Below are positions 1 through 64,000 of a stretch of DNA of 64,000 bases, piece after piece. The notes under the pieces are model-generated. The model saw only the letters and a list, made by a program, of their open reading frames with translations. It did not search any database and had not been told where the DNA came from. The stretch is taken from assembly GCF_037042905.1 (NCBI RefSeq), contig NC_087250.1, positions 27,592,001 through 27,656,000 of the forward strand. Reading direction: 5' to 3'. A program made the translations under genes and the position numbers. The DNA comes from Lytechinus pictus (Eukaryota). How positions within the stretch are numbered: the stretch's first letter is position 1; each line of letters begins with the position of its first letter.

Positions 1-111
1 ATACCCTCGTAATTTTTTGTTCAAATGTTTTTTTAAATTCATTTTAACTTTTCTTGCGGTTTTTTTTTGTTTTTGTTTTAGGTAGGCTACTGTCCCTATT
101 TTCTCTTCATC

Positions 112-1780
112 ATGGCGTCTAAGTTCCCAACAAAGAAGGGTGGAGAGGTCGAGCTTCGTACAAGGAAAGGTCATGACATGACCTGGTCATGTGACAAGCA
201 TGGTGAGCCAATCAAATTTTACTGTAAGAAACACAAAATTCCTATTTGTCATCCATGCGCTACCAAAGATCACAGTCAGAAACCATGTGAGCTAGACGAC
301 ATCGAGGATGTCATCTTCGAAAGGAGAAGACAGCTAGATGAAAAACGGCCAAAAGTTCAAGGACTTCACAAACAATTGGAAGCCCTCAGCACGAAAATAA
401 AGACTGTGTCAACGTCTGGAAGTACTCATCTTCGGACAATTGACAACAACATTCAAGATTCATATCACGACAAGATCGATTCTGTTGGAGAATCAGGAGA
501 ACAGGATGATTAGGGTTATTAACGAGGAGGCAGATGAGGAAATAAGACTAGTAAATGAGAAGAGAGAAAAACGGATCAAGGATTGCAACACCGAGAGAGA
601 AAATGAGCGACAAATCATCAAACACAAAGAAGCAAAACTTCTAGCAGATGCAAAGAAAATCAGCGAAGTTGTTGCTAAGAAGATCAAAGATCTGACTGAT
701 AAGAATCAGCATGTAATAAACACTGTAGAGAACATTGAATCAACCATCACACGTATTAACCAACATGATGAAACATTGGTGAATGAAGCTCCTCAAGTAC
801 TTGCATCTATTGATGAAAATTTAAGTTTGAATGTTCATCAAGATGTTAGCGACTGTCTTGACCGAATACAGAATGAAGTTGAGAGAATGAAGTTTGTAGA
901 GAGGGAAGTAGGTGGAGAATACTATGGTAGAATTGGTGGGTATATCGGTAAATGGGAACTTGTCAAGTCAATTCACATTCCATCGGTTGTTAATAACCCG
1001 TGTGCGCGTGGTTTAGTCAGTGATGATGAGATATGTGTGCAAGTACGTAACAGTGACATGTATATTACAAACATCAACACTCAACACACAGAGAAAGTCA
1101 TTGATGGAGGTGTGTGGATTACATCATATGCGCCCATAAACAGTAACGTAATAGTATGTGGTAAGGAGAGAGAAACTGATGATTGCACGGATGGCAGGTT
1201 GAATGGATGCATCACTCTCTATGACAGACAATGGAAGGTGATTAGAGACATCAGCATACCAAGGAATGGATACGATAGTCGTGTGTATGTTGATGTTGAC
1301 AGGGATGGGATGATCATCGCTGGTCAGTTCAATCAGTCTAATATCTACGTCATCAATCCTGCTGATGATAAGATAGTAAACACTATTACGATGCAGGGTA
1401 AGGAGGTGTGGGGTGAGATACAAGCCTTGTCATCAGGTGATATCGTTGTGGAGACAGGTGGTAATGGATTCACTGTCATCTCACGATCAGGAGAAGAGAA
1501 GGCTGTCATACACTGTGATGAGTGGGGCTGGAGCTCAGAGTGTCTCGTTGACAAACTGACAGACACACTCTACATCGCGTACAGGGATAGAGCGCGTAAG
1601 ACATACGCAGTTGATCAGGTGTCACGTGATGGTATCATCCAGGCAAGGAGGATCGTGGAATACGTGCAATCATCAGATCGCCCAGTCTACAGCAGTCTAT
1701 GTCTTGTTACTCCTTCTGGTAACTTCGTAGGGTGTGATGGAGACAAACTTCTTCTCTACAAGAAGACATTAATCTTGTAA
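112..1780 (+). pseudogene. B-box / coiled-coil / beta-propeller (RING-less TRIM/NHL-like) gene, copy A, with a +1 frameshift near 493
   Basis: ORFs 112-513 and 440-1780 together align end to end with intact ORF 54513-56165. B-box motif CDKH...FYCKKH..PICHPC...DH. Copy A reads GGAGAATCAGGAG where copy B reads GGAGAAAAGGAG (one extra base). Polypyrimidine tract and AG acceptor at 81. Could be an assembly error instead of a pseudogene. Confidence 0.75.
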
Positions 1781-3435
1781 ATCATCTAGACTATCAAAGG
1801 AATCATATCGGATTTGTAAGAGAAATATAGACCAGAGATTTGTTTTCACTTTTACTTCCATTTCAATTTACGTCATTCTAGCTCTATATGTACGTGACTA
1901 CATTCATATACACATGGCAATGGTGTGTATAATGTTGTATCAATCCATATCAAATAGAAAACTGTCGCTAATGTCCACTCCGTCTACATTTAGGTCTGTA
2001 ATGAATGCACTCAGATCCAAATGAATAGTACTCGTAACCTGAACAAAATAAATGCAAAATGTGTTAACGAATTGCCTACTTGAACCAGATGGTTATTGTA
2101 GAAAGTATTTTAGAATGGCTGAATTCAGTATTGAACGTGTTAATAACTGATTTCTGTGAAGTGAACCCGATCATTTACCAAACAACATTTCGTTCAATTT
2201 CATTCGATGTTATTCTCCTAATAGTGATCGGGTTATTCCTCGATTAAAATTGCTCTCAATTTTAAGGTATTTGATTCGAATCAATTCATCAGGACCCCAT
2301 TTCATAAAAAAAATGTTGGCTATGAAAACAACTCTTGCTAAAATGTCAATTACCATGACAACAATAACGATTCTGCTTCCTGATTGGCTGATCCAATGAA
2401 ATTTGATATTCAAACTGGAGTTGTTATCATAGCCAGGTTTAATGAAATGGTACCCTGGTTGATTTGATTTTTTTTTATTCTGTGGTAAAAAAAAAAAAAG
2501 TGGGAAGGGGTCAAAACTGTATGAAATAGAAGTTTCGTAATGTACACAACCCCCCCCCTCATGAAGTTAGATTAAAATAAGATAAAATCTCGTAAATAAT
2601 GGTGTTAATTTCATAGGGTTCTTGTTTAGTCTACATTCATATGACAATATGAAGGGAAAGGGATAATGTTTCCCGTATAATTCTTTTTTTCGCCAATAAA
2701 ATATTCTCTAGTCATGTATAACAAAATAGGTGAGATTTTTCTCAAAAATATTTAGCACACGGTATATTCATCATATTCCTGAAAGAATTGCATCATATTA
2801 CTTATTTCAATCAGTTCATTTTTCTTCGCTTGTACAACTTTATTTTATCCTCATATCGCTTAATATTTTCAACATAGATTACTGATTAATTGTATCCCTA
2901 CACGAATAATATCATCTTACACATTGGCTACCTGACTTTCAAATCTTAAGTAACAATGATATGGAAGTGAAACATTTTTTAAAAATAGGTATTTGTGTCG
3001 ACGTTCTGTAATGATGTGTTCGCATTACTACGTTCAGTTATGTTTATCAACATCATGAAATTATGTCAAATTAATTTCATTATAAAGATCATATGTCAAT
3101 AAAAAAAAACACATGATAGGCTAGCGTACAATGCTGTAAATAAATAAAACAGGAATCTATTTTGTTTAACAGACAGGATTAGATAATTTGTCAAATATCT
3201 GCCCATAATGTAGCTTTTGTTCGTGGTTTCATGTTAATATAATATATAACTCGATTCAATCCATTTGTTTATTTTGTTTCTATTTTAAATTGTGTTTAGT
3301 GTGTAAACTGGAAGTCTATTCCAGAGGCATTAGCTAAAGTGAATATTCTTAAGATGAAAATGGTTGTATTCTTCTGATCATAATTTATTTACATTGTAGT
3401 AATCCTTATACATGTGCCCCCTATATCTCTCTCTT

Positions 3436-4022
3436 CAAGTTTACCCCGACAAAAAATGATTTGAATAAAAAGAGAAAAATCCAACAAGCATAACACTGAA
3501 AATTTCATCAAAATCGGATGTAAAATAAGAAAGTTATGACATTTTAAAGTTTCGCTTAATTTCACATAACAGTTATATGCACATCCTGGTCGGTATGCAA
3601 ATGAGGAGACTGGTGATGTCATCCACTCACTATTTCTTTTGTATTTTATTATATGAGATATGAAATATTCTAATTTTCTCCTAATAGTCAAGTGAAACAG
3701 TGATTAATTCCTCACTGAACATGTGGAATTAGCATTGTTAATACTATATGGTTCAGTCAAGTCTGTCCCTATGGTCAAATCTGTGAAAATGAAATATTGT
3801 ATAATTCAAACAATAAAAAAAAAAAAAGAAATAGTGAGTGATGGACATCATCAACTGACTCACCTAGTTGTGCATATCACTTTTTTGTGAAAAATAAGCG
3901 AAACTTTAAAATGCCATAACTTTCTTGTTTTACATCTGGTTTTGATGACATTTTCAGTGTTATGCTAGTTTGATTTTTCTCTACATATTCAAATCAATAT
4001 TTTGCTGGGGTGGACTTGACCT
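3436..4022. mobile_element. TTAA-type (Kolobok-like) MITE, left end eroded
   Basis: Long imperfect palindrome ending GGGGTGGACTTGACCT|TTAA; same family as 51324-51926. Confidence 0.75.
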
Positions 4023-4448
4023 TTAACCCCCAAATTAGCCCTTTTACTGTATAATACGACATGGGTATCCATGTTGCTGTAATAAGTTGTATATAAATCG
4101 TTATTGTTCAAGGTGTGTTGTTTTAAGGTAGGAGTATATCATTTTTCAAAAGAAAAAAATCCAACCGAATTTATTCTTACAATAATCAACTTTGTACAGG
4201 TTAAGTTTAGCTAGAGTTTACGCTTTATTTCAACTATCAATTCAATTGCCCGTTATTGTCTATATAGTATATAGGTTATTGAAAGTTCGTTCCTAAAAAT
4301 GGAACGGGATATAGTGCTATATGTCTACATTTTCTTCCGGTGATATGTCAGATCTAACGATTTTTCTTGTTTTTGATTGGCTGAGAAGCGCTGTTACTAT
4401 GGGTTATGTCAAATGAAACGCTTGACAATCCAAACTTTTTTTTTATTT

Positions 4449-6600
4449 GCTCAATATTTGTTGTTTGATCTTATACAGCTAATTACAATTTTCTTCATAA
4501 AACTAGGAAAACTAATGTACATAATGAACATTTATATTATGATATAACATGTATAATGTGATGATTTTAGTATCTATTATTTCAAGTGTATATTGCAAGA
4601 TGAGTATAAACTATACTTTTTGTTTTTAAAATGATATATTTTCATTATACTTTGTTGTGAATTACTAACACTATTGAATAGAAAAAAAACAACGTTTGTT
4701 GATGTATAGATTTAAATCGAGACGAAATTATTCTTACCTACTTGAAAGCTGAAAATAGTCAAGAGAAAATAGTTCGGAAATATCTTTCTTTACTGTGAGT
4801 TAATGTATTTAGTAAATTTCGAGAATTTTTTGCCAATGCAATATACAGTGCGTCCCACAAAAAACGAAACCGAGATTTATCGATGATTTATCATAACTTA
4901 ATCACCAATAAAATAGACAAATGACCTACCATTGTAAAGCTTAGAATCTCTTCTTTCATCTGCAATTACTTAAATAATTTTTTATTCACGCATGAGTGAG
5001 TAAAAACAATTTGAAGAGGGGATACCAAAAAGTCATTTGGCGGGCTGTATCTGGATTTCAAAATAGAAAACCGCATTTTGAAAAAGTTCAATATCTGCTC
5101 TTTAAATTGATACCTCAATTACAGAAAATGGTCAAGAAATAACACAGTTCTGGTTATTTGAAATAAGGTTTGAATTTCAATAATTTCATAAAAGGAAGAG
5201 GTTTTACAGGCTAGCGTTCAAACTCACTCGACACTCCGTTTTAGTGACTATCAGCCATGCATTAAGTCTTTTGTTAACTGTGCACTGGCTTCTGTGGGAA
5301 ACCGGTGAAAACACGTTTATTTAATGAAATTATGGAAATTCAAGCATTGTTTCGAGGGAACAGAACCTTTTTACTTCTTGACAATTTTTTGTGATTAAGG
5401 TATCAAATAAAAGAGCAGATATTTAACTTTTTAGGCATGTGATTTTCTTTTTGAAATTCAGATACCCCCGCCAAATGAGTTTTTGGTATCCTTTCTTCAT
5501 ATTGTTTTTGCTCACTCATGCGTGAATGAGGAATAATCTAAGTAATATCAGATGAAAGAGGATATCCTAAGCTTTACATTGATAGGTCATTTGTCTATTG
5601 TATTTATGATTAAGTTATGATAAATCATCGCTAAATGTCGGTTTCGTTTTTTGTGGGACGCACTGCATAGTGATTTATAAATTACTGTTCTAATTATCAA
5701 CCGATCGGAAGAAATATCTAAGATTTTAAATTGATCAAAAATACATGGTGTATTTTGAAGTTATTATCATAGTTATGAAGAGGGTGTTTTTAATACACAA
5801 ATGATCACGTACTATTATAATCAAGAAATTTTGTCAGCATAAATGAAAATAAATGTCAAACAAAATACCGACTTTACATGCTCAATATATGATATTTAAT
5901 ATATACAGCTGATTATAATTCGCTTCATAAAACTTGGGAAACTATTGTACATAACATGCATAATGAACATTATTATGATATAATGTATATCATGATATCT
6001 ATTATTTTCAAGTGTATATTGAAGGATGAGTAGAAAGTATAAGTTTGCTTTTGATATAATATATTTTCATTATTTTTCATACTTTGTTGTGAATTACTAA
6101 CATTGTTGAATAGGAAAAAAAAGCCAATGCTTGTTGTTGTATAGACTTAAATCAAGACGAAATTAATCTTAAATACTTGAGAGCTGAAAATAGTCATGTG
6201 AAAATAGTTAGGAAATATCTTTCTTTACTGTGGGCTAATGTATTTAGTATATTTCGAGAAATGTTTGCCAATGCAATATATATATGATATAGTTGTATAA
6301 AAATTACTGATCAAAACACCAATTATCAACCGATCTAACTATCTCTTTACTATGGGTTATCTACTACATTTCGAGAAAAGCTTACCAATCCACAATCAGT
6401 TGTATGCACATTATTCATCTAAAAACCAAGTATCAACCGATCTGAATAAATGCTTAATATTTTTAAACTGATCGAAATCTTTGCATTTTTTTTTAGGTCA
6501 TTATCATGGTGATGGGGAGGGTGATTTTAATGCACAAAATTATCATGTGATGTTATAATCAAATAATTTTGTCAGCATAAACGAAATTAAATGTAAAAAA
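4449..6600 (+). repeat. Local tandem duplication (units ~4449-5879 and ~5880-6600)
   Basis: Shared TATACAGCT, ATACTTTGTTGTGAATTACTAACA and GGAAATATCTTTCTTTACTGTG segments. The first unit carries the MITE. Confidence 0.75.
4846..5665. mobile_element. Tc1/mariner-like MITE with long TIRs
   Basis: CAGTGCGTCCCACAAAAAACGAAACCGA...TCGGTTTCGTTTTTTGTGGGACGCACTG, TA on the left and CA on the right. The adjacent tandem copy (~6275) shows the empty site. Confidence 0.85.
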
Positions 6601-9181
6601 ACCGACTCTATATGCAGTTCATATTTGTGATTTACAAATGATTTTATTGGACATGTAGGACTGATGGTAACAGACGAAGGGGGGGGGGGGTGAGAAGATA
6701 AAGGGAAAAGAGAGGGGGTGACAAAGTGGAGGGGAGTGAGAGATTTAAAAAATGGAGAGACGAGGAAAGTAAAGATTGAAAAAAAAAGATAGAGAAAAAA
6801 ATATATATATGAAAATAAAAGGATAAAGAGACGCGGAAAGGAAAGGGATAGAAAAGATGAGAGAGAGGGGGGGGGGGAGAGAAAGATAGAAGAAGGGGAG
6901 AGAAAAGAATGGAGAGACAGTGAGAATAAAGACTGAGAAAGAGCGAGAGAGAGAGAAGTGGAGGAGTGAGAAGGAGAAATGGAGAGACAAGGTGAATACA
7001 GATGGAATAAGAGAGAGAGAAAGAGAGAAGAAGAAGAAGAACTACCGAGAGACAAGGAACGATAGAGAGAGAAAGGGGGAAGGGGACGGGCTGAATTTGA
7101 GTTTGTATTTGTATTTTCCTTTCTTAGGAAACAAAGAAACATTACATTACAAAGTGAAATACATCACAAACCATGTCAATCATAAAAATTCATAACAGAA
7201 TTGAAGAAAGGATGAATTTGAATTCCGTATAGATAGATCTGGCTTCGTCGAAATTAAGTAAAAGGAAACATAACTGAGGGGCTTGCCAAGAACGAATAGA
7301 GATAAAAAAAAAAAATAGAAAAGAGTTAGAGAGAGAAAGAGGGGGGGGGGGAACAATCAGAACGCTACTTTTTTGCTTCACTGGGAAATTTTGTACGATT
7401 AAATAATATTAAATTATATTAAAGGGATGATCCAGGCTGAAAATGTTTATAATAACTAAATAGAGTAGAATCCACAAAGCCAAATGCCGAAAATTTCATT
7501 AAAATCGGATAACAAATAAGGAAGTTATTGAATTTTAATTTGTCTAATTTTAAATATTTTGTGAAAACAGTTATTTGCATATGGTCATGATTATTCATTA
7601 GGTGGGCTGATGATGGGGGGGGTCAAGTATATCTAACACAAAATAATGTATACACTGACAGAGCAACGCACGTTGCTTATTGAATCACCCATTGAAAGTG
7701 AATTTCTTCTTCTTTAGAAACCACCCAGTAATGGCTTCCATAAAGTGACAGTGATCTGAAGTCGGGTATCATCTATCGGGAATCCACCTTCATGTCTATC
7801 CATTCTACGTCAAAAGATGGCGCTCTTTCATGTCTACATTACACACACATTGAATCACTTGATGAAGATGTGATTTCTGACATTAATAAAATCAGTTGAA
7901 ATCAGAAGTCCTAGCAGTCTACATTGAAGCTGAAATGAAACGATTGATTTCCGTAATGCTAATACGCTAAAGACACACTCCCTCACTCCTCACTTTTTTC
8001 CTTGCACAGAGCAAATATGCAACTAAATAGCTCATGAAATAAATTCGATGAGATTAAGGAATACCCCCCCCCCCCCCCATTGCCCAATTGGCAAGCATAC
8101 ACTGTTACTTTACAAACATGCATGTCAGGTCAAAATTTTTATGCAATAGGAAGATCAAATGAAATATTTTCAAACTGAGAATGTCGTCTTCCATTATAAT
8201 CGTTGGAGGAATCATGTCGGGTTTTTTTTGGTGAGGCACCGATCCCTTAGATATGACAAATAAGCTGGAGGTTTCGTGTTGAGATAGAAAGGCCAACGCA
8301 AAAAGCAGGGTAAAAACATGGTGTTGTGATCATGTATCAAGATGCTCAAAGCTACCCGTCACAGGCTGAAAATAATATAGAGTAATACTCACTTACCAAA
8401 ATGCTGAAAATTTTCATTAAAATATTATTACAAAATACTGCTGTTAGTGTATTTTAATGGGCTGGTGATATCACGTCCAGTGCCATAGAAAGGACTTTTC
8501 AAATAGCGGGTGCTGGGGGATTCGTTAAAAAAATTGTTAACTAGATGATGCCCGAGGGGATTTCGGTAACTAAAAAAAAAGAAGCAAGAAAAAAAAAAAA
8601 TAATAAATAAATAAATAAATAAATGAATATATAAATAAATAAATAAATAAATAAGTTTCTGCTGCCAAATGTTCCTCTATTTCAATCATTTTTTTTTCTT
8701 GTCAACTTGATGGCAATGGAGTGCTTCCTATGTGATAGCATACGCAACACCCTCTGAAAAATCATGAGGGGTGCTTCCGCATTCACCCCAGTACCCCCGC
8801 TTCATATTTTATTAAGTTATTAGATTAAATCATATTCCTCTACTATCTGAAGACTTGTTTGCATGATAAATATATTACACATTTAATCAGTAGTCAATTC
8901 ATGTTTTCCGTTCTTGGTGGACGAAATTTGACGAAATATAATTTTCCAAAAAAAAAAAAAAGAATAAGTGCGGATTAGTCTGCAGGCACAGACCCTGATT
9001 AGAACTTCGGCCAACCAGTGTGCCTCCACGCAAAGACTAGCACATACAAAACTTGCTGTTCCAAGATAACCTTCAGTACACAAGGCATATAAGTAGGCTG
9101 CACATTAAGACCCTTAACTCGAGTGAAGGGTTTGCCCAGCAGACTAAGTGCGGATAGACATCATCAACTTGTTCATTGTAT

Positions 9182-9835
9182 TGTAGCGAACCCGTCCGCT
9201 ACGGTTTTTAGTTATAATGCAGTAAACGTAGATGGCGCTATAGCAACGCACTGGTAAGGCAGCTCTCGGAGACTATAAATAGCGGAGTTTCGCGGTGATC
9301 TCGTCACTTCGACGCTGGCGGAGGTCGGAGTCGGACGAAGAACTCCCCGCGCTCCTCTCCAACTGGGCTGAATCAAGAAAAGGTTTGGAAATGAACATTG
9401 CTCGCTTAATTTCTACTATTGCAAATACAATTCTGGATAATTGGTGACGGTGTTAAAGGTGATAACATGTAAGAGATGCTGAATGTATAATTAAATTATG
9501 ACCGTTGTCATAAACCAAATGTAATCATCGTCTCCAACCTGTGTGATCTATGGAATCCGATTGACTTCTACAGTATAAGCCTTCCCATAGAGATTATACA
9601 GCTCCAATAGAAATCCCCTGTAATTCTATATTTCACCTGTTCACACTACCTCTCAACACTCCACCCCCATATATTTTGGGAAAACGGAACACGCCCGGGT
9701 CTCTACATAACGCCATACGGAAACCGCTCGCATTAAGGATGGCTAGCAATTCATCAACAGATGAAGGTGATAGAGGCAAGGGACAGGCCGGCCCCCGAGC
9801 ATCTAGGACCCGATCCAAGACGGAGGGCCGCCACA
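9182..9835 (+). repeat. 5' LTR (654 bp)
   Basis: TGTAGCG...CGCCACA. TATAAATA near 9274. Differs from the 3' LTR by about seven substitutions (by eye) plus indels. Confidence 0.95.
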
Positions 9836-9838
9836 CAA

Positions 9839-9856
9839 TGGTGTCAGGAGTGGGAT
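9839..9856 (+). promoter_or_regulatory. Primer binding site, tRNA-Leu(CAG)
   Basis: TGGTGTCAGGAGTGGGAT is the reverse complement of the metazoan tRNA-Leu(CAG) 3' end ATCCCACTCCTGACA-CCA; it lies 3 nt after the LTR. Confidence 0.9.
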
Positions 9857-11417
9857 GGAGAATGTGAGGACATCTGGAACAGATGGCAGCAATACTTCAG
9901 GGGATGAATCAGTTTCTACACATTCTGGAATCAAGTTATCTACCAGTAGGGGAAGAAGGCAGAAGACCGAGGCTCTGATGGAGATCGCACAGATGATGAA
10001 AAATCAAGCCAAGCTAGCTCAGGACGAGATGATGAAACAGCAAGCCAATGCCCAGGTTATGATGATGCAACAGGCTAAATCTATGCAAGCACAGATGGAA
10101 AAGCTGCTTCTATCATTCTCTAATGAGCAGAGTAAGCCTACCAGACGGATACGAAGAAAACTGAGTACTCGGGGAAGCACAGATAGGTCTACACAAACAG
10201 CATCATCAACTGAGGAGGAGGAAGTTCCATCCAATACTACGTGGCGGAATAGCAGAGGCAATCCTATTAATTCGCCAGTACAAAATGCTGCCAGGAAGAC
10301 GACATCACCAGCGGTGCAACCAACTGCTGTGCGAGACCCTCCAATTGATGACAGTAGGCTCCAGGCCATAATCCAGCAAGCATTGGAAGATACACTCCAA
10401 CATGGGCATACGTCAAAACCAAGGTCATCACAGGATGCCCAACAGAAGCCTAGGGGTACCCACTTTATCAAGCCAGACAAATATGATGGATGTTCATCAT
10501 GGACTGATTACAGCCAACATTTCGACTCATGCCGAGCAGTAAATGGCTGGGATGATGAAGAAGCGGGGAGGATCCTGGCATCATGCTTACGAGGTCAGGC
10601 ACTAAGGCTGCTACGGGAACAAAGGCATATGGTAGGCTTCAATGATCTGAAGAGAATGCTGGCCAATCGGTTCTCAGACAATAAACAGGCTGAGAATCAT
10701 TTACTAGAGCTGAAGCAAAGACAGAGACAGGAGGGCGAGACACTCAAGGAGCTTGCACAAAGCATCATAGAGCTCACGGCATTGGCCTACCCAGAGCTGG
10801 ATTTTGATGTCCGTGACAGATTGGCGAAGGGATACTTCATGGATGCCCTTGTGAAACCTAAGCTCAGAGAGGCAGTGTTCAACAACCAGTGTAAGACATT
10901 GGATGATATGGTACATGCTGCAGTGGTAGCTGAGGCCTTCCATCATTCTGAGGACCAGCGGAGCAGCAGGAAACCTAAGTACAGCAGGGCAATGACAAAG
11001 GAGAATGAGGAAGATGAATCAACCTCCGAACCAATTTCAGAAGTGAAAGCTATGGTAGCTACCTTGAAGGAAGAACTCTCCAAGCGTAATGCTGAGATGA
11101 CCACATTGAAGGAAGAATTGGTAGAGGCCATCAGGACTGCACTACAGCCACAACCTCAGACTGTGGTACCTAGTGACAAGCAACAGCAGAAGCAGAGAAA
11201 TTCAGACAAGTTTGATGGTAGCTGCTACTATTGTAGAAAGAAAGGCCACATGAAGAGGAAGTGCAAAAAGAGGATGAGAGACGAGGCTCAGATTCATCAA
11301 GCCGAGCAACAATATCAGAGCTCAACAAACGAAGTAAGGTCGCCCCAGGGGGGCATGGCGCGGCCGTGGAACCTGGAAGCACCAGCCCCTCAATACCAAA
11401 TGCCACACAGCCAATAG
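9855..11417 (+). CDS. gag: Gag (520 aa)
   Basis: Capsid-like KPDKYDG..W..Y...F......NGW motif and CCHC zinc knuckle CYYCRKKGHMKRKC; starts at the end of the PBS. Confidence 0.92.
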   Translation: MENVRTSGTDGSNTSGDESVSTHSGIKLSTSRGRRQKTEALMEIAQMMKNQAKLAQDEMMKQQANAQVMMMQQAKSMQAQMEKLLLSFSNEQSKPTRRIRRKLSTRGSTDRSTQTASSTEEEEVPSNTTWRNSRGNPINSPVQNAARKTTSPAVQPTAVRDPPIDDSRLQAIIQQALEDTLQHGHTSKPRSSQDAQQKPRGTHFIKPDKYDGCSSWTDYSQHFDSCRAVNGWDDEEAGRILASCLRGQALRLLREQRHMVGFNDLKRMLANRFSDNKQAENHLLELKQRQRQEGETLKELAQSIIELTALAYPELDFDVRDRLAKGYFMDALVKPKLREAVFNNQCKTLDDMVHAAVVAEAFHHSEDQRSSRKPKYSRAMTKENEEDESTSEPISEVKAMVATLKEELSKRNAEMTTLKEELVEAIRTALQPQPQTVVPSDKQQQKQRNSDKFDGSCYYCRKKGHMKRKCKKRMRDEAQIHQAEQQYQSSTNEVRSPQGGMARPWNLEAPAPQYQMPHSQ

Positions 11418-14400
11418 TTACAACCAGGTACAATGGAGAAATCAACAAAGGAATTCTGAAGGGCATGTATGTGTCAGTCACTATCGGTGGGACACAGCTG
11501 AGTTTTCTGGTAGACACAGGAGCAACAGATACATACATCTCCAAGTCAGGCTATAGGAAACTACAAGAGAAGCCTACAATTCAAACTACTACAGAGAAGG
11601 TTATGCTTGCAGATGGCTCACAACTAGAGGTGGATGGAAAGATCCACACAGAAGTGATTATAGGCCAGGGGAAGGCAAGTATCACCCTGATTGTCGCTGA
11701 TATCTGTAGCGATGGAGTCTTGGGCATGGATAATCTTCTACAGTTAGGAGCAAGGCTTAACTTGGAGACTGCTACAATGGAAACCAAGTGGGGTTCAGTT
11801 CAGTGTCGCCATGAAGACAACACTAGAACTTGCTTCCGCATCATAGCTACTGAGATGTACACCATACCGGCAGGCCGAGAAGGCATCATTACAGGAAAAG
11901 TACTGGATGGGGTTTCAGATGACGTTACAGGCATGGTCGAAGCATCAAATGATAGACGTCAACTTACACAGAAAGGCATCATCTTGGCCAGGACCCTCGT
12001 CAGAACTAGTAATGGAGCAGTCCCAGTTAGAGTATACAACCCTACAGGATCACAACGTGTGATAAAGAAGGGGACAGGGCTAGGATATTTGTCGGCAGTA
12101 TCAGAACCAGATATCCGAGCATCTCATCTTTCCAGTGAGGAGATTGATCTACCAGAGTATCTGACTGATTTGTACGAGCGGAGTATACAAGAGGTGCCAG
12201 AGCAGTACCATGCACCTATTGCTAAGCTTCTGACTACATACCAGGATGTCTTTTCCAAAGGAGACTATGACTTGGGGAAAACCAATCTGGTGAAACATAC
12301 AGTTGACACCGGACAGACCAGGCCAATCAAACAGAGGCCACGGAAACATCCGTTTGGACAGAGAGATGTAATCAGGAAGCATGTCAATGATCTTCTGGAC
12401 AGGGAACTCATCGAGCCTTCAGACAGTCCATGGGCAGCCAACATCGTCTTAGTTAAGAAGAAAGACGGCTCCCAGCGCTTCTGTGTTGATTACAGGCAAC
12501 TGAATAGTGTTACCATCAAGGATGAATATCCTCTCCCTCGTATCGACGAGACCCTTGATGCACTCTCTGGAGCCAAATGGTTTTCAACGTTGGACCTTGC
12601 TAGTGGGTACTGGCAGGTAGAGCTTGACTCGGATGCTAAGAGGAAGTCAGCTTTCCTCGCAGATGGGGGACTGTATGCCTGGAAGGTCATGCCTTTCGGC
12701 ATGTGCAACGCCCCAGCAACGTTTGAAAGACTCATGGACCAGGTATTGAGAGGACTACACTGGGAGACGCTATTGGTCTATTTGGATGACGTGATCGTGT
12801 TCGGGAAATCCATTGATGAGGAGATGGCGAGGCTGCAGCAGGTGTTTGAACGTCTAAGACAGACAGGGCTGAAGTTGAAGCCAAAGAAGTGCAACTTGTT
12901 CAAGACTTCTGTTTCATACCTCGGGCACGTCGTCTCTGCAGAAGGTATATCGACTGAGAAGGACAAAACAGAAACAATCAGGACATGGCCCAGACCCGAG
13001 TCAGTGAGGGAGGTCCGTGGATTCTTAGGCCTTGCATCTTACTATCGTCGCTTTGTTGAAGGCTTTGCCAGAATTGCTAGGCCTCTGCATCAACTGACAG
13101 AGAAAGGACGGAAGTTTGAGTGGAACCAGGACTGCCAAGAAGCTTTCGAGGAACTGAAGCACAGACTAGTCACGGCTCCAATACTGGTATACCCTACCGA
13201 GGAGGGAAGATTCATTCTGGACACAGACGCCAGCAATGATGGTATCGGCGGTGTAGTCTCCCAGATACAGAATGGCCAGGAACGGGTCATTGCCTATGGA
13301 AGCCGAGTCCTAAGCAAACCAGAAAGAAACTACTGTGTAACACGTAAGGAACTACTTGCTGTAGTAGTGTACCTCAAACATTACAAGCAGTATTTGTATG
13401 GTCGCCACGTCCAGGTGAGGACTGATCATGGAGCTCTGAGATGGCTGATGAATTTCCGGCAACCTGAAGGTCAGCTGGCAAGATGGCTGGAAGTCATATC
13501 AAGCTACGACATTGAGATTATACATAGGGCTGGAAGGATTCACAGCAATGCTGACGCTCTATCACGGAGACCATGCAGGCAGTGTAAGCGAGAAGGAGGC
13601 TGCATATACGGAGGAGACACTGGGAATATCAACGTCATCACGTTGAGGAATGACAACCTAGCTGACATCCAAGAGGCCCAGCAGGAAGATCCTTACATAA
13701 ATCCAGTCAGGAATGCACTGGTGGAAGGGAGGAAGCCATCCCGGGAAGAGGCGACGGCATATCCTTTTAAGGTCAAGGTTCTTCTGGATCACTGGGACCA
13801 GCTAGAGGTCAAAGATGGTGTTCTGTACAGAAGGTGGGAATCAGAAGATGGAAGAGATGTCAGGTGGCGTTATGTACTACCTAAAGTTCTGATACCGGAG
13901 GTGCTACAGGACCTGCACTCCTCTCCAATGGCAGGACATCTTGGTATGACGAAGACTCTACACAAGGTACAGGAACGTTTCTACTGGGTAGGAATGAAGG
14001 AAGAAGTCAGATCCTTCATTAGGCAATGTCCAGACTGCGCTCGCCGACAGAAGGCAGGACCAGGGAAAAGAGCTCCGCTACAGCAGAGGCAGAGTGGATA
14101 TCCGATGGAGAGGGTCGCCCTGGACATCATGGGACCATTGCCAGTTACTGATGACGGGAACAAGTACATTCTTGTGGTAGCTGACTATTATACAAAGTAT
14201 GTCGAGGCATATGCAATACCAGATGAAAGAGCTGTAACAGTGGCACGGAAGCTAGTGGACGAATTCATCTGCCGCTACGGAGGAGTTCCTAATGAGATAC
14301 ATAGTGACCAGGGCAGGAACTTCGAGTCCAACATCTTCCAAGAAGTGTGTCAACTACTGGGTGTCAGAAAGACAAGGACGACACCGTACAACCCAAAGAG

Positions 14401-15166
14401 TGATGGGATGGTTGAAAGGTTCAACCGTACGCTGATCAACATTCTTGCTACCCTATTGGATCCAGAGAAGCACCAGCGGGACTGGGACAGGTATATACCC
14501 TACGCCACAGCTGCATACAGAAGCTCCACGCACGACACAATCAAGGAGACTCCAAACATGATGATGTTTGGCCGAGAGGTTTCACTGCCTATCGATTTGC
14601 AGTTCTCCAAACAGGATGGAAGAGAGTGGACTGACTATGCTCAGCAGCTGAGGGAGAGAATGGAAGAGACATACCAGAGGGCCCAGCAACGTAAGGGTGT
14701 TGAATTGAGACGCCAGAAAAGGAACTATGATCGGAAATCAGATGGGAAACTCTATGAAGCTGGACAGTTCGTATGGCTCCGCAACAATGCCAGGAAGAAA
14801 GGAGTCAGCCCCAAATTGTCACCTAAATGGGAAGGTCCCTACCAGGTGGTTTCTAGACTTTCCGACGTGACCTATCGTATCCAGAGATCCCCCAGGAGCA
14901 AACTAAGAGTGGTACACTTCGACCGCCTGAAGCTCTACAACGGATATGATGTACCAGAGGCCTGGAGGACTCAGCCAGCCGACCTAACAGACAAGGTGAC
15001 TACCAATCGTGAACCAGATGTTGTGGATGATGGACAACCTACTCAGGCTTCTACTGAGACTACAGTGGAACCAGGAATTCCATTACCTGATGATTCTAGT
15101 GACCCAGACGTCAACCCTTCACGCTATCCTAGGAGGCGGAGAAGGCCTCCAGACTATTTATATTGA
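11261..15166 (+). CDS. pol: Pol polyprotein (protease, RT, RNase H, integrase) in the -1 frame relative to gag
   Basis: LVDTGA protease, MPFG and YLDD RT motifs, DTDAS / TDH RNase H, HHCC (H...GHLG...CPDC) and D,D,E integrase core, GPY motif. No internal stops. Confidence 0.97.
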   Translation: MQKEDERRGSDSSSRATISELNKRSKVAPGGHGAAVEPGSTSPSIPNATQPIVTTRYNGEINKGILKGMYVSVTIGGTQLSFLVDTGATDTYISKSGYRKLQEKPTIQTTTEKVMLADGSQLEVDGKIHTEVIIGQGKASITLIVADICSDGVLGMDNLLQLGARLNLETATMETKWGSVQCRHEDNTRTCFRIIATEMYTIPAGREGIITGKVLDGVSDDVTGMVEASNDRRQLTQKGIILARTLVRTSNGAVPVRVYNPTGSQRVIKKGTGLGYLSAVSEPDIRASHLSSEEIDLPEYLTDLYERSIQEVPEQYHAPIAKLLTTYQDVFSKGDYDLGKTNLVKHTVDTGQTRPIKQRPRKHPFGQRDVIRKHVNDLLDRELIEPSDSPWAANIVLVKKKDGSQRFCVDYRQLNSVTIKDEYPLPRIDETLDALSGAKWFSTLDLASGYWQVELDSDAKRKSAFLADGGLYAWKVMPFGMCNAPATFERLMDQVLRGLHWETLLVYLDDVIVFGKSIDEEMARLQQVFERLRQTGLKLKPKKCNLFKTSVSYLGHVVSAEGISTEKDKTETIRTWPRPESVREVRGFLGLASYYRRFVEGFARIARPLHQLTEKGRKFEWNQDCQEAFEELKHRLVTAPILVYPTEEGRFILDTDASNDGIGGVVSQIQNGQERVIAYGSRVLSKPERNYCVTRKELLAVVVYLKHYKQYLYGRHVQVRTDHGALRWLMNFRQPEGQLARWLEVISSYDIEIIHRAGRIHSNADALSRRPCRQCKREGGCIYGGDTGNINVITLRNDNLADIQEAQQEDPYINPVRNALVEGRKPSREEATAYPFKVKVLLDHWDQLEVKDGVLYRRWESEDGRDVRWRYVLPKVLIPEVLQDLHSSPMAGHLGMTKTLHKVQERFYWVGMKEEVRSFIRQCPDCARRQKAGPGKRAPLQQRQSGYPMERVALDIMGPLPVTDDGNKYILVVADYYTKYVEAYAIPDERAVTVARKLVDEFICRYGGVPNEIHSDQGRNFESNIFQEVCQLLGVRKTRTTPYNPKSDGMVERFNRTLINILATLLDPEKHQRDWDRYIPYATAAYRSSTHDTIKETPNMMMFGREVSLPIDLQFSKQDGREWTDYAQQLRERMEETYQRAQQRKGVELRRQKRNYDRKSDGKLYEAGQFVWLRNNARKKGVSPKLSPKWEGPYQVVSRLSDVTYRIQRSPRSKLRVVHFDRLKLYNGYDVPEAWRTQPADLTDKVTTNREPDVVDDGQPTQASTETTVEPGIPLPDDSSDPDVNPSRYPRRRRRPPDYLY

Positions 15167-15832
15167 ACACTCATAACATTCAATCTGCAGATAGATGTGG
15201 AACTGTATTCTAGCTGTTTCTAAAACTGACAAATTGTTAATATATATCGTTCTATGGATTTACTGCGTGGTCTAAAAGAAGACGCGAGGATTCTGACGGT
15301 TGAAGAATGAACTAATCAGATAGAAGCACTAATCCACACAAACTGTTGAACCAATGTGGAAAACAACCCAATCTATACTGGACTTGTCTATATATAAATG
15401 TTTCGCCCTATTTATGTCGTAGTGTAAGTCATTTATTTGTTTTGTGAAACACCACACCATTATCTTTTCGGATAATATTGTTCAAGGAGGTGTCCTCGAC
15501 TCACATATATTTATAAAACTAATTTTGCATAGAAGCACTCGCTGTAATGTTTATATTCAGAGTTAATGCCCACAGAGTGAACACGTTTCATATTGCTAAT
15601 GAGAATGATGATAATGTTGCTATCAATGAGAGCTTACAGAAATAAGTTATGGAAGCTGCAGAGAGATTGATTGTACATAGTATCCATATAAGGAGTGTAT
15701 ATAAGAGGACATAACTCTCAGTATGATTAATACAGCGATGCATATAATTCAATACATTTTGGTTGCTTTGTCAAATTGTTTGGAATCCCTCTGCTAATGT
15801 GAGGATAAAACAAATGTGAGGACACATTCCTT

Positions 15833-15843
15833 GAAGAGGGGGG
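15833..15843 (+). promoter_or_regulatory. Polypurine tract
   Basis: GAAGAGGGGGG ending 3 nt before the 3' LTR. Confidence 0.85.
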
Positions 15844-15846
15844 CTG

Positions 15847-16737
15847 TGTAGCGAACCCGTCCGCTACGGTTTTTAGTTATAATGCAGTAAACGTAGATGG
15901 CGCTATAGCATTTGGTGCGTTAGAATTCAATGATCGACTTACGCTACGCACTGCGTAAGGCAGCTCTCGGAGACTATAAATAGCGGAGTTTCGCGGTGAT
16001 CTCGTCACTCGTCACAACTGGGCGTTGTGGCGTGTGCCTGCAATCCAAGCTGTGTGGGGAAGTTACAAATTGATGCAGAGGTTCGAGGTTCGAGCCCTGG
16101 TCACGTCTTTCGGATGGTGACGTTAAAGGTCGGTCCCAGACGTAAATAATCATATCTGATTGATACACGTCTGACAAAAACTAAAATACACACACACGAT
16201 CTCGTCACTTCGACGCTGGCGGAGGTCGGAGTCGGACGAAGAACCCCCTGCGCTCCACTCCAACTGGGCTGAATCAAGAAAAGGTTTGGAAATGAACATT
16301 GCTCGCTTAATTTCTACTACTGCAAATACAATTCTGGATAATTGGTGACGGTGTTAAAGGTGATAACATGTAAGAGATGCTGAATGTATAATTAAATTAT
16401 GACCGTTGTCATAAACCAAATGTAATCATCGTCTCCAACCTGTGTGATCTATGGAATCCCTATTGACTTCTACAGTATAAGCCTTCCCATAGAGATTATA
16501 CAGCTCCAATAGAAATCCCCTGTAATTCTATATTTCACCTGTTCACACTACCTCTCAACACTCCACCCCCATATATTTTGGGAAAACGGAACACGCCCGG
16601 GTCTCTACATAACGCCATACGGAAACCGCTCGCATTAAGGATGGCTAGCAATTCATCAACAGATGAAGGTGATAGAGGCAAGGAACAGGCCGGCCCCCCA
16701 GCATCTAGGACCCGATCCAAGACGGAGGGCCGCCACA
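15847..16737 (+). repeat. 3' LTR (891 bp), carrying a 200-bp SINE insertion and a 35-bp segment absent from the 5' LTR
   Basis: Direct repeat of 9182-9835. The 237-bp length difference is accounted for as 200+35+1+1. Confidence 0.95.
16017..16197 (+). mobile_element. SINE with 7SL(Alu-domain)-like head and (CA)n tail, copy 1, inserted in the 3' LTR
   Basis: Absent from the 5' LTR. 12-bp TSD GATCTCGTCACT (15998-16009, 16198-16209). Near-identical to 29725-29901. Confidence 0.88.
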
Positions 16738-17783
16738 GTATATTCATGAAGACATGCAGAGGCCCGTCTCATCAGAACAATGAAAGTGCTTAAAATATCA
16801 AAAATCTATCATTTCTTATCCGGTTTCAATGACATTGTCAGTATTTTAATTGTCTCATTTTACTTTTTCTATTCAAATCATATTATATCCAAGCCTGGAA
16901 TACCCCCTTTAAGCTTCCTTTCTTAGGCACGTCATCCCACATGAAATAATAATATTTGTTGACAACGAAACTACATAATTTTTATCATGTCATCTCTGCC
17001 TTCCAGAAGGTGTACGTTTTTCATTGAATCACATGGATCCTTTTAATTTATACATTTTTTTTTATATATCTATATGATACACTGAAATATGAAGAGTTAA
17101 TGGACGAGGAGTAATGTTCAATACTTAATTATTATATTGCCCCCTTTCCTGTCCAAACGACGGTGTAATATTCGCAACAATCACCCTCATGAACATTTGG
17201 TATTTGCATACTATACCAGCATGCTGACAATCACCATGTAGAAGCATGCTCATTATAACTGTAACGTTAAATATTTTTTAAATGATATGTTATTTTTCCT
17301 GTCTAACCATCCTTGTGATCCCATACATAGTGTTGTGCATATAAAGAGTTTAGTTACAAAAGGGGTTAGGTCCACTATGGACCATTTCGAGTAAAAAACA
17401 TGTTTTTTATTCTCACTTATGTAATGTTATGTTGGTGGAATGACACTGTATATCACTGAGATGGACACGTGACTGATTGAACTCTCAAATAACAAGTTTA
17501 TTAACAACCACTTAGCAACCACGCGCATGCGTAAACATATATCATAACCAGGGCCGTAGCTGGAGGGGGGGGGGGGGTATGGGGGTGTGACCCCCCCCCC
17601 CCCCAACATTCATGGCAGTCGGCAAAATCATGTACCAGTTGGCAAAATGGAGGATAGGGGAAAAAGAAAGAGGGAAAGAAAGGAAGAGAAAAAAGAAAGA
17701 AGGAGAGAGGGGAGAGAAAGAAAAAGAAAGAAAGAAAGAGAGAGAGAGGGGGAGAAAGGGGGGGGGGGGGGAGAAAGTGAGAT

Positions 17784-17830
<47 letters not shown>

Positions 17831-17832
17831 AA

Positions 17833-18062
17833 TAATAATAATGATAATAATAGGCATTTATATAGCGCCATCTATCTAGAAATATTATATTCCGAGGCGC
17901 GTTGTTATTATTATTATCACCCCGGCTTTAGCTCGAGCTGCCTTTCAGCGCTCATGCATTCAAGGAATTAATCCTGCCAGGTACCCATTCACCTCACCTG
18001 GATCGAGTGCAGCACAATGTGGATAAATTTCTTGCTGAAGGAAATTACGCCATGGCTGGGAT
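17833..18062 (-). mobile_element. 5'-truncated tRNA-type SINE inserted in a (GAAA)n tract
   Basis: Minus strand ATCCCAGCCATGGCG...GCACTCGATCCAGGTGAGGTGAATGGGTACC...GCGCTATATAAATGCC(TAT)n. The body resembles the SINE at 57155. Confidence 0.7.
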
Positions 18063-18200
<138 letters not shown>

Positions 18201-19909
18201 AAAAAGGAAAGAAAAATAGGGGTACTAACTACGAAGAAGGTTACGACTTTTAGAGTAAAGACAACCAGGTGGCAAATCCAAGTCCATGTAGCCAGGCTTA
18301 GAGCCCTACTAGTCAGCAAAATACAAAGGACAAAACAGATGGAGCTATAATAACACACAAAGTAAGCCCCCGGTCCTCCCCCAATATAATTGAGTTTGCA
18401 AATTATACCACAATTATTGACGATTTAACAAACACATTAGTTTTGTTAAATTAGAAGCAAGACTAGGTAAATAAATATGGGGTGGGATGAATTTCCAAGG
18501 TTTAAGTTGAATAATCAAAGCCAAAGTATAGTTGGCAAATTATAAAGTGGGCCTATTAAAGTGGCAGAACACTATACGCTCTACCAGTCAGCAAAGTGAT
18601 ATACAAGTACTGCCCCGTTTCAGATCTGAAAATAACAGAACTAAAGACTTAAAAAACTGGTAACTCTTCAGTTGGCAAATTCATGAAGACAAGTCTACAA
18701 CTTGTAGACTTGTCTACAAGTTTGCAGTTGGCAAAAAACACAAAAATGTTCTAAGTTATTTTTACTAAATTCTGTCGCCGAAGATTTTTTTTAATTTATG
18801 GTGTCAGAATGTGCTTGGGGTGGGGATGGGTGGGAGTGGGGGCAGGTTGGAGTTGCATCATTCCTGGTGCTCTTATTGTCTGACTAATGAGATATATAGT
18901 CCTGTTGTATTTTAAGTCCATATTAAGATTATGCACCAAATTATCTCCTCGCACTTCAAGTTATTATTGTTTTATGTAGTGCCATATGCTTTTTTCATGA
19001 CTATATACTTAAAGTGATTGCCCCCTTTTAAGGCCTTAATAAAACATTTCCAGTCTGTGCTTACGTCCGCATTGGTGTGGACCGATATAGATACAGGGCT
19101 GGTGTTAAATCAACACTGGCGTTTTTGCAGTGCACGAATTCCTAAAGACAGTCCTTAAAATGTCCCTTTTTCTGATCTAATTATAATAAATGGCTTGTCA
19201 TTTGGGCACTTTTTGGAGTTTTAAAAGTGAAATACGAAGGCTTTCGTGCACACTTTTGGTGAATTTTGTGATAATTTTCAATAGAAAAATAAGTTTTTAA
19301 AAATTTAGGGGTCATCATGCCCCCGTATTGTCGTTGCGAGCATTTTGGGGCCAGGGTGAAATCGCCCCAAACGCCTCAAACAGACACTCCAAAATGTATT
19401 TGAAGTGCATTATTAGAACTGAAACTTATCTTTACACCAGGAAAAATTAACTTAACAAAATAAGCAACAAGAAATATTTATAAAAAGTAGAAGGGCCTGT
19501 ACAAGTATACTGATATTTCACTCTCTCAGCTCATATGCACTTGATCGACTTCCATCGAGGATTCAGGCTAAATTCCGCCCGCCACTTCCGGGGACCAACC
19601 AACGTAGTATTTCGATGAAGAGCACTCCGTCGATTCACCGGTTGTCCCTACGATACACGCGCGCCTATGGGGATTGTGAACTGTAGGAAAAATCGTATAA
19701 AATTACACTTTTTGATATTTCTACGAAGACGAAGTTATATAGAAAATGAAGAATATTACAATCAGACCATATCCCTAGAAAATTGCTTCAAGAAATGTAA
19801 TTATGAAGAGGAAATGGACAAAAATTTGTGAAGAAAAATCACGAAAAAGGAAATCGCATCATGAATATTGATATCATGGGCGGTCCCACATTTGCATGTT
19901 ATAGCGAGT

Positions 19910-20986
19910 TTTCCATTATTTAATAAATAATGGCATTATTTAATAAATAATGGTTATTTGTATATAAATAATGATTATTTGTATATAATGGCAAACTGTA
20001 AAAATTGTTTATAAATAATGATTATTTATAAACAATGGGATATTGAAACTAAATTATTATTTATAAATAACGAAGTAGATATTTCATTATTTAACAAATA
20101 ATCTTTATTTATAAATAATGGAAAACTCGAACATTAAATAATGATTATTTATAAATAATGAGAATAATGGTGCACTCGAAAAAATTATTTATAAATAATG
20201 AAGTAGACGTTTTCATTATTTAACAAATAATCATTATTTATAAATAATGGAAAACTCAACAAATTATTTATAATTAAAGAAATGTGCACTGGCATTGATA
20301 ATAAATAATAATTATTTATAAATAATAGAAAACTTATTTATAAATAACGGAAAAACGAATTGCAATTATTTATAAATAATGAAGTATGTAGTGTCATTAT
20401 TTATAAATAATGAAGTATGTAGTGTCATTATTTATAAATAATATAAAAACAAATAATCATTATTTATAACTAATGAAAAACAAATAATCATTGTTTATAA
20501 ATAATGAAAAACAAATAATCATTATTTATAAATAATGAAAAACAAATAATCATTATTTATAACTAATGAAAAACAAATAATCATTATTTGTAAATAATGA
20601 AAAACAAATAATCATTATTGATAAATAATGAAAAACAAATAATCATTATTTACAAATAATGAAAAACAAATAATCATTATTTGTAAATAATGAAAAACAA
20701 ATAATCATTATTTATAGATAATGAAAAACAAATAATCATTATTTATAAATAATGAAAAACAAATAATTATTATTTATAAATAATGGAATGTCGAACTATT
20801 ATTATTTACAAATAATGAAGTATTACTTGGAATTATATATAAATAATTAGAAATGATATTTTATATAATAGTAGTTATTTACAAATAAAATGTAAATTAT
20901 ATATAAATAATAGTTATTATTTAATAAATAATGATTATATAACAAATAATTGTTCTATATAATATTGGTACATTCGGCGCCTCATA
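19910..20986. repeat. AT-rich satellite, including ~11 copies of a 31-bp unit (TAATGAAAAACAAATAATCATTATTTATAAA); related to the core of the foldback element
   Basis: Tandem array at 20440-20780. Ends in GGTACATTCGGCGCCTCATA, matching 37200-37219. Confidence 0.85.
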
Positions 20987-22606
20987 TAGTGGTTATTACA
21001 TGAATGGAACAAAAAATTGATTCCATTGACTCGAAATCCTCCGGAGCACTGCCACTGGAATTGGTGTCAGACGATGAAACAAAGAGCGTGATTGGTTGTA
21101 AGCTAGTCAGTCCGCAAATCACGCTATGAGTGCTGTATTGTGATTGGTTATTTTCACCGAGGAAATGAGAAAATCTCGGCAGTTTTTGTATGATATTTTT
21201 CATTTTTTTAAGAAAACGTGCAAGTTTTGTCTCTGACGAGTTCGACATATGATTTTAGAATTATTTTTTACACATGTCGACAAAGTTGTAGGTAGATACA
21301 AAATTTGAGGCACGAAACGGAAGAAAAAAGCCCGCGGTCTATATTTTGTTCACCTGAAGGTTTTATTCAGCTTGGGTCGGCTGTATTTGGCAGTTAATGA
21401 TACGCGTACCGCCTTGACCGAACTGTGCGAAGTCTGTGTGGTCTGTGTGGTAGAGATAGGCCGGGCCGTAAACACTACTTCTTGGGGGTGCATAAATTGC
21501 CCTAATTAAGTTTATTATTTGTGACAAAATAGAATCACTGTAATTTGTTTATGATATTAACTGTGGTACGACATAAGGATAACGGAGCAGCTTCTGTTTA
21601 TGTTAAGATATAGACATATAAAGAAAATAGGAAGTTTTCTTGTGATGACCAAAAAGTATAAATATTATTCTCTGATTCTGTACTCCCGAGTTCAGGTTCA
21701 GTTGTCTTAGCGACGCGTTGTTTACTACTGCGCGCATTGTGTGTGTACGTGATTATTGCATAGAGATGTATTCGGCGTATTCTGTGTGGTGTAGGGCCTA
21801 TACACCGTTCATGCGCTGCACGTATACGTATATGCACACATTATTCATCCCTGGATTTGGCTTCTTAAAATGAGACAAGCATGATTTACCGTGAAAATTG
21901 ACGGAGCTAAATATTAATCAATCAATATGAATTTTATATGTATGAAAGCTTACATGTTACATATCCCTGTCTGGGAACGAGGATTTCCAAATCTAACGCA
22001 AAACGCGCTGCTGCCAGGTTGAACATCGTATACCAAAATCCAATCGAGCACATGCAGTGCGACCAATTAATGGATATTGTGCATGATAAGAACAAAAAAG
22101 TTAATTGCATTGTAAAGTTTAACCTAAAAGTGACGAAGGTTTTTTTTCAAGAATGGGCATGATTTTACATGTAATGAAAAGGAAATGTTCTCTTCTTCTT
22201 CTTATATCTAGGACGAGGATATTGTACCCCCTTTCAATTTTTGATAGGAGAGGAAAGAGTATAAAGAGTTGATATATAGGCATACTAAAATAGACAATCG
22301 TGCGCAGTGCGACTAATCAATTAACGTAGATTATGCGTGATAAGTACAAAAAAGTTCATTGGATTGTAAAGTTTGACCTAAAAAACACGGCGGTTTTTTT
22401 TCAACCAATCAGGTTGAACCTTATATCACAAGAAAGAGTTACAACCTGTCTATCTGATAGTCTTTGAACTGAGACATTTTGATACGAAAGTCAGACGCTG
22501 TAAGAGTTAGACGCAGTGCAAAAAGTTCTTCTCTCACACAAAAACACGAGAAACTGTGTATTTTCAGTAAAAAAACACGGTTGTTTTTTTAGAGAGTCAA
22601 AAAGGG

Positions 22607-22645
22607 GCCTAAGCTTTCGATCCTAGCAGAATCTTCGTCGGAGGC
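22607..22645 (-). ncRNA. Minimal type I hammerhead ribozyme-like motif in the Penelope 3' region
   Basis: Minus strand: GCCT-CCGACGA-A-GATTCT GCT AGGATC-GAAA-GCTT-AGGC. Stem I GCCT/AGGC, variant core CCGACGA (consensus CUGAnGA), stem II, GAAA, palindromic AAGCTT stem III. Confidence 0.65.
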
Positions 22646-24016
22646 AAAATGACAAACATATAAAGTGGAACAACCATAATATAGACCACATACAAGCTAC
22701 AGCAACACTAGAAACAAGGAGACAAAAGGGGCATAAGTGAGTAGAGAAGACCAATCAGGTTAGTGAAGGGGATGAAAGAAAATGAGTAGGCAGACACAAA
22801 GGGAAGTTAGTGTAAGTAAGGCCAGTAAAAGACCTCAAGCCAAGAGGGATTAAGATAATGAGGCAGGCAACATCAAACAGGATCTGGAACAAAAATGCAG
22901 TGATAGAGGGTATGAGGAAGAGATGAATAACAAGATAATTAGTGAGAGGTGGGTCAAACAGGTTACAAAGAAAGGCATAATAAACTGGTGCATAAGAGTG
23001 GGGAAAAAAAGGAAAAGAATGGGGAACAACTGGTAATGTGCAAAAGACATATAAGTATATATGATAAAGCATTAAACAAACTAAGAGAAGAAGGTAAGTG
23101 TAAATATGTAACTATAAGTGACATGTATATAACTATATCCAAAAAAGAAATGTATATGAAAAAATATGAATACACATATGGTGTAACTGATATTGTAATC
23201 CGCTAGGTGTGACAGGAAAAAACATAAGACTATATAGTAGGGGAAAAAAAAAAAAAAACAACAACCTGTATTTGTGAAAAAGAGGAAGCAAATTGCCTAA
23301 AAAGGTAAAAGCAAATATAGAAGAGAGGGGGTGTATTATGAAGAAACCATAGTATACATGTAAATAAGCAAATGTGGTAAATCTAAAAGAGGTGATCGAG
23401 TGGAGAAAACAAAAAAATATATATAATAATTTTTATGTCGCCTGAATAAGGAAGGAAAGGTGGGAGGAAAGTAGAGGAAGAAACTATAATGTAACTATTC
23501 AAAAGAGCTGAGGGGAAAAAATTATATGTATATATAAATTGAAAGTGGATAGGAGAGAATAATCAGTCGTTCCCCTCTTGGATGTTCAGGCCATGAGGTT
23601 GGGTGGTGCGAAGTCGTCTCATCCAGAGCTTCTCTCTGCTAGTACAGTACGGACTGAGTCAGGACGGTACCTATAGATTCGATGCCCTGTAGCATCATGT
23701 CAGTGATGGAGTGGTTGGGGAGGTTAAAATGGCGGCCAACTGGAGTGTCCAGCTTTGCTGTGTTGACGGTGGATCTGTGCCCGTAGAATCGTTTCTTGAG
23801 TGTGGTCTTGGTTTCCCCTATGTATTGTACCCTACAAACTCTGCAAGTGATGAGATATACAACATTAGTGGTAGTGCATGTGATGTTGCCCTTGATTTGG
23901 TGAGACAGGCTGGTGGAGTTGCTGGTGAAAGTGTCGCCCTCGTGAAGAAGGTGTATTTCACATATATGATGCACCGGCCTGTTGCTGGTGCATTTGAAGG
24001 TGCCATGCTGTATATG

Positions 24017-26298
24017 CATGGGCGGAAATCTGTCCCGAAAGGTAGGGGGGACAACAGGGGCTGATCCAGCCTTCGCCAATAAGGGGGGGGGGGCGAAAAA
24101 AATATTTTCAGCCATATGTTAATCCCCGATCGGCAGCTCGAAGGTAATTTTTGTCTGTTTCATTGAAGGAGTAGTCCTCATGGTCACTTTTTAGCTTTAT
24201 CCTTATAAATCAACATAAATATATGATATCATTGTCCTTATTTATATAATGCGAGCGCGAAGCGCGAGCAAATTTTTTTTGGAAAATTTATGTATTTTTT
24301 TCCTAAAATTTGAACATTCTGGGCAATGTTTGTTATCCTGAAAAAGATGTATATACAACTAAATATTTACTACGACCGCGAAGTACAAGCAGAGGTTAAC
24401 TGATGGAAAAGGTACCTGTTAAAGACTGCTTGCAATTAGCCATGAAGACGTTACATATTTCAACAATCAAATAATGCGAGCGCGAAGCGCGAGCTGAAAT
24501 TTTTTGAAATCTTTACCTAAAGACTGGAAATTCTAAGCACTTTTTGTAACTTAAACATATAATAGGTATGTAAATAAACAGTTGATGCGAACGCGAAGCG
24601 CGAGCGGAAATTTTTGAGATTTAGACCTATGAACGAGACATTCTATTAATGTTTTGTAAATCATGAAAAGGATGAGTAATTGGGGTCTTTCTTACACCCG
24701 GTCCTTACATTAATAAAGCGAGTGCGAAATGCAGCCAGAAAATGTTCATATACGTTTAATTTGAATTGATCGAAAAGGTACTTGTTAAGGACTGCTTGCA
24801 CTTAGCCATGAAGACGTAACATATTTCAACAATCAATGCTAGCGCGAATCGCGAGCTGAAAATTTTTGACATTTTTTCAAAAAGAATCGAAAATTTTAAT
24901 CAATTTTTGTAATCGTGAACAGGGTAGCTATATAACTAAACAATTGATGTAAGCGAAGCTTGCGCAGAAAAATTCGAGATTTAGACCTAAAAACGGAACA
25001 CTCTACTCATGTTTTGTAAATCATGAAAAGGATGAGTAATAGGGGATCTTTCTACATTAATAATGCGAGCACAAAGCGCGAGCAGAAAATTTTCGATATT
25101 GTGATCTGAAACAGGATAATGATTTAAATAGAGAACAAATTGAATATCTGAATAAACATGAGCGTGTTTCAGTTTTAGACCTAGAATCTCGGCATTTTAC
25201 ACATCTATCAGCGAGCGCGAAGCGCGAGCTTAAACTATTTGATATTCCGATCTGAAAAAAAGAGTCAATTTCAGCTATATATTTCAAGCACTTTGTAGGA
25301 AAATTGTGAGGTGGATATGAATCACACTTAATAAAGAGCTGATATTTTTCATTATTATTTGAGTTTTGACATAGGACCGGGACATCCTTAGGACAAGTCA
25401 TAAGAAAATGATGACTATCTTCCTATTCCTCTTACTAAGCGCGAGATGAAACAAAAGGGACAATTTAATCATTAAATTTATATCTTATTTATTCATGCAT
25501 AATGCGGGCGAGAAATCTGATGATATTATGGCCTGAAAACTGGACATTTCAAGCACTTTTGTAATTAGGAATAGAATGCATCAGTTAAAATATTTTTAAC
25601 CATCAATGCGAGCGCAAATCGCGGGCCAAAATCTTTGATAAACTGTCATGAAAATCAATATTGAGACATACATAAATCGCCAATCAAAATACGAGTAGCA
25701 CTATCTGCTACGTTTTGACAATCAGACTTGAAAAGGGATATTTTCAAAGTAAATGGAATACACAAAAATAATAGGTACTGAATAAATCGAATTTTGCGAG
25801 CGCTCAGTGCGAGTTGAAAATGTCAATATTCAGACCATAAAGCTGTAACTTTTACAGATCACTTTTTTAAAAATCCGTTTGTGAATCACACAAAATAACG
25901 AAATTTTGATTTCCGAGGTGAAACGTATAATGTGTATTGACTTCCAAACATGATATTTAAGCTCCATATTGAAAAATCACCTAACAGGCAATGCGAGCGC
26001 GAAGCGCGAGCGAAAATTTTATTTAGTGACATGAAAGATTCTTTTTATTTTCCAAGTTTTCCCCTCATCTTATTTTATTCACTCTGGAAAATTTGACAAG
26101 CAAAAAAAACAAAGGTTTTCACCCAAAATGTAAGGTCATTTAGTCCAAAATACATGTATTATTTCGAATGTGAATGATGCATTTTCTCCATCATAAAAGA
26201 CCAAAAATAGTAGGGGGGACATTTGATATTGTGTCCCCCCTACTATTTTTGGTAGGGGGGACACGTCCCCCCTGTCCCCCCTGGGATTTCCGCCCATG
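24017..26298. mobile_element. Non-autonomous hAT-like DNA transposon with internal GCGAGCGCGAAGCGCGAGC repeats
   Basis: 14-bp TIR CATGGGCGGAAATC / GATTTCCGCCCATG and 8-bp TSD TGTATATG (24009-24016, 26299-26306). Removing it rejoins the Penelope ORF. Confidence 0.88.
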
Positions 26299-27924
26299 TG
26301 TATATGGGAGAAGAATGGTTAGTGAGGGAGGGTACTTCAGCACGAACAATGAGGTCCCTGAGATTCGGTGGGCGTCGGTATGCTAGAAGGGGAGTATCGG
26401 GAACGGCCTGTTGGAGACGATCAGAAGTGTGTAAAATGTGGTGGTTATCACAAAGGATTTTGCGGAGAGGGGGTAGATTGGGATGGAAGGTGGTCACAAG
26501 CGGTATTCTGTCGGTACCCAGGACCAAAATCCAATTGAAACCAGTTGGATTTCCAACTGGTTTCAATTGGTTTCAATTGGTTTCAACTGGTTTCAATTGG
26601 TTTTAACTGGAATTTAACAATTTCCAGTTGAAACCAATTGAAACCAGTTGGGCAACTGGAAATCCTAACTGGAACCAGTTGGGTATTACTGGAAATGACT
26701 TCCAATTGGAAATGATTTCTAACTGGAACCAGTTGAGTAACTGGAAATCCCAACTGGAACCAGTTGGGCAACTGGAAATCCTAACTGGAACCAGTTGGGC
26801 AACTGGAAATCCTAACTGGAACCAGTTGGGTAACTGGAAATGACTTCGAACTGGAAATGATTTCTATGTGGAACCAGTTGGGTAACTGGAAATCCTAACT
26901 GGAACCAGTTGGGTAACTGGAAATCCTAACTGGAACCAGTTGGGTAACTGGAAATGACTTCCAATTGGAAATGATTTCTAACTGGAACCAGTTGAGTAAC
27001 TGGAAATCCCAACTGGAACCAGTTGGGCAACTGGAAATCCTAACTGGAACCAGTTGGGTAACTGGAAATGACTTCCAACTGGAAATGATTTCTAACTGGA
27101 ACCAGTTGGGTAACTGGAAATCCTAACTTGAACCATGCAGTTGTGTAACTGGAAATCCTAACTGGTACCAATTGGGTAACTGGAGATGACTTCTAACTGG
27201 AAAGATGGGTAACTGGAAATGAATTCTAATCGGTACCAGTTGGGTAACTGGAAATAAAACTGGAACCAGTTGGGTAACTGGAAATGATTTCCAATTGGTT
27301 TCCAATTGGAAATTTTCCAGTTACCCAACTGGATCCAATTGAAACCAGTTAATTTGCATATTATCTGCCAGTGTGCACAGATTAATGTTTTATGAGATTC
27401 ATCATCATTAACAATGGATCTATTTAATTCTTTTCAATTTCCTGTGCCACACTTTTTAAAGATAAGTATTTAGAATACTTAGCAGTGAAAACCATGTTCA
27501 TAAATGTTATAGATTATAATTAAAACAGATTAAAGGATAATTAGTACACCACTAACTGTTACCAAATTACATCAAATAAAAATACATATATTTGAAGATC
27601 TTCCGCCAGTATGATTTACTGTTTAATTGTGCCACCACAAGTGACTTACCATACATGTATGCGATGACTCTGCCACGGCCAATAAATGTCTCAACACCTA
27701 CTTAAATCGTCTGTAGTTTTCCCTTTATTTACTGGCGTGGTGGCTTACGGTGTGATCAGAATCCCGCGGCTAACTTTCGCTACCAGGATCAAAGAATCCG
27801 GATTGCGGGAAATCTTGCTCGAAAACTTGGGGACAGGCGCTCACCAGGACTAAATTTGGTGTGATAGTTTGGGTAGGCATACAGAGTTGAGTATTTATAA
27901 AGCGTACGTAGTCCCATATATAGT

Positions 27925-29751
27925 ATGTACTGTACTGCAATGCGCGCCGCATCGACGAAGCGATGCACGGTCGTGGCGGGGCCCACCCGCGTCGGGCTCG
28001 CATCTATACAGAGATGTGTAGCCGTCGCTGAGGCACCTCAGCGTAGGTGTCCTCCTGCTGTAGAGCATGAGTCTATCGTGACTCGTAATAAATCTAAGAA
28101 TGACACCCCATTTTTCCCTGCCAGTGTTCGGGGAACCTCCGAACAGTTGACAGTGGAATTGCATAGTGGTTCTCCTTTGAATTTGATAAGTGAGTCTACT
28201 GCTGATTTCTTTGGCCTTGAAGTTGTAATCGATTCGTTTGGTTACAGTGACTATGTTGACCCCGAAGTGTCGTTTGCCTTGCCATCTGGCATTGTTGGCA
28301 TTACATCTTTTTCTCTTTTCCATGATGGATGTGAGTTGTATTATGATGGTTTCGTGGTTGAAGATGGTGTGGTGAACTTTGACGTGATGGCTGGGGCTCC
28401 CTTTATGGAGAAGAATGATGTTTCCATTCGACCTTCTAAACACCAAATCATGTTTGGGGACTACCATACTTTTTCTTACATGTCACCATCTGATCAATTC
28501 CCCCAATCTAGTCCCACTAGTATGAATGAATTAGATGAGCTAGATTGTGCAGTGGGTATGATATTGCAAGGATCTGAGAATGAGTGCAAACACACCAATC
28601 CTGGATTTGACAGTGAGTGTAAACACACACTCCCACTAAATGAATGTTCTCAAGTATACAGAGAGATCATGGATGTTGGGTGTAATGTTCGGTTGAATGA
28701 GACTGAAGCTGAGCATCCACACATTCACAAGTCCAATGACATTAATAACATACACAGTGAGGTCATTGATATTGAGTGTAGTGTAGAGGTGAATGAGACT
28801 GAAGCTGACCATCCACACATTCACAAGTCCATTGACAATCATAACATGCACAGTGAGATCGGATTGATGACCAGTGTGGAGACTGAAAGTACACGTATTA
28901 TGACGGAGTATAATGTTGGTAACACAGACTTGGGATTTGCGTTGCCACTACGTGGGTTGAAGATGGATGGTGGGATTCGTGAGACCTTGAGTGAAAGTGT
29001 TGAGAAAGTCACACAATCCGAAAGCTGTAAGCCTGCTGTGAGTACTGATAATAGCTGTGACCGTGCTAAGCCATGCATAAGCACAGTAGGTGAAGTTGGG
29101 ACACATTACAGTTGTCAAGTAAAACATGAACATGAAATTAGTTGGGACAGTGACCTATCGTGTGTAAAGGTTGTAGGTGAAATTAGGCTACATAACAACA
29201 ATCAGGTAAAGTACGAATATACACAATTTGATAGTGTTCCTGATACTGAGCTTAGCTCTGTTGTTCCCAACACTGAGCCTAGCTCTGGTGTTTCTGATAC
29301 TGAGCCTAGCTCTGGTGTTCCTGATACTGAGCTTAGCTCTGTTGTTCCTGATACTGAGCCTAGCTCTGGTGTTCCTGATACTGAGCCTAGCTTTGTTGTT
29401 CCTGATACTGAGCCTAGCTCTGGTGTTCCTGATACTGAGCCTGGCTCTGCATCTGGTGTTCCTGGTACTGAGCCTAGCTCTGGCATTCCTGATACTGAGC
29501 TTAGCTCTGTTCCTGATACTGAGCCTAGCTCTGGTGTTCCTGATACTGAGCCTAGCTCTGACATTCCTGATACTGAGCTTAGCTCTGTTGTTCCCGACAC
29601 TGAGCCTAGCTCTGGTGTTCTTGATACTGAGCCTAGCTCTGGTGTTCCCGGTACTGAGCATAGCTCTGGCATTCCCTGTAATGAGCCTAGCTTTGGCATT
29701 CCTGATACTGAGCCTAGCTCTAATACTGGGCGTTGTGGCGTGCGCCTGTAA
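27925..29751 (+). CDS. ORF of the non-autonomous LTR element: degenerate retropepsin-like domain followed by acidic PDTEPSSGV repeats; truncated inside the SINE
   Basis: LTVELHSGSPLNLISES (D>H at the D[ST]G position) and DVMAGAPFMEKNDVSIRPSKHQI resemble Gypsy proteases. Confidence 0.55.
   Translation: MYCTAMRAASTKRCTVVAGPTRVGLASIQRCVAVAEAPQRRCPPAVEHESIVTRNKSKNDTPFFPASVRGTSEQLTVELHSGSPLNLISESTADFFGLEVVIDSFGYSDYVDPEVSFALPSGIVGITSFSLFHDGCELYYDGFVVEDGVVNFDVMAGAPFMEKNDVSIRPSKHQIMFGDYHTFSYMSPSDQFPQSSPTSMNELDELDCAVGMILQGSENECKHTNPGFDSECKHTLPLNECSQVYREIMDVGCNVRLNETEAEHPHIHKSNDINNIHSEVIDIECSVEVNETEADHPHIHKSIDNHNMHSEIGLMTSVETESTRIMTEYNVGNTDLGFALPLRGLKMDGGIRETLSESVEKVTQSESCKPAVSTDNSCDRAKPCISTVGEVGTHYSCQVKHEHEISWDSDLSCVKVVGEIRLHNNNQVKYEYTQFDSVPDTELSSVVPNTEPSSGVSDTEPSSGVPDTELSSVVPDTEPSSGVPDTEPSFVVPDTEPSSGVPDTEPGSASGVPGTEPSSGIPDTELSSVPDTEPSSGVPDTEPSSDIPDTELSSVVPDTEPSSGVLDTEPSSGVPGTEHSSGIPCNEPSFGIPDTEPSSNTGRCGVRL
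29233..29721 (+). repeat. 27-bp minisatellite (CCTGATACTGAGCCTAGCTCTGGTGTT), ~18 copies
   Basis: Directly visible; stop-free in several frames on both strands. Confidence 0.92.
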
Positions 29752-29901
29752 TCCAAGCTATGCGGGGAAGTTACAAATTGATGCAGAGGTTCGAGCCCTG
29801 GTCACGTCTTTCGGATGGTGACGTTAAAGGTCGGTCCCAGACGTAAATAATCATATCTGATTGATACACGTCTGACAAAACTCAAATACACACACACACA
29901 C
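29725..29901 (+). mobile_element. SINE with 7SL(Alu-domain)-like head and (CA)n tail, copy 2
   Basis: ACTGGGCGTTGTGGCGTGCGCCTGTAATCCAAGCTA head, GGTTCGAGCC B-box-like motif, (CA)n tail. Interrupts a minisatellite/ORF. No clear TSD. Confidence 0.85.
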
Positions 29902-30199
29902 TTCCCATAGTGTCTTGGTAATGAGCCTTACGTTAGCTCTCTTGTGTCTTGTAATGAACATAGCTCTAGTGGTAGTATGCTCTCCTTTCATTGCTACTCA
30001 TGTTTCGGAAGCTGAACCTAGCCTTGCTGTTGCAGGTTATGTACACAATGCTGACTTCACTTCAATAGAGCATTGCGCCGGCATTCGATCGCTTTCGCAT
30101 GACCTTTATTCTCCTTTCGCTACAGTGGAGAACCGTATTCGCGAAATCCACGATCTTCTTGAAAACCGAACCGTTGACTACCTGTCGGACGTAGAGTAC

Positions 30200-30590
30200 A
30201 TCGATGAGAGTACCCGTAGTACAGATCGTTGTTATTTCGGTTTCGTTCTTTGTACACGTGATCATGATATCGATGAGAGTACCCGTAGTACAGATCGTTG
30301 TCATTTCGGTTTCGTTCTTTGTACACGTGATCATGATATGCCCAGGCATGTACGTGGTGTCCGCAACACAGATCGTTTTCGGCATTTCGGCTTTGTTCGT
30401 TATACACGTGATCATGATATGCCCAGGCATGTTTGTAGTGTCCGCAACACAGATCGTTTTCGGCATTTCGGCTTCGTTCGTTGTACACGTGATCGTGATA
30501 TGCCCAGGCATGTTTGTGGTGTCCGCAAAACAGATCGTTTTCGTCATTTCGGCTTTGTTTGTTGTACACGTGATATGCCCAGGCATGACG
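30200..30590 (+). repeat. 69/81-bp tandem repeat within ORF 29915-31357
   Basis: ACAGATCGTT...TACACGTGATCATGATAT unit, about five copies. Confidence 0.85.
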
Positions 30591-33500
30591 CTTACCTTGA
30601 TATTGTGCTGTGTTTCTCTCTCACCGACAGTTACCATTTCTTTACAAGTATCTTACCTTGTGAGGTATTCTATGTATGCACAGCTCACATGCCTTCCGTA
30701 GCTATTACCATCTGGTCACCCTACATGGTCTGTATAGCTTATAGTGCAAAAGACAAGAATTTGGCACCCTACCTTAGTCCCGTGATGTCTACCCTCCTTT
30801 GGAATCCTCCTGATCGATTGATATTGCCTGTTGTCCATCATGCTACTGATCCTGATGTGATTTTGCTGCTATCTTACCCGTGTGACTACATCAGTTCTGG
30901 TAACCAGTCCTCTGCATATTATGTCATGACTAGTCTTCCCCCCTCACGGCTCTTTGAGGACAGAAAAGCGGCCCACAGTAGCACACCCTTACTCCATGTT
31001 CATGGAAGTTCGTCACGCGCCGTCTCTCCGGTGGCCGACCCAGTCCGTACACCTGCTGTTGTTGATCAGCCCTTGAGGATCCAACCCCTCGTTGGATCTT
31101 GGCCTAGATGCGTCGAGACCATTGAACACCAGGATTGGCTTCTCTGGACTTGTGGACCTCGCCCACCATCGCCCTTTTCTGATCGAACTCGCATGATCCT
31201 CAATTTCCATGATGGACCTCGCATGATTCCCTACCCCCCTGATGGAACTCACTTTTCTGGTCCCAGTGTGGTTGTCATGCGACCTTGGCCTTCTGGACTC
31301 TTTCAGGCTCATACAGTGATGTCATCACACGCTACAACAGTTTCTGCTGCTTTCTGATAACTGCCCTGTGTGCTTAGAGTTTCTGCGCGCTTCGGCATTC
31401 ACGGTGGCCCACACCCCTCCCCCCCCCCCCCATGGTCATATCTGCAGTAGTGACATTTATGTTTAAAGAGTGTATACATTTTACCACTGTTGTTGTATCA
31501 CGTTTTTTTTATTATTCATTTCCTATATTGTTACTCATGTTTTGCTTTGTGATACAGGTATATGATTTGGCTATTTTTGTACTTCCTTAATATACGCCCC
31601 TTTTTTATCTACAGATTTATACAAGTATTGGGTTGCAGTTGGTTTTAAATTTTTATGGTTTTACCAGAACACAAATATAAATGTGTTACTACACAGATTG
31701 GGTGCGGAACATTGGTTACGTTTTGTATTAATGCATGCTATAGTTATTGAGTAATATTTTTGATGTCATGTGTGCATACATTTCGGCCGTTTCAGATTGT
31801 TAGTAGTGTACTGACCAAATTTGGAAACATGCCTTATTTTCTGAGTTTTTTATGTTCAGTAGTAACTACACATGACTTATCTCATTTGTTCACATTTTTT
31901 AAAAATTTGTTTATATGGTAGTGATTAAAGAGTGTTCTTGTGGTATTATTTATACCTTTGCTTTGTTGGATATAAGTGGCATGTAGGCATGCTGTTGTAC
32001 ATTATGTACATAATTTTACCGGACAGTGAATTTTATTTTATCGTTCTAAACATGTTGCATTTTACTTGTAAAGTAAGCAAGGGTAATTGGGATTAGTGCA
32101 TCGTTGTAATATATTTTGAGGTTTGCTATCAACGACTCGTATAGTGGAATTGTTACATGTTCTTCATCCACGCTATACGTATATGGCTATTATTTGAGGT
32201 CTGTTATTAATGACTTGTATAGTGGAATGCTTTATGTCCTTCATACATGCTTTATTTATATATTGCCTATTATTGGAGGTGTGGATTTGATCCTTATCAT
32301 TTGCACATTCATATTTAGATTGAAATAATTATGGCCAGTTTTGGTGTACCAATTGTTTAGTTGTTACCTTACGTATGTTACCCTGTTACTTAAATATTTT
32401 TGTTGGTGTTCATGCGTTTTGAATAGTATTTCATACAGTCAAATTGAATATGCTTGGTTTTGGATCTGTTAAAGAAAAAGAGAGAAATGAAAGAAACATA
32501 ATCACGCCAGTATGATTTACTGTTTAATTGTGCCACCACAAGTGGCTTACCATACATGTATGCGATGACTCTGCCACGGCCAATAAATGTCTCAACACCT
32601 ACTTAAATCGTCTGTACTTTTCCCTTTATTTACTGGCGTTCCATATAATTTATACATATGAAAGTCTGTATTTTATCAATGCCCTTTACATTGGTATTAA
32701 TTGACATATAATACTGCTTCTGTGTTGGCATATGAGCAATAGTTAGTGCAAATGCTAATTAATTTGTAACTAATTAAGTTAATTCATTCCAATTAGTTCC
32801 AATTGGATCCAGTTGGAAACCAATTGGTTTCAACTGGTTCCAGTTGAAACCAGTTGCCTCCAATTGGTTTCAACTGGAACCAATTGAAACCAGTTGCCTC
32901 CAATTGGATTCAATTGGTTTTAATAGGGAAATTGGAACAACTGGAACCAATTGACACCAATTGCCAACTGATTCCAGTTGCCCAATTGGTTTTAACTGGA
33001 ACCAATTGGAAACTGGTTTTCAATTGGAACCAGTTGGTTTTAACTGGAACCAATTGGCAACTGGTTTTCAATTGGAACCAGTTGTTCCAATTTCCCTATT
33101 GAAACCAGTTGGCCAACTGGTTTCAATTGGTTTTGCCCTAATTGGTTTTAACTGGATTTTGGTCCTGGGTAGTCTCTAGCTTGTCACTTTTAGGTTTGAG
33201 AACTTCAGATCTGGGGAGAGAACGAACTTTGTTAATTGCCAGTTGGACTGCCCTGGCCCCGTGGCCCCTGGCACAGAGATGTTTCTGCAAATTCCTGGCA
33301 TGGAAGGAAAAATCAGGGTCCTCGGAGCAGATACGGCGAAGTCTGAGGGCTTGACTGTAAGCGATGCCGGTTTTGCAGTAACGGGGGTGGCAGCTGGATG
33401 AGTGGAGGTACTGGTGGGTATCTGTGGGTTTAGAGTATAGGGTAGTGGTGATAGCTGTTAGACTTTTTCTGGACTGTTACATCAAGGAAGTGGGTTTCCT

Positions 33501-34261
33501 GTTGGGAGAAATCAGAAGTGAATTTGATGGTCCTGTGGAAAGAATTGATGTGGTCAATGAATGTATGGAGGCTATCTTCATCCTAGACCAAAAGCTTCGG
33601 TCTCTGTTATGTTGGTTGTTCAGCTGAACTCCGTTGGCTTCACTCACCAAATACAGAGACCGAAGTTCTAGCGCGATCTGTACAGGGGACTCAATGGCCA
33701 TATGTTTATGTACTTAAGATCGGATAAAACGGGGAAGTGAATTTGCGCGACAGCCGAGGTAAGTCACTGTTTTTGTTCCTTTTAACTTGATTTTTCTCCG
33801 TTTTTTGGCAATTAATGCCAAGAGGGAATATTAATTTGCATTTTGGTCGCGTTAATTTTCAAATTTTTTATTCATTAAAGACAAAAGTTGAAGAGCCCCG
33901 ACGGGGGGATTTTGCATTGCAAGTCCCCTAATGGTGGCTGCACGCTAGCGAGCCGTCTGTGTACGAGGAGAAATAAAAAAAAAAAAAAAAGTTAAAAAAC
34001 TCCTCGAAACAGACGGCTGCCAGCTGTCTATCTTCATCCCTGTTTTTTTAATCAGAATATAAAATGACAGATATCATGAGATGTAGAACAAGTCTAAGAT
34101 TAAAAAACCGTTTGAACCCGTGAAAAATCTCGAGCGGTTTTTGAGATATGAGTTAAAAGAGCCGAAAATGGGTCTATTTTGTCAATTTTTTTACGCCGGA
34201 ATAGGGGATTTGCCACGGTGCGCGTTTTAAGTGAACACACCAAGATCTGTGATGTCACAGT

Positions 34262-34761
34262 CCCGGGGGGGCCACTTACATTGACGAGTGGATACCATGC
34301 GCGACCAAAAAAACACGTAAAAATGATGTCTTTTTCACGATAGGGCACGTTACGTACGTAACTTGATAAGGGTGTCAAAAACACAAAAATAATGAAAAAA
34401 GGGTGTCTATTTCGCTAGGGCAATTACGTGTTTAGGGTCGAATTTGCGAGGATGATAAAACAAAATTAAAATGTTTTATAAAGGATGTCCTTTTTGCCCC
34501 AACACTTTGTGTTTAGAGTCCAATTTGCGCGAGGTAACCCGTAACAATAAAACATTCCTGTTCTTGTTTAGGGGTTCATTTCAGGGAATATTTGCCAAGA
34601 GTATCGTTTTGTTTCCAATACTTGTTAAGGGTAGGGTTTCACACGCCAATACTTGTTAAGAGGTGCATTTTCAGAATATGGAAATTACGTGTTTAGGGTG
34701 CTTTTCGAGACCCCATGGTCGCGCATGGTATCCACTCGTGAATGGAAGTGGCCCCCCCGGG
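34262..34761. mobile_element. 500-bp MITE with CCCGGGGGGG termini, superfamily unclear
   Basis: ~45-bp TIRs and 8-bp TSD GTCACAGT (34254-34261, 34762-34769). Confidence 0.88.
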
Positions 34762-36000
34762 GTCACAGTACACGCACAACTCCCTCATTACTTAGTACTT
34801 ATTTCACTTATATTCTCACTTTTATAGACTCTATCACAAGGTGAGGTGTTCTCTTTATGAGAGGACAAGTACAGAGGTTTCACGACATTATATCATTGAT
34901 GAATCGTTTGTCATATGATTAGAATAAGCAAAAAGAGATGTTTTGGGGTATATTTTCAGCGTCCAAAAGGGGAAAGTTGTTCATCTGTGACATATCATAG
35001 ATCTTGGTCGCATTGCCAATGGGAGGATCTCCATAGCATTAGTGATCTCGACATTCAAATGCTCATAACTCTTCTATTGCTAGTCCTATTTTACTCAAAC
35101 TTTTGTTGATATTCTTTGATTTTTCTGCTTTCACAAAAGCTAACTTGCTCCAAGAGTTTCATTCGATCATATCTCCTTTATTTTAATCAATGTACTTATT
35201 GGTCGCTAGAGATGAGCCACAAGTTCTGCTATCCTTAGGCTTGGCCTGGTCACGTCAGTAACATTTTCTCACGTTTTAGCATTTGACTTCGAGAAAATAT
35301 TGAATGCTTGAATTTGAAGAAGGGAAAAGGAGGTTACAATTCTCCGATTTAAAATTCAAAGTCCAACATTATTAAGGTACTGAGTGAGTAAATTATAGTA
35401 AAATGGAGTGAGGTAAGGCCTTAGTCGTTGGTAATATTATGGCAAGTCCCACATATTCATATTTGTGTAAGTTAATTTGTAACAAATGACGGATAGTGTA
35501 CTTAAATGGAGCTGGAGATATAGAAAGTGAAATGGGAATTAGCCTACGTCATGACTAGAGTGAAAATAGGGAAATAAACAAGAGATGGCAGTAGATCTAC
35601 AGCGATTCCACTCATTATATTTGCATGAAAGGAGGTGTTGAAAGTGTGAGGCCGGGCGGGAGAAGTGCCCATTGCAAAATAAAAATTTCGGACACTTGAC
35701 TGGTCTTCACTTTATTAATTGGACCAAAACAAAAATATATAATCATTCATTGAATCAAATAAAAATCATGTCTATTTCTGAAGTACAAATGTTGAATATT
35801 AATGTCATTAAAAAAAGGAATTGAAAAAATATGACCAGTAGATCATGTAGGCCCTAGATCTAAACCGTAAACGGAAATTATTTACTTATCATCTCATCAG
35901 CTCAGTGGCAAATTGTCCATAGTCTGGACTGGAGTGCCCACGGGTACATTACCGGTACCGCCGCCGTGCACAGGATAACCACTGGCACGGCACTTGCAAT

Positions 36001-37685
36001 GGCTTGTTATATTCACTCGCGTTCGTAATCACTCGCGTCGCGTTGGTAATCACACGCGTTTTTTATTTTTGGCGATTTTTTTTTCATTTCGGTGCGATTT
36101 TTTTTTCTAACGGTGTCTTCAATGGGACAAACACGCTGGGAAAATAAAATGAAATTGAAATTCGAGTTTCGTTTTAAGCCGGCAAGTGCCTTAAATAAGA
36201 TGTACTCGACTACTGTTTTTACATAACAAACAAGCAAATCTGCCATGTGGCTCAACTAACTTAGAATAGATCCGGACTTCTACTGTGTCTTATACGATGA
36301 CTCCGAGTCGGAACTTGCCATATCTGCCACATCGATATTACATCGTATCATTCCCATATGCGGACATGCCTGCATGCAATGGCCCCAAGGCGGCCGGACC
36401 CGGCCGCGGTCGGACACGACTTGCATCGGTAGCATGGAACAAGCTAACGTGAGTCGAGCTGAGTTAGATCCCACGTTACATATGAGACGCCGATTGTACC
36501 AATATTATATAGAACAATTATTTGTTACATAATCATTATTCATTAAATAATAACTATTATTTATATATAATTTACATTCTATTTGTAAATAATTACTATT
36601 ATATAAAATAACATTTCTAATTATTTATATATAATTCCAAATAATACTTCATTATTTGTAAATAATAATAGTTCGACATTCTATTATTTATAAATAATGA
36701 TTATTTATAAATAATGGGATATTCAAACAAAAATGTTGTTTATAAATAATAAAACACGATGAATTTTCATTATTTATAAATAATGGGAAACTCAACAAAT
36801 TATTTATAAATAAAGAAATGTGCACTGGCATTGTTAATGGATAATTATCATTTACAAATAATAGAAAACTCGACAAACTTATTTATAAATAATAAAAAAA
36901 CGAATTGCAATTATTCATAAATAATGAAGTATGCAGTGTCATTATTTATAAATAATGAAACACAAAAATTATTATTTATAGATAATGAAAAACAAATAAT
37001 CATTATTTATAAATATTGGAAAGTCGAACTATTATTATTTACAAGTAATGAAGTATTACTTGGAATTATATATAAATAATTAGAAATGTTATTTTATATA
37101 ATAGTAATTATTTACAAATAGAATGTAAATTATATATAAATAATAGTTATTATTTAATGAATAATGATTATATAACAAATAATTGTTCTATATAATATTG
37201 GTACAATCGGCGCCTCATATATAACGTGGGATCTAACTCAGCTCGACTCACGTTAGCTTGCTCCATGCTACCGATGCACGTCGTGTCCGACCGCGGCCGG
37301 GTCCGGCCGCCTTGGGGCCATTGCCGGGGCCATTGCATGCAGGCATGTCCGCATATGGGAATGATACGATGTAGTATCGATGTGGCAGGTATGGCAAGTT
37401 CCGACTCGGAGTCCTCGTATAAGACACAGTAGAAGTCCGGATCTATTCTAAGTTAGTTGAGCCACATGGCTGATTTGCTTGTTTGTTATGTTAAAACAGT
37501 AGTCGAGTACATTTTACTTTAAGGCACTTAATTGCCGGCTTAAAACGAAACTCGAATTTCAATTTCATTTTATTTTCCCTGCATGTCTGTCCCATTGAAG
37601 ACACCGTTAAAAAAAAAAAATCGCCAAAAATTCAAAACGCGAGTGATTACGAACCCGCACGCGACGCGAGTGATTATAAACTGCC
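36001..37685. mobile_element. Foldback element with ~650-bp inverted arms and AT-rich satellite core
   Basis: Arms 36001-~36690 and ~37000-37685 are reverse complements. GGC...GCC ends and 8-bp TSD CTTGCAAT (35993-36000, 37686-37693). Confidence 0.85.
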
Positions 37686-37879
37686 CTTGCAATGCCTTTT
37701 AGTGCGGTTTCCTTTAAACTAGCGATAGCTAAAGATTTTATGTAAGATAAGCTTTGGATATGAAACTTACCAAACGATATGAAGCCAATTTCAATTCCTC
37801 TCTGTCTTTCTGGTACTTTATATCAAACATTTTTCTTGATGTTGAAGCAGGCATGCAGCCGATTCGCTGGTTTACTCTA

Positions 37880-38201
37880 TACGCACTGAGAGGGCGCGCG
37901 ATATTATTTAATAAACTTGCTTGTTTCCGCTTGTTTCCGTCGTTTACGTCAGATCAGCTGTACTACTGGTTGCGTTCTAGGCGCTCCGCATTTTTTCGCT
38001 GTTCAGCGTTATTTTATGATGTAGCGCCATCAGCGATTATACGTGAGATGCCTGTTGATTTTTTTTGGTACAATTTCCTATTATGCGCCGGCGACTTGAA
38101 TCTAGACTGTTCGATAGGAAAAATTCGCATTTCGATTGTTGTTTGCCTAATTTCCACCGCAGTATTAAGGATCGGACGGAGTAACTGGCTGAGATTTGGA
38201 G
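37880..38201 (+). promoter_or_regulatory. Candidate promoter / non-coding first exon of MTRF1L
   Basis: CpG-rich patch with tandem TTTCCG (ETS-like) sites, ending in GAG|GTAAGC at 38201. Matching acceptor TTCCTCAG at 39455, upstream of the ATG. Confidence 0.4.
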
Positions 38202-39030
38202 GTAAGCGTTTAAAATCCCTTTTTATTAATAAGATAGAGCACCAATTTTAAAACTAGATTACATTATAAGATTTAGACGAATAAATTTAGTGCACTGTAA
38301 AGATTTAGGCGTGTTTCATATTCACACATTCTTGGTGATGAATGAAAACGTCAAAGTTCATTATGAAATGACATGCGTTGTGCGAGGTTAGTACAACTAA
38401 CCTCGCAATTAGTCGCATGCTTGTGTGAGTGGGAGTGTTGGGACTGTATACAATGCCGGATAGATCTGGACCATTTCTGCACAGCGATTTGGAGATCGCT
38501 GATTGGTCAATCATGTCATGACTACGTGGTCGCCAAAATAATTACTTCGGACCGCGTACGGAAGTATCGATAGCGGTAACGATATCCTGTCACATTGTAT
38601 ACGGTCTTGGTTCGTGATTGGATCGCTCCAGCTCAGTGTAGGTCTATTGATCGAATATTATCAAGACGCTGCAATTTATTTTATGCATATTCAAGCGACG
38701 CTCCAAAAGGCAATGGCTGGATGACGTAATTTAATAAGGGTCTTTGTTCTGAAAACGAGCGTACACTCTTCAACAGCACGCATTTCCCATTCAGTCGGCA
38801 GAAATGTTGGATGTTTTGGAGAGTGCCATATTAGAAAGGGTGTCAAATTTTCCGCCGTGGCCATTCCAGTTTTTCTTGCGATAGATTGAACAAGTGCGAT
38901 CTCGGCAGCGATATTTCTGGTGGAAATCACTTCCCCCTTATCAGATTGTCTGTCTTGAAAAGAATAAAGATTTACCATCATCTTCATTTTACAGTCACCA
39001 TGATCTCCAAAAGAGTGGAGGTATCACCTA

Positions 39031-39065
<35 letters not shown>

Positions 39066-39505
39066 TCTCATTGTCAAAACATTTACAAGCAAAGTGTATC
39101 ATTATCATGTTCTAGATAGATGACACAATATTATTTTAACCCTTTGCCCACCACGGACACCCTCCTGCGCCGCATTAATTTCAAGGTGCAACCTTTAGAG
39201 GGGTTTAGCATGGATGGACTCTGCTAATACAGCTCACTTAAGCTTTTGTTTGGAATTGGTTTAGTGTAAAGAAAAGCTTTGCGATGCACTCATCACTAAT
39301 TTGTGTATGAACAATAGACTAATTGCACTTGGTTTGTATTGTGAATAGAATGTGGCTTGAATCTAACTTGGCTGTCTGCTCTCTGTGACTAGTTGAACAA
39401 TGCAGGCAAAGAGTTAATAATCTTTTTTTTATTCTTTCTTCCCACCTTTCCTCAGAAGAAGGATGTGTATCGAAGATTTACTCGAAGGAATATTGTTTGC
39501 AGACG

Positions 39506-42500
39506 ATGAATAGCATGATGCAAAGAACAACAAGACTTGTTTCATCTTGTAGACTTCAACTACAGGTGTTTGCAGCATGTCACAGTCACTCGCATACAGC
39601 AAGGCATAGTGTGTTTCACTTTCCTAGTCTAAAAACACATGGAGGAGAGGCTAATGTTTTGCATAATGGCAGAGTTTTTAAACGGAATCTGTCAGCATTA
39701 TCACAACGTAGATCAGAGTCAGACATTTGTAAACTCCAAAGAGCTCTTTGCAGGAATTTGAAACAAAGCTCGTCATTGCTATGTCAGATGAACCAAGTTA
39801 ATTGCATATGTTTCGGTCCAAGGAGATTCAAGGATAGTAGACAGATGTTGAATAGACCGGTACATCATCATTTCTCAACAATAGCTTCATATTCTGTACT
39901 GAATGTTTGCCGCAAGAGAAGATATAACCAGTCTGCAGTCACTAGTGCCTTCACATGTTGCAGAGTTCAAAGGTATGGATCCAGTGCTGTTGGAAATGAG
40001 ACCGGTGATCCCCTCTCACCTAAGAGCCCACAGTTCAGATGCTACATGGATCATCTGAGAAATGAGCACCAGGCCATCTCAGATAGACTTCAGGTTAGTA
40101 CCATTCTCTTTCCTGCAGTAGTATTGAGAGGAATCTAACATTTTATTTACCTGTTCAGGGATCTGTTTCATTAAACTTGTTTTAAACAAATCTGCAAAGC
40201 TAATGAAATCCTTCAATGTGATTGGCTGGTAGTAAATTTGTTATTGAAATGTTCATTATAATAAGTCTTAATGAAATGGGACAGAGACCCGTTTCCACAA
40301 ACAGTTGGAAACATTAATGCAACATGCGTACAATCCTTGATTGTGATTGGTTGCTGATCGAGCCATGTTTAAATTCAAATTCAAATATATATTCAACACT
40401 CATCATAAAAACACATTACAATATTATAGAAGTAGAACATAAAGGGAGATGAATATAAGATATAGAATGACAAAACACAAGGTATAAACATAATGAGAGT
40501 CTCGGGGTTAGCAGAAAGGAGGAGATCCCTTTCATAATTGCTACCCCCAACAAAATCCTAAAATTGAAAGTGGTAGATGTACATAAAAAATACTACACAT
40601 AAGAAACTACACTGAGCCACCGGTAGTGGTAGAGTGCACGCCTCATGAACGGGAGGTCGTTCAATCCCCGATCGAGTCATACCAAAGACTTACAAAAAAT
40701 GTGACCTTCTGCCTTCTTGTTAGGCGCGCAGAATTTAGATTGGAGAAGGGTAATAATAACATTATCATGTTATGTAGGGCCCACTGGTAGAGCAGTTTCC
40801 TAACTGAAGTGGCTACCCTGGGTAAATAAAACATTATTACTATTACTTATTATAGATATAAGATACAGCAGTTATATTTTCCCTTTTATTGTTTTGTTTG
40901 TTTTAATAGGGAGGGGAGCCGTTGTCAGACTCTAAACAGAAGGAGCTCAGGGGATCCATGATGGAGCTTGGTGAGATCCTTGAGAAATGGACCGAGCTGA
41001 TTTCAATGGAAGAAGAGAACAATGAAATTCAGCATCTTATCCAAGGTAAGTAGTGGTCATGATTTAAATGTGATTTTAGAAAAATATGAAAAATAAGGAT
41101 AAATTTGTGATATCAGCTGGCATTCTGATAGCTAAAACTAACAGTGATTTTAGTCAATGCTTCTGTGGAATGCAAGTGTTCATGTCCTCCTGCAGTACAC
41201 GTATCCATGACAGCTTATTTCCAATCGTCAAATTGCAAACTCGTCTACTATCGTTTGGTCTACCATCAGTTAGTCCACTCACCAAATGGTCTACTTTCAT
41301 TTTAATAGTCTAATGCCATTCTGTCTAATAACCAGTTGGTCCAATAGCCATATACCATTTGGTCTAATTGGACTAAGTGTTAAATTGTGCAAAGTGAATG
41401 AAAGTAATATGGATACTAGACCAACTGGTTATGAGACGAAATGGTCATAGATGAAATGGTGATTAGGTGAAGTGATGATTGGACTATTTTTGTTTAATGG
41501 ACCAAATGGTTGTTTGACGAAATGTTGATGGATGGAATGGCATTAGACTAAATGAAAGACCATGTGGTGAGTGGACGAGTTGGCAAATACCATAATAGTA
41601 ACTTTTATGCAATGGGGCACTGCTGTTCTTTGCGACCATTTTCTCCTGACTGATTGGAAGTTTCAATAGGGCCGTCTGCACCAGCCCGAGTTTTCAAATT
41701 AGTGCGCGATTTCTGATCCGGTAAATTATCCCGATCTGAAAAATCTCAAAATTATTTGTAATGGAGACGCAATCTCGCTGGATTAATCTCGATATTGCAA
41801 TCCCAAGTCAACTTTGGATTATTTGCAAAATAGTGCGCTATTTTCCGAATTATCCCGCTAATTTGCCGGTGCAGACGCACTCGGGATTATTTATTCATGG
41901 CGTCATACCATAATGAGTCGATGCCTCGCTCGAGCAAGAATCGCTCTTCTTGGGATAGTGGACACGGGGTTTCTTGAATCTCAAGATTAATCACGAAGAG
42001 GGCCGATTGGGCTAAAATCTTGAGATTAAGGAAACTCTGGCTTGTGCAGCACCGCCTATTGAGATTGCATTATATGGACATCTCATGCTTGAGTGAACCT
42101 TGAATTTATTCTGTTAATCATTAGATGGTCATGATAAAGAGATGCAGGATCTAGCTCTGTCTGAGAAGGATCAACTTCAGGATAGGATTGAAGATGTATC
42201 ACAAGAGGTAAGACCAAGAAAATCTCAATAGGCTCATTTTTATCTTAGCCATTGTTTTTATGATGAGCTATTTTAAAAGAAGTGATGTTTATTTCTGGCT
42301 GCTCTTAAACCATTCATTACGTAATGAATAATTATGTAAAGTTCAAAATTGCCTTCTATTGAGTTGTAAAGCAGTTCTTTAACTGAATTGAATTACCCTC
42401 CATTTTTTTTACTGATTGTTCAATAAAACGTGAAATAAGTAAATATTTTCCTTTGTTTCGAAGTGAAATTATTGACATGAATTTATATGGGATGAAAATA

Positions 42501-45500
42501 GTCCATTAGGATAATTTTTCAGCAATTCCTATTGTGGATTATGGTCAAACATACTTTTTGCTTTGATACAATATAAATTTTCATGATATAATTCTGACCT
42601 GATTTGGCAGATGCTAATTATCATTTTATGTAATTATTCTTATTGTCATACAACTCAAATGCTGTTTCAAGGGAGAGGGCCAACAGTACGCAAGGCATTG
42701 GAGTGAAGGGTTTGCACCACAGACGTGGGCCAGTTTCATAAAGAGTTACAAGTGTTGTAACTTTGCCATTATGGCAACTACCATGGTTACCTTGACTTTG
42801 ATTGGCTGCTGAGCCATGTTATCATGGTAGTTGCCATTATGGTAAAGTTACAACAGTTGTAACTCTTTATGAAACAGGCCCTAGCATTTAATCTTGTCTG
42901 ATCCATTAAAAGTGAAAAAAGTGCCCTAGATGCTGTAACGCAAATCTTTCAATTGAACTTGGACCGATTTTCATGCTCTATTGCATATATGTTGTGATCA
43001 TTATAACAGCAATCAAGCCAGCAAATATATTGTATACTCTGCGCTATGCCATTTGCTCTGATGAGAATGGCTCTGCTCTAAATTCCACATACTAATCGAT
43101 TGACCATCTTCAACCCTAAGTTTAACACTATACCCTAACCCTAACATACATGTATAACCCCATTGCAACCATAACCCTAACATCTGAGATAAAATTAATC
43201 CCGGAGCAATTGTCGCAGGAGCAAATGTCGTGTCACTGCATAATCAAGCCATAAATAAGATCATGAGCATTTGACCAGCGATCAAGCTAGCAAATCTGGG
43301 CTCCGTTGCATAAAAGTTTGTAGTGTTGTTGAAATAACATAAGAGCCAATGTAGACAACAGATATAATGAGATTCAGTCTTGACTCTCTGAGTCCAGTTT
43401 AATGTCTGATTCAATGTTGTACATTTAGGTGTGGCTTCACTCAAGCACGATAGTGCAATTCAATAGCTCAAATTAAACATGTAAGATTACAATGTATGCA
43501 GTAAATAACCAGGTGGTGACCTGAATATCTTAACTGTTCATGCACAACATTACTTTGAATAAATTATAGTTGCATCAATAATTGTATACACAACATTGTT
43601 ACCATCCAATGGTAAATTGCAGGTAATCCTTGATTTTGATTGGCTGTTGGTCGTTGTTACCATGGTAGTTACCATTGGATGACAAAGATATCATAATACT
43701 TTTTATGCAACGGGGCCCCAGTGTATGATCAAACCATAAGGTTTGTGTGACAGTCCATTCCATCTCATTTCTTTTGTCTTTCCTCTATAGTTGGTTGACC
43801 TTCTAATGTCATCCGAAGAGACTGATGATAATGATGTCATAATGGAGTTTTCAGCAGGTGTGGGAGGTCAAGAAGCTATGCTGTTTGCCTCTGATATGTT
43901 TGACATGTATCAACGATATGCATATTACAGACGTTGGTCCTTTACAATCCTCGAGTACTTTACCTCAGATATAGGTTAGTAAAAGTTGTATTGTTTGGAA
44001 CTGGAAAAATGTTGATGAAACGCTCCCCTGTGATAAAGGAGTCTTTGTTATGTATGAGTAGCATGATCATCATGGTATGTTATTTTGTTGACTCTGAGAC
44101 GATAGCTCTTTTCTGTCCTTGATATTTTCCTCGGGTATCATATTGCAAAGCATGTTCAAGTCTTTTAAAACCAATTGACTGATTGCAAACTAAATCGCTA
44201 AATGGACTGACTAATCAAGACCAATGTTACATGCGCATTTTGTTCAACATACTAACCAGGAACCAATCAGAAGTGTTCTTTTATATTTACAGGTACTTCT
44301 TTTTCTTTTGATCCCCTTTCCTTTCTCCATTTATCTCTTGATCCTGGCAATATGCAAGAATGTACGAATGTAGTCTTGGAAGTTTTAATTATACCTAAGA
44401 TCAATGGTATACAGTATACAGGATATGTTTAAACATTGTACCGTAAAGAGTAATTTACAATGAAATGTATACTTGTTTTTGTAGTTGTGTAATTCCCATT
44501 CATTTCAGTTTGTTAACTAATGTGGAGAATTTAAATTAATACCATTTATCGACATGTATCTATCTATTCATCTATCAATGCCTGATCTTTTCAAATCAGT
44601 TTATCTGGATAAAACAGTTTCTATTACCGAAGAGACCACCCTGTCTAAAAAAATAGATAAATCAGTTACTTCAATTTTTTTCCTAGGTGGATTAAGGCAT
44701 GCTACCGTTAGTATCACTGGTGATCAAGCTTATCGTCTTCTAAGACAGGAGGCCGGCGTCCATCGTGTTCAGAGGGTACCAAAGACAGAGAGACAAGGGC
44801 GTATACATACAAGCACCATGTCAATAGCGGTACTTCCACAACCTAAAGAGGTATAAACCAAGGGCGTATACATACTATTTCCATGTCTGTAGCGGTACTA
44901 CCACGACATAAAGAGGTACAAAAACAAGGGCGTATATAAACAAGTACCATGTCAATAGCGGTACTACCACAACCCAAATAGGTATAAACCAAAGGCGTAT
45001 ACATACATGTACTAGTACCATGTCAGTAGCGGTACTACCACAACCCAAAGAGGTATAAACCAAAGGCGTAAACATACTAGTACCATGTCAGTAGCGGTAC
45101 TACCACAACCCAAAGAGGTATAAACCAAAGGCGTATACATACTATTACCATGTCAATAGCGGTACTACCACAACCCAAATAGGTATAAGCCAAAGGCGTA
45201 TACATGTACATACTAGTACCATGTCAATAGCGGTACTACCACAACCCAAAGAGGTAAAAAACCAAGGGTGTATTTATACTAGTATTATATCTATAGCATT
45301 ACTGCCAAAATCTAAAGAGATGCAACCTAACAAGCACCATGTCTATAGTGGTACTACCACAGCCTAAACAGGTGCAACTTTCCACAAACAAAAAATATTT
45401 GAGAATGTTGGTAAAATAGCTTCAAAATGTTTTGAAAACTTTTTAGAACACTCTGAAATCATTTTGTGTTTGCTTAATACCCACCTCACTATTGTTTGTC

Positions 45501-48500
45501 TTATTGGTTAAAAGTTTTAGTTATCTTGCATTTGAATCTGTAGCAAGTAGGAAGTATTGTGACATCACTGTCATAGCATTAGTTTGCCTCTCCCCTTGTT
45601 AGCTACAGTATATACCTGTGCAGCTTAGAATACATGTAGTTATTGGCTAATTCTATGAAGTAAAAAATACCAGCCATTACTTGAAAATAAAAATAAAACT
45701 CTAATACCTTGGTCACATTTGCTCTATGGCAGCCATACGGCAAGTAAAGAACAGCCTTTTTAACATTTTTTTGTACCAGCTACATAGGTGGTGTGAATAA
45801 AAATGAATAAAACGGCTGTTTTTGACTCGCCGTACGGCCGCCGTAGAGCAAATCTGACTGAGGTACTAGTATTAGTTTCATATTCCTGTTGCATGGCCCG
45901 AATATACATAAAATGGATGTTTGGATTACTATAAATAATAAATTGTTCTAATTTCTGTTTTGGGCATAAAATTTTGTATTCCTTTCATTCTGAATTTTTA
46001 CTCTTTTAACTTAGATTGATCTGAAATTGGACCCTAAAGATCTGAGGATTGAAACAAAGAAAGCTAGTGGAGCAGGAGGTCAGCATGTGAATACAACGGA
46101 CAGTGCTGTTAGAATTACCCATATACCAACAGGTATTATATATCTACTACAGACAGTGCTGTTAGAACCACTCATATACCAACAGGTATTATATATCTAC
46201 TACAGACAGTGCTGTTAGAACCACTCATATACCAACATGTATTATATATCTACTACAGACAGGTATTATACATGTATATACATGTGGGGGTTTTCTGCCC
46301 TAAGACTACGGTGCGTCCCAAAAAAAACTATACACTTTTGAAATAGCTGCCAAATAAAAAGTATATAACTTTGGGGGAAATACTTATATATATGGAAAGC
46401 CAATAAAGTCATCTTTCAAATGACATCAAAATGTTGGAAAACTATTCATGCTTGAGTGAGCACTAGCCACTTAAACAAAGGGTATGAAAATTAGGGTGGG
46501 CAGGAATTAGCCTCTCGGTTTCTTTCAGTTTTTGAGAGGCGAGTCCCTTGGAACTTGCAAACTTGAGGGTGTTGGGATGAATTAATGGTCATTCATTATC
46601 AATTTAAATTGTTAGAGCAAATTTCATGAATTATCAAATTGAAATTCCATGCATGAGTGAGCGTGAATTGCAAATCTTTAGTGCAGCATTTTAACTTTAC
46701 AATGTGGGTCTCAGCAGTGTGTTTATTGGAGTCCGGAGAATGGGGGTAAGAAACGACTTCAATGGGTGAAGTAAGCTGATGCGAAAAGGGTCAACAGAAC
46801 GTTTAGCCTCCCTCCTACAGGTCCGTCCCACCCCTCCTGTTGAGATGGAAGCTGATTGCTATTACATGTACGCATTAAGTGCAGAGTGGACTGTAAATTT
46901 GATAATAAATTCTGAAAATTAGGTCATCAACTTTTACCTATCAATCATTTAATCAACAATCTGTTAGTAAATCAACTCAGTCAATGTGATCAATCAAATA
47001 TTCATCTTTTTCAATTAATTATCAATCAAACATTCAGCTTTTTCAATAAATCTTTTCATAAATCATCATCATTAGTCAAGTTCTTAATAATCATTCAATG
47101 GAAAAGAAAGACCCATCAACCATAAGTCACTTGGCATTTAAGTTTTAAATACCATCCAGGAGAAAGAAAGGGGGTGGAGGGCAGGCATGAGTACATGACA
47201 TGTAATTTGTAAGAGAACACAAAGAAGAATGCCCCTTTAACACAGTCTTACCCTATCTCACCCCCTTGCATGTAACAGGTACCATCACATTACTCTGACT
47301 CTCACAACCACACTTGCTTAGATCCACATAATAAACTAAAAATGCTACACTAAAATTACAATTCCTGTTTACTCATGCATTACATTTCAATTTAGTAACT
47401 CATTAAATTTGCTTAAGAAACCAAAACTGATCTCAATTCATCAGTAATTTAGCATAACACCCTTAACTTTGCAAGTTTCAAAGAACTCACCTCTATAAAA
47501 AAGTGGAAGGCTAATTCCTGCTCACCCTAGCAAATGCTAGCCTCTTAGGAGGGGTGAAAGGGGTAGAGAGGGGGGGGGGGGGGTTAAGTGTTCTGTTGAC
47601 CCATATCCCGTCAACCTACTTCCCCCACCTAAGACCCATCCCTATTCTGACTTCCATGAACACATTGCTGAGATCCACTTGAAAAAGTGAAAAATTGTAT
47701 TTCATGTTCACTCATGCATTAAATTTCAATTTAATAATTCTTGAAATTTGCTCTAAAAAGTAAAAACCTAAACTGATAATGCTTGATCATTGATTTATCA
47801 AAACACCCTCAACACTGCAGCACGTTTGGTCACCCTATCCAAAAAACATGTTCATATCACACCCATTCTGAAATCTCTACATTGGTTAAAGGTCAACAAT
47901 CGCATCATCTTCAAAATCCTTCTCCTTGTATTCCATGCAATTAACAGCTCTGCTCCACAGTACAATATTAATCTAATCAACAAATACACTCCTGTCAGGT
48001 CCCTACATTCATCCAACTCTGGTTCCCTAGTTATTCCCAAATCCGTTAAGACATGGGGGTTCGGGCTTTTGCTCATGCTGGCCCTGTTCTCTGGAATGAT
48101 CTTCCCCTGGTAATCCGAGAATGCACTTCTATTGACACATTTAAACGTTACCTTAAGACTCGTCTATTCAATGATTCTTACTCTTAATTGTTCCTGAATC
48201 TATTACTATTATATTTGTACTTTTTCTCTTTCTTTCTTTCGCTGCGCCTTGTGCACTCTGCCGAGTGGATTCGGCGCATTACAAATCACATATATTATTA
48301 TTATTATAAAAGAAAGGTCTGATGAAACACATGACCACCATCCCATGTTATCAATATTTTTTTAACGATACAGTCCTTTATATCAAACGTTAGAAGTTAT
48401 CTTTATGAATCTTGAATATTTGGTGCATTATACATTATTTTGTCTCGGGTTTGTCAGGTTTGCTTTTATTTTGTTCAATGCTATGTTAATTATTGTTTTG

Positions 48501-49206
48501 CATCTTATGTCTTGTTTTAATTTTCAATCTTACTTCTTTTTAAGTTATTTTTTTTTAGGATCAAATGGAAGGACAGGTATATTTTGTAAATATCACTGAA
48601 ATGGGCTTCCCTTCATTGAAAAAATTGTTTTGATTTTCACTTATTTTATTTGTGATTTTAATATGGAAAGTAAAAAAACCAAACAAACAATCAAAAACTA
48701 GGTGAGAGAAGTAGATGTGAACAATTGAGCATATAAGCAATCAAATTCAAGTTGCAGCATCTTCAACAAGTCTTTGACAAAAGATATATATTTTACTTCT
48801 TTCTTATGCCTATTTAGTTCAATTTTGTTTTGATCTTGAATAAGGTATCTCGGCTGAAAGTCAACAAGAGCGTTCCCAACACAAGAATCGTTCGATTGCC
48901 ATGACGATGCTACAGACTCGAATCTACAACCGGATCCTTGAAGACCAGACCAACTCTGAAAGATCGATGCGTCGTTCACAGGTGGGCACAAGAGGGCGCT
49001 CTGAAAAGATTCGTACTTATAATTACCAGCAAGATAGGATCACGGACCATCGGATCAGTCGTAGTATCCATGGAGTAATTGAGTATCTACTAGGATCTGA
49101 ACACTTAGATGAAATGATGGTTAGTTGTATGGAAGGCGAGGAGTGTCAGAATATACACGAAAGAATCCTAGAAGTTTATGATATGAGCAAAGAGAACTCA
49201 AGATAG
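39506..49206 (+). CDS. MTRF1L: Mitochondrial peptide chain release factor 1-like. Coding exons 39506-40093, 40910-41045, 42125-42207, 43791-43974, 44687-44850, 46015-46132, 48845-49206 (1635 nt, 544 aa)
   Basis: All introns are GT-AG with consistent phases. RF1 motifs: [32 protein letters not shown] (PxT), [24 protein letters not shown] (GGQ), [20 protein letters not shown]. Arg/Ser-rich, acid-poor N-terminus resembles a mitochondrial presequence. The start codon is uncertain (several in-frame ATGs). Confidence 0.92.
40613..40853 (+). mobile_element. Degenerate tRNA-derived SINE (GTCATACCAAAGACT body)
   Basis: tRNA-like head (AGTGGTAGAG...GTTCAATCCC) and (TAT/TAC)n tail. Confidence 0.6.
41668..42057. 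mobile_element. MITE (Harbinger-like ends)
   Basis: Imperfect TIR AGGGCCGTCTGCAC / GTGCAGCACCGCCT. Confidence 0.5.
42727..42881. mobile_element. Short palindromic MITE with central GATTGGCTG
   Basis: GGGCCAGTTTCATAAAGAGTTACAA...TTGTAACTCTTTATGAAACAGGCCC. Relatives at ~2292-2457, ~40157-40285 and ~43590-43720. Confidence 0.75.
44794..45375 (+). repeat. ~64-71-bp tandem repeat (about 9 copies) made of the 3' end of an MTRF1L exon plus its splice donor
   Basis: AAGGGCGTATACATAC..ACCATGTCAATAGCGGTACT.CCACAACC.AAAGAG|GTATAA repeated into the intron. Confidence 0.9.
45707..45864. mobile_element. Short palindromic MITE
   Basis: CCTTGGTCACATTTGCTCTA...TAGAGCAAATCTGACTGAGG inverted arms. Confidence 0.65.
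46099..46270 (+). repeat. 53-bp tandem repeat (3+ copies) of the GGQ exon 3' end plus donor
   Basis: ACAGTGCTGTTAGAA..AC.CATATACCAACAG|GTATTATATATCTACTACAG starting at 46100, 46153 and 46206. Confidence 0.9.
46309..47780. mobile_element. Degenerate Tc1-like element, right end not found
   Basis: TA|CGGTGCGTCCCAAAAAAA start resembles 4846; internal inverted segments ~46600-46740 vs ~47640-47780. Confidence 0.5.
47790..48306 (+). mobile_element. 3' fragment of an L2/CR1-group LINE
   Basis: NTAARLV...[21 protein letters not shown]; after a frameshift [15 protein letters not shown]...[10 protein letters not shown]; (TAT)n tail. Confidence 0.85.
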
Positions 49207-49947
49207 GATCACGGACCATCAGATCACTCATAGTATCAATGGAGTATCTACTAGGATCTGAACTCTTAGGTGAGATGATGGTTAGTTGTATGGAAGGCGA
49301 GGAGTTGGAAGGGGGAGGGGTCACTGTTACTAGCAGGTAGACCTAATGGTCGTATACAGATTTCCCCAGAATTTCTCTATTGATTTGCCCATCTTACAGT
49401 ACCCTAAACAAATATATATTTATTCCCTAAACTAAATGATGTCTCAAATGTTGTATTGTAATGAAAATGTGAAGCTTATATCCTTTCCATGAAATTTTAT
49501 ACCCTTTTTACTGGATGTGCTGATATTTTACTTGTTATTTTAAATGTGCATTGTGGGCAACTTACTTTTTGTAGTTGTCCTATATTGAACAAATTTACTT
49601 GAAATTAAAGCATCTTCAAAATGAATATTCTCTGTAGTTTTTCTTTGATTCCTTGTTTTATACATTATTTTCATCTATTTCGTCTCAAACATTATTATAA
49701 TCACAAAATTATTAGATCGATTTTAGAATCAATTATTCTTTTTATTTGTACATGAAATTTCTAGGAATTTTCTTGCGGTACAAAAGAATTGGTCTCTTAT
49801 GATTTGAAAGAAGGAATTATAAAAAGAAACCAAACAGATTGTGCGCCAAATGAATCCAGTTGAAACCTGTTTATCATCATTAACCTTCTGTCAGGGAAAA
49901 AATTTAATAGATTTAATTCCTTTGATTAGACATATGTTCTGACTTAG

Positions 49948-50647
49948 CCCTAATAAGACTAGGGGGCCCTCCTTGACATTTTTGGGATAAATCTGCCGCA
50001 CAAATTTTTTTGACCGCGTCGTTCGCTGAATTTTTTACTTTCAAGTCTCGCGCAACTTTTGACACCAAAATTGCAACCCCCGGGTACGTGGTTCCAAAAT
50101 TAGGCAACATTTTGTAAGTGCATGCAGACACAAAATTTCTCGAAAACATGAATTTGTGTACAAATCCAATGGAAATAGTATTTTGAGCCAAAATTCATGA
50201 ATGTATCATTATTTTTCCTTTTACTGCTTAAAATCAATTAATTTCATCTTGTCTATGGTAACAATAAAAAACTAAAAGTCGAAAAACAAAGAAATACATA
50301 AGAAAATAGAATACAATAAAATATATACGAAATAAATGTGATGTTGATTTTTTTACAATAAATTTGATCAGATTCCTATAAAGAGTCTGTGAAACAATAT
50401 TTAGCATTTTAGGGTCAGTATTTAGTTAATTAGAGCAAACAGTTGATTTTACGCATAAATTAGCCTAATTATTTAGCAATGAGATTTTTCTCAGAATTTG
50501 ATCTCATAGTTTTATAGATTATGCCATGGGTAACGCGCGTGCCAATTTTCGTTGCGATAGCGTGATTGACGGCCGAGATCATAAGGGGGGCTGAATCAGC
50601 CTCCCCTCAGTCTTCTTAGGCGTCGAAATGGCCCAGTCTTTTTAGGG
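49948..50647. mobile_element. piggyBac-like MITE
   Basis: TTAG|CCCTAATAAGACTAGG...CCCAGTCTTTTTAGGG|TTAA (CCC/GGG ends, degenerate TTAA). Confidence 0.7.
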
Positions 50648-51323
50648 TTAAAAGAGAGTTCATGTGCTGGAAATATTTCGACCCCGGTTATGGTTTGTAA
50701 ATGTGTTAGGAATATTAATTAAATCCCAGTCAGGTGGATGCCATATTTTATACAAGTGTTGGAAATATCAGTCTTTAATGCACAGGAAGTTCTCTTTTGT
50801 AACAGGAATATTTTACTTCATATGCTTTATGCACTCATCTATTCTTAACATTTTTATGAGTGCTTTCCTAGTTACGATAGGGTATAATAGGCAGTTGATT
50901 TTAGTTTATCAGGGAGAACCACCTAAAGCTAATACAGACCATAGATCTCCGTTTAGGCAGTAAAGGTTATCTGAGGGAGTCCACGTCGGTGACGAGACTA
51001 CGAGCCCAGCTGCCGCCCGGTTCTCCATCGACATGCTATTCATGTCAATATCCGGGGCTCGAGCTCATCCGTAATCGTCGAAGTCCTATCTGAGGGGCAT
51101 CGCCATCTGCGGAGCCCAGGGGACCGACTACCGGGGGCCAAGTGGAGCAACGCCAGACGGACAATGATTCTTCTTTATTCTGCCAAAGTTAAGTTATATT
51201 TATTTGTGATCATTTCCATATCCATATATATCATGAATGTTTATTTTCTGAAACAAACCGAAATCAGAGAAATGGTGGATGTATCATCATTAACCTTCAA
51301 ACTATTAAACTTTAAACTATTAA

Positions 51324-51926
51324 AGGACAAGTCCACCCCAACAAAATCTTGATTTGAATAAAAAGAGAAAAATCAGACAAGCACAATGCTGAAAATTTCA
51401 TCCAAATCGGATGTAAAATAAGAAAGTTATGACATTTCAAAGTTCCGCTTATTTTTAACAAAATAGTTATATGAACGAGCCAGTTGCATCCAAATGAGAG
51501 AGTCGATGACATCACTTACTCACTATTTCTTTTGTATTTCATTATATTAAATATGAAATATTTTTATTTTCTCATCATTGTCATGTGAAATGAAGTTTCA
51601 TTCCTCCCTGAACACTTGGAATACCATTATTTTAATATTTTGTGCTTCAGGCAAGGAGGTCCTAATTGTCAAATTCGTAAAAAATGATATATTGTAAAAT
51701 TCAAACAATAAAAAACAAAAGAAATAGTGAGTGAGTGACGTCATCGACTCTCTCATTTGGATGTAACTGGCTCGTTCATATAAATATTTTGTTAAAAATA
51801 AGCAGAACTTTGAAATGTCATAACTTTCTTATTTTACAACCGATTTTGATGAAATTTTCAGCATTGTGCTTGTCTGATCTTTCTCTATTTATTCAAATCA
51901 AATTTTTTTTGAGGTGGACTTGACCT
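51324..51926. mobile_element. TTAA-type (Kolobok-like) MITE
   Basis: TTAA|AGGACAAGTCCACC...GGTGGACTTGACCT|TTAA with ~200-bp inverted arms. Confidence 0.85.
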
Positions 51927-52767
51927 TTAAACAGTTAAAATGACTTATCTGTTTGGATGGTCTTGAAGACTGCCTAATAAAGGTGGGGGGGGGGGGTTAT
52001 GATGCATACACCCCCATGGTGGACGTATCATACCCCCCCCCCCTCCCCCTCGCTACATATCAGCATCAAAATTTGGCACACCTCTTAGTTCACATTTCTC
52101 ACGTGAAGTAAAAGACTTTACATAGGCCTATATTGTAAATAAAAATAAACATCAAAAGTTTGTTTCATCCAAATTGAAACAATTGCACATATTTTTTGTT
52201 TGAATATCAGCAACTAATTCACTTGTTTGACTTGTTCAAATCAATAATTGTCTTCTTTTCAGTGTCACCAAGTCAACATTAATTCTTGATTGAATCGTGT
52301 AATGCAGGCGAGACCTGTCAGGGGGCGTTCCTCTTATTAATTATTTGTACAAAAATGTTTGCTTTTTCAGATCACAGCAGTTCATTCGATGGCGCTTTGA
52401 TTTATCTGTCAGTATTAGCTTTTGATCTTTAATATGATTCATAGCTAATGTAAACATGGTAAAACAGAGATAACTCATTTCAAGAGGCCTTCACATAATG
52501 AAGAGGTTGGACATACATACACTATGGAATAGCTCTTTTGTTGATTCATCGCTATCATAAATTGAATCTACACCAGGGGGCCGTTTCATAAAGCTGTTTG
52601 TAAGTTAAGAGCGACGTTAAGAACAACTGGTGATCCTTTCTTACGCGCTAAACCATCTCCAATGAATATACCATTTACCACAATAAAGGATCACCAGTCG
52701 TAGCAAATAAGATATCTTGAGAGGGGTGGGGCAAAATGAGTTAAAAGTGACAATCCTTTCTCTTTAA

Positions 52768-53352
52768 AGGGGAATGAAACATTTGGAATAATTAGGCTTG
52801 TGTCGAAACAGAAAAATAAAAGAATAAGAACAAAGAAAGTTTGAGAAAAATCGGACAAATAATGAGAAACTTATGAGCATTTGAATATTGCAATCACTAA
52901 TGCTATGGAGATCCTCCCATTGGCAATGCGACAAGGATGTGTGATGTCACATGTGAACTACTTTCCCTTTGATGGACTATAAAATACCCTCAAAATGTCT
53001 CTTTCTGCTTTTTCTTGTGGTGATACAAACTCTTTATCCATGATGTATTCTTTAAAAATCTGTATTACATGCCCTCCTATATAAAAAGAACACATGATCT
53101 ACTGATAGATGTGATAAAAGAGGCAATTTAAGTGAAATATATACTAAAGTAATGGGGAGAGTTGTTCACAAGTGACATCACACATCTTTGTCGCATTGCC
53201 AATTTGAGGATCTCCATAGCATTAGTGATCGCAATATTCAAATGCTCATAACTTTCTCATTATTTGTCCGATTTTTCTCAAACTTTCGTTGATCTGTTTC
53301 TTTGATTTTTTTTTCCACACAAGCTATCGTGTTCCAAAGGTTTCATTCTCCT
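52768..53352. mobile_element. TTAA-type (Kolobok-like) MITE, second family
   Basis: TTAA|AGGGGAATGAAAC...GTTTCATTCTCCT|TTAA with long inverted arms. A related right arm is at ~34980-35165. Confidence 0.85.
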
Positions 53353-54206
53353 TTAATGAAAATATCTATAGAGTCTAAACCTACCTTCTTGTCCGTTTCT
53401 TTTTTCTTTCTTTCTCTCTCTCTTTATTTATTTCTTTTGTTCTTTCTTTCTTTCCTTCCTTTCTTCTCCTCCTCCTCCCTCTTCTTCTTCTTTTTCTTCT
53501 CCTCCTCCTCCTTCTTCTGTATTCCATTTCCTTACTCCCCCTTTAATTTCTTTATTTCTTTCCCTACCTGAAAATCATAAAATTGAAAAATTACAAGAAT
53601 AAAATTATATGCAGTTAAATGATAAACCTCTTAGACTAACAGAGAGGAGGAGGAGACTTGCAAAACATGTCTCAAGAATTATTATGTTCTTGAAAATGCA
53701 ATATCCTGGTAACCTAATGGAAGACGGAAAAGCTCGAGGCTGTCCCAAGCATCCGTGGCAACAGACTTTCTTCAAAGACTTAGAGTTGACCCATATCTTT
53801 ATACCAATCTCTTGGAGGTTAAAGCGGTCACAGATAATGATAGCTTGTTACCTATAAATGCACTACACAGGAGGGACTAAGTGGTAAGTAAAAAAAACAG
53901 GAGTAATTCTGCACCTGATATCCCCTCCCTACCTCCTATTGGCGCCTAATGCGGTCCAAAGTATCACTATTCATATTTAGTAGTTTATTTGATATTCTGA
54001 TACGAATGCTATTTGCTCATCAGCATCATATCATAAAAACAAATATTAATATTGCTCTGATCAGATAAGGAGAGCTATAAGTGTTGTTAATAATTGTCAG
54101 ATAGAGTCATATTCTGTTGCTGATAAATTGTGATCTGAATCTGATTCTGCAGTTCTTCATTTCAAGTCTAGGTGTAAACATTCAGATTTTAAATAATTGT
54201 GAACAG

Positions 54207-54485
54207 GTAATGTAACTTCTAAATTTTCAAATGATCCATCTTAAAATAGTAATTTGTAATTATAATGGGATGGGAGATGATTATGTTATGCTGAAACACA
54301 AGGTACATTAGCTAAAGTAGAGGGTTTTTTTTAATTATCAAGTTTAGCTTTTGCATTAGTGTTGACATATACGAGAGGATTGATGGGTAAGGTATATAAC
54401 TTATTTCTTGCCATTGAAGCTTATTTTAATTTCATTTCTTCTGAAGCTTTTAACCTCACATCTCTTACATTTTTACTTTTTCCAG
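54207..54485 (+). other. Probable 5'-UTR intron of copy B
   Basis: CAG|GTAATG donor at 54206/54207 and pyrimidine-rich ...TTTTTCCAG acceptor 27 nt upstream of the ATG. Confidence 0.5.
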
Positions 54486-54512
54486 AGCTAAACAATCATC
54501 AGACATCACATC

Positions 54513-56165
54513 ATGGCATCAAGATTTCCAGAAGGAAACCAAGTTCAACTCCGACCAAGAAAAGGTCATGACATGAAATGGTCATGTGACAAGCATGGTG
54601 AGCCAATCAAATTTTACTGTAAGAAACACAAAATTCCTATATGTCATCCATGCGCTACCAAAGATCACAGTCAGAAACCATGTGAGCTAGACGACATCGA
54701 GGATGTCATCTTCGAAAGGAGGAGACAGCTAGATGAAAAACGGCCAAAAGTTCAAGAACTTCAGAAACAATTGGACGCCCTCAACACGAAAATAAAGACT
54801 GTGTCAACGTCTGGAAGTACTCATCTTCGGACAATTAACAACAACATTCAAGATTCATATCACGACAAGATCGATTCTGTTGGAGAAAAGGAGAACAGGA
54901 TGATTAGGGTTATTAACGAGGAGGCAGATGAGGAAATAAGACTCGTAAATGAGAAGAGAGAAAAACGGATCAAGGATTGCAACATCGAGAGAGAAAATGA
55001 GCGACAAATCATCAAAGACAAAGAAGCAAAACTTCTAGCAGATGCAAAGAAAATCAGCGAAGTTGTTTCTAAGAAGATCAAAGATCTTGCTAATAAGAAT
55101 CAGCATGTAATAAACACTGTAAAGAACATTGAATCAACCATCAAACGTATAAACCAACATGATAAAACATTGGTGAATGAAGCTCCTCAAGTACTTGCAT
55201 CTATTGATGAAAATTTAAGTTTGATTGTTCATCAAGATGTTAGCGATTGTCTTGACCGAATACAGAATGAAGTTGAGAGAATGAAGTTTGCTGAGGGGGG
55301 AGTAGGTGGAGAATACTATGGTAGAATTGATGGGTATATCGGTAAATGGGAACTTGTCAAGTCAATCCACATTCCATCGGTTGTTAATGAGCCTTGTGTG
55401 CGTGGTTTAGTCAGTGATGATGAGATATGTGTGCAAGACGTAGATAACAATGACATGTATATTACAAACATCAACACTCAACACACAGAGAAAGTCATTG
55501 ATGGAGGTGTGTGGATTACATCATGTGCGCCCATAGACAGTAACGTAATAGTATGTGGTAAGAGGAGAGGTGAATGCACGGGTGACAGGTTGGATGGATG
55601 CATCACTCTCTATGATAGACAGAGGAAGGTGATTAGAGACATCAGCATACCAAGGAATGGAGACGGTAAGAGTGTGTATGTTGATGTTGACAGGGATGGG
55701 ATGATCATCGCTGGTCAGTTCAATCAGTCTAATATCTACATCATCAATCCTGCTGATGATAAGATAGTAAACACTATTACGACGCAGGGTAAGAAGGTGT
55801 GGGATGGGATACAAGCCTTGTCATCAGGTGATATCGTTGTGGAGACAGGTATTGGTGAATACACTGTCATCTCACGATCAGGAGAAGAGAAGGCTGTCAT
55901 ACACGGTAATAAGTGGTACGGCCCACAGTGTCGCGTTGACAAACTGACAGACACACTCTACATCACGTACAGGGATGCATTTCGTAATCCCATCGCAGTT
56001 GATCAGGTGTCACGTGATGGTATCATCCAGGCAAGGAGGATCGTGGAATACGTGAAATCAGATCGCTCTCCACTTATCAGCCTTTGTCTCGTTACTCCTT
56101 CTGGTAACCTTGTAGGATGTGATAGGGACAAACTTCATCTTTACAAGAAGACATTCATTTTGTAA
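54513..56165 (+). CDS. B-box / coiled-coil / beta-propeller (RING-less TRIM/NHL-like) protein, copy B, 550 aa, single coding exon
   Basis: Intact ORF with a B-box2-type zinc finger (CDKHGEPIKFYCKKHKIPICHPCATKDH), a long charged helical region, then repeated beta-strand blades (e.g. VYVDVDRDGMIIAG, CLVTPSGNLVGCD). Acceptor TTTCCAG at 54485. Confidence 0.85.
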   Translation: MASRFPEGNQVQLRPRKGHDMKWSCDKHGEPIKFYCKKHKIPICHPCATKDHSQKPCELDDIEDVIFERRRQLDEKRPKVQELQKQLDALNTKIKTVSTSGSTHLRTINNNIQDSYHDKIDSVGEKENRMIRVINEEADEEIRLVNEKREKRIKDCNIERENERQIIKDKEAKLLADAKKISEVVSKKIKDLANKNQHVINTVKNIESTIKRINQHDKTLVNEAPQVLASIDENLSLIVHQDVSDCLDRIQNEVERMKFAEGGVGGEYYGRIDGYIGKWELVKSIHIPSVVNEPCVRGLVSDDEICVQDVDNNDMYITNINTQHTEKVIDGGVWITSCAPIDSNVIVCGKRRGECTGDRLDGCITLYDRQRKVIRDISIPRNGDGKSVYVDVDRDGMIIAGQFNQSNIYIINPADDKIVNTITTQGKKVWDGIQALSSGDIVVETGIGEYTVISRSGEEKAVIHGNKWYGPQCRVDKLTDTLYITYRDAFRNPIAVDQVSRDGIIQARRIVEYVKSDRSPLISLCLVTPSGNLVGCDRDKLHLYKKTFIL

Positions 56166-56424
56166 ATGATCAAGTATTTCAATGAATGATTAAAAATTAA
56201 TATAAACGATATACTTATTTCAAATTTTACTTTCATTTTAATTCACGTCCCCCAACATGAATACATTCATAATGCGCGTGTTGACGGTGTGAATGTTGTA
56301 TCAATATACAGGTGCAACGTATTGGAGTGTTGTAATAAACTTGCCATCGATTGCAGGTCAATTTTTGTTTTCAAAATTAATTGAAAGTCGTGCATTTAAT
56401 TGAAAATTTGCAATTGATTGTTGG

Positions 56425-56456
56425 CAGTGGCGTACCTAGGATTTTCCAAATTGACA

Positions 56457-56503
<47 letters not shown>

Positions 56504-56615
56504 CGTCAGGGGGGGGGGGGGGGGGGGGGCAAAGATACGCTTTTGCATGGGTTGTGACTCGTCAGGGGGGGCAGAGTGCCCCCCCTGCCCCCCCCCCCCC
56601 GTAGGTACGCTAGTG
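56425..56615. mobile_element. Short hAT-like MITE
   Basis: CAGTGGCGTACCTA...TAGGTACGCTAGTG and 8-bp TSD ATTGTTGG. Confidence 0.85.
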
Positions 56616-57154
56616 ATTGTTGGTCAGCTTATGTTATAAACAAATATGAAATGATTTGCTTTGGTTAAAATTGATCTATCAATTGCTAAATTTGCATATG
56701 AAATTTGCAATTGATCGCAAATATTTTCTTGTGTCTTTAATACAAAACGCAGTGATTAATATTTAGCCGTCTAGATTTATATTTTTATTGAAATGTATAA
56801 TTGTACTCGTAATTAAATTTAAAAAAAAATAAATAAAGAAAAAATGGTTTAATCCAGGTAGAAGGTCTATGGGAATGGCTGAACCCAGCACATGACGAGT
56901 TCATTACTAACTTGTGTTAGCTGAACCCGATCATTTACCAAACGCTATTTCGTTCAATGTCATTCCTTTTTAATGCTAACAGTGATCATTTTACCCCGGG
57001 ATTAAATTTGCTTTTAACTTCATTGGGTCTTTAAATCCAATCTATCCATCAGGTTGATTTCGTTTTATATTCTGTTGCAAAAAAGGTGAAGTAATATAAG
57101 ATTGTATTAAAAGGAGAGGGGAAAAGTGCTGTGAAGTACAAGTAAGTGTTTGAA

Positions 57155-57506
57155 CCGTGGTATAGTGTTTCTGACTATCACCTTGTAAACAAAGGGTCGT
57201 GTGATCGAATCCCAACTAGGTCTGGCATCCTTTGGCAAGGTGTTAATCCACACTTTGCCACTCTCGACCCAGGTGCTATATGGGTACCCAGTAGGATGTG
57301 AAAGTCATTGCAGCTTGTCCAGTAATGTGTGCGCCTCACCGGCAACTGACTGGAATACTCCCCAGGGTGTGGATGATGTGCTCACATTGTGTGCGGGAAT
57401 GACTGATTGAATGCGATGACCGGGGTAGTAGTATATCTGTAAATTGCTCAGACACACCGTTCTGATAAATTAAGCGTTATATAAAAGCGGATTATCATCA
57501 TTATTA
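57155..57506 (+). mobile_element. tRNA-derived SINE
   Basis: A-box-like TGGTATAGTG, B-box-like GATCGAATCC, CTCTCGACCCAGGTG...TGGGTACC body and (ATT)-type tail. Confidence 0.7.
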
Positions 57507-60500
57507 GTGGTATCAAATGAAATATTCAGTTATGAATCATATTTCAGCTGGCGCTGAGCATTCAGATTATTAGGAATCGAGGATGCATGAATTTGTGAGC
57601 GGGAATGACACGTCGTTCAGATGTATTTAGAGCTATATAAAAGCGGACTATTATTATTATCATTATAGTTTTTTAGTGTACATAATCCCTCTCATGAATG
57701 TTAACAGAAAATAAGAGAAAAACTCATTTTGTAATAGAATCCTTGCTCAGTCAACATACATATCACAATGGATATGATGAAGATAGACAGAAATGAATAT
57801 GTTTCCCCCATAATTCTCTTTACACCAATTGAATATTCTCATTCTGTAGAAACAGGTGACGTCCATCTCAAAATGACTCAGCACACTCCATATTTAATAT
57901 ATTCATAAAAGTATTACATCATATCGCTTATTTCAATCAGTTCATTAACTTTCGTCTGTACACCTTTTACTTTATCCTCATATCGGCTTTATATTTTCAA
58001 CAAAGATTAATTTAGATTTCTTTTACCACATGTTTAATCTATTATATCATATTACACTTACTACCTGGCTATGGAATCTCAAGTAGCAAGCCTTTGGATT
58101 GATGAAAAATTTTTTAGTTGTTTTTTTGTTAACGACTGTAATGATGTGTTGACGCCCGCTACGTTCAGTAACGTTTATCGACATCGTTAATTGATGTCAA
58201 ATTAATTTCATCATAAAGATCCCATGGACATATAAACATCTGGTAGTCGAACGTGCCATGCTGTAAATAAATAAAAATAGGGATATGCATGTATTTGTTG
58301 TGTAACAGACAGAGTTAGATAATATGACAAATAACTGTACATATCATAGCTTATGTTCGTGGTTTTATATTAAGGAGGCTGTATTATATTAAATTCATTT
58401 ATATTCTTAATTTCATTTTCATTTAATACTGCGTTTAGTTTGTAAACAGTTTGTACTGTATATGGCATATGTTGCTCCAATGCGTTGTTTATAAATCGGT
58501 ATTGTCTAAGGTGTGTTGTGTTAATGTAGAAATGTGTCATTTATACAAAAGATTCCTACCAAATTTATACAATAATCAACTTTGTACACTTGAGTTTAGG
58601 TATATAGGGTTTATGTTTTATCTAAAGTATCAATGCAATAGCTTGTTATTGTCTATATCATTGCTTATTTAAAAAATCGCTCCCAAAGAGAGAGCGGGAC
58701 AAAGTTCTATAAATGAATTTCTCCTGAAAATTAGCCAGATCTTACGACTTTTATTGATTTTGATTGGCTGAGAAGCGTTGTTACTATGTTAACTATCCGT
58801 CGAAACACCTGAAAATCCCAGCTTTGATTGATTTGCTCAGTATTATTGCTCTTATACACCTGATTATAATTCGCTTTATAAAACGAAGAAAACTAATGCA
58901 CATAATACGCATCTATATTATGATATAATGTGATGATATGTTATTTTCAAGTTTATATTGAAAGATGAGTAGGAAGTATTCGTCAGTAGTTTTTAATAAT
59001 ATATGTTCATTATACTTTGTTGTGAATTACTGGCACTGTTGAATAGTTTAAAAGGTTAATGTTTTGGGATGTGTAGACTTTAATCAAGACGAAATTATTT
59101 TTACCTACTTCCGAGATGAAAATAGTAATGTAGAAATAGAAAGAAAATATATTTACTATGGGTTACGGTATTTAGTGCAGTATATAGTATACAAATTACT
59201 GATCAAAACACCAATTACCAACCGATCTGAATATATATATATATCTTCACTATGGGTTATGATAATTTAGTACATTTCGAGAAAGGTTTACCAACCCACA
59301 ACCAGTTATATGCACATTAATGATAAAAACACAACTATCAAAAGATCATAATAAATGGTTAATATTTTAAATTGATCGAAATCTGTAAATAGTGTATGTA
59401 TTTTGAAGTCATCATCATGGTGATGAGGCGGGTGATTTTAATGCACAAACAATCATGTAGTGTTACAATCAAATAATTTTGTCAGCATAAACGAAATTAA
59501 ATGTAAAAAAAAAAAACCCCGACTCTATATGCAGTTCATATTTGTGATTTACAAATGATTTTATTGGACGTGTATGACTGATGGTACCAGACGAAGGGGG
59601 GGGGGGGATGAGAAGATAAAGGGAAAAGAGAGGGGGTGGCGAAGTGGAGGGGAGTGAGGGATTAAAAAAATAGAGAGACGAGGAAAGTAAAGATAGAGAA
59701 AAAAAATATATATATGAAAATAAAAGGATAAAGAGACGGAAAGGAAAGGGATAGAAAAGATGAGAGAGAGAGAGGGGGGGGGGGGGAGAAAGATAGAAGA
59801 AGGGGAGAGAAAAGAATGGAGAGACAGTGAGAATAAAGACTGAGAAAGAGCGAGAGAGAGAGAAGTGGAGGAGTGAGAAGGAGAAATGAAGAGACAAGGT
59901 GAATACAGATGGAATAAGAGAGAGAGAAAGAGAGAAGAAGAAGATGAACTACCGAGAGACAAGGAATGATAGAGAGAGATGGGGGAAGGGGACGGGGTGA
60001 ATTTGTAATTAAGTTTGTATTTGTATTTTCTTTTCCTAGGAAACTAAGAAACATTACATTACAAAGTGAAATACATCACAAACCATGTCAATCATAAAAA
60101 ATCATAATAAAACTGAAGAAAGGATGAATTTGAACTCCGTATAGATAGATTTGGCTTCGTCGAAATTAAGTAAAAGGAAACATAACTGAGGGGCTTGCCA
60201 AGAACGAATGAATTTAAGAGATAGAAAAAAAGGTAGGAAGAGAATAAAAGAGAATGAGAGAGAGAGAGAGATAGGAAGAGAACAATCCCAATGCTTCTTA
60301 CATTTTGTATAACCAGGAAATAAAGTACGATTACATAATATTCAATTATATTAGTGACCATTATGCTACTTCAGTGTATTCAAAGAACTACACCACTGTC
60401 ATGACTGTCATATTGAATTTATGTTATGTTAATTTATGTTACATGTACATATATAAATCAAACTGAAATGATAATCAAAAGAGGTCATGATGCACGGTTT

Positions 60501-61072
60501 ATAGGCAAATAAATTATAGAAATGAGGAGAGGGGTTGGAGGGGAAAGTTCCATCCCTCAGTTTTTCTCAAATTTTGATATGCAAGAATGTTTAACTGCAT
60601 GTATGTTTTGTGCTCTAGACAAAAACATCAGATTATCATTAGCGAAACTTCATAAATTATCTTCTTTATTGTTATTTGATAATTTTTTTTAGGAATTCAC
60701 CCCGAATGAAAAATGAAATTTTAACACAATCCGCCGGTATATTATGTTAATAATATTCCATTGCGTGTCAACAAACACTATTTTATTACGTTGATAATAT
60801 TTACTGCGTGTCAACAGAGACGGTACCATTATGTCGATAATAATGTCCCGACATCCACTGGAACGGTAACGAAAAAAAGCGAAACAATAATACAAGAGAA
60901 ACAATTGATTTGATGGGTGTTTTATAAAGCTGTTCGTAATAAACGTACGAATGACTTTACGCAAGGCTGGTACATGAATTGAATTGAATTGAATTTATTT
61001 GAACTTCACTGGCAATTGTCAATATTTTGTTCGAAACAAGAAGTACAAAATGATACAAAACAAATATACATT

Positions 61073-62488
61073 CAGTGGCGTAACTACGGGGGGGCATGGG
61101 GGGGCACGTGCCCCCCCCCCCCCCCCAATCGGCTGGCAAAAAAAAAAAAAAAAAAAAAAAACGGGGAAAAAGAGAAAAAGAGGGAGAAAGGGAGAGATTG
61201 AAGCGTAATCGGAAAAGAGAAATCATTGTTCATTTTAATGCTATATTATATTATAATAATGTTATGTATTACGTAAAAAACATTTTTTCAGAACTTTATG
61301 AAACATAATTTGTTCAGAGCCTATGTTTTCATTGTTCCTGGTGCTCGCATTGTCTGTTTAACGAGATATATAATCCTGTTGTACTAAAACCTCCGTTTTC
61401 AAGTCAATATACACCAAATGTATTTCCTCGCACTTCGAATTATTATTGTTTTATGTATATTGACATATGCTTCTTTATCATGACTGTTTAAAGTGATTGC
61501 CCCATTTTAAGGTCTTAATATAAAACATTTCCTGACCGTGCTTACGTTCGCATTAGTGAATTGGTGAGATATGTCTGCTCTTCATGAATTCCTAAAATCA
61601 GTCCTTAAAATGTCCCTTTTCTGATCTGAATATCAAAAATTTTCAGCTCGTACTTCGCGCTCGAATCATTTGGTTAGTGAAATACGTATGGTCTTCATGG
61701 ATTCCTACAAACAAGCCTTAGAATGTCCCTCTTCGGGTCTGAATTTCCTAAATTTTCAGCTCGCGCTTTGTGCTCGCAATATTTGATTAGTGAGATGCGT
61801 ATGATAATCATTATTACAATGACTACAAACAGTGATTCATGTGTTTAGATATAATTCTGACAAAATCAGCATGCGCTTGGCATTCGCATTAGATGGCTAT
61901 GGTGAGATATGTATACTCTTAATGGATTCCTTAAAAAATTTCCCTATTTTGGTTCAATATATACAAAAATTTTAGCTCGCGCTTCGCGCTCGCATCATTT
62001 GGTTGGTGAAATACGCATGTTAATCATGATTACAATGACTACAAGTGCTTCATGTGTTTAGATGTAATTCTAACAAAATCAGCTATCGCTTAGCACTCGC
62101 ATAAGATGACTATGGTGAGATATGTGTACTCTTTATGGATTCCTAAAATATAGTCCTTAAAATATCCCTGTTTGGGGTCAATATATACAAAAATTTAAGC
62201 TCGCGCTTCGCGCTTGCATTGTTTGTTTAGCGAGAAAGGTACGTATTATGATTACAAAAAAATGCTTATAATGTTCCTTTTTAGGTCTGAATATCGAAAA
62301 ATTTCAGCTCGCGCTTCGCGCTCGCATTATTTGATCAGTAAGATACATATTCGTTTAATGGCACTGTCCTTAAAATGTCTCTATTCGGTCAGTATACCTG
62401 GCAACTGAGTGCGCTTCGCGCGCTCACTAAGTGACTCAATTTTTTTTGCTGGTGCCCCCCCAATGCCATGACTCATGGTACGCCACTG
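61073..62488. mobile_element. Non-autonomous hAT-like element with GCTCGCGCTTCGCGCTCGC repeats
   Basis: TIR CAGTGGCGTA / TACGCCACTG and 8-bp TSD TATACATT (61065-61072, 62489-62496). Confidence 0.88.
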
Positions 62489-64000
62489 TATACATTGCAA
62501 TGAATATAAGCAAATAAACAAAAAACAAAATAGTATTTCGTAAAAAAAGAAAAAGGAGAATCAACTTATATATAAAAATATACACAACAAACATAAGAAT
62601 CATTCGGATAGATAATTTGACAATGGATATAGAGACTGATATCCAAGAAAATATAGAAACATAAAGAAAGTGAGAGTGGAGAGGAAAATAAAGAGGAAAG
62701 AAGTTCGAAAATGGAGAAAGCGGGAAAGAGAGGAAGACTGAGAAGAATGGCATTACATGTAAACTCATTGTATAAAAACTGTTCTCAGGTGATGAAGTCA
62801 GCTACATAGGTATCCGTTAACCAAAGAAAGGTTCAACAGTCATGTTACGTCATTCGTCATAACTCACGGGCAGCTTTATGAAAAACACAGCCGAGAGATT
62901 TTCACATCGACTGCTAAAAAAATATTGGCCAAACATTTGATTTCCATTATTGAAATCAACTCCATTTAAAGTATGTACGTTTACATGTACGGTTTGAAGG
63001 TATGACGAAATGATTGTTTACGCGAAAAGAAGGAGATAATATTCTAAACTCTGTTAACGAGAGCCGCTGTAGAAAATCATACCACGGCAATTATAGACGT
63101 TAGTAGAAATAAACAAGTGACATTGATTATGCGCTTTGAGTACTCCACAAAGTGGATTTGGTGGGTTTTTTAAACATTAATTTTATTAATTTTATCATCA
63201 TATATTTATGTATATGATATACGTTGAGAAAATATTAATTTTCAAATGTTTCTTAATCGTATGATTAACGTTAAATAGATCAGAGAGTGTTTGTATGTGA
63301 CAGATAATGGTATTTTATTCATTACAAAACTACACGACTAAGACCAGACTTTCTTTAAATCTTTTTAGCCGAGTCCGTTAGGTATTATTAATCATTTTCA
63401 AGCAAACCATTACTCTTGTATTGGTGTTATTAAAGAGATTTGAATTTTTCGCTTGCATGATCGTGGTAATCATTTTGGAAGAAAAGACACTTCACTTTAA
63501 ACAGCATTTGTATAATAAGTGATAGGAATATAGGATTCTTGACCAAACTTGTAAAGTGTTTTAGTTACTTAAGAAAACTTATTTTATTTGACAGTTTTTA
63601 TTTATATTTCTTGTGTACTGTAAAAAGCAACTATAAAAAAATATAGCCGCTATGTTCTATTGGGATTCGAACCTTTGACACAATAAACACCATCACGGAG
63701 CGACTAATAAAGATTTCAACAATTTTGTACTCATTACTAGGAATCAAGAACTATTACTTTACATATATTTGAAAGCCTACAGTAATTTTCTACAGCCTCT
63801 GCTATCACATGTAAGTCAGGTTCCCAACGTTTGTTACACACTCTAGTGTACCCTATAACATCAGTTAATTCAAACAACTACACCACTGTCATATTGAATT
63901 TATGTTCAATACTTCACCAAAATAATATATCAAAATATGATAACACAACACAAGAAATACATTTAATTATTAAATTATAAAGAATAAAGAAGATTATGAC

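Follow-up and report, generated by a model that had tools for sequence, protein, structure and literature searches.

The window, the whole 64,000-nucleotide stretch of DNA that was analysed, contains two copies of a short interspersed element (SINE), each lying within a longer repeat of LTR type (Table 1). The copies differ at 5 of 173 aligned bases, by one 7-base and one 1-base indel and in tail length, and both end in (AC)n tails; the two near-identical elements of about 180 bp with (CA)n-type tails listed in a preliminary description of this DNA are thus present. That description had guessed at an echinoderm-like host. The genome is that of a sea urchin, and a match of 236.7 bits to bindin, a sea urchin sperm protein, was obtained.

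Table 1. Features of the two SINE copies and their insertion sites (window coordinates)
Feature	Position	Strand	Remarks
SINE copy, short subfamily, 177 bp	29725..29901	+	Within long ORF of LTR-type repeat; 4-base target deletion, no target site duplication
7SL-derived head: 5′ domain (helices 3 and 4, U-turn, closing helix) and A-box region	29725..29771	+	Unambiguous to base 36, probable to base 47
3′ half of tRNA-type head, B box 29789-29797, 3′ end like host tRNA-His	29772..29806	+	
Body: short Deu/Nin-like motif	29801..29837	+	By-eye comparison with published alignments
3′ stem-loop, 7-bp and 6-bp stems, likely LINE recognition signal	29838..29874	+	z −4.5; role predicted
(AC)n tail	29888..29901	+	
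SINE copy, long subfamily, 181 bp	16017..16197	+	Within 3′ LTR of Gypsy-type element
Left copy, 12-bp target duplication	15998..16009	+	7 extra bases between it and SINE
Right copy, 12-bp target duplication	16198..16209	+	
Empty site in 5′ LTR	9297..9308	+	Sister of SINE-bearing 3′ LTR

Retrotransposition of the 16017 copy had been proposed from its flanks, and both the 12-bp target site duplication (TSD) and the empty site in the sister 5′ LTR were seen; part of the target is also repeated in 7 further bases at the 5′ junction. The element that holds this copy (window 9182-16737) is a young LTR retrotransposon of Gypsy type whose pol frame, open over 1,309 codons, covers protease, RT, RNase H and integrase; its LTRs differ at 7 of 654 bases (1.1%), and it has a 4-bp target duplication. 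At the 29725 insertion, all seven sister copies of the host repeat that were examined are empty, and in them a reading frame of 885-985 codons or more runs uninterrupted through the site. Comparison with these sisters shows that 4 bases of the target were lost on insertion, that the 5′ microhomology amounts to 3 bases and that no duplication was made. The repeat in question (window 27604-32639) is an LTR-type element with direct repeats of at least 135 bp that are 99% alike, one long ORF lacking a Pfam match, a 27-bp array and other internal repeats; nine genome copies at 97-100% were found, and the element is likely non-autonomous.

The 811.7 Mb assembly was searched for further members of the family. 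A DNA search with the window copy gave 1,622 candidates, and 27 of the best 40 scored, the window copy included, were 100% identical over 174-177 bases. An exact 20-base word from the head matched the genome 902 times, at least seven of these matches being 7SL genes, and an exact 17-base word from the body matched 1,139 times; the reversed control of each word matched nowhere. Ninety copies were sampled from the first 100 body-word matches, on contigs C1 and C2, ten being left out as already sampled or as tandem neighbours. The exact head word is present in 48 of the 90, from which the family is estimated at about 1,700 copies. Seventy of the sampled copies are full-length, and 20 are shortened at the 5′ end: five are without up to 8 bases, five are cut between bases 19 and 30, and ten start at or after the B box. 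Divergence of the full copies from their majority sequence has a median of 1.9%, with 60 of 70 within 5% and a maximum of 12.7%, in a sample that leans to young copies through its need for the exact body word. The SINE is 175-185 bp long; what chiefly separates its subfamilies is a change of 2 bases in loop 4, together with an indel of 7 bases that precedes the B box. Copies lie on all of contigs C1-C22, as located by the DNA search and the pattern scans, and sequencing runs from several studies of one organism contain the element. In three runs that are presumably RNA, 75-83% of the SINE words occur (rows with fewer than 5 words left out), although these runs consist of contigs only and cannot show a Pol III transcript. 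No match to the SINE was found in viral contigs.

A TSD of at least 6 bp flanks 13 of 61 copies, against 0.8% of shuffled flank pairs, and 34 of the 61 have three duplicated bases or fewer; nine of the 70 full copies were dropped from this count for want of a clear tail, and an earlier, non-random set gave 10 of 75. The family is a SINE: it is short and interspersed, has at least 100 copies and moves by retrotransposition, as seen from empty sites, TSDs, 5′ truncations and a repeat tail. Its description from the window as a young, multi-copy, retrotransposed family holds at genome scale, with empty sites at both window copies. The short, variable TSDs, unlike those of L1 and unlike the TSDs of roughly 17 bp made by an RTE-driven hagfish element, suggest a partner other than L1 or RTE. 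Independent insertions were also found at nearly one place in another repeat family (L007, L013, L017, L204 and L226; 5 of 147 tails at one site), and further near-coincident insertions with different junctions or subfamilies are L173/L004/L012, L174/L003, L044/L058, L111/L069 and L009/L118/L194. Such recurrent places suggest a target preference, often adjoining AC or C then T. Head-to-tail SINE dimers occur at L039, L009, L194 and L210, some of them copied to several contigs within larger repeats.

The 5′ end of the element had been attributed to 7SL RNA, and comparison with the host's own genes supports the attribution. The genome contains seven full-length 7SL genes; bases 1-30 of the SINE match their main type at 29 of 30 positions and gene L037 at all 30, and over bases 1-47 there are 40-42 identities to the host genes. 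All differences from the main type over these 47 bases lie in loop 4 or in one compensated closing-helix pair (C-G to U-A), and the U-A pair is common to the SINE and L037. Loop 4 is 1-3 bases longer in the SINE than in 7SL, and the older copies L038 and L238 are without its extra A and closer to 7SL. In a narrow Rfam scan the Metazoa_SRP model matched 29725-29771 at its positions 1-44 of 299 (29.6 bits, E 3.7e-6, under the gathering score of 70), and up to E 10 the scan listed neither a tRNA nor a 5S family. Matches to miRNA and snoRNA families in the Rfam scans stayed under their cut-offs and were disregarded. Homology to 7SL is certain as far as base 36 and probable from there to base 47. 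Since the D loop of a tRNA-type head is also similar to bases 37-47, the 7SL/tRNA junction could instead lie at base 36. The 7SL-derived part probably ends at base 47, the end of the 5′ SRP9/14-binding domain. The 7SL paralogue L037 (G000:C12:4895279-4895577), which carries the SINE's U-A closing-helix pair and has no downstream B box, is possibly of the donor type, or was possibly partly converted by the SINE.

The sequence features of an SRP9/14-binding 5′ Alu domain are present in the head. Helix 3 (GGGCG/CGCCT) and the UGU turn, both pointed out in the preliminary description, are kept in the 29725 copy; among the 70 full copies, the pairs of helix 3 are kept in 65-69 and those of helix 4 in 65-68. 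The triad G4-U23-G24 is found in 58 of 70, and the loop-loop partners GGC and GCU in 61 and 62; triad and partners are described as SRP9/14-binding features in the accessible part of PMC12265939. In folding predictions for the full-length RNA, made with a model that includes neither protein nor pseudoknot, the probability of helix 3 is 0.00-0.85 over eight copies (0.15 for the 29725 copy) versus 0.98-1.0 in 7SL genes, and helix 4 is weak (0.09-0.18) in the shorter-loop subfamily. Taken by itself, the head is no more stable than shuffled sequence (z 0.18), and the intact stems may only reflect the youth of the family. Searches for the host proteins gave one weak exon match for SRP14 and none for SRP9, in a genome whose many introns make such searches uninformative.

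Downstream of the head the element is of tRNA type. The B-box consensus is present in 64 of 70 copies and the A-box region is as in host 7SL, so that the boxes of an internal Pol III promoter appear to be in place. Host tRNA-His genes and further tRNA-type SINEs were retrieved with a pattern made from the SINE B box, and over 20 bases copy L040 agrees at every position with the 3′ end of host tRNA-His (0 of 1,000 shuffles as good). The 41-base stretch from base 50 to base 90 aligns with two tRNA-type SINE heads, again with 0 of 1,000 shuffles as good for each; when the B box is excluded, the match to one of them, L082, persists more weakly (15 of 1,000). Nothing within the first 270 bases of the host 7SL genes matches a B box, and a 7SL fragment alone would therefore carry none. 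Two other tRNA-type SINE families of the host (L082, L090, L091 and L074, L077, L083, L087) also have heads with tRNA-His-like 3′ ends.

The start of the body carries a motif, presumably of Deu/Nin type, of which only about 35 bases resemble Deu-type bodies by eye, the Deu/Nin domain being 70-330 bp. The same motif was recognized by eye in BivaMD-SINE1 and a hagfish Deu-domain SINE, in the portions of the published alignments at hand. The 3′ stem-loop is more stable than all of 200 shuffles, and its 13 pairs are kept in 64-70 of the 70 copies. Tail length in 62 copies has a median of 10 bases (range 5-28), and the SINE contains no T4 terminator.

A scan of metagenome contigs returned one match, L303 (226-372), a single record. 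It agrees with the family at 81 of 83 body-and-tail bases (98%) plus a short duplication, both substitutions lying outside the stems, and it ends in (CAAC)n. The 5′ part of L303 bears no likeness to 7SL and contains A-box-like and B-box-like words; ARAGORN and Rfam called no tRNA in it, and we read it as a putative tRNA-type end. Its homology to the SINE starts at base 48, and in the old copy L238 the first 10 bases after the head are common to L303. A different 5′ end on the same body and tail, with homology from base 48 onward, points to a head swap. Because the SINE retains the 3′ half of a tRNA head, the tRNA head would most simply have come first, the 7SL 5′ end being swapped in later. 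A search of the host genome with the 5′ part of L303 found nothing, and no tRNA-headed parent was present among the 90 body-anchored copies or among the 30 of 34 variant-body matches examined. L303 may represent either a close relative or a horizontal transfer.

The explanation that best covers the whole, to which we give a probability of roughly two in three, combines a 7SL-for-tRNA head swap, a hybrid promoter, predicted targeting to ribosomes through SRP9/14 and mobilization by a LINE through the 3′ stem-loop. By template switch or recombination, a SINE with a tRNA head would have exchanged its A box, its D arm and some of its anticodon arm for a 7SL 5′ end. The 10-base word with which one other host tRNA-type SINE family starts, and which is common to the 7SL 5′ end, possibly aided such a swap. 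The resulting promoter would take its A box from 7SL and its B box from the tRNA part, the latter being needed because host 7SL has no B-box match in its 5′ part. The 47-base domain would fold like the human SA46 domain and bring the RNA to ribosomes making LINE protein; recruitment of SRP9/14, already suggested in the preliminary description, is thus predicted from the features of the head. The LINE would recognize the 3′ stem-loop and prime on the (AC)n tail. The likeliest partner, by analogy, is of the CR1/L2 group, since published urchin SINEs pair with CR1/L2 (PMC3747384 Table 1). No partner LINE with the same tail was found on the 3′ sides of 70 RT-adjacent loci (best E 0.06, nothing at an element end), these being the loci compared with the tail from the 150 scored of 12,239 candidates in a Pfam RVT_1 search. 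When the tail was sought in the absence of the body, in three pattern scans, nothing emerged beyond SINE copies that were truncated or mutated and chance matches. A recurring match on C8 proved to be a truncated SINE copy inside a tandem repeat.

The same origin could have left the 7SL piece with a narrower role, as a promoter part (A box) or 5′ stabilizer only, SRP9/14 binding being absent or incidental as in 5S/tRNA hybrid heads. The unstable predicted fold in the full RNA and the lengthening of loop 4 by 1-3 bases speak for this. Given what is known of stringent LINEs, a SINE with a LINE-type 3′ stem-loop may also not need ribosome targeting. Heads that join 5S to a partial tRNA are known, moreover, from the available text of PMC4824008. 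Against it, the borrowed piece stops exactly where the 5′ domain stops, well past the A box, and the helices, triad and loop-loop partners have survived while loop 4 took several changes. On this evidence we hold the narrower role to be rather unlikely, although it deserves serious weight beside SRP9/14 targeting.

Far less credit is due to the view that the element is a true Alu-like monomer, in which 7SL lost its S domain and the 3′ strand and B box drifted to tRNA-like sequence. A whole-window Rfam scan did stretch the SRP model over 29725-29811 (positions 1-299, 29.5 bits), and gapped 7SL alignments can be extended to about base 97, but the narrow scan matched model positions 1-44 only. 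Neither the S domain nor the 3′ strand of 7SL was found in the SINE: bases 50-90 are at chance level against both regions, with 466 of 1,000 shuffles as good against 7SL 44-110 and 838 of 1,000 against the 7SL 3′ end, but 0 of 1,000 against tRNA-His and the two tRNA-type SINE heads. This stretch is tRNA-like, not 7SL-like, which largely refutes the monomer. More improbable still are human Alu contamination, 7SL retrocopies or a chance likeness of a tRNA-type head to 7SL, for the last of which the start word shared by the other tRNA-type family might be cited. The head follows the host's own 7SL, to the point of identity with L037 over 30 bases; copies sit in host repeats with empty sister sites and were seen on every contig from C1 to C22; junction and body are uniform over the 70 full copies, unlike those of retrocopies; and runs of several studies of one organism hold the element. 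Together these observations refute all three.

The family stands apart from the known 7SL SINEs in its design. Alu, B1, Tu and the shrew-mole Urop likewise begin their RNA with the 7SL 5′ domain, its U-turn and loop-loop partners included, but as described in the consulted sections of PMC13023118 they are 7SL with a central deletion of about 183 bases, carry poly(A) and use L1, whereas the urchin SINE has no 7SL 3′ strand and no poly(A). SINE1-1_EBu of hagfish is a young 7SL-headed family of about 2,400 copies that arose as a chimera with an older tRNA SINE (Kojima 2020, PMC7245038, in the excerpt available). The two resemble each other in an independent 7SL head acquired by chimera with an older tRNA SINE, which is our reading for the urchin, in youth, in a simple-repeat tail and in a non-L1 partner, suggested here for the urchin SINE. 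The hagfish element, on the same excerpt, has the 5′ 96 bases plus the 3′ end of 7SL, hence the full Alu domain with 7SL's own boxes, RTE-derived parts and TSDs of about 17 bp; the urchin SINE, in an invertebrate host, has only 47 bases of 7SL, a B box of tRNA type, a motif resembling Deu, an (AC)n tail and TSDs that are mostly short. In extent, the borrowed piece equals the 46-base 5′ domain (SA46/AY46) that binds SRP9/14 and suffices for retrotransposition (Moldovan 2025, PMC12199147, as far as the accessible text goes), and whose evolutionary failure is there attributed to a missing B box. SA46 (PMC12199147) is a laboratory construct with an outside promoter, poly(A) and L1, in contrast to the urchin SINE, a natural element with a tRNA-type B box.

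Among DeuSINEs, 5S rRNA plus partial-tRNA heads offer a parallel, a Pol III RNA 5′ end on the remains of a tRNA head with a Deu-type body, for which a template switch has been proposed (PMC4824008 and PMC4758252, in the parts seen); they differ in their 5S rather than 7SL donor, and the urchin SINE has only about 35 bases of Deu-like body. The sea urchin families SINE2-x_SP and SURF1 have Deu, Meta or CORE bodies and CR1/L2 partners, and all are listed with tRNA heads (PMC3747384, including its Table 1, and PMC4824008, as excerpted); by these descriptions they differ from the 7SL-headed SINE.

By its head the family belongs with SINE1 in the Repbase sense (5′ part from 7SL RNA), and its clear homology of 47 bases falls short of the SINEBase SINE1 threshold, which asks for 60 or more bases that are at least 60% identical to 7SL (abridged text of PMC3531059). 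It lacks the 7SL 3′ part, the poly(A) and the long L1-type TSDs of an Alu-type monomer, 34 of 61 copies having three duplicated bases or fewer. Judged by its sequence it is SINE1-like by its head and not an Alu-type monomer. Of the earlier term Alu-like, the derivation of the head from host 7SL stands; the comparison goes no further than a 47-base 5′ domain, given the tRNA-type B box, the (AC)n tail and the lack of long TSDs at most copies. The companion proposal of an independent Alu-like origin in an echinoderm holds for an independent 7SL head outside the lineages in the literature, and not for a full Alu domain. In the text available of PMC13023118, PMC10886601, PMC5786205 and PMC7245038, no 7SL SINE is reported outside Euarchontoglires, a shrew mole and hagfish, and all of those reported keep the whole Alu domain (PMC13023118, 2026). 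Our literature search found no invertebrate 7SL SINE; Repbase, Dfam, SINEBase and subscription journals lay outside it, and a catalogue entry may exist.

The sequences describe a genuine SINE family with a 7SL head, one that arose independently in a sea urchin and is built unlike those known: the 5′ domain only, joined to a tRNA-type B box. We see an even chance that it is the first 7SL SINE of an invertebrate, a natural, minimal 46-base SRP9/14-binding domain on a tRNA-type SINE, and a fourth invention, by which SRP9/14 targeting pays for a retroposon that uses neither L1 nor poly(A). The family retains only the piece that was found sufficient in cells (2025) and was thought unable to spread without a B box. 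It offers a natural test of whether what a SINE gains from 7SL is SRP9/14 binding rather than a promoter, in a host whose embryos are easy to inject, and as a young family with identical copies it is a source of insertion markers.

Several further observations were made in the same genome. In six of the seven host 7SL genes (L031-L036, on C1 and C10) a consensus B box follows the gene end at a distance of 23-47 bases, just past the terminator; the arrangement resembles a downstream-B-box promoter, and our literature search found no such report for 7SL. About 33 bases upstream of each 7SL gene in the C10 tandem array, on the same strand, lies an older SINE copy (L031 1290-1467, L035 1294-1467, L036 1315-1467), and the 7SL genes on C1 are empty at the flank where those on C10 carry the SINE. 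The window also holds a duplicated stretch (154-1479 and 54549-55870, 92-96% alike) with long ORFs, the second with a B-box zinc finger match, and long inverted repeats of MITE or foldback type at 36098-37619, 51311-51939 and 4839-5672. At least 27 tRNA-His genes are arrayed in tandem, one every 162 bp or so (L093-L102, G000:C11:6686800-6691500), and in some of them the anticodon is changed to GCG.

Follow-up and report, generated by a model that had tools for sequence, protein, structure and literature searches.

Proteins that combine a B-box with a coiled coil without a RING are known from pyrin/TRIM20, TRIM14, TRIM16 and TRIM29, each of them a single gene ending in PRYSPRY or some other C-terminus, and in pyrin a death-fold domain stands in the RING's place. 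TRIM5α draws avidity from its dimer and from B-box assembly, and the SpTransformer (Sp185/333) proteins of sea urchins have a mosaic-element structure and an extracellular location. As far as the accessible parts of the published accounts go, finTRIM and TRIM5α represent expanded TRIM genes whose C-terminal variable loops are under positive selection and whose paralogues recombine (PMC2657112); the TRIM-NHL proteins (Brat, Mei-P26, TRIM2/3, TRIM71, TRIM56) are encoded by few, conserved genes and carry an electropositive, RNA-binding top face (PMC4015489, PMC3503706); the fungal HNWD NLRs HET-E and HET-D of Podospora join WD40 repeats, homogenised within one gene, to NACHT and to a HET effector (PMC12222747); and SpTransformer is a clustered family comprising over 40 short genes (PMC3091723). 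In S. purpuratus 140 genes are annotated as TRIM, and the accessible part of that account does not analyse the propeller group considered here (PMC13043383); urchins go unmentioned in the accessible part of the TRIM-NHL account (PMC3503706). The literature that we searched, which was mainly open-access and left most subscription journals outside its coverage, yielded no description of this propeller family.

The locus considered here lies in a window of Lytechinus pictus DNA (the whole stretch that was analysed, 64,000 nucleotides) and encodes a B-box2, a coiled coil and a six-blade NHL-like propeller, in that order and without a RING. It belongs to a sea urchin family whose members are probably germline-encoded cytosolic sensors of non-self, forming a repertoire that is TRIM5α/finTRIM-like in strategy, with an NHL propeller replacing PRYSPRY.

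Gene structure and predicted fold of copy B

The original prediction concerned 55344..56165, i.e. the C-terminal half of a 550-codon frame. The complete coding exon of this gene, copy B, is found at 54513..56165 on the + strand (as are all features given below) with its frame intact, and encodes a protein of 550 aa (P0001). Only the 3' end of the upstream non-coding exon is placed (54185..54206, GT donor at 54207), and the GT..AG junction 54206->54486 is supported by one contig of run X16, the short side of which is 22 letters. The 5' UTR intron delimited by this junction (54207..54485, 279 nt) has a polypyrimidine tract and AG, and the 5' UTR portion of the coding exon (54486..54512) contains an in-frame stop at 54489-54491. 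Because this stop lies just past the splice junction, the upstream exon is non-coding and no RING can be read through the junction. The single coding exon without a RING that had been proposed is therefore supported by the X16 junction, by the in-frame stop and by a RING regular expression that matched 0 of the 172 family proteins of 450-1000 aa, and Pfam returned no RING for copy B at E up to 1. E3 ubiquitin ligase activity in cis is not expected of a protein without one. Neither a signal peptide nor a transmembrane helix was detected in copy B (maximum 19-residue hydropathy 1.05), and its sequence indicates a cytosolic protein. Strict NF-kB and ISRE sites were absent from 49300-54520, near copy B; the loose promoter motifs of the same interval (two NF-kB, one ISRE, two GAS-like), collected without a shuffle control, were set aside as immune evidence.

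The B-box2 zinc finger (aa 23-61, 54579..54695) matches PF00643 at E=1e-5 (26 bits against a cut-off of 24.1), and its Cys and His residues are invariant or near-invariant across 119 aligned proteins. In profile searches the family profile matches TRIM B-boxes and the coiled coils of TRIM28 and TRIM5. A full-protein AlphaFold2 model (119-sequence alignment, mean pLDDT 87) comprises the B-box, one unbroken long helix at residues 62-213, two fold-back helices (217-235 and 239-256), a hairpin and the propeller at 278-547, the helix and its fold-back helices falling in the coiled-coil region (54696..55280). When residues 20-272 were predicted as a homodimer, the score was 0.67 against 0.00 for the best control, with pLDDT 86 and at least 96% of contacts shared between runs, and contacts such as those of residue 153 with 134 and of 175 with 112 place the helices in antiparallel register. 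The mark applied to this score is reached by 21/30 microbial and 17/29 eukaryotic solved homodimers and by none of the single chains (0/23 and 0/30), and since solved TRIM dimers exist, the pass of copy B may reflect likeness to them. With this proviso the coiled coil is predicted to form a TRIM-type antiparallel homodimer with fold-back helices.

The C-terminal domain of copy B is a beta-propeller, B30.2/PRYSPRY being absent. AlphaFold2 gives this six-bladed, NHL-like domain (aa 278-547, 55344..56153) a pLDDT of 93, and when modelled alone from 136 sequences it has six four-stranded blades and is closed by the N-terminal strand. The top six VIA matches among 48,161 solved chains are the NHL domains of Mei-P26, Brat, TRIM2, TRIM71, Lin41 and NHL-2, with TRIM-NHL matches at Z 22.0-24.2 and rmsd 2.9-3.6 over 243-258 residues (12-16% identity). 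In Foldseek, G-beta chains rank alongside NHL by E-value, while the best TM-scores (0.70) belong to NHL domains. The single copy B protein has no match to the Pfam NHL repeat; the family profile matches the NHL regions of TRIM2 and TRIM3 at E 4e-9 and 1e-8, with about 90 residues aligned. Pfam searches and the full-protein model contain neither a NACHT domain nor a HET effector, and the copy B model has no filamin domain.

Family extent and variability of the propeller top face

The family is expanded, as had been claimed. On the contig of copy B we identified at least 17 clusters at 90% identity and later one more, i.e. at least 18, a number that is a floor because near-identical copies were collapsed. 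A protein search gave 143 matches; among the 120 that were listed, L. variegatus and S. purpuratus are each named for 27. A search of representative proteins gave 97. Ten distant relatives were looked up, and the four clusters with species names were all from sea urchins (Diadema, Lytechinus, Strongylocentrotus). Intact open frames are numerous and are kept in several urchin genera; the annotations of these relatives read only 'uncharacterized', 'B box-type domain-containing' or 'TRIM5/15-like'.

Four L. pictus gene models on the same contig retain the family's distal coiled coil and propeller but have other N-termini ahead of them. P0088 has Death and TIR matches (Pfam E 0.019 and 0.005, below cut-offs), resembles MyD88 in its language-model features (0.92, which shuffled proteins attain in 4-10 cases per 100) and matches TIR domains in structure comparison. 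A TIR-like region in P0085, with no Pfam match, is 76% identical to that of P0088, P0100 has a Death match (E 0.025), and P0235 combines Death with a C-terminal ZU5 (the ZU5 at cut-off); in L. variegatus, P0016 has a ZU5 extension (E 4e-5). Taken together, the Death and TIR matches (E 0.003-0.04) all score under the Pfam cut-offs and come from gene models. Six matches from 8000 scored candidates included no Death/TIR fusion beyond L. pictus. Longer fused forms accounted for 2 matches among 1433 candidates, P0235 and P0236, which is weak evidence of absence, and P0236, with its alpha-2-macroglobulin domains, is probably a merged gene model.

The window also holds a paralogue of copy B, copy A (112..1780), the two being 90% identical over 161-1944. 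The frame of copy A is broken by a +1 shift at 493-494, which the original prediction had not recorded; the site is outside any homopolymer run and the reading frame ends at 513. Given this frameshift, copy A is probably a pseudogene, with an assembly error as the alternative. Its protein is the same as that of the intact paralogue P0008 to about residue 330 (127/127 and 150/150 residues) and differs beyond that point mainly in top-face loops. The downstream flanks of the two copies (1781..7421 for copy A and 56166..60353 for copy B) are collinear with 18.5% mismatch over six blocks, and derive from an older segmental duplication.

When copies A and B (112-1780 and 54513-56165) are aligned, all eight pairs of divergent patches reported earlier are present as written, and the propeller contains four in-frame indels (of 3, 6, 3 and 3 nt), a feature likewise reported earlier. 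The patchiness of the differences is likewise evident there, with 60 of 279 propeller codons changed and an adjacency of 47 versus 25.3 (p=1e-4, 10,000 permutations). Over codons 17-270 the changed codons (24/253) were not clustered (p=0.13), and in the B-box (codons 17-60) the copies differ at 1 of 44 codons.

In the convention used for NHL domains, as given in the accessible part of the source, the b-c and d-a loops make the top face (PMC4015489). With faces assigned from the secondary structure of the model and not from coordinates, each of the eight patches maps to a b-c or d-a loop or to the adjoining strand ends, i.e. to the top face, which agrees with the suggestion that they are loops on one face of the propeller. 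Four of them involve b-c loops: patch 1 in blade 1 (aa 308-313, 55434..55451; 13 variants in 16 paralogues), patch 2 in blade 2 (aa 351-361, 55563..55595; 16/16 distinct), patch 5 in blade 4 (aa 447-450, 55851..55862; 11/16) and patch 7 in blade 5 (aa 489-494, 55977..55994; 15/16). The others involve d-a loops: patch 3 in d2-a3 (aa 384-387, 55662..55673; 15/16), patch 4 in d3-a4 (aa 428-432, 55794..55808; 11/16), patch 6 in d4-a5 together with strand 5a (aa 465-474, 55905..55934; 15/16) and patch 8 in d5-a6 (aa 516-522, 56058..56078; 14/16). Two further stretches are hypervariable, namely aa 293-297 in the d6-a1 loop and the start of strand 1a (55389..55403), which was not among the patches reported earlier, and aa 403-404 in the blade 3 b-c loop (55719..55724), which is the same in both window copies and variable family-wide.

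Across the family the top face is hypervariable and aromatic-rich and the bottom face is nearly frozen. Counting as hypervariable those sites with entropy above 1.5 bits, among 66 top-loop and 51 bottom-loop sites, we found 18/66 versus 0/51 in L. pictus (16 of the 18 same-contig proteins, with the more divergent P0100 and the later-found P0235 outside the set), 25/66 versus 0/51 in L. variegatus (19 of 27 proteins) and 33/66 versus 1/51 in S. purpuratus (21 of 27 proteins, combining two annotation versions), fragments and distant subfamilies being excluded from the latter two sets. Top and bottom loops differ in variability at a Mann-Whitney p of 3e-7 or lower in the three species, and per-site variability is correlated across them (Spearman 0.51-0.62). 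Patches 1-8 show 11-16 variants per 16 proteins, and the bottom loops 1-4. Tyrosine, tryptophan and phenylalanine make up 79/445 residues at hypervariable sites versus 15/816 in bottom loops, Arg as well as aromatic residues being common at the variable sites, and the inward-facing positions at the start of strand a vary too. Propeller top loops may be less constrained than bottom turns without any selection.

The net charge of the top face, taken as a residue count and not from an electrostatic calculation, ranges from -16 to +1 in the 16 L. pictus proteins, from -10 to +2 in L. variegatus and from -9 to +6 in S. purpuratus. These values bear on the possibility that the family consists of diversified RNA readers, whose top faces would bind RNA as do those of Brat, Mei-P26 and TRIM71, with paralogues specialised on RNAs of viruses, transposons or the host. 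Among solved structures, RNA-binding TRIM-NHL domains are indeed the closest folds, their RNA site being this same top face according to the accessible part of their description (PMC4015489), and the aromatic and Arg residues at variable sites would suit such a role. The same description has the RNA-binding NHL tops electropositive (PMC4015489), however, and the net charge of -16 to +1 on the L. pictus top face weakens this explanation, which we consider unlikely.

Recombination and likely selection among paralogues

All nucleotide tests of selection rest on copies A and B only, one of which is frameshifted, and the patches with indels align ambiguously between them. Over the whole propeller, dN/dS is 1.13, not significantly above 1 (bootstrap P(dN<=dS)=0.30), and was rejected as evidence for selection. 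The observation that most changes are non-synonymous is correct (62 of 79 propeller changes, or 79%), but it fails as an argument for selection, since 77% of sites are non-synonymous and the proportion alone shows nothing. We therefore rely on variable sites that were defined from L. variegatus and S. purpuratus only, which avoids circularity, and then scored on the codons of copies A and B. At these sites dN/dS is above 1, as had been anticipated, three thresholds, which select 63, 45 and 29 codons, giving 2.69, 3.11 and 2.54 at modest significance (Fisher p 0.036, 0.031 and 0.116, uncorrected). Elsewhere it is 0.54-0.68 for the rest of the gene, 1.62 for top loops defined by structure, 0.28 for bottom loops and 0.74 for the coiled coil, which is relaxed.

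Gene-wide dS was distrusted as a neutral baseline because conversion lowers it, and local dS and flank divergence were used in its place. Variable-site dN (0.35-0.58) exceeds the divergence of the non-coding flanks (471/2546, 0.21 corrected; p 0.004, 5e-5 and 2e-5 for the three thresholds), the flank blocks having been picked by BLAST and so leaning towards similarity. At the variable sites dS itself is 0.13-0.23 versus 0.067 elsewhere, roughly two- to threefold up (p 0.08-0.13), as expected if conversion imports older loop tracts. Positive selection at the top-face variable sites is likely from this comparison of two sequences, but not established by it. Copy number, the position of the variable residues and the possibility of a dN/dS at or below 1 were the three points on which the original prediction had laid itself open, and none of them went against it, the dN/dS result being modestly significant and drawn from two sequences.

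Recombination among the paralogues, a source of much of their diversity, had no place in the original prediction. Copies A and B differ at 7% of synonymous sites over codons 17-550 (24/347) versus 18.5% in the flanks (471/2546; p=3e-9), and synonymous divergence is saturated over codons 1-16, a pattern expected if conversion homogenises the coding body. Between P0011 and P0013 the divergence is 0.4% over residues 17-272, 39% in the top loops and 12% in the propeller framework. A triplet test on 14 proteins (P0085 and P0088, with their different N-termini, being left aside; Bonferroni correction over 2184 triplets) identified 6 mosaics on all sites and 8 on framework sites. Trees of the N-terminal half and of the two propeller halves reject one another (AU p at most 0.010), and distances in one propeller half do not correlate with those in the other (rho 0.02). 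The family is shuffled by recombination or gene conversion, and nearly identical scaffolds carry differing loops.

Much of this would also be expected of a neutral birth-and-death array, in which the top loops are unconstrained and conversion homogenises the framework while skipping loops that are already divergent, so that a patchwork results with no selection for novel specificity. Conversion is evident in the synonymous divergence of the coding body and the saturated first 16 codons, dS is raised at the variable sites, copy A is frameshifted and the coiled coil is relaxed, all of which such an array accommodates. It accommodates less readily a variable-site dN that is greater than both the local dS and the flank divergence, variability that recurs at the same sites in three species, inward-facing start-of-strand-a positions that vary in proteins whose bottom loops are nearly invariant, and the many intact frames retained across urchin genera. 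We regard a neutral array as improbable, to about the same degree as a family of RNA readers.

A putative intracellular recognition repertoire and known systems

For expression we turned to coelomocyte data from S. purpuratus, of which the accessible part covers coelomocytes alone, unchallenged or UVB-treated (PMC13043383). Eleven of 12 family genes are present in the count table, 5 of them reaching tens to hundreds and 6 remaining mostly near zero; two of the five are distant members, 34-46% identical. Nine of the 12 mark phagocyte clusters (0, 1, 2, 4 and 6, assigned by elimination) or the colourless spherule cluster 10 (PMC13043383). Within these data the S. purpuratus relatives are expressed in immune cells, which implies neither enrichment nor induction. 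Two raw RNA runs labelled L. pictus gave 5 family reads each in about 8.5 million reads sampled per run, mostly 90-99% alike. The summed exon depth in X16 (about 27-440 versus 3-24 upstream) was rejected as expression evidence, since the signals of paralogues add up.

The immune or allorecognition function suggested in the original prediction is a putative one. As a repertoire of cytosolic sensors, each top face would bind a different foreign ligand, probably a protein, e.g. from a viral capsid or from an intracellular microbe. The TRIM-type dimer would display two propellers, and dimerisation together with B-box assembly could provide avidity. Diversity of the top face would arise from an excess of amino-acid over silent change combined with recombination or conversion between tandem paralogues, conversion homogenising the scaffold and reshuffling the sets of loops, and frameshifted copies such as copy A would mark turnover. 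Because the family lacks a RING, its output would have to be coating or sequestration of the target, or signalling in trans, the latter perhaps by way of TRIMs that have a RING or, in L. pictus, by way of the Death/TIR/ZU5 members of the family. More tentatively, and as a possibility rather than an expectation, the family may constitute an undescribed intracellular receptor system of urchins beside the NLRs, TLRs and SpTransformers. Its shuffled NHL-propeller binders would carry antibody-like loops on a frozen frame, the B-box members acting as lattice-forming sensors and the Death/TIR/ZU5 members triggering signalling or cell death directly.

A repertoire of this kind might instead be directed at the host itself, with RING-less members heterodimerising with catalytic TRIMs, or tracking a fast-evolving host family (NLR, TLR or SpTransformer), as regulators or guards. 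The missing RING and the coiled coil that dimerises in silico are compatible with such adaptors or decoys, and the fungal HET-E propellers, with a like evolutionary pattern, bind the host protein HET-C according to the accessible part of their description (PMC12222747). That the same sites are hypervariable in three species is nevertheless explained at least equally well by an external ligand that changes, and we think a host-directed role very unlikely. To our knowledge urchins are solitary and do not fuse, which counts against recognition between individuals. Least likely of all is allorecognition, or self/non-self recognition of gametes, which the high diversity, the recombination and the fungal precedent of hypervariable propellers (accessible part of PMC12222747) might suggest, but for which a seemingly cytosolic protein with neither signal peptide nor membrane anchor, and diversity spread over many paralogues of one assembly instead of alleles of one locus, are ill suited.

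If the family is a repertoire of sensors for foreign ligands, the strategy of TRIM5α and finTRIM would have arisen again in an invertebrate deuterostome, with a different binding fold and no RING, and sea-urchin immunology would gain a concrete set of candidates for the receptors of intracellular pathogens. With the variable sites placed on a single face, and in a laboratory species such as L. pictus, ligand discovery and knock-out should be straightforward, and the propeller, frozen but for some ten variable loops, would be a natural binding scaffold.

Compared with the described systems (whose features are again taken from the accessible parts of the sources), the urchin family shares with finTRIM and TRIM5α the B-box, the coiled coil, variable C-terminal loops and recombination of paralogues (PMC2657112), but has a six-blade NHL-like propeller where those have B30.2/PRYSPRY, lacks the RING and is encoded in a one-exon frame, and its antiviral role is putative. 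The TRIM-NHL proteins offer the same B-box, coiled coil, six-blade fold and functional top face (PMC4015489, PMC3503706), the fold being matched here at 15-16% identity; in place of few conserved genes with an electropositive top, however, the urchins have paralogues by the dozen, whose top is hypervariable and mostly net-negative and which show neither a RING nor a Pfam NHL-repeat match. Like HET-E and HET-D, the family pairs a concerted, near-identical propeller with hypervariable, probably diversifying sites on the putative interaction face (PMC12222747), but its homogenisation acts between genes and its scaffold is a B-box and coiled coil. SpTransformer, likewise a clustered and diverse urchin immune family (PMC3091723), is unrelated to it in sequence and fold. 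Some L. pictus members recall pyrin in carrying Death or TIR, but in these the B-box is replaced as well. The family thus has a TRIM-NHL-like fold without the conserved positive top, and belongs neither with finTRIM/TRIM5α nor with the HNWD proteins.

Leader and upstream region of the family genes

Two types of N-terminal leader occur in the family of RING-less B-box2/coiled-coil/propeller genes, compared here between positions 112-160 of copy A, the frameshifted paralogue, and 54513-54555 of copy B, the intact gene. Codons 1-16 are at synonymous saturation between the two copies, and the leader types are old and freely paired with differing coiled coils. Two splice-like signals upstream of copy B, one resembling a strong donor (near 53884, in 53877-53890) and the other an acceptor (near 54152, in 54150-54206), suggest candidate additional untranslated leader exons 5' of this gene.

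Content of the interval between the copies

A Gypsy/Ty3-type LTR retrotransposon on the forward strand (9297-16737) was identified by its LTR pair (9297-9835 and 16198-16737, 98.5% identical) and by its gag-like (9807-11417, +) and pol (11237-15166, +; protease, RT, RNase H and integrase) frames. The element is apparently intact and recent. A second element (27604-32639), possibly a non-autonomous LTR element, carries 135-bp direct repeats at both ends (98.5% identical), encloses tandem arrays with units of 27, 69, 81 and 96 bp, and has satellite-like repeats on either side (26545-27289 and 32788-33084). Its internal 616-aa frame had no match in a Pfam search. Long imperfect palindromes (36026-37676, 4839-5672, 51311-51940, 52758-53362 and 3435-4026), 0.6-1.7 kb in length and 73-85% self-complementary, are probably MITE or foldback elements.

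Also between copies A and B, a housekeeping-type gene lies within the fast-evolving family array: a peptide-chain release factor gene, probably of mitochondrial type, with exons at 39389-49206 (+), an RF-1 Pfam match (E 9e-16, 48844-49206) and a GGQ motif near 46069.

Composite protein models

Gene models from copy B's contig (P0085, P0088, P0100 and P0235) and from L. variegatus (P0016) combine the propeller with a Death, a Death-TIR or a C-terminal ZU5 module, with Death and TIR Pfam scores below cut-offs. Among other family protein records, two (P0021 and P0002) appear to be read-through models spanning adjacent genes, and the 1434-aa P0236, in which alpha-2-macroglobulin domains accompany a family propeller, is probably a merged gene model.
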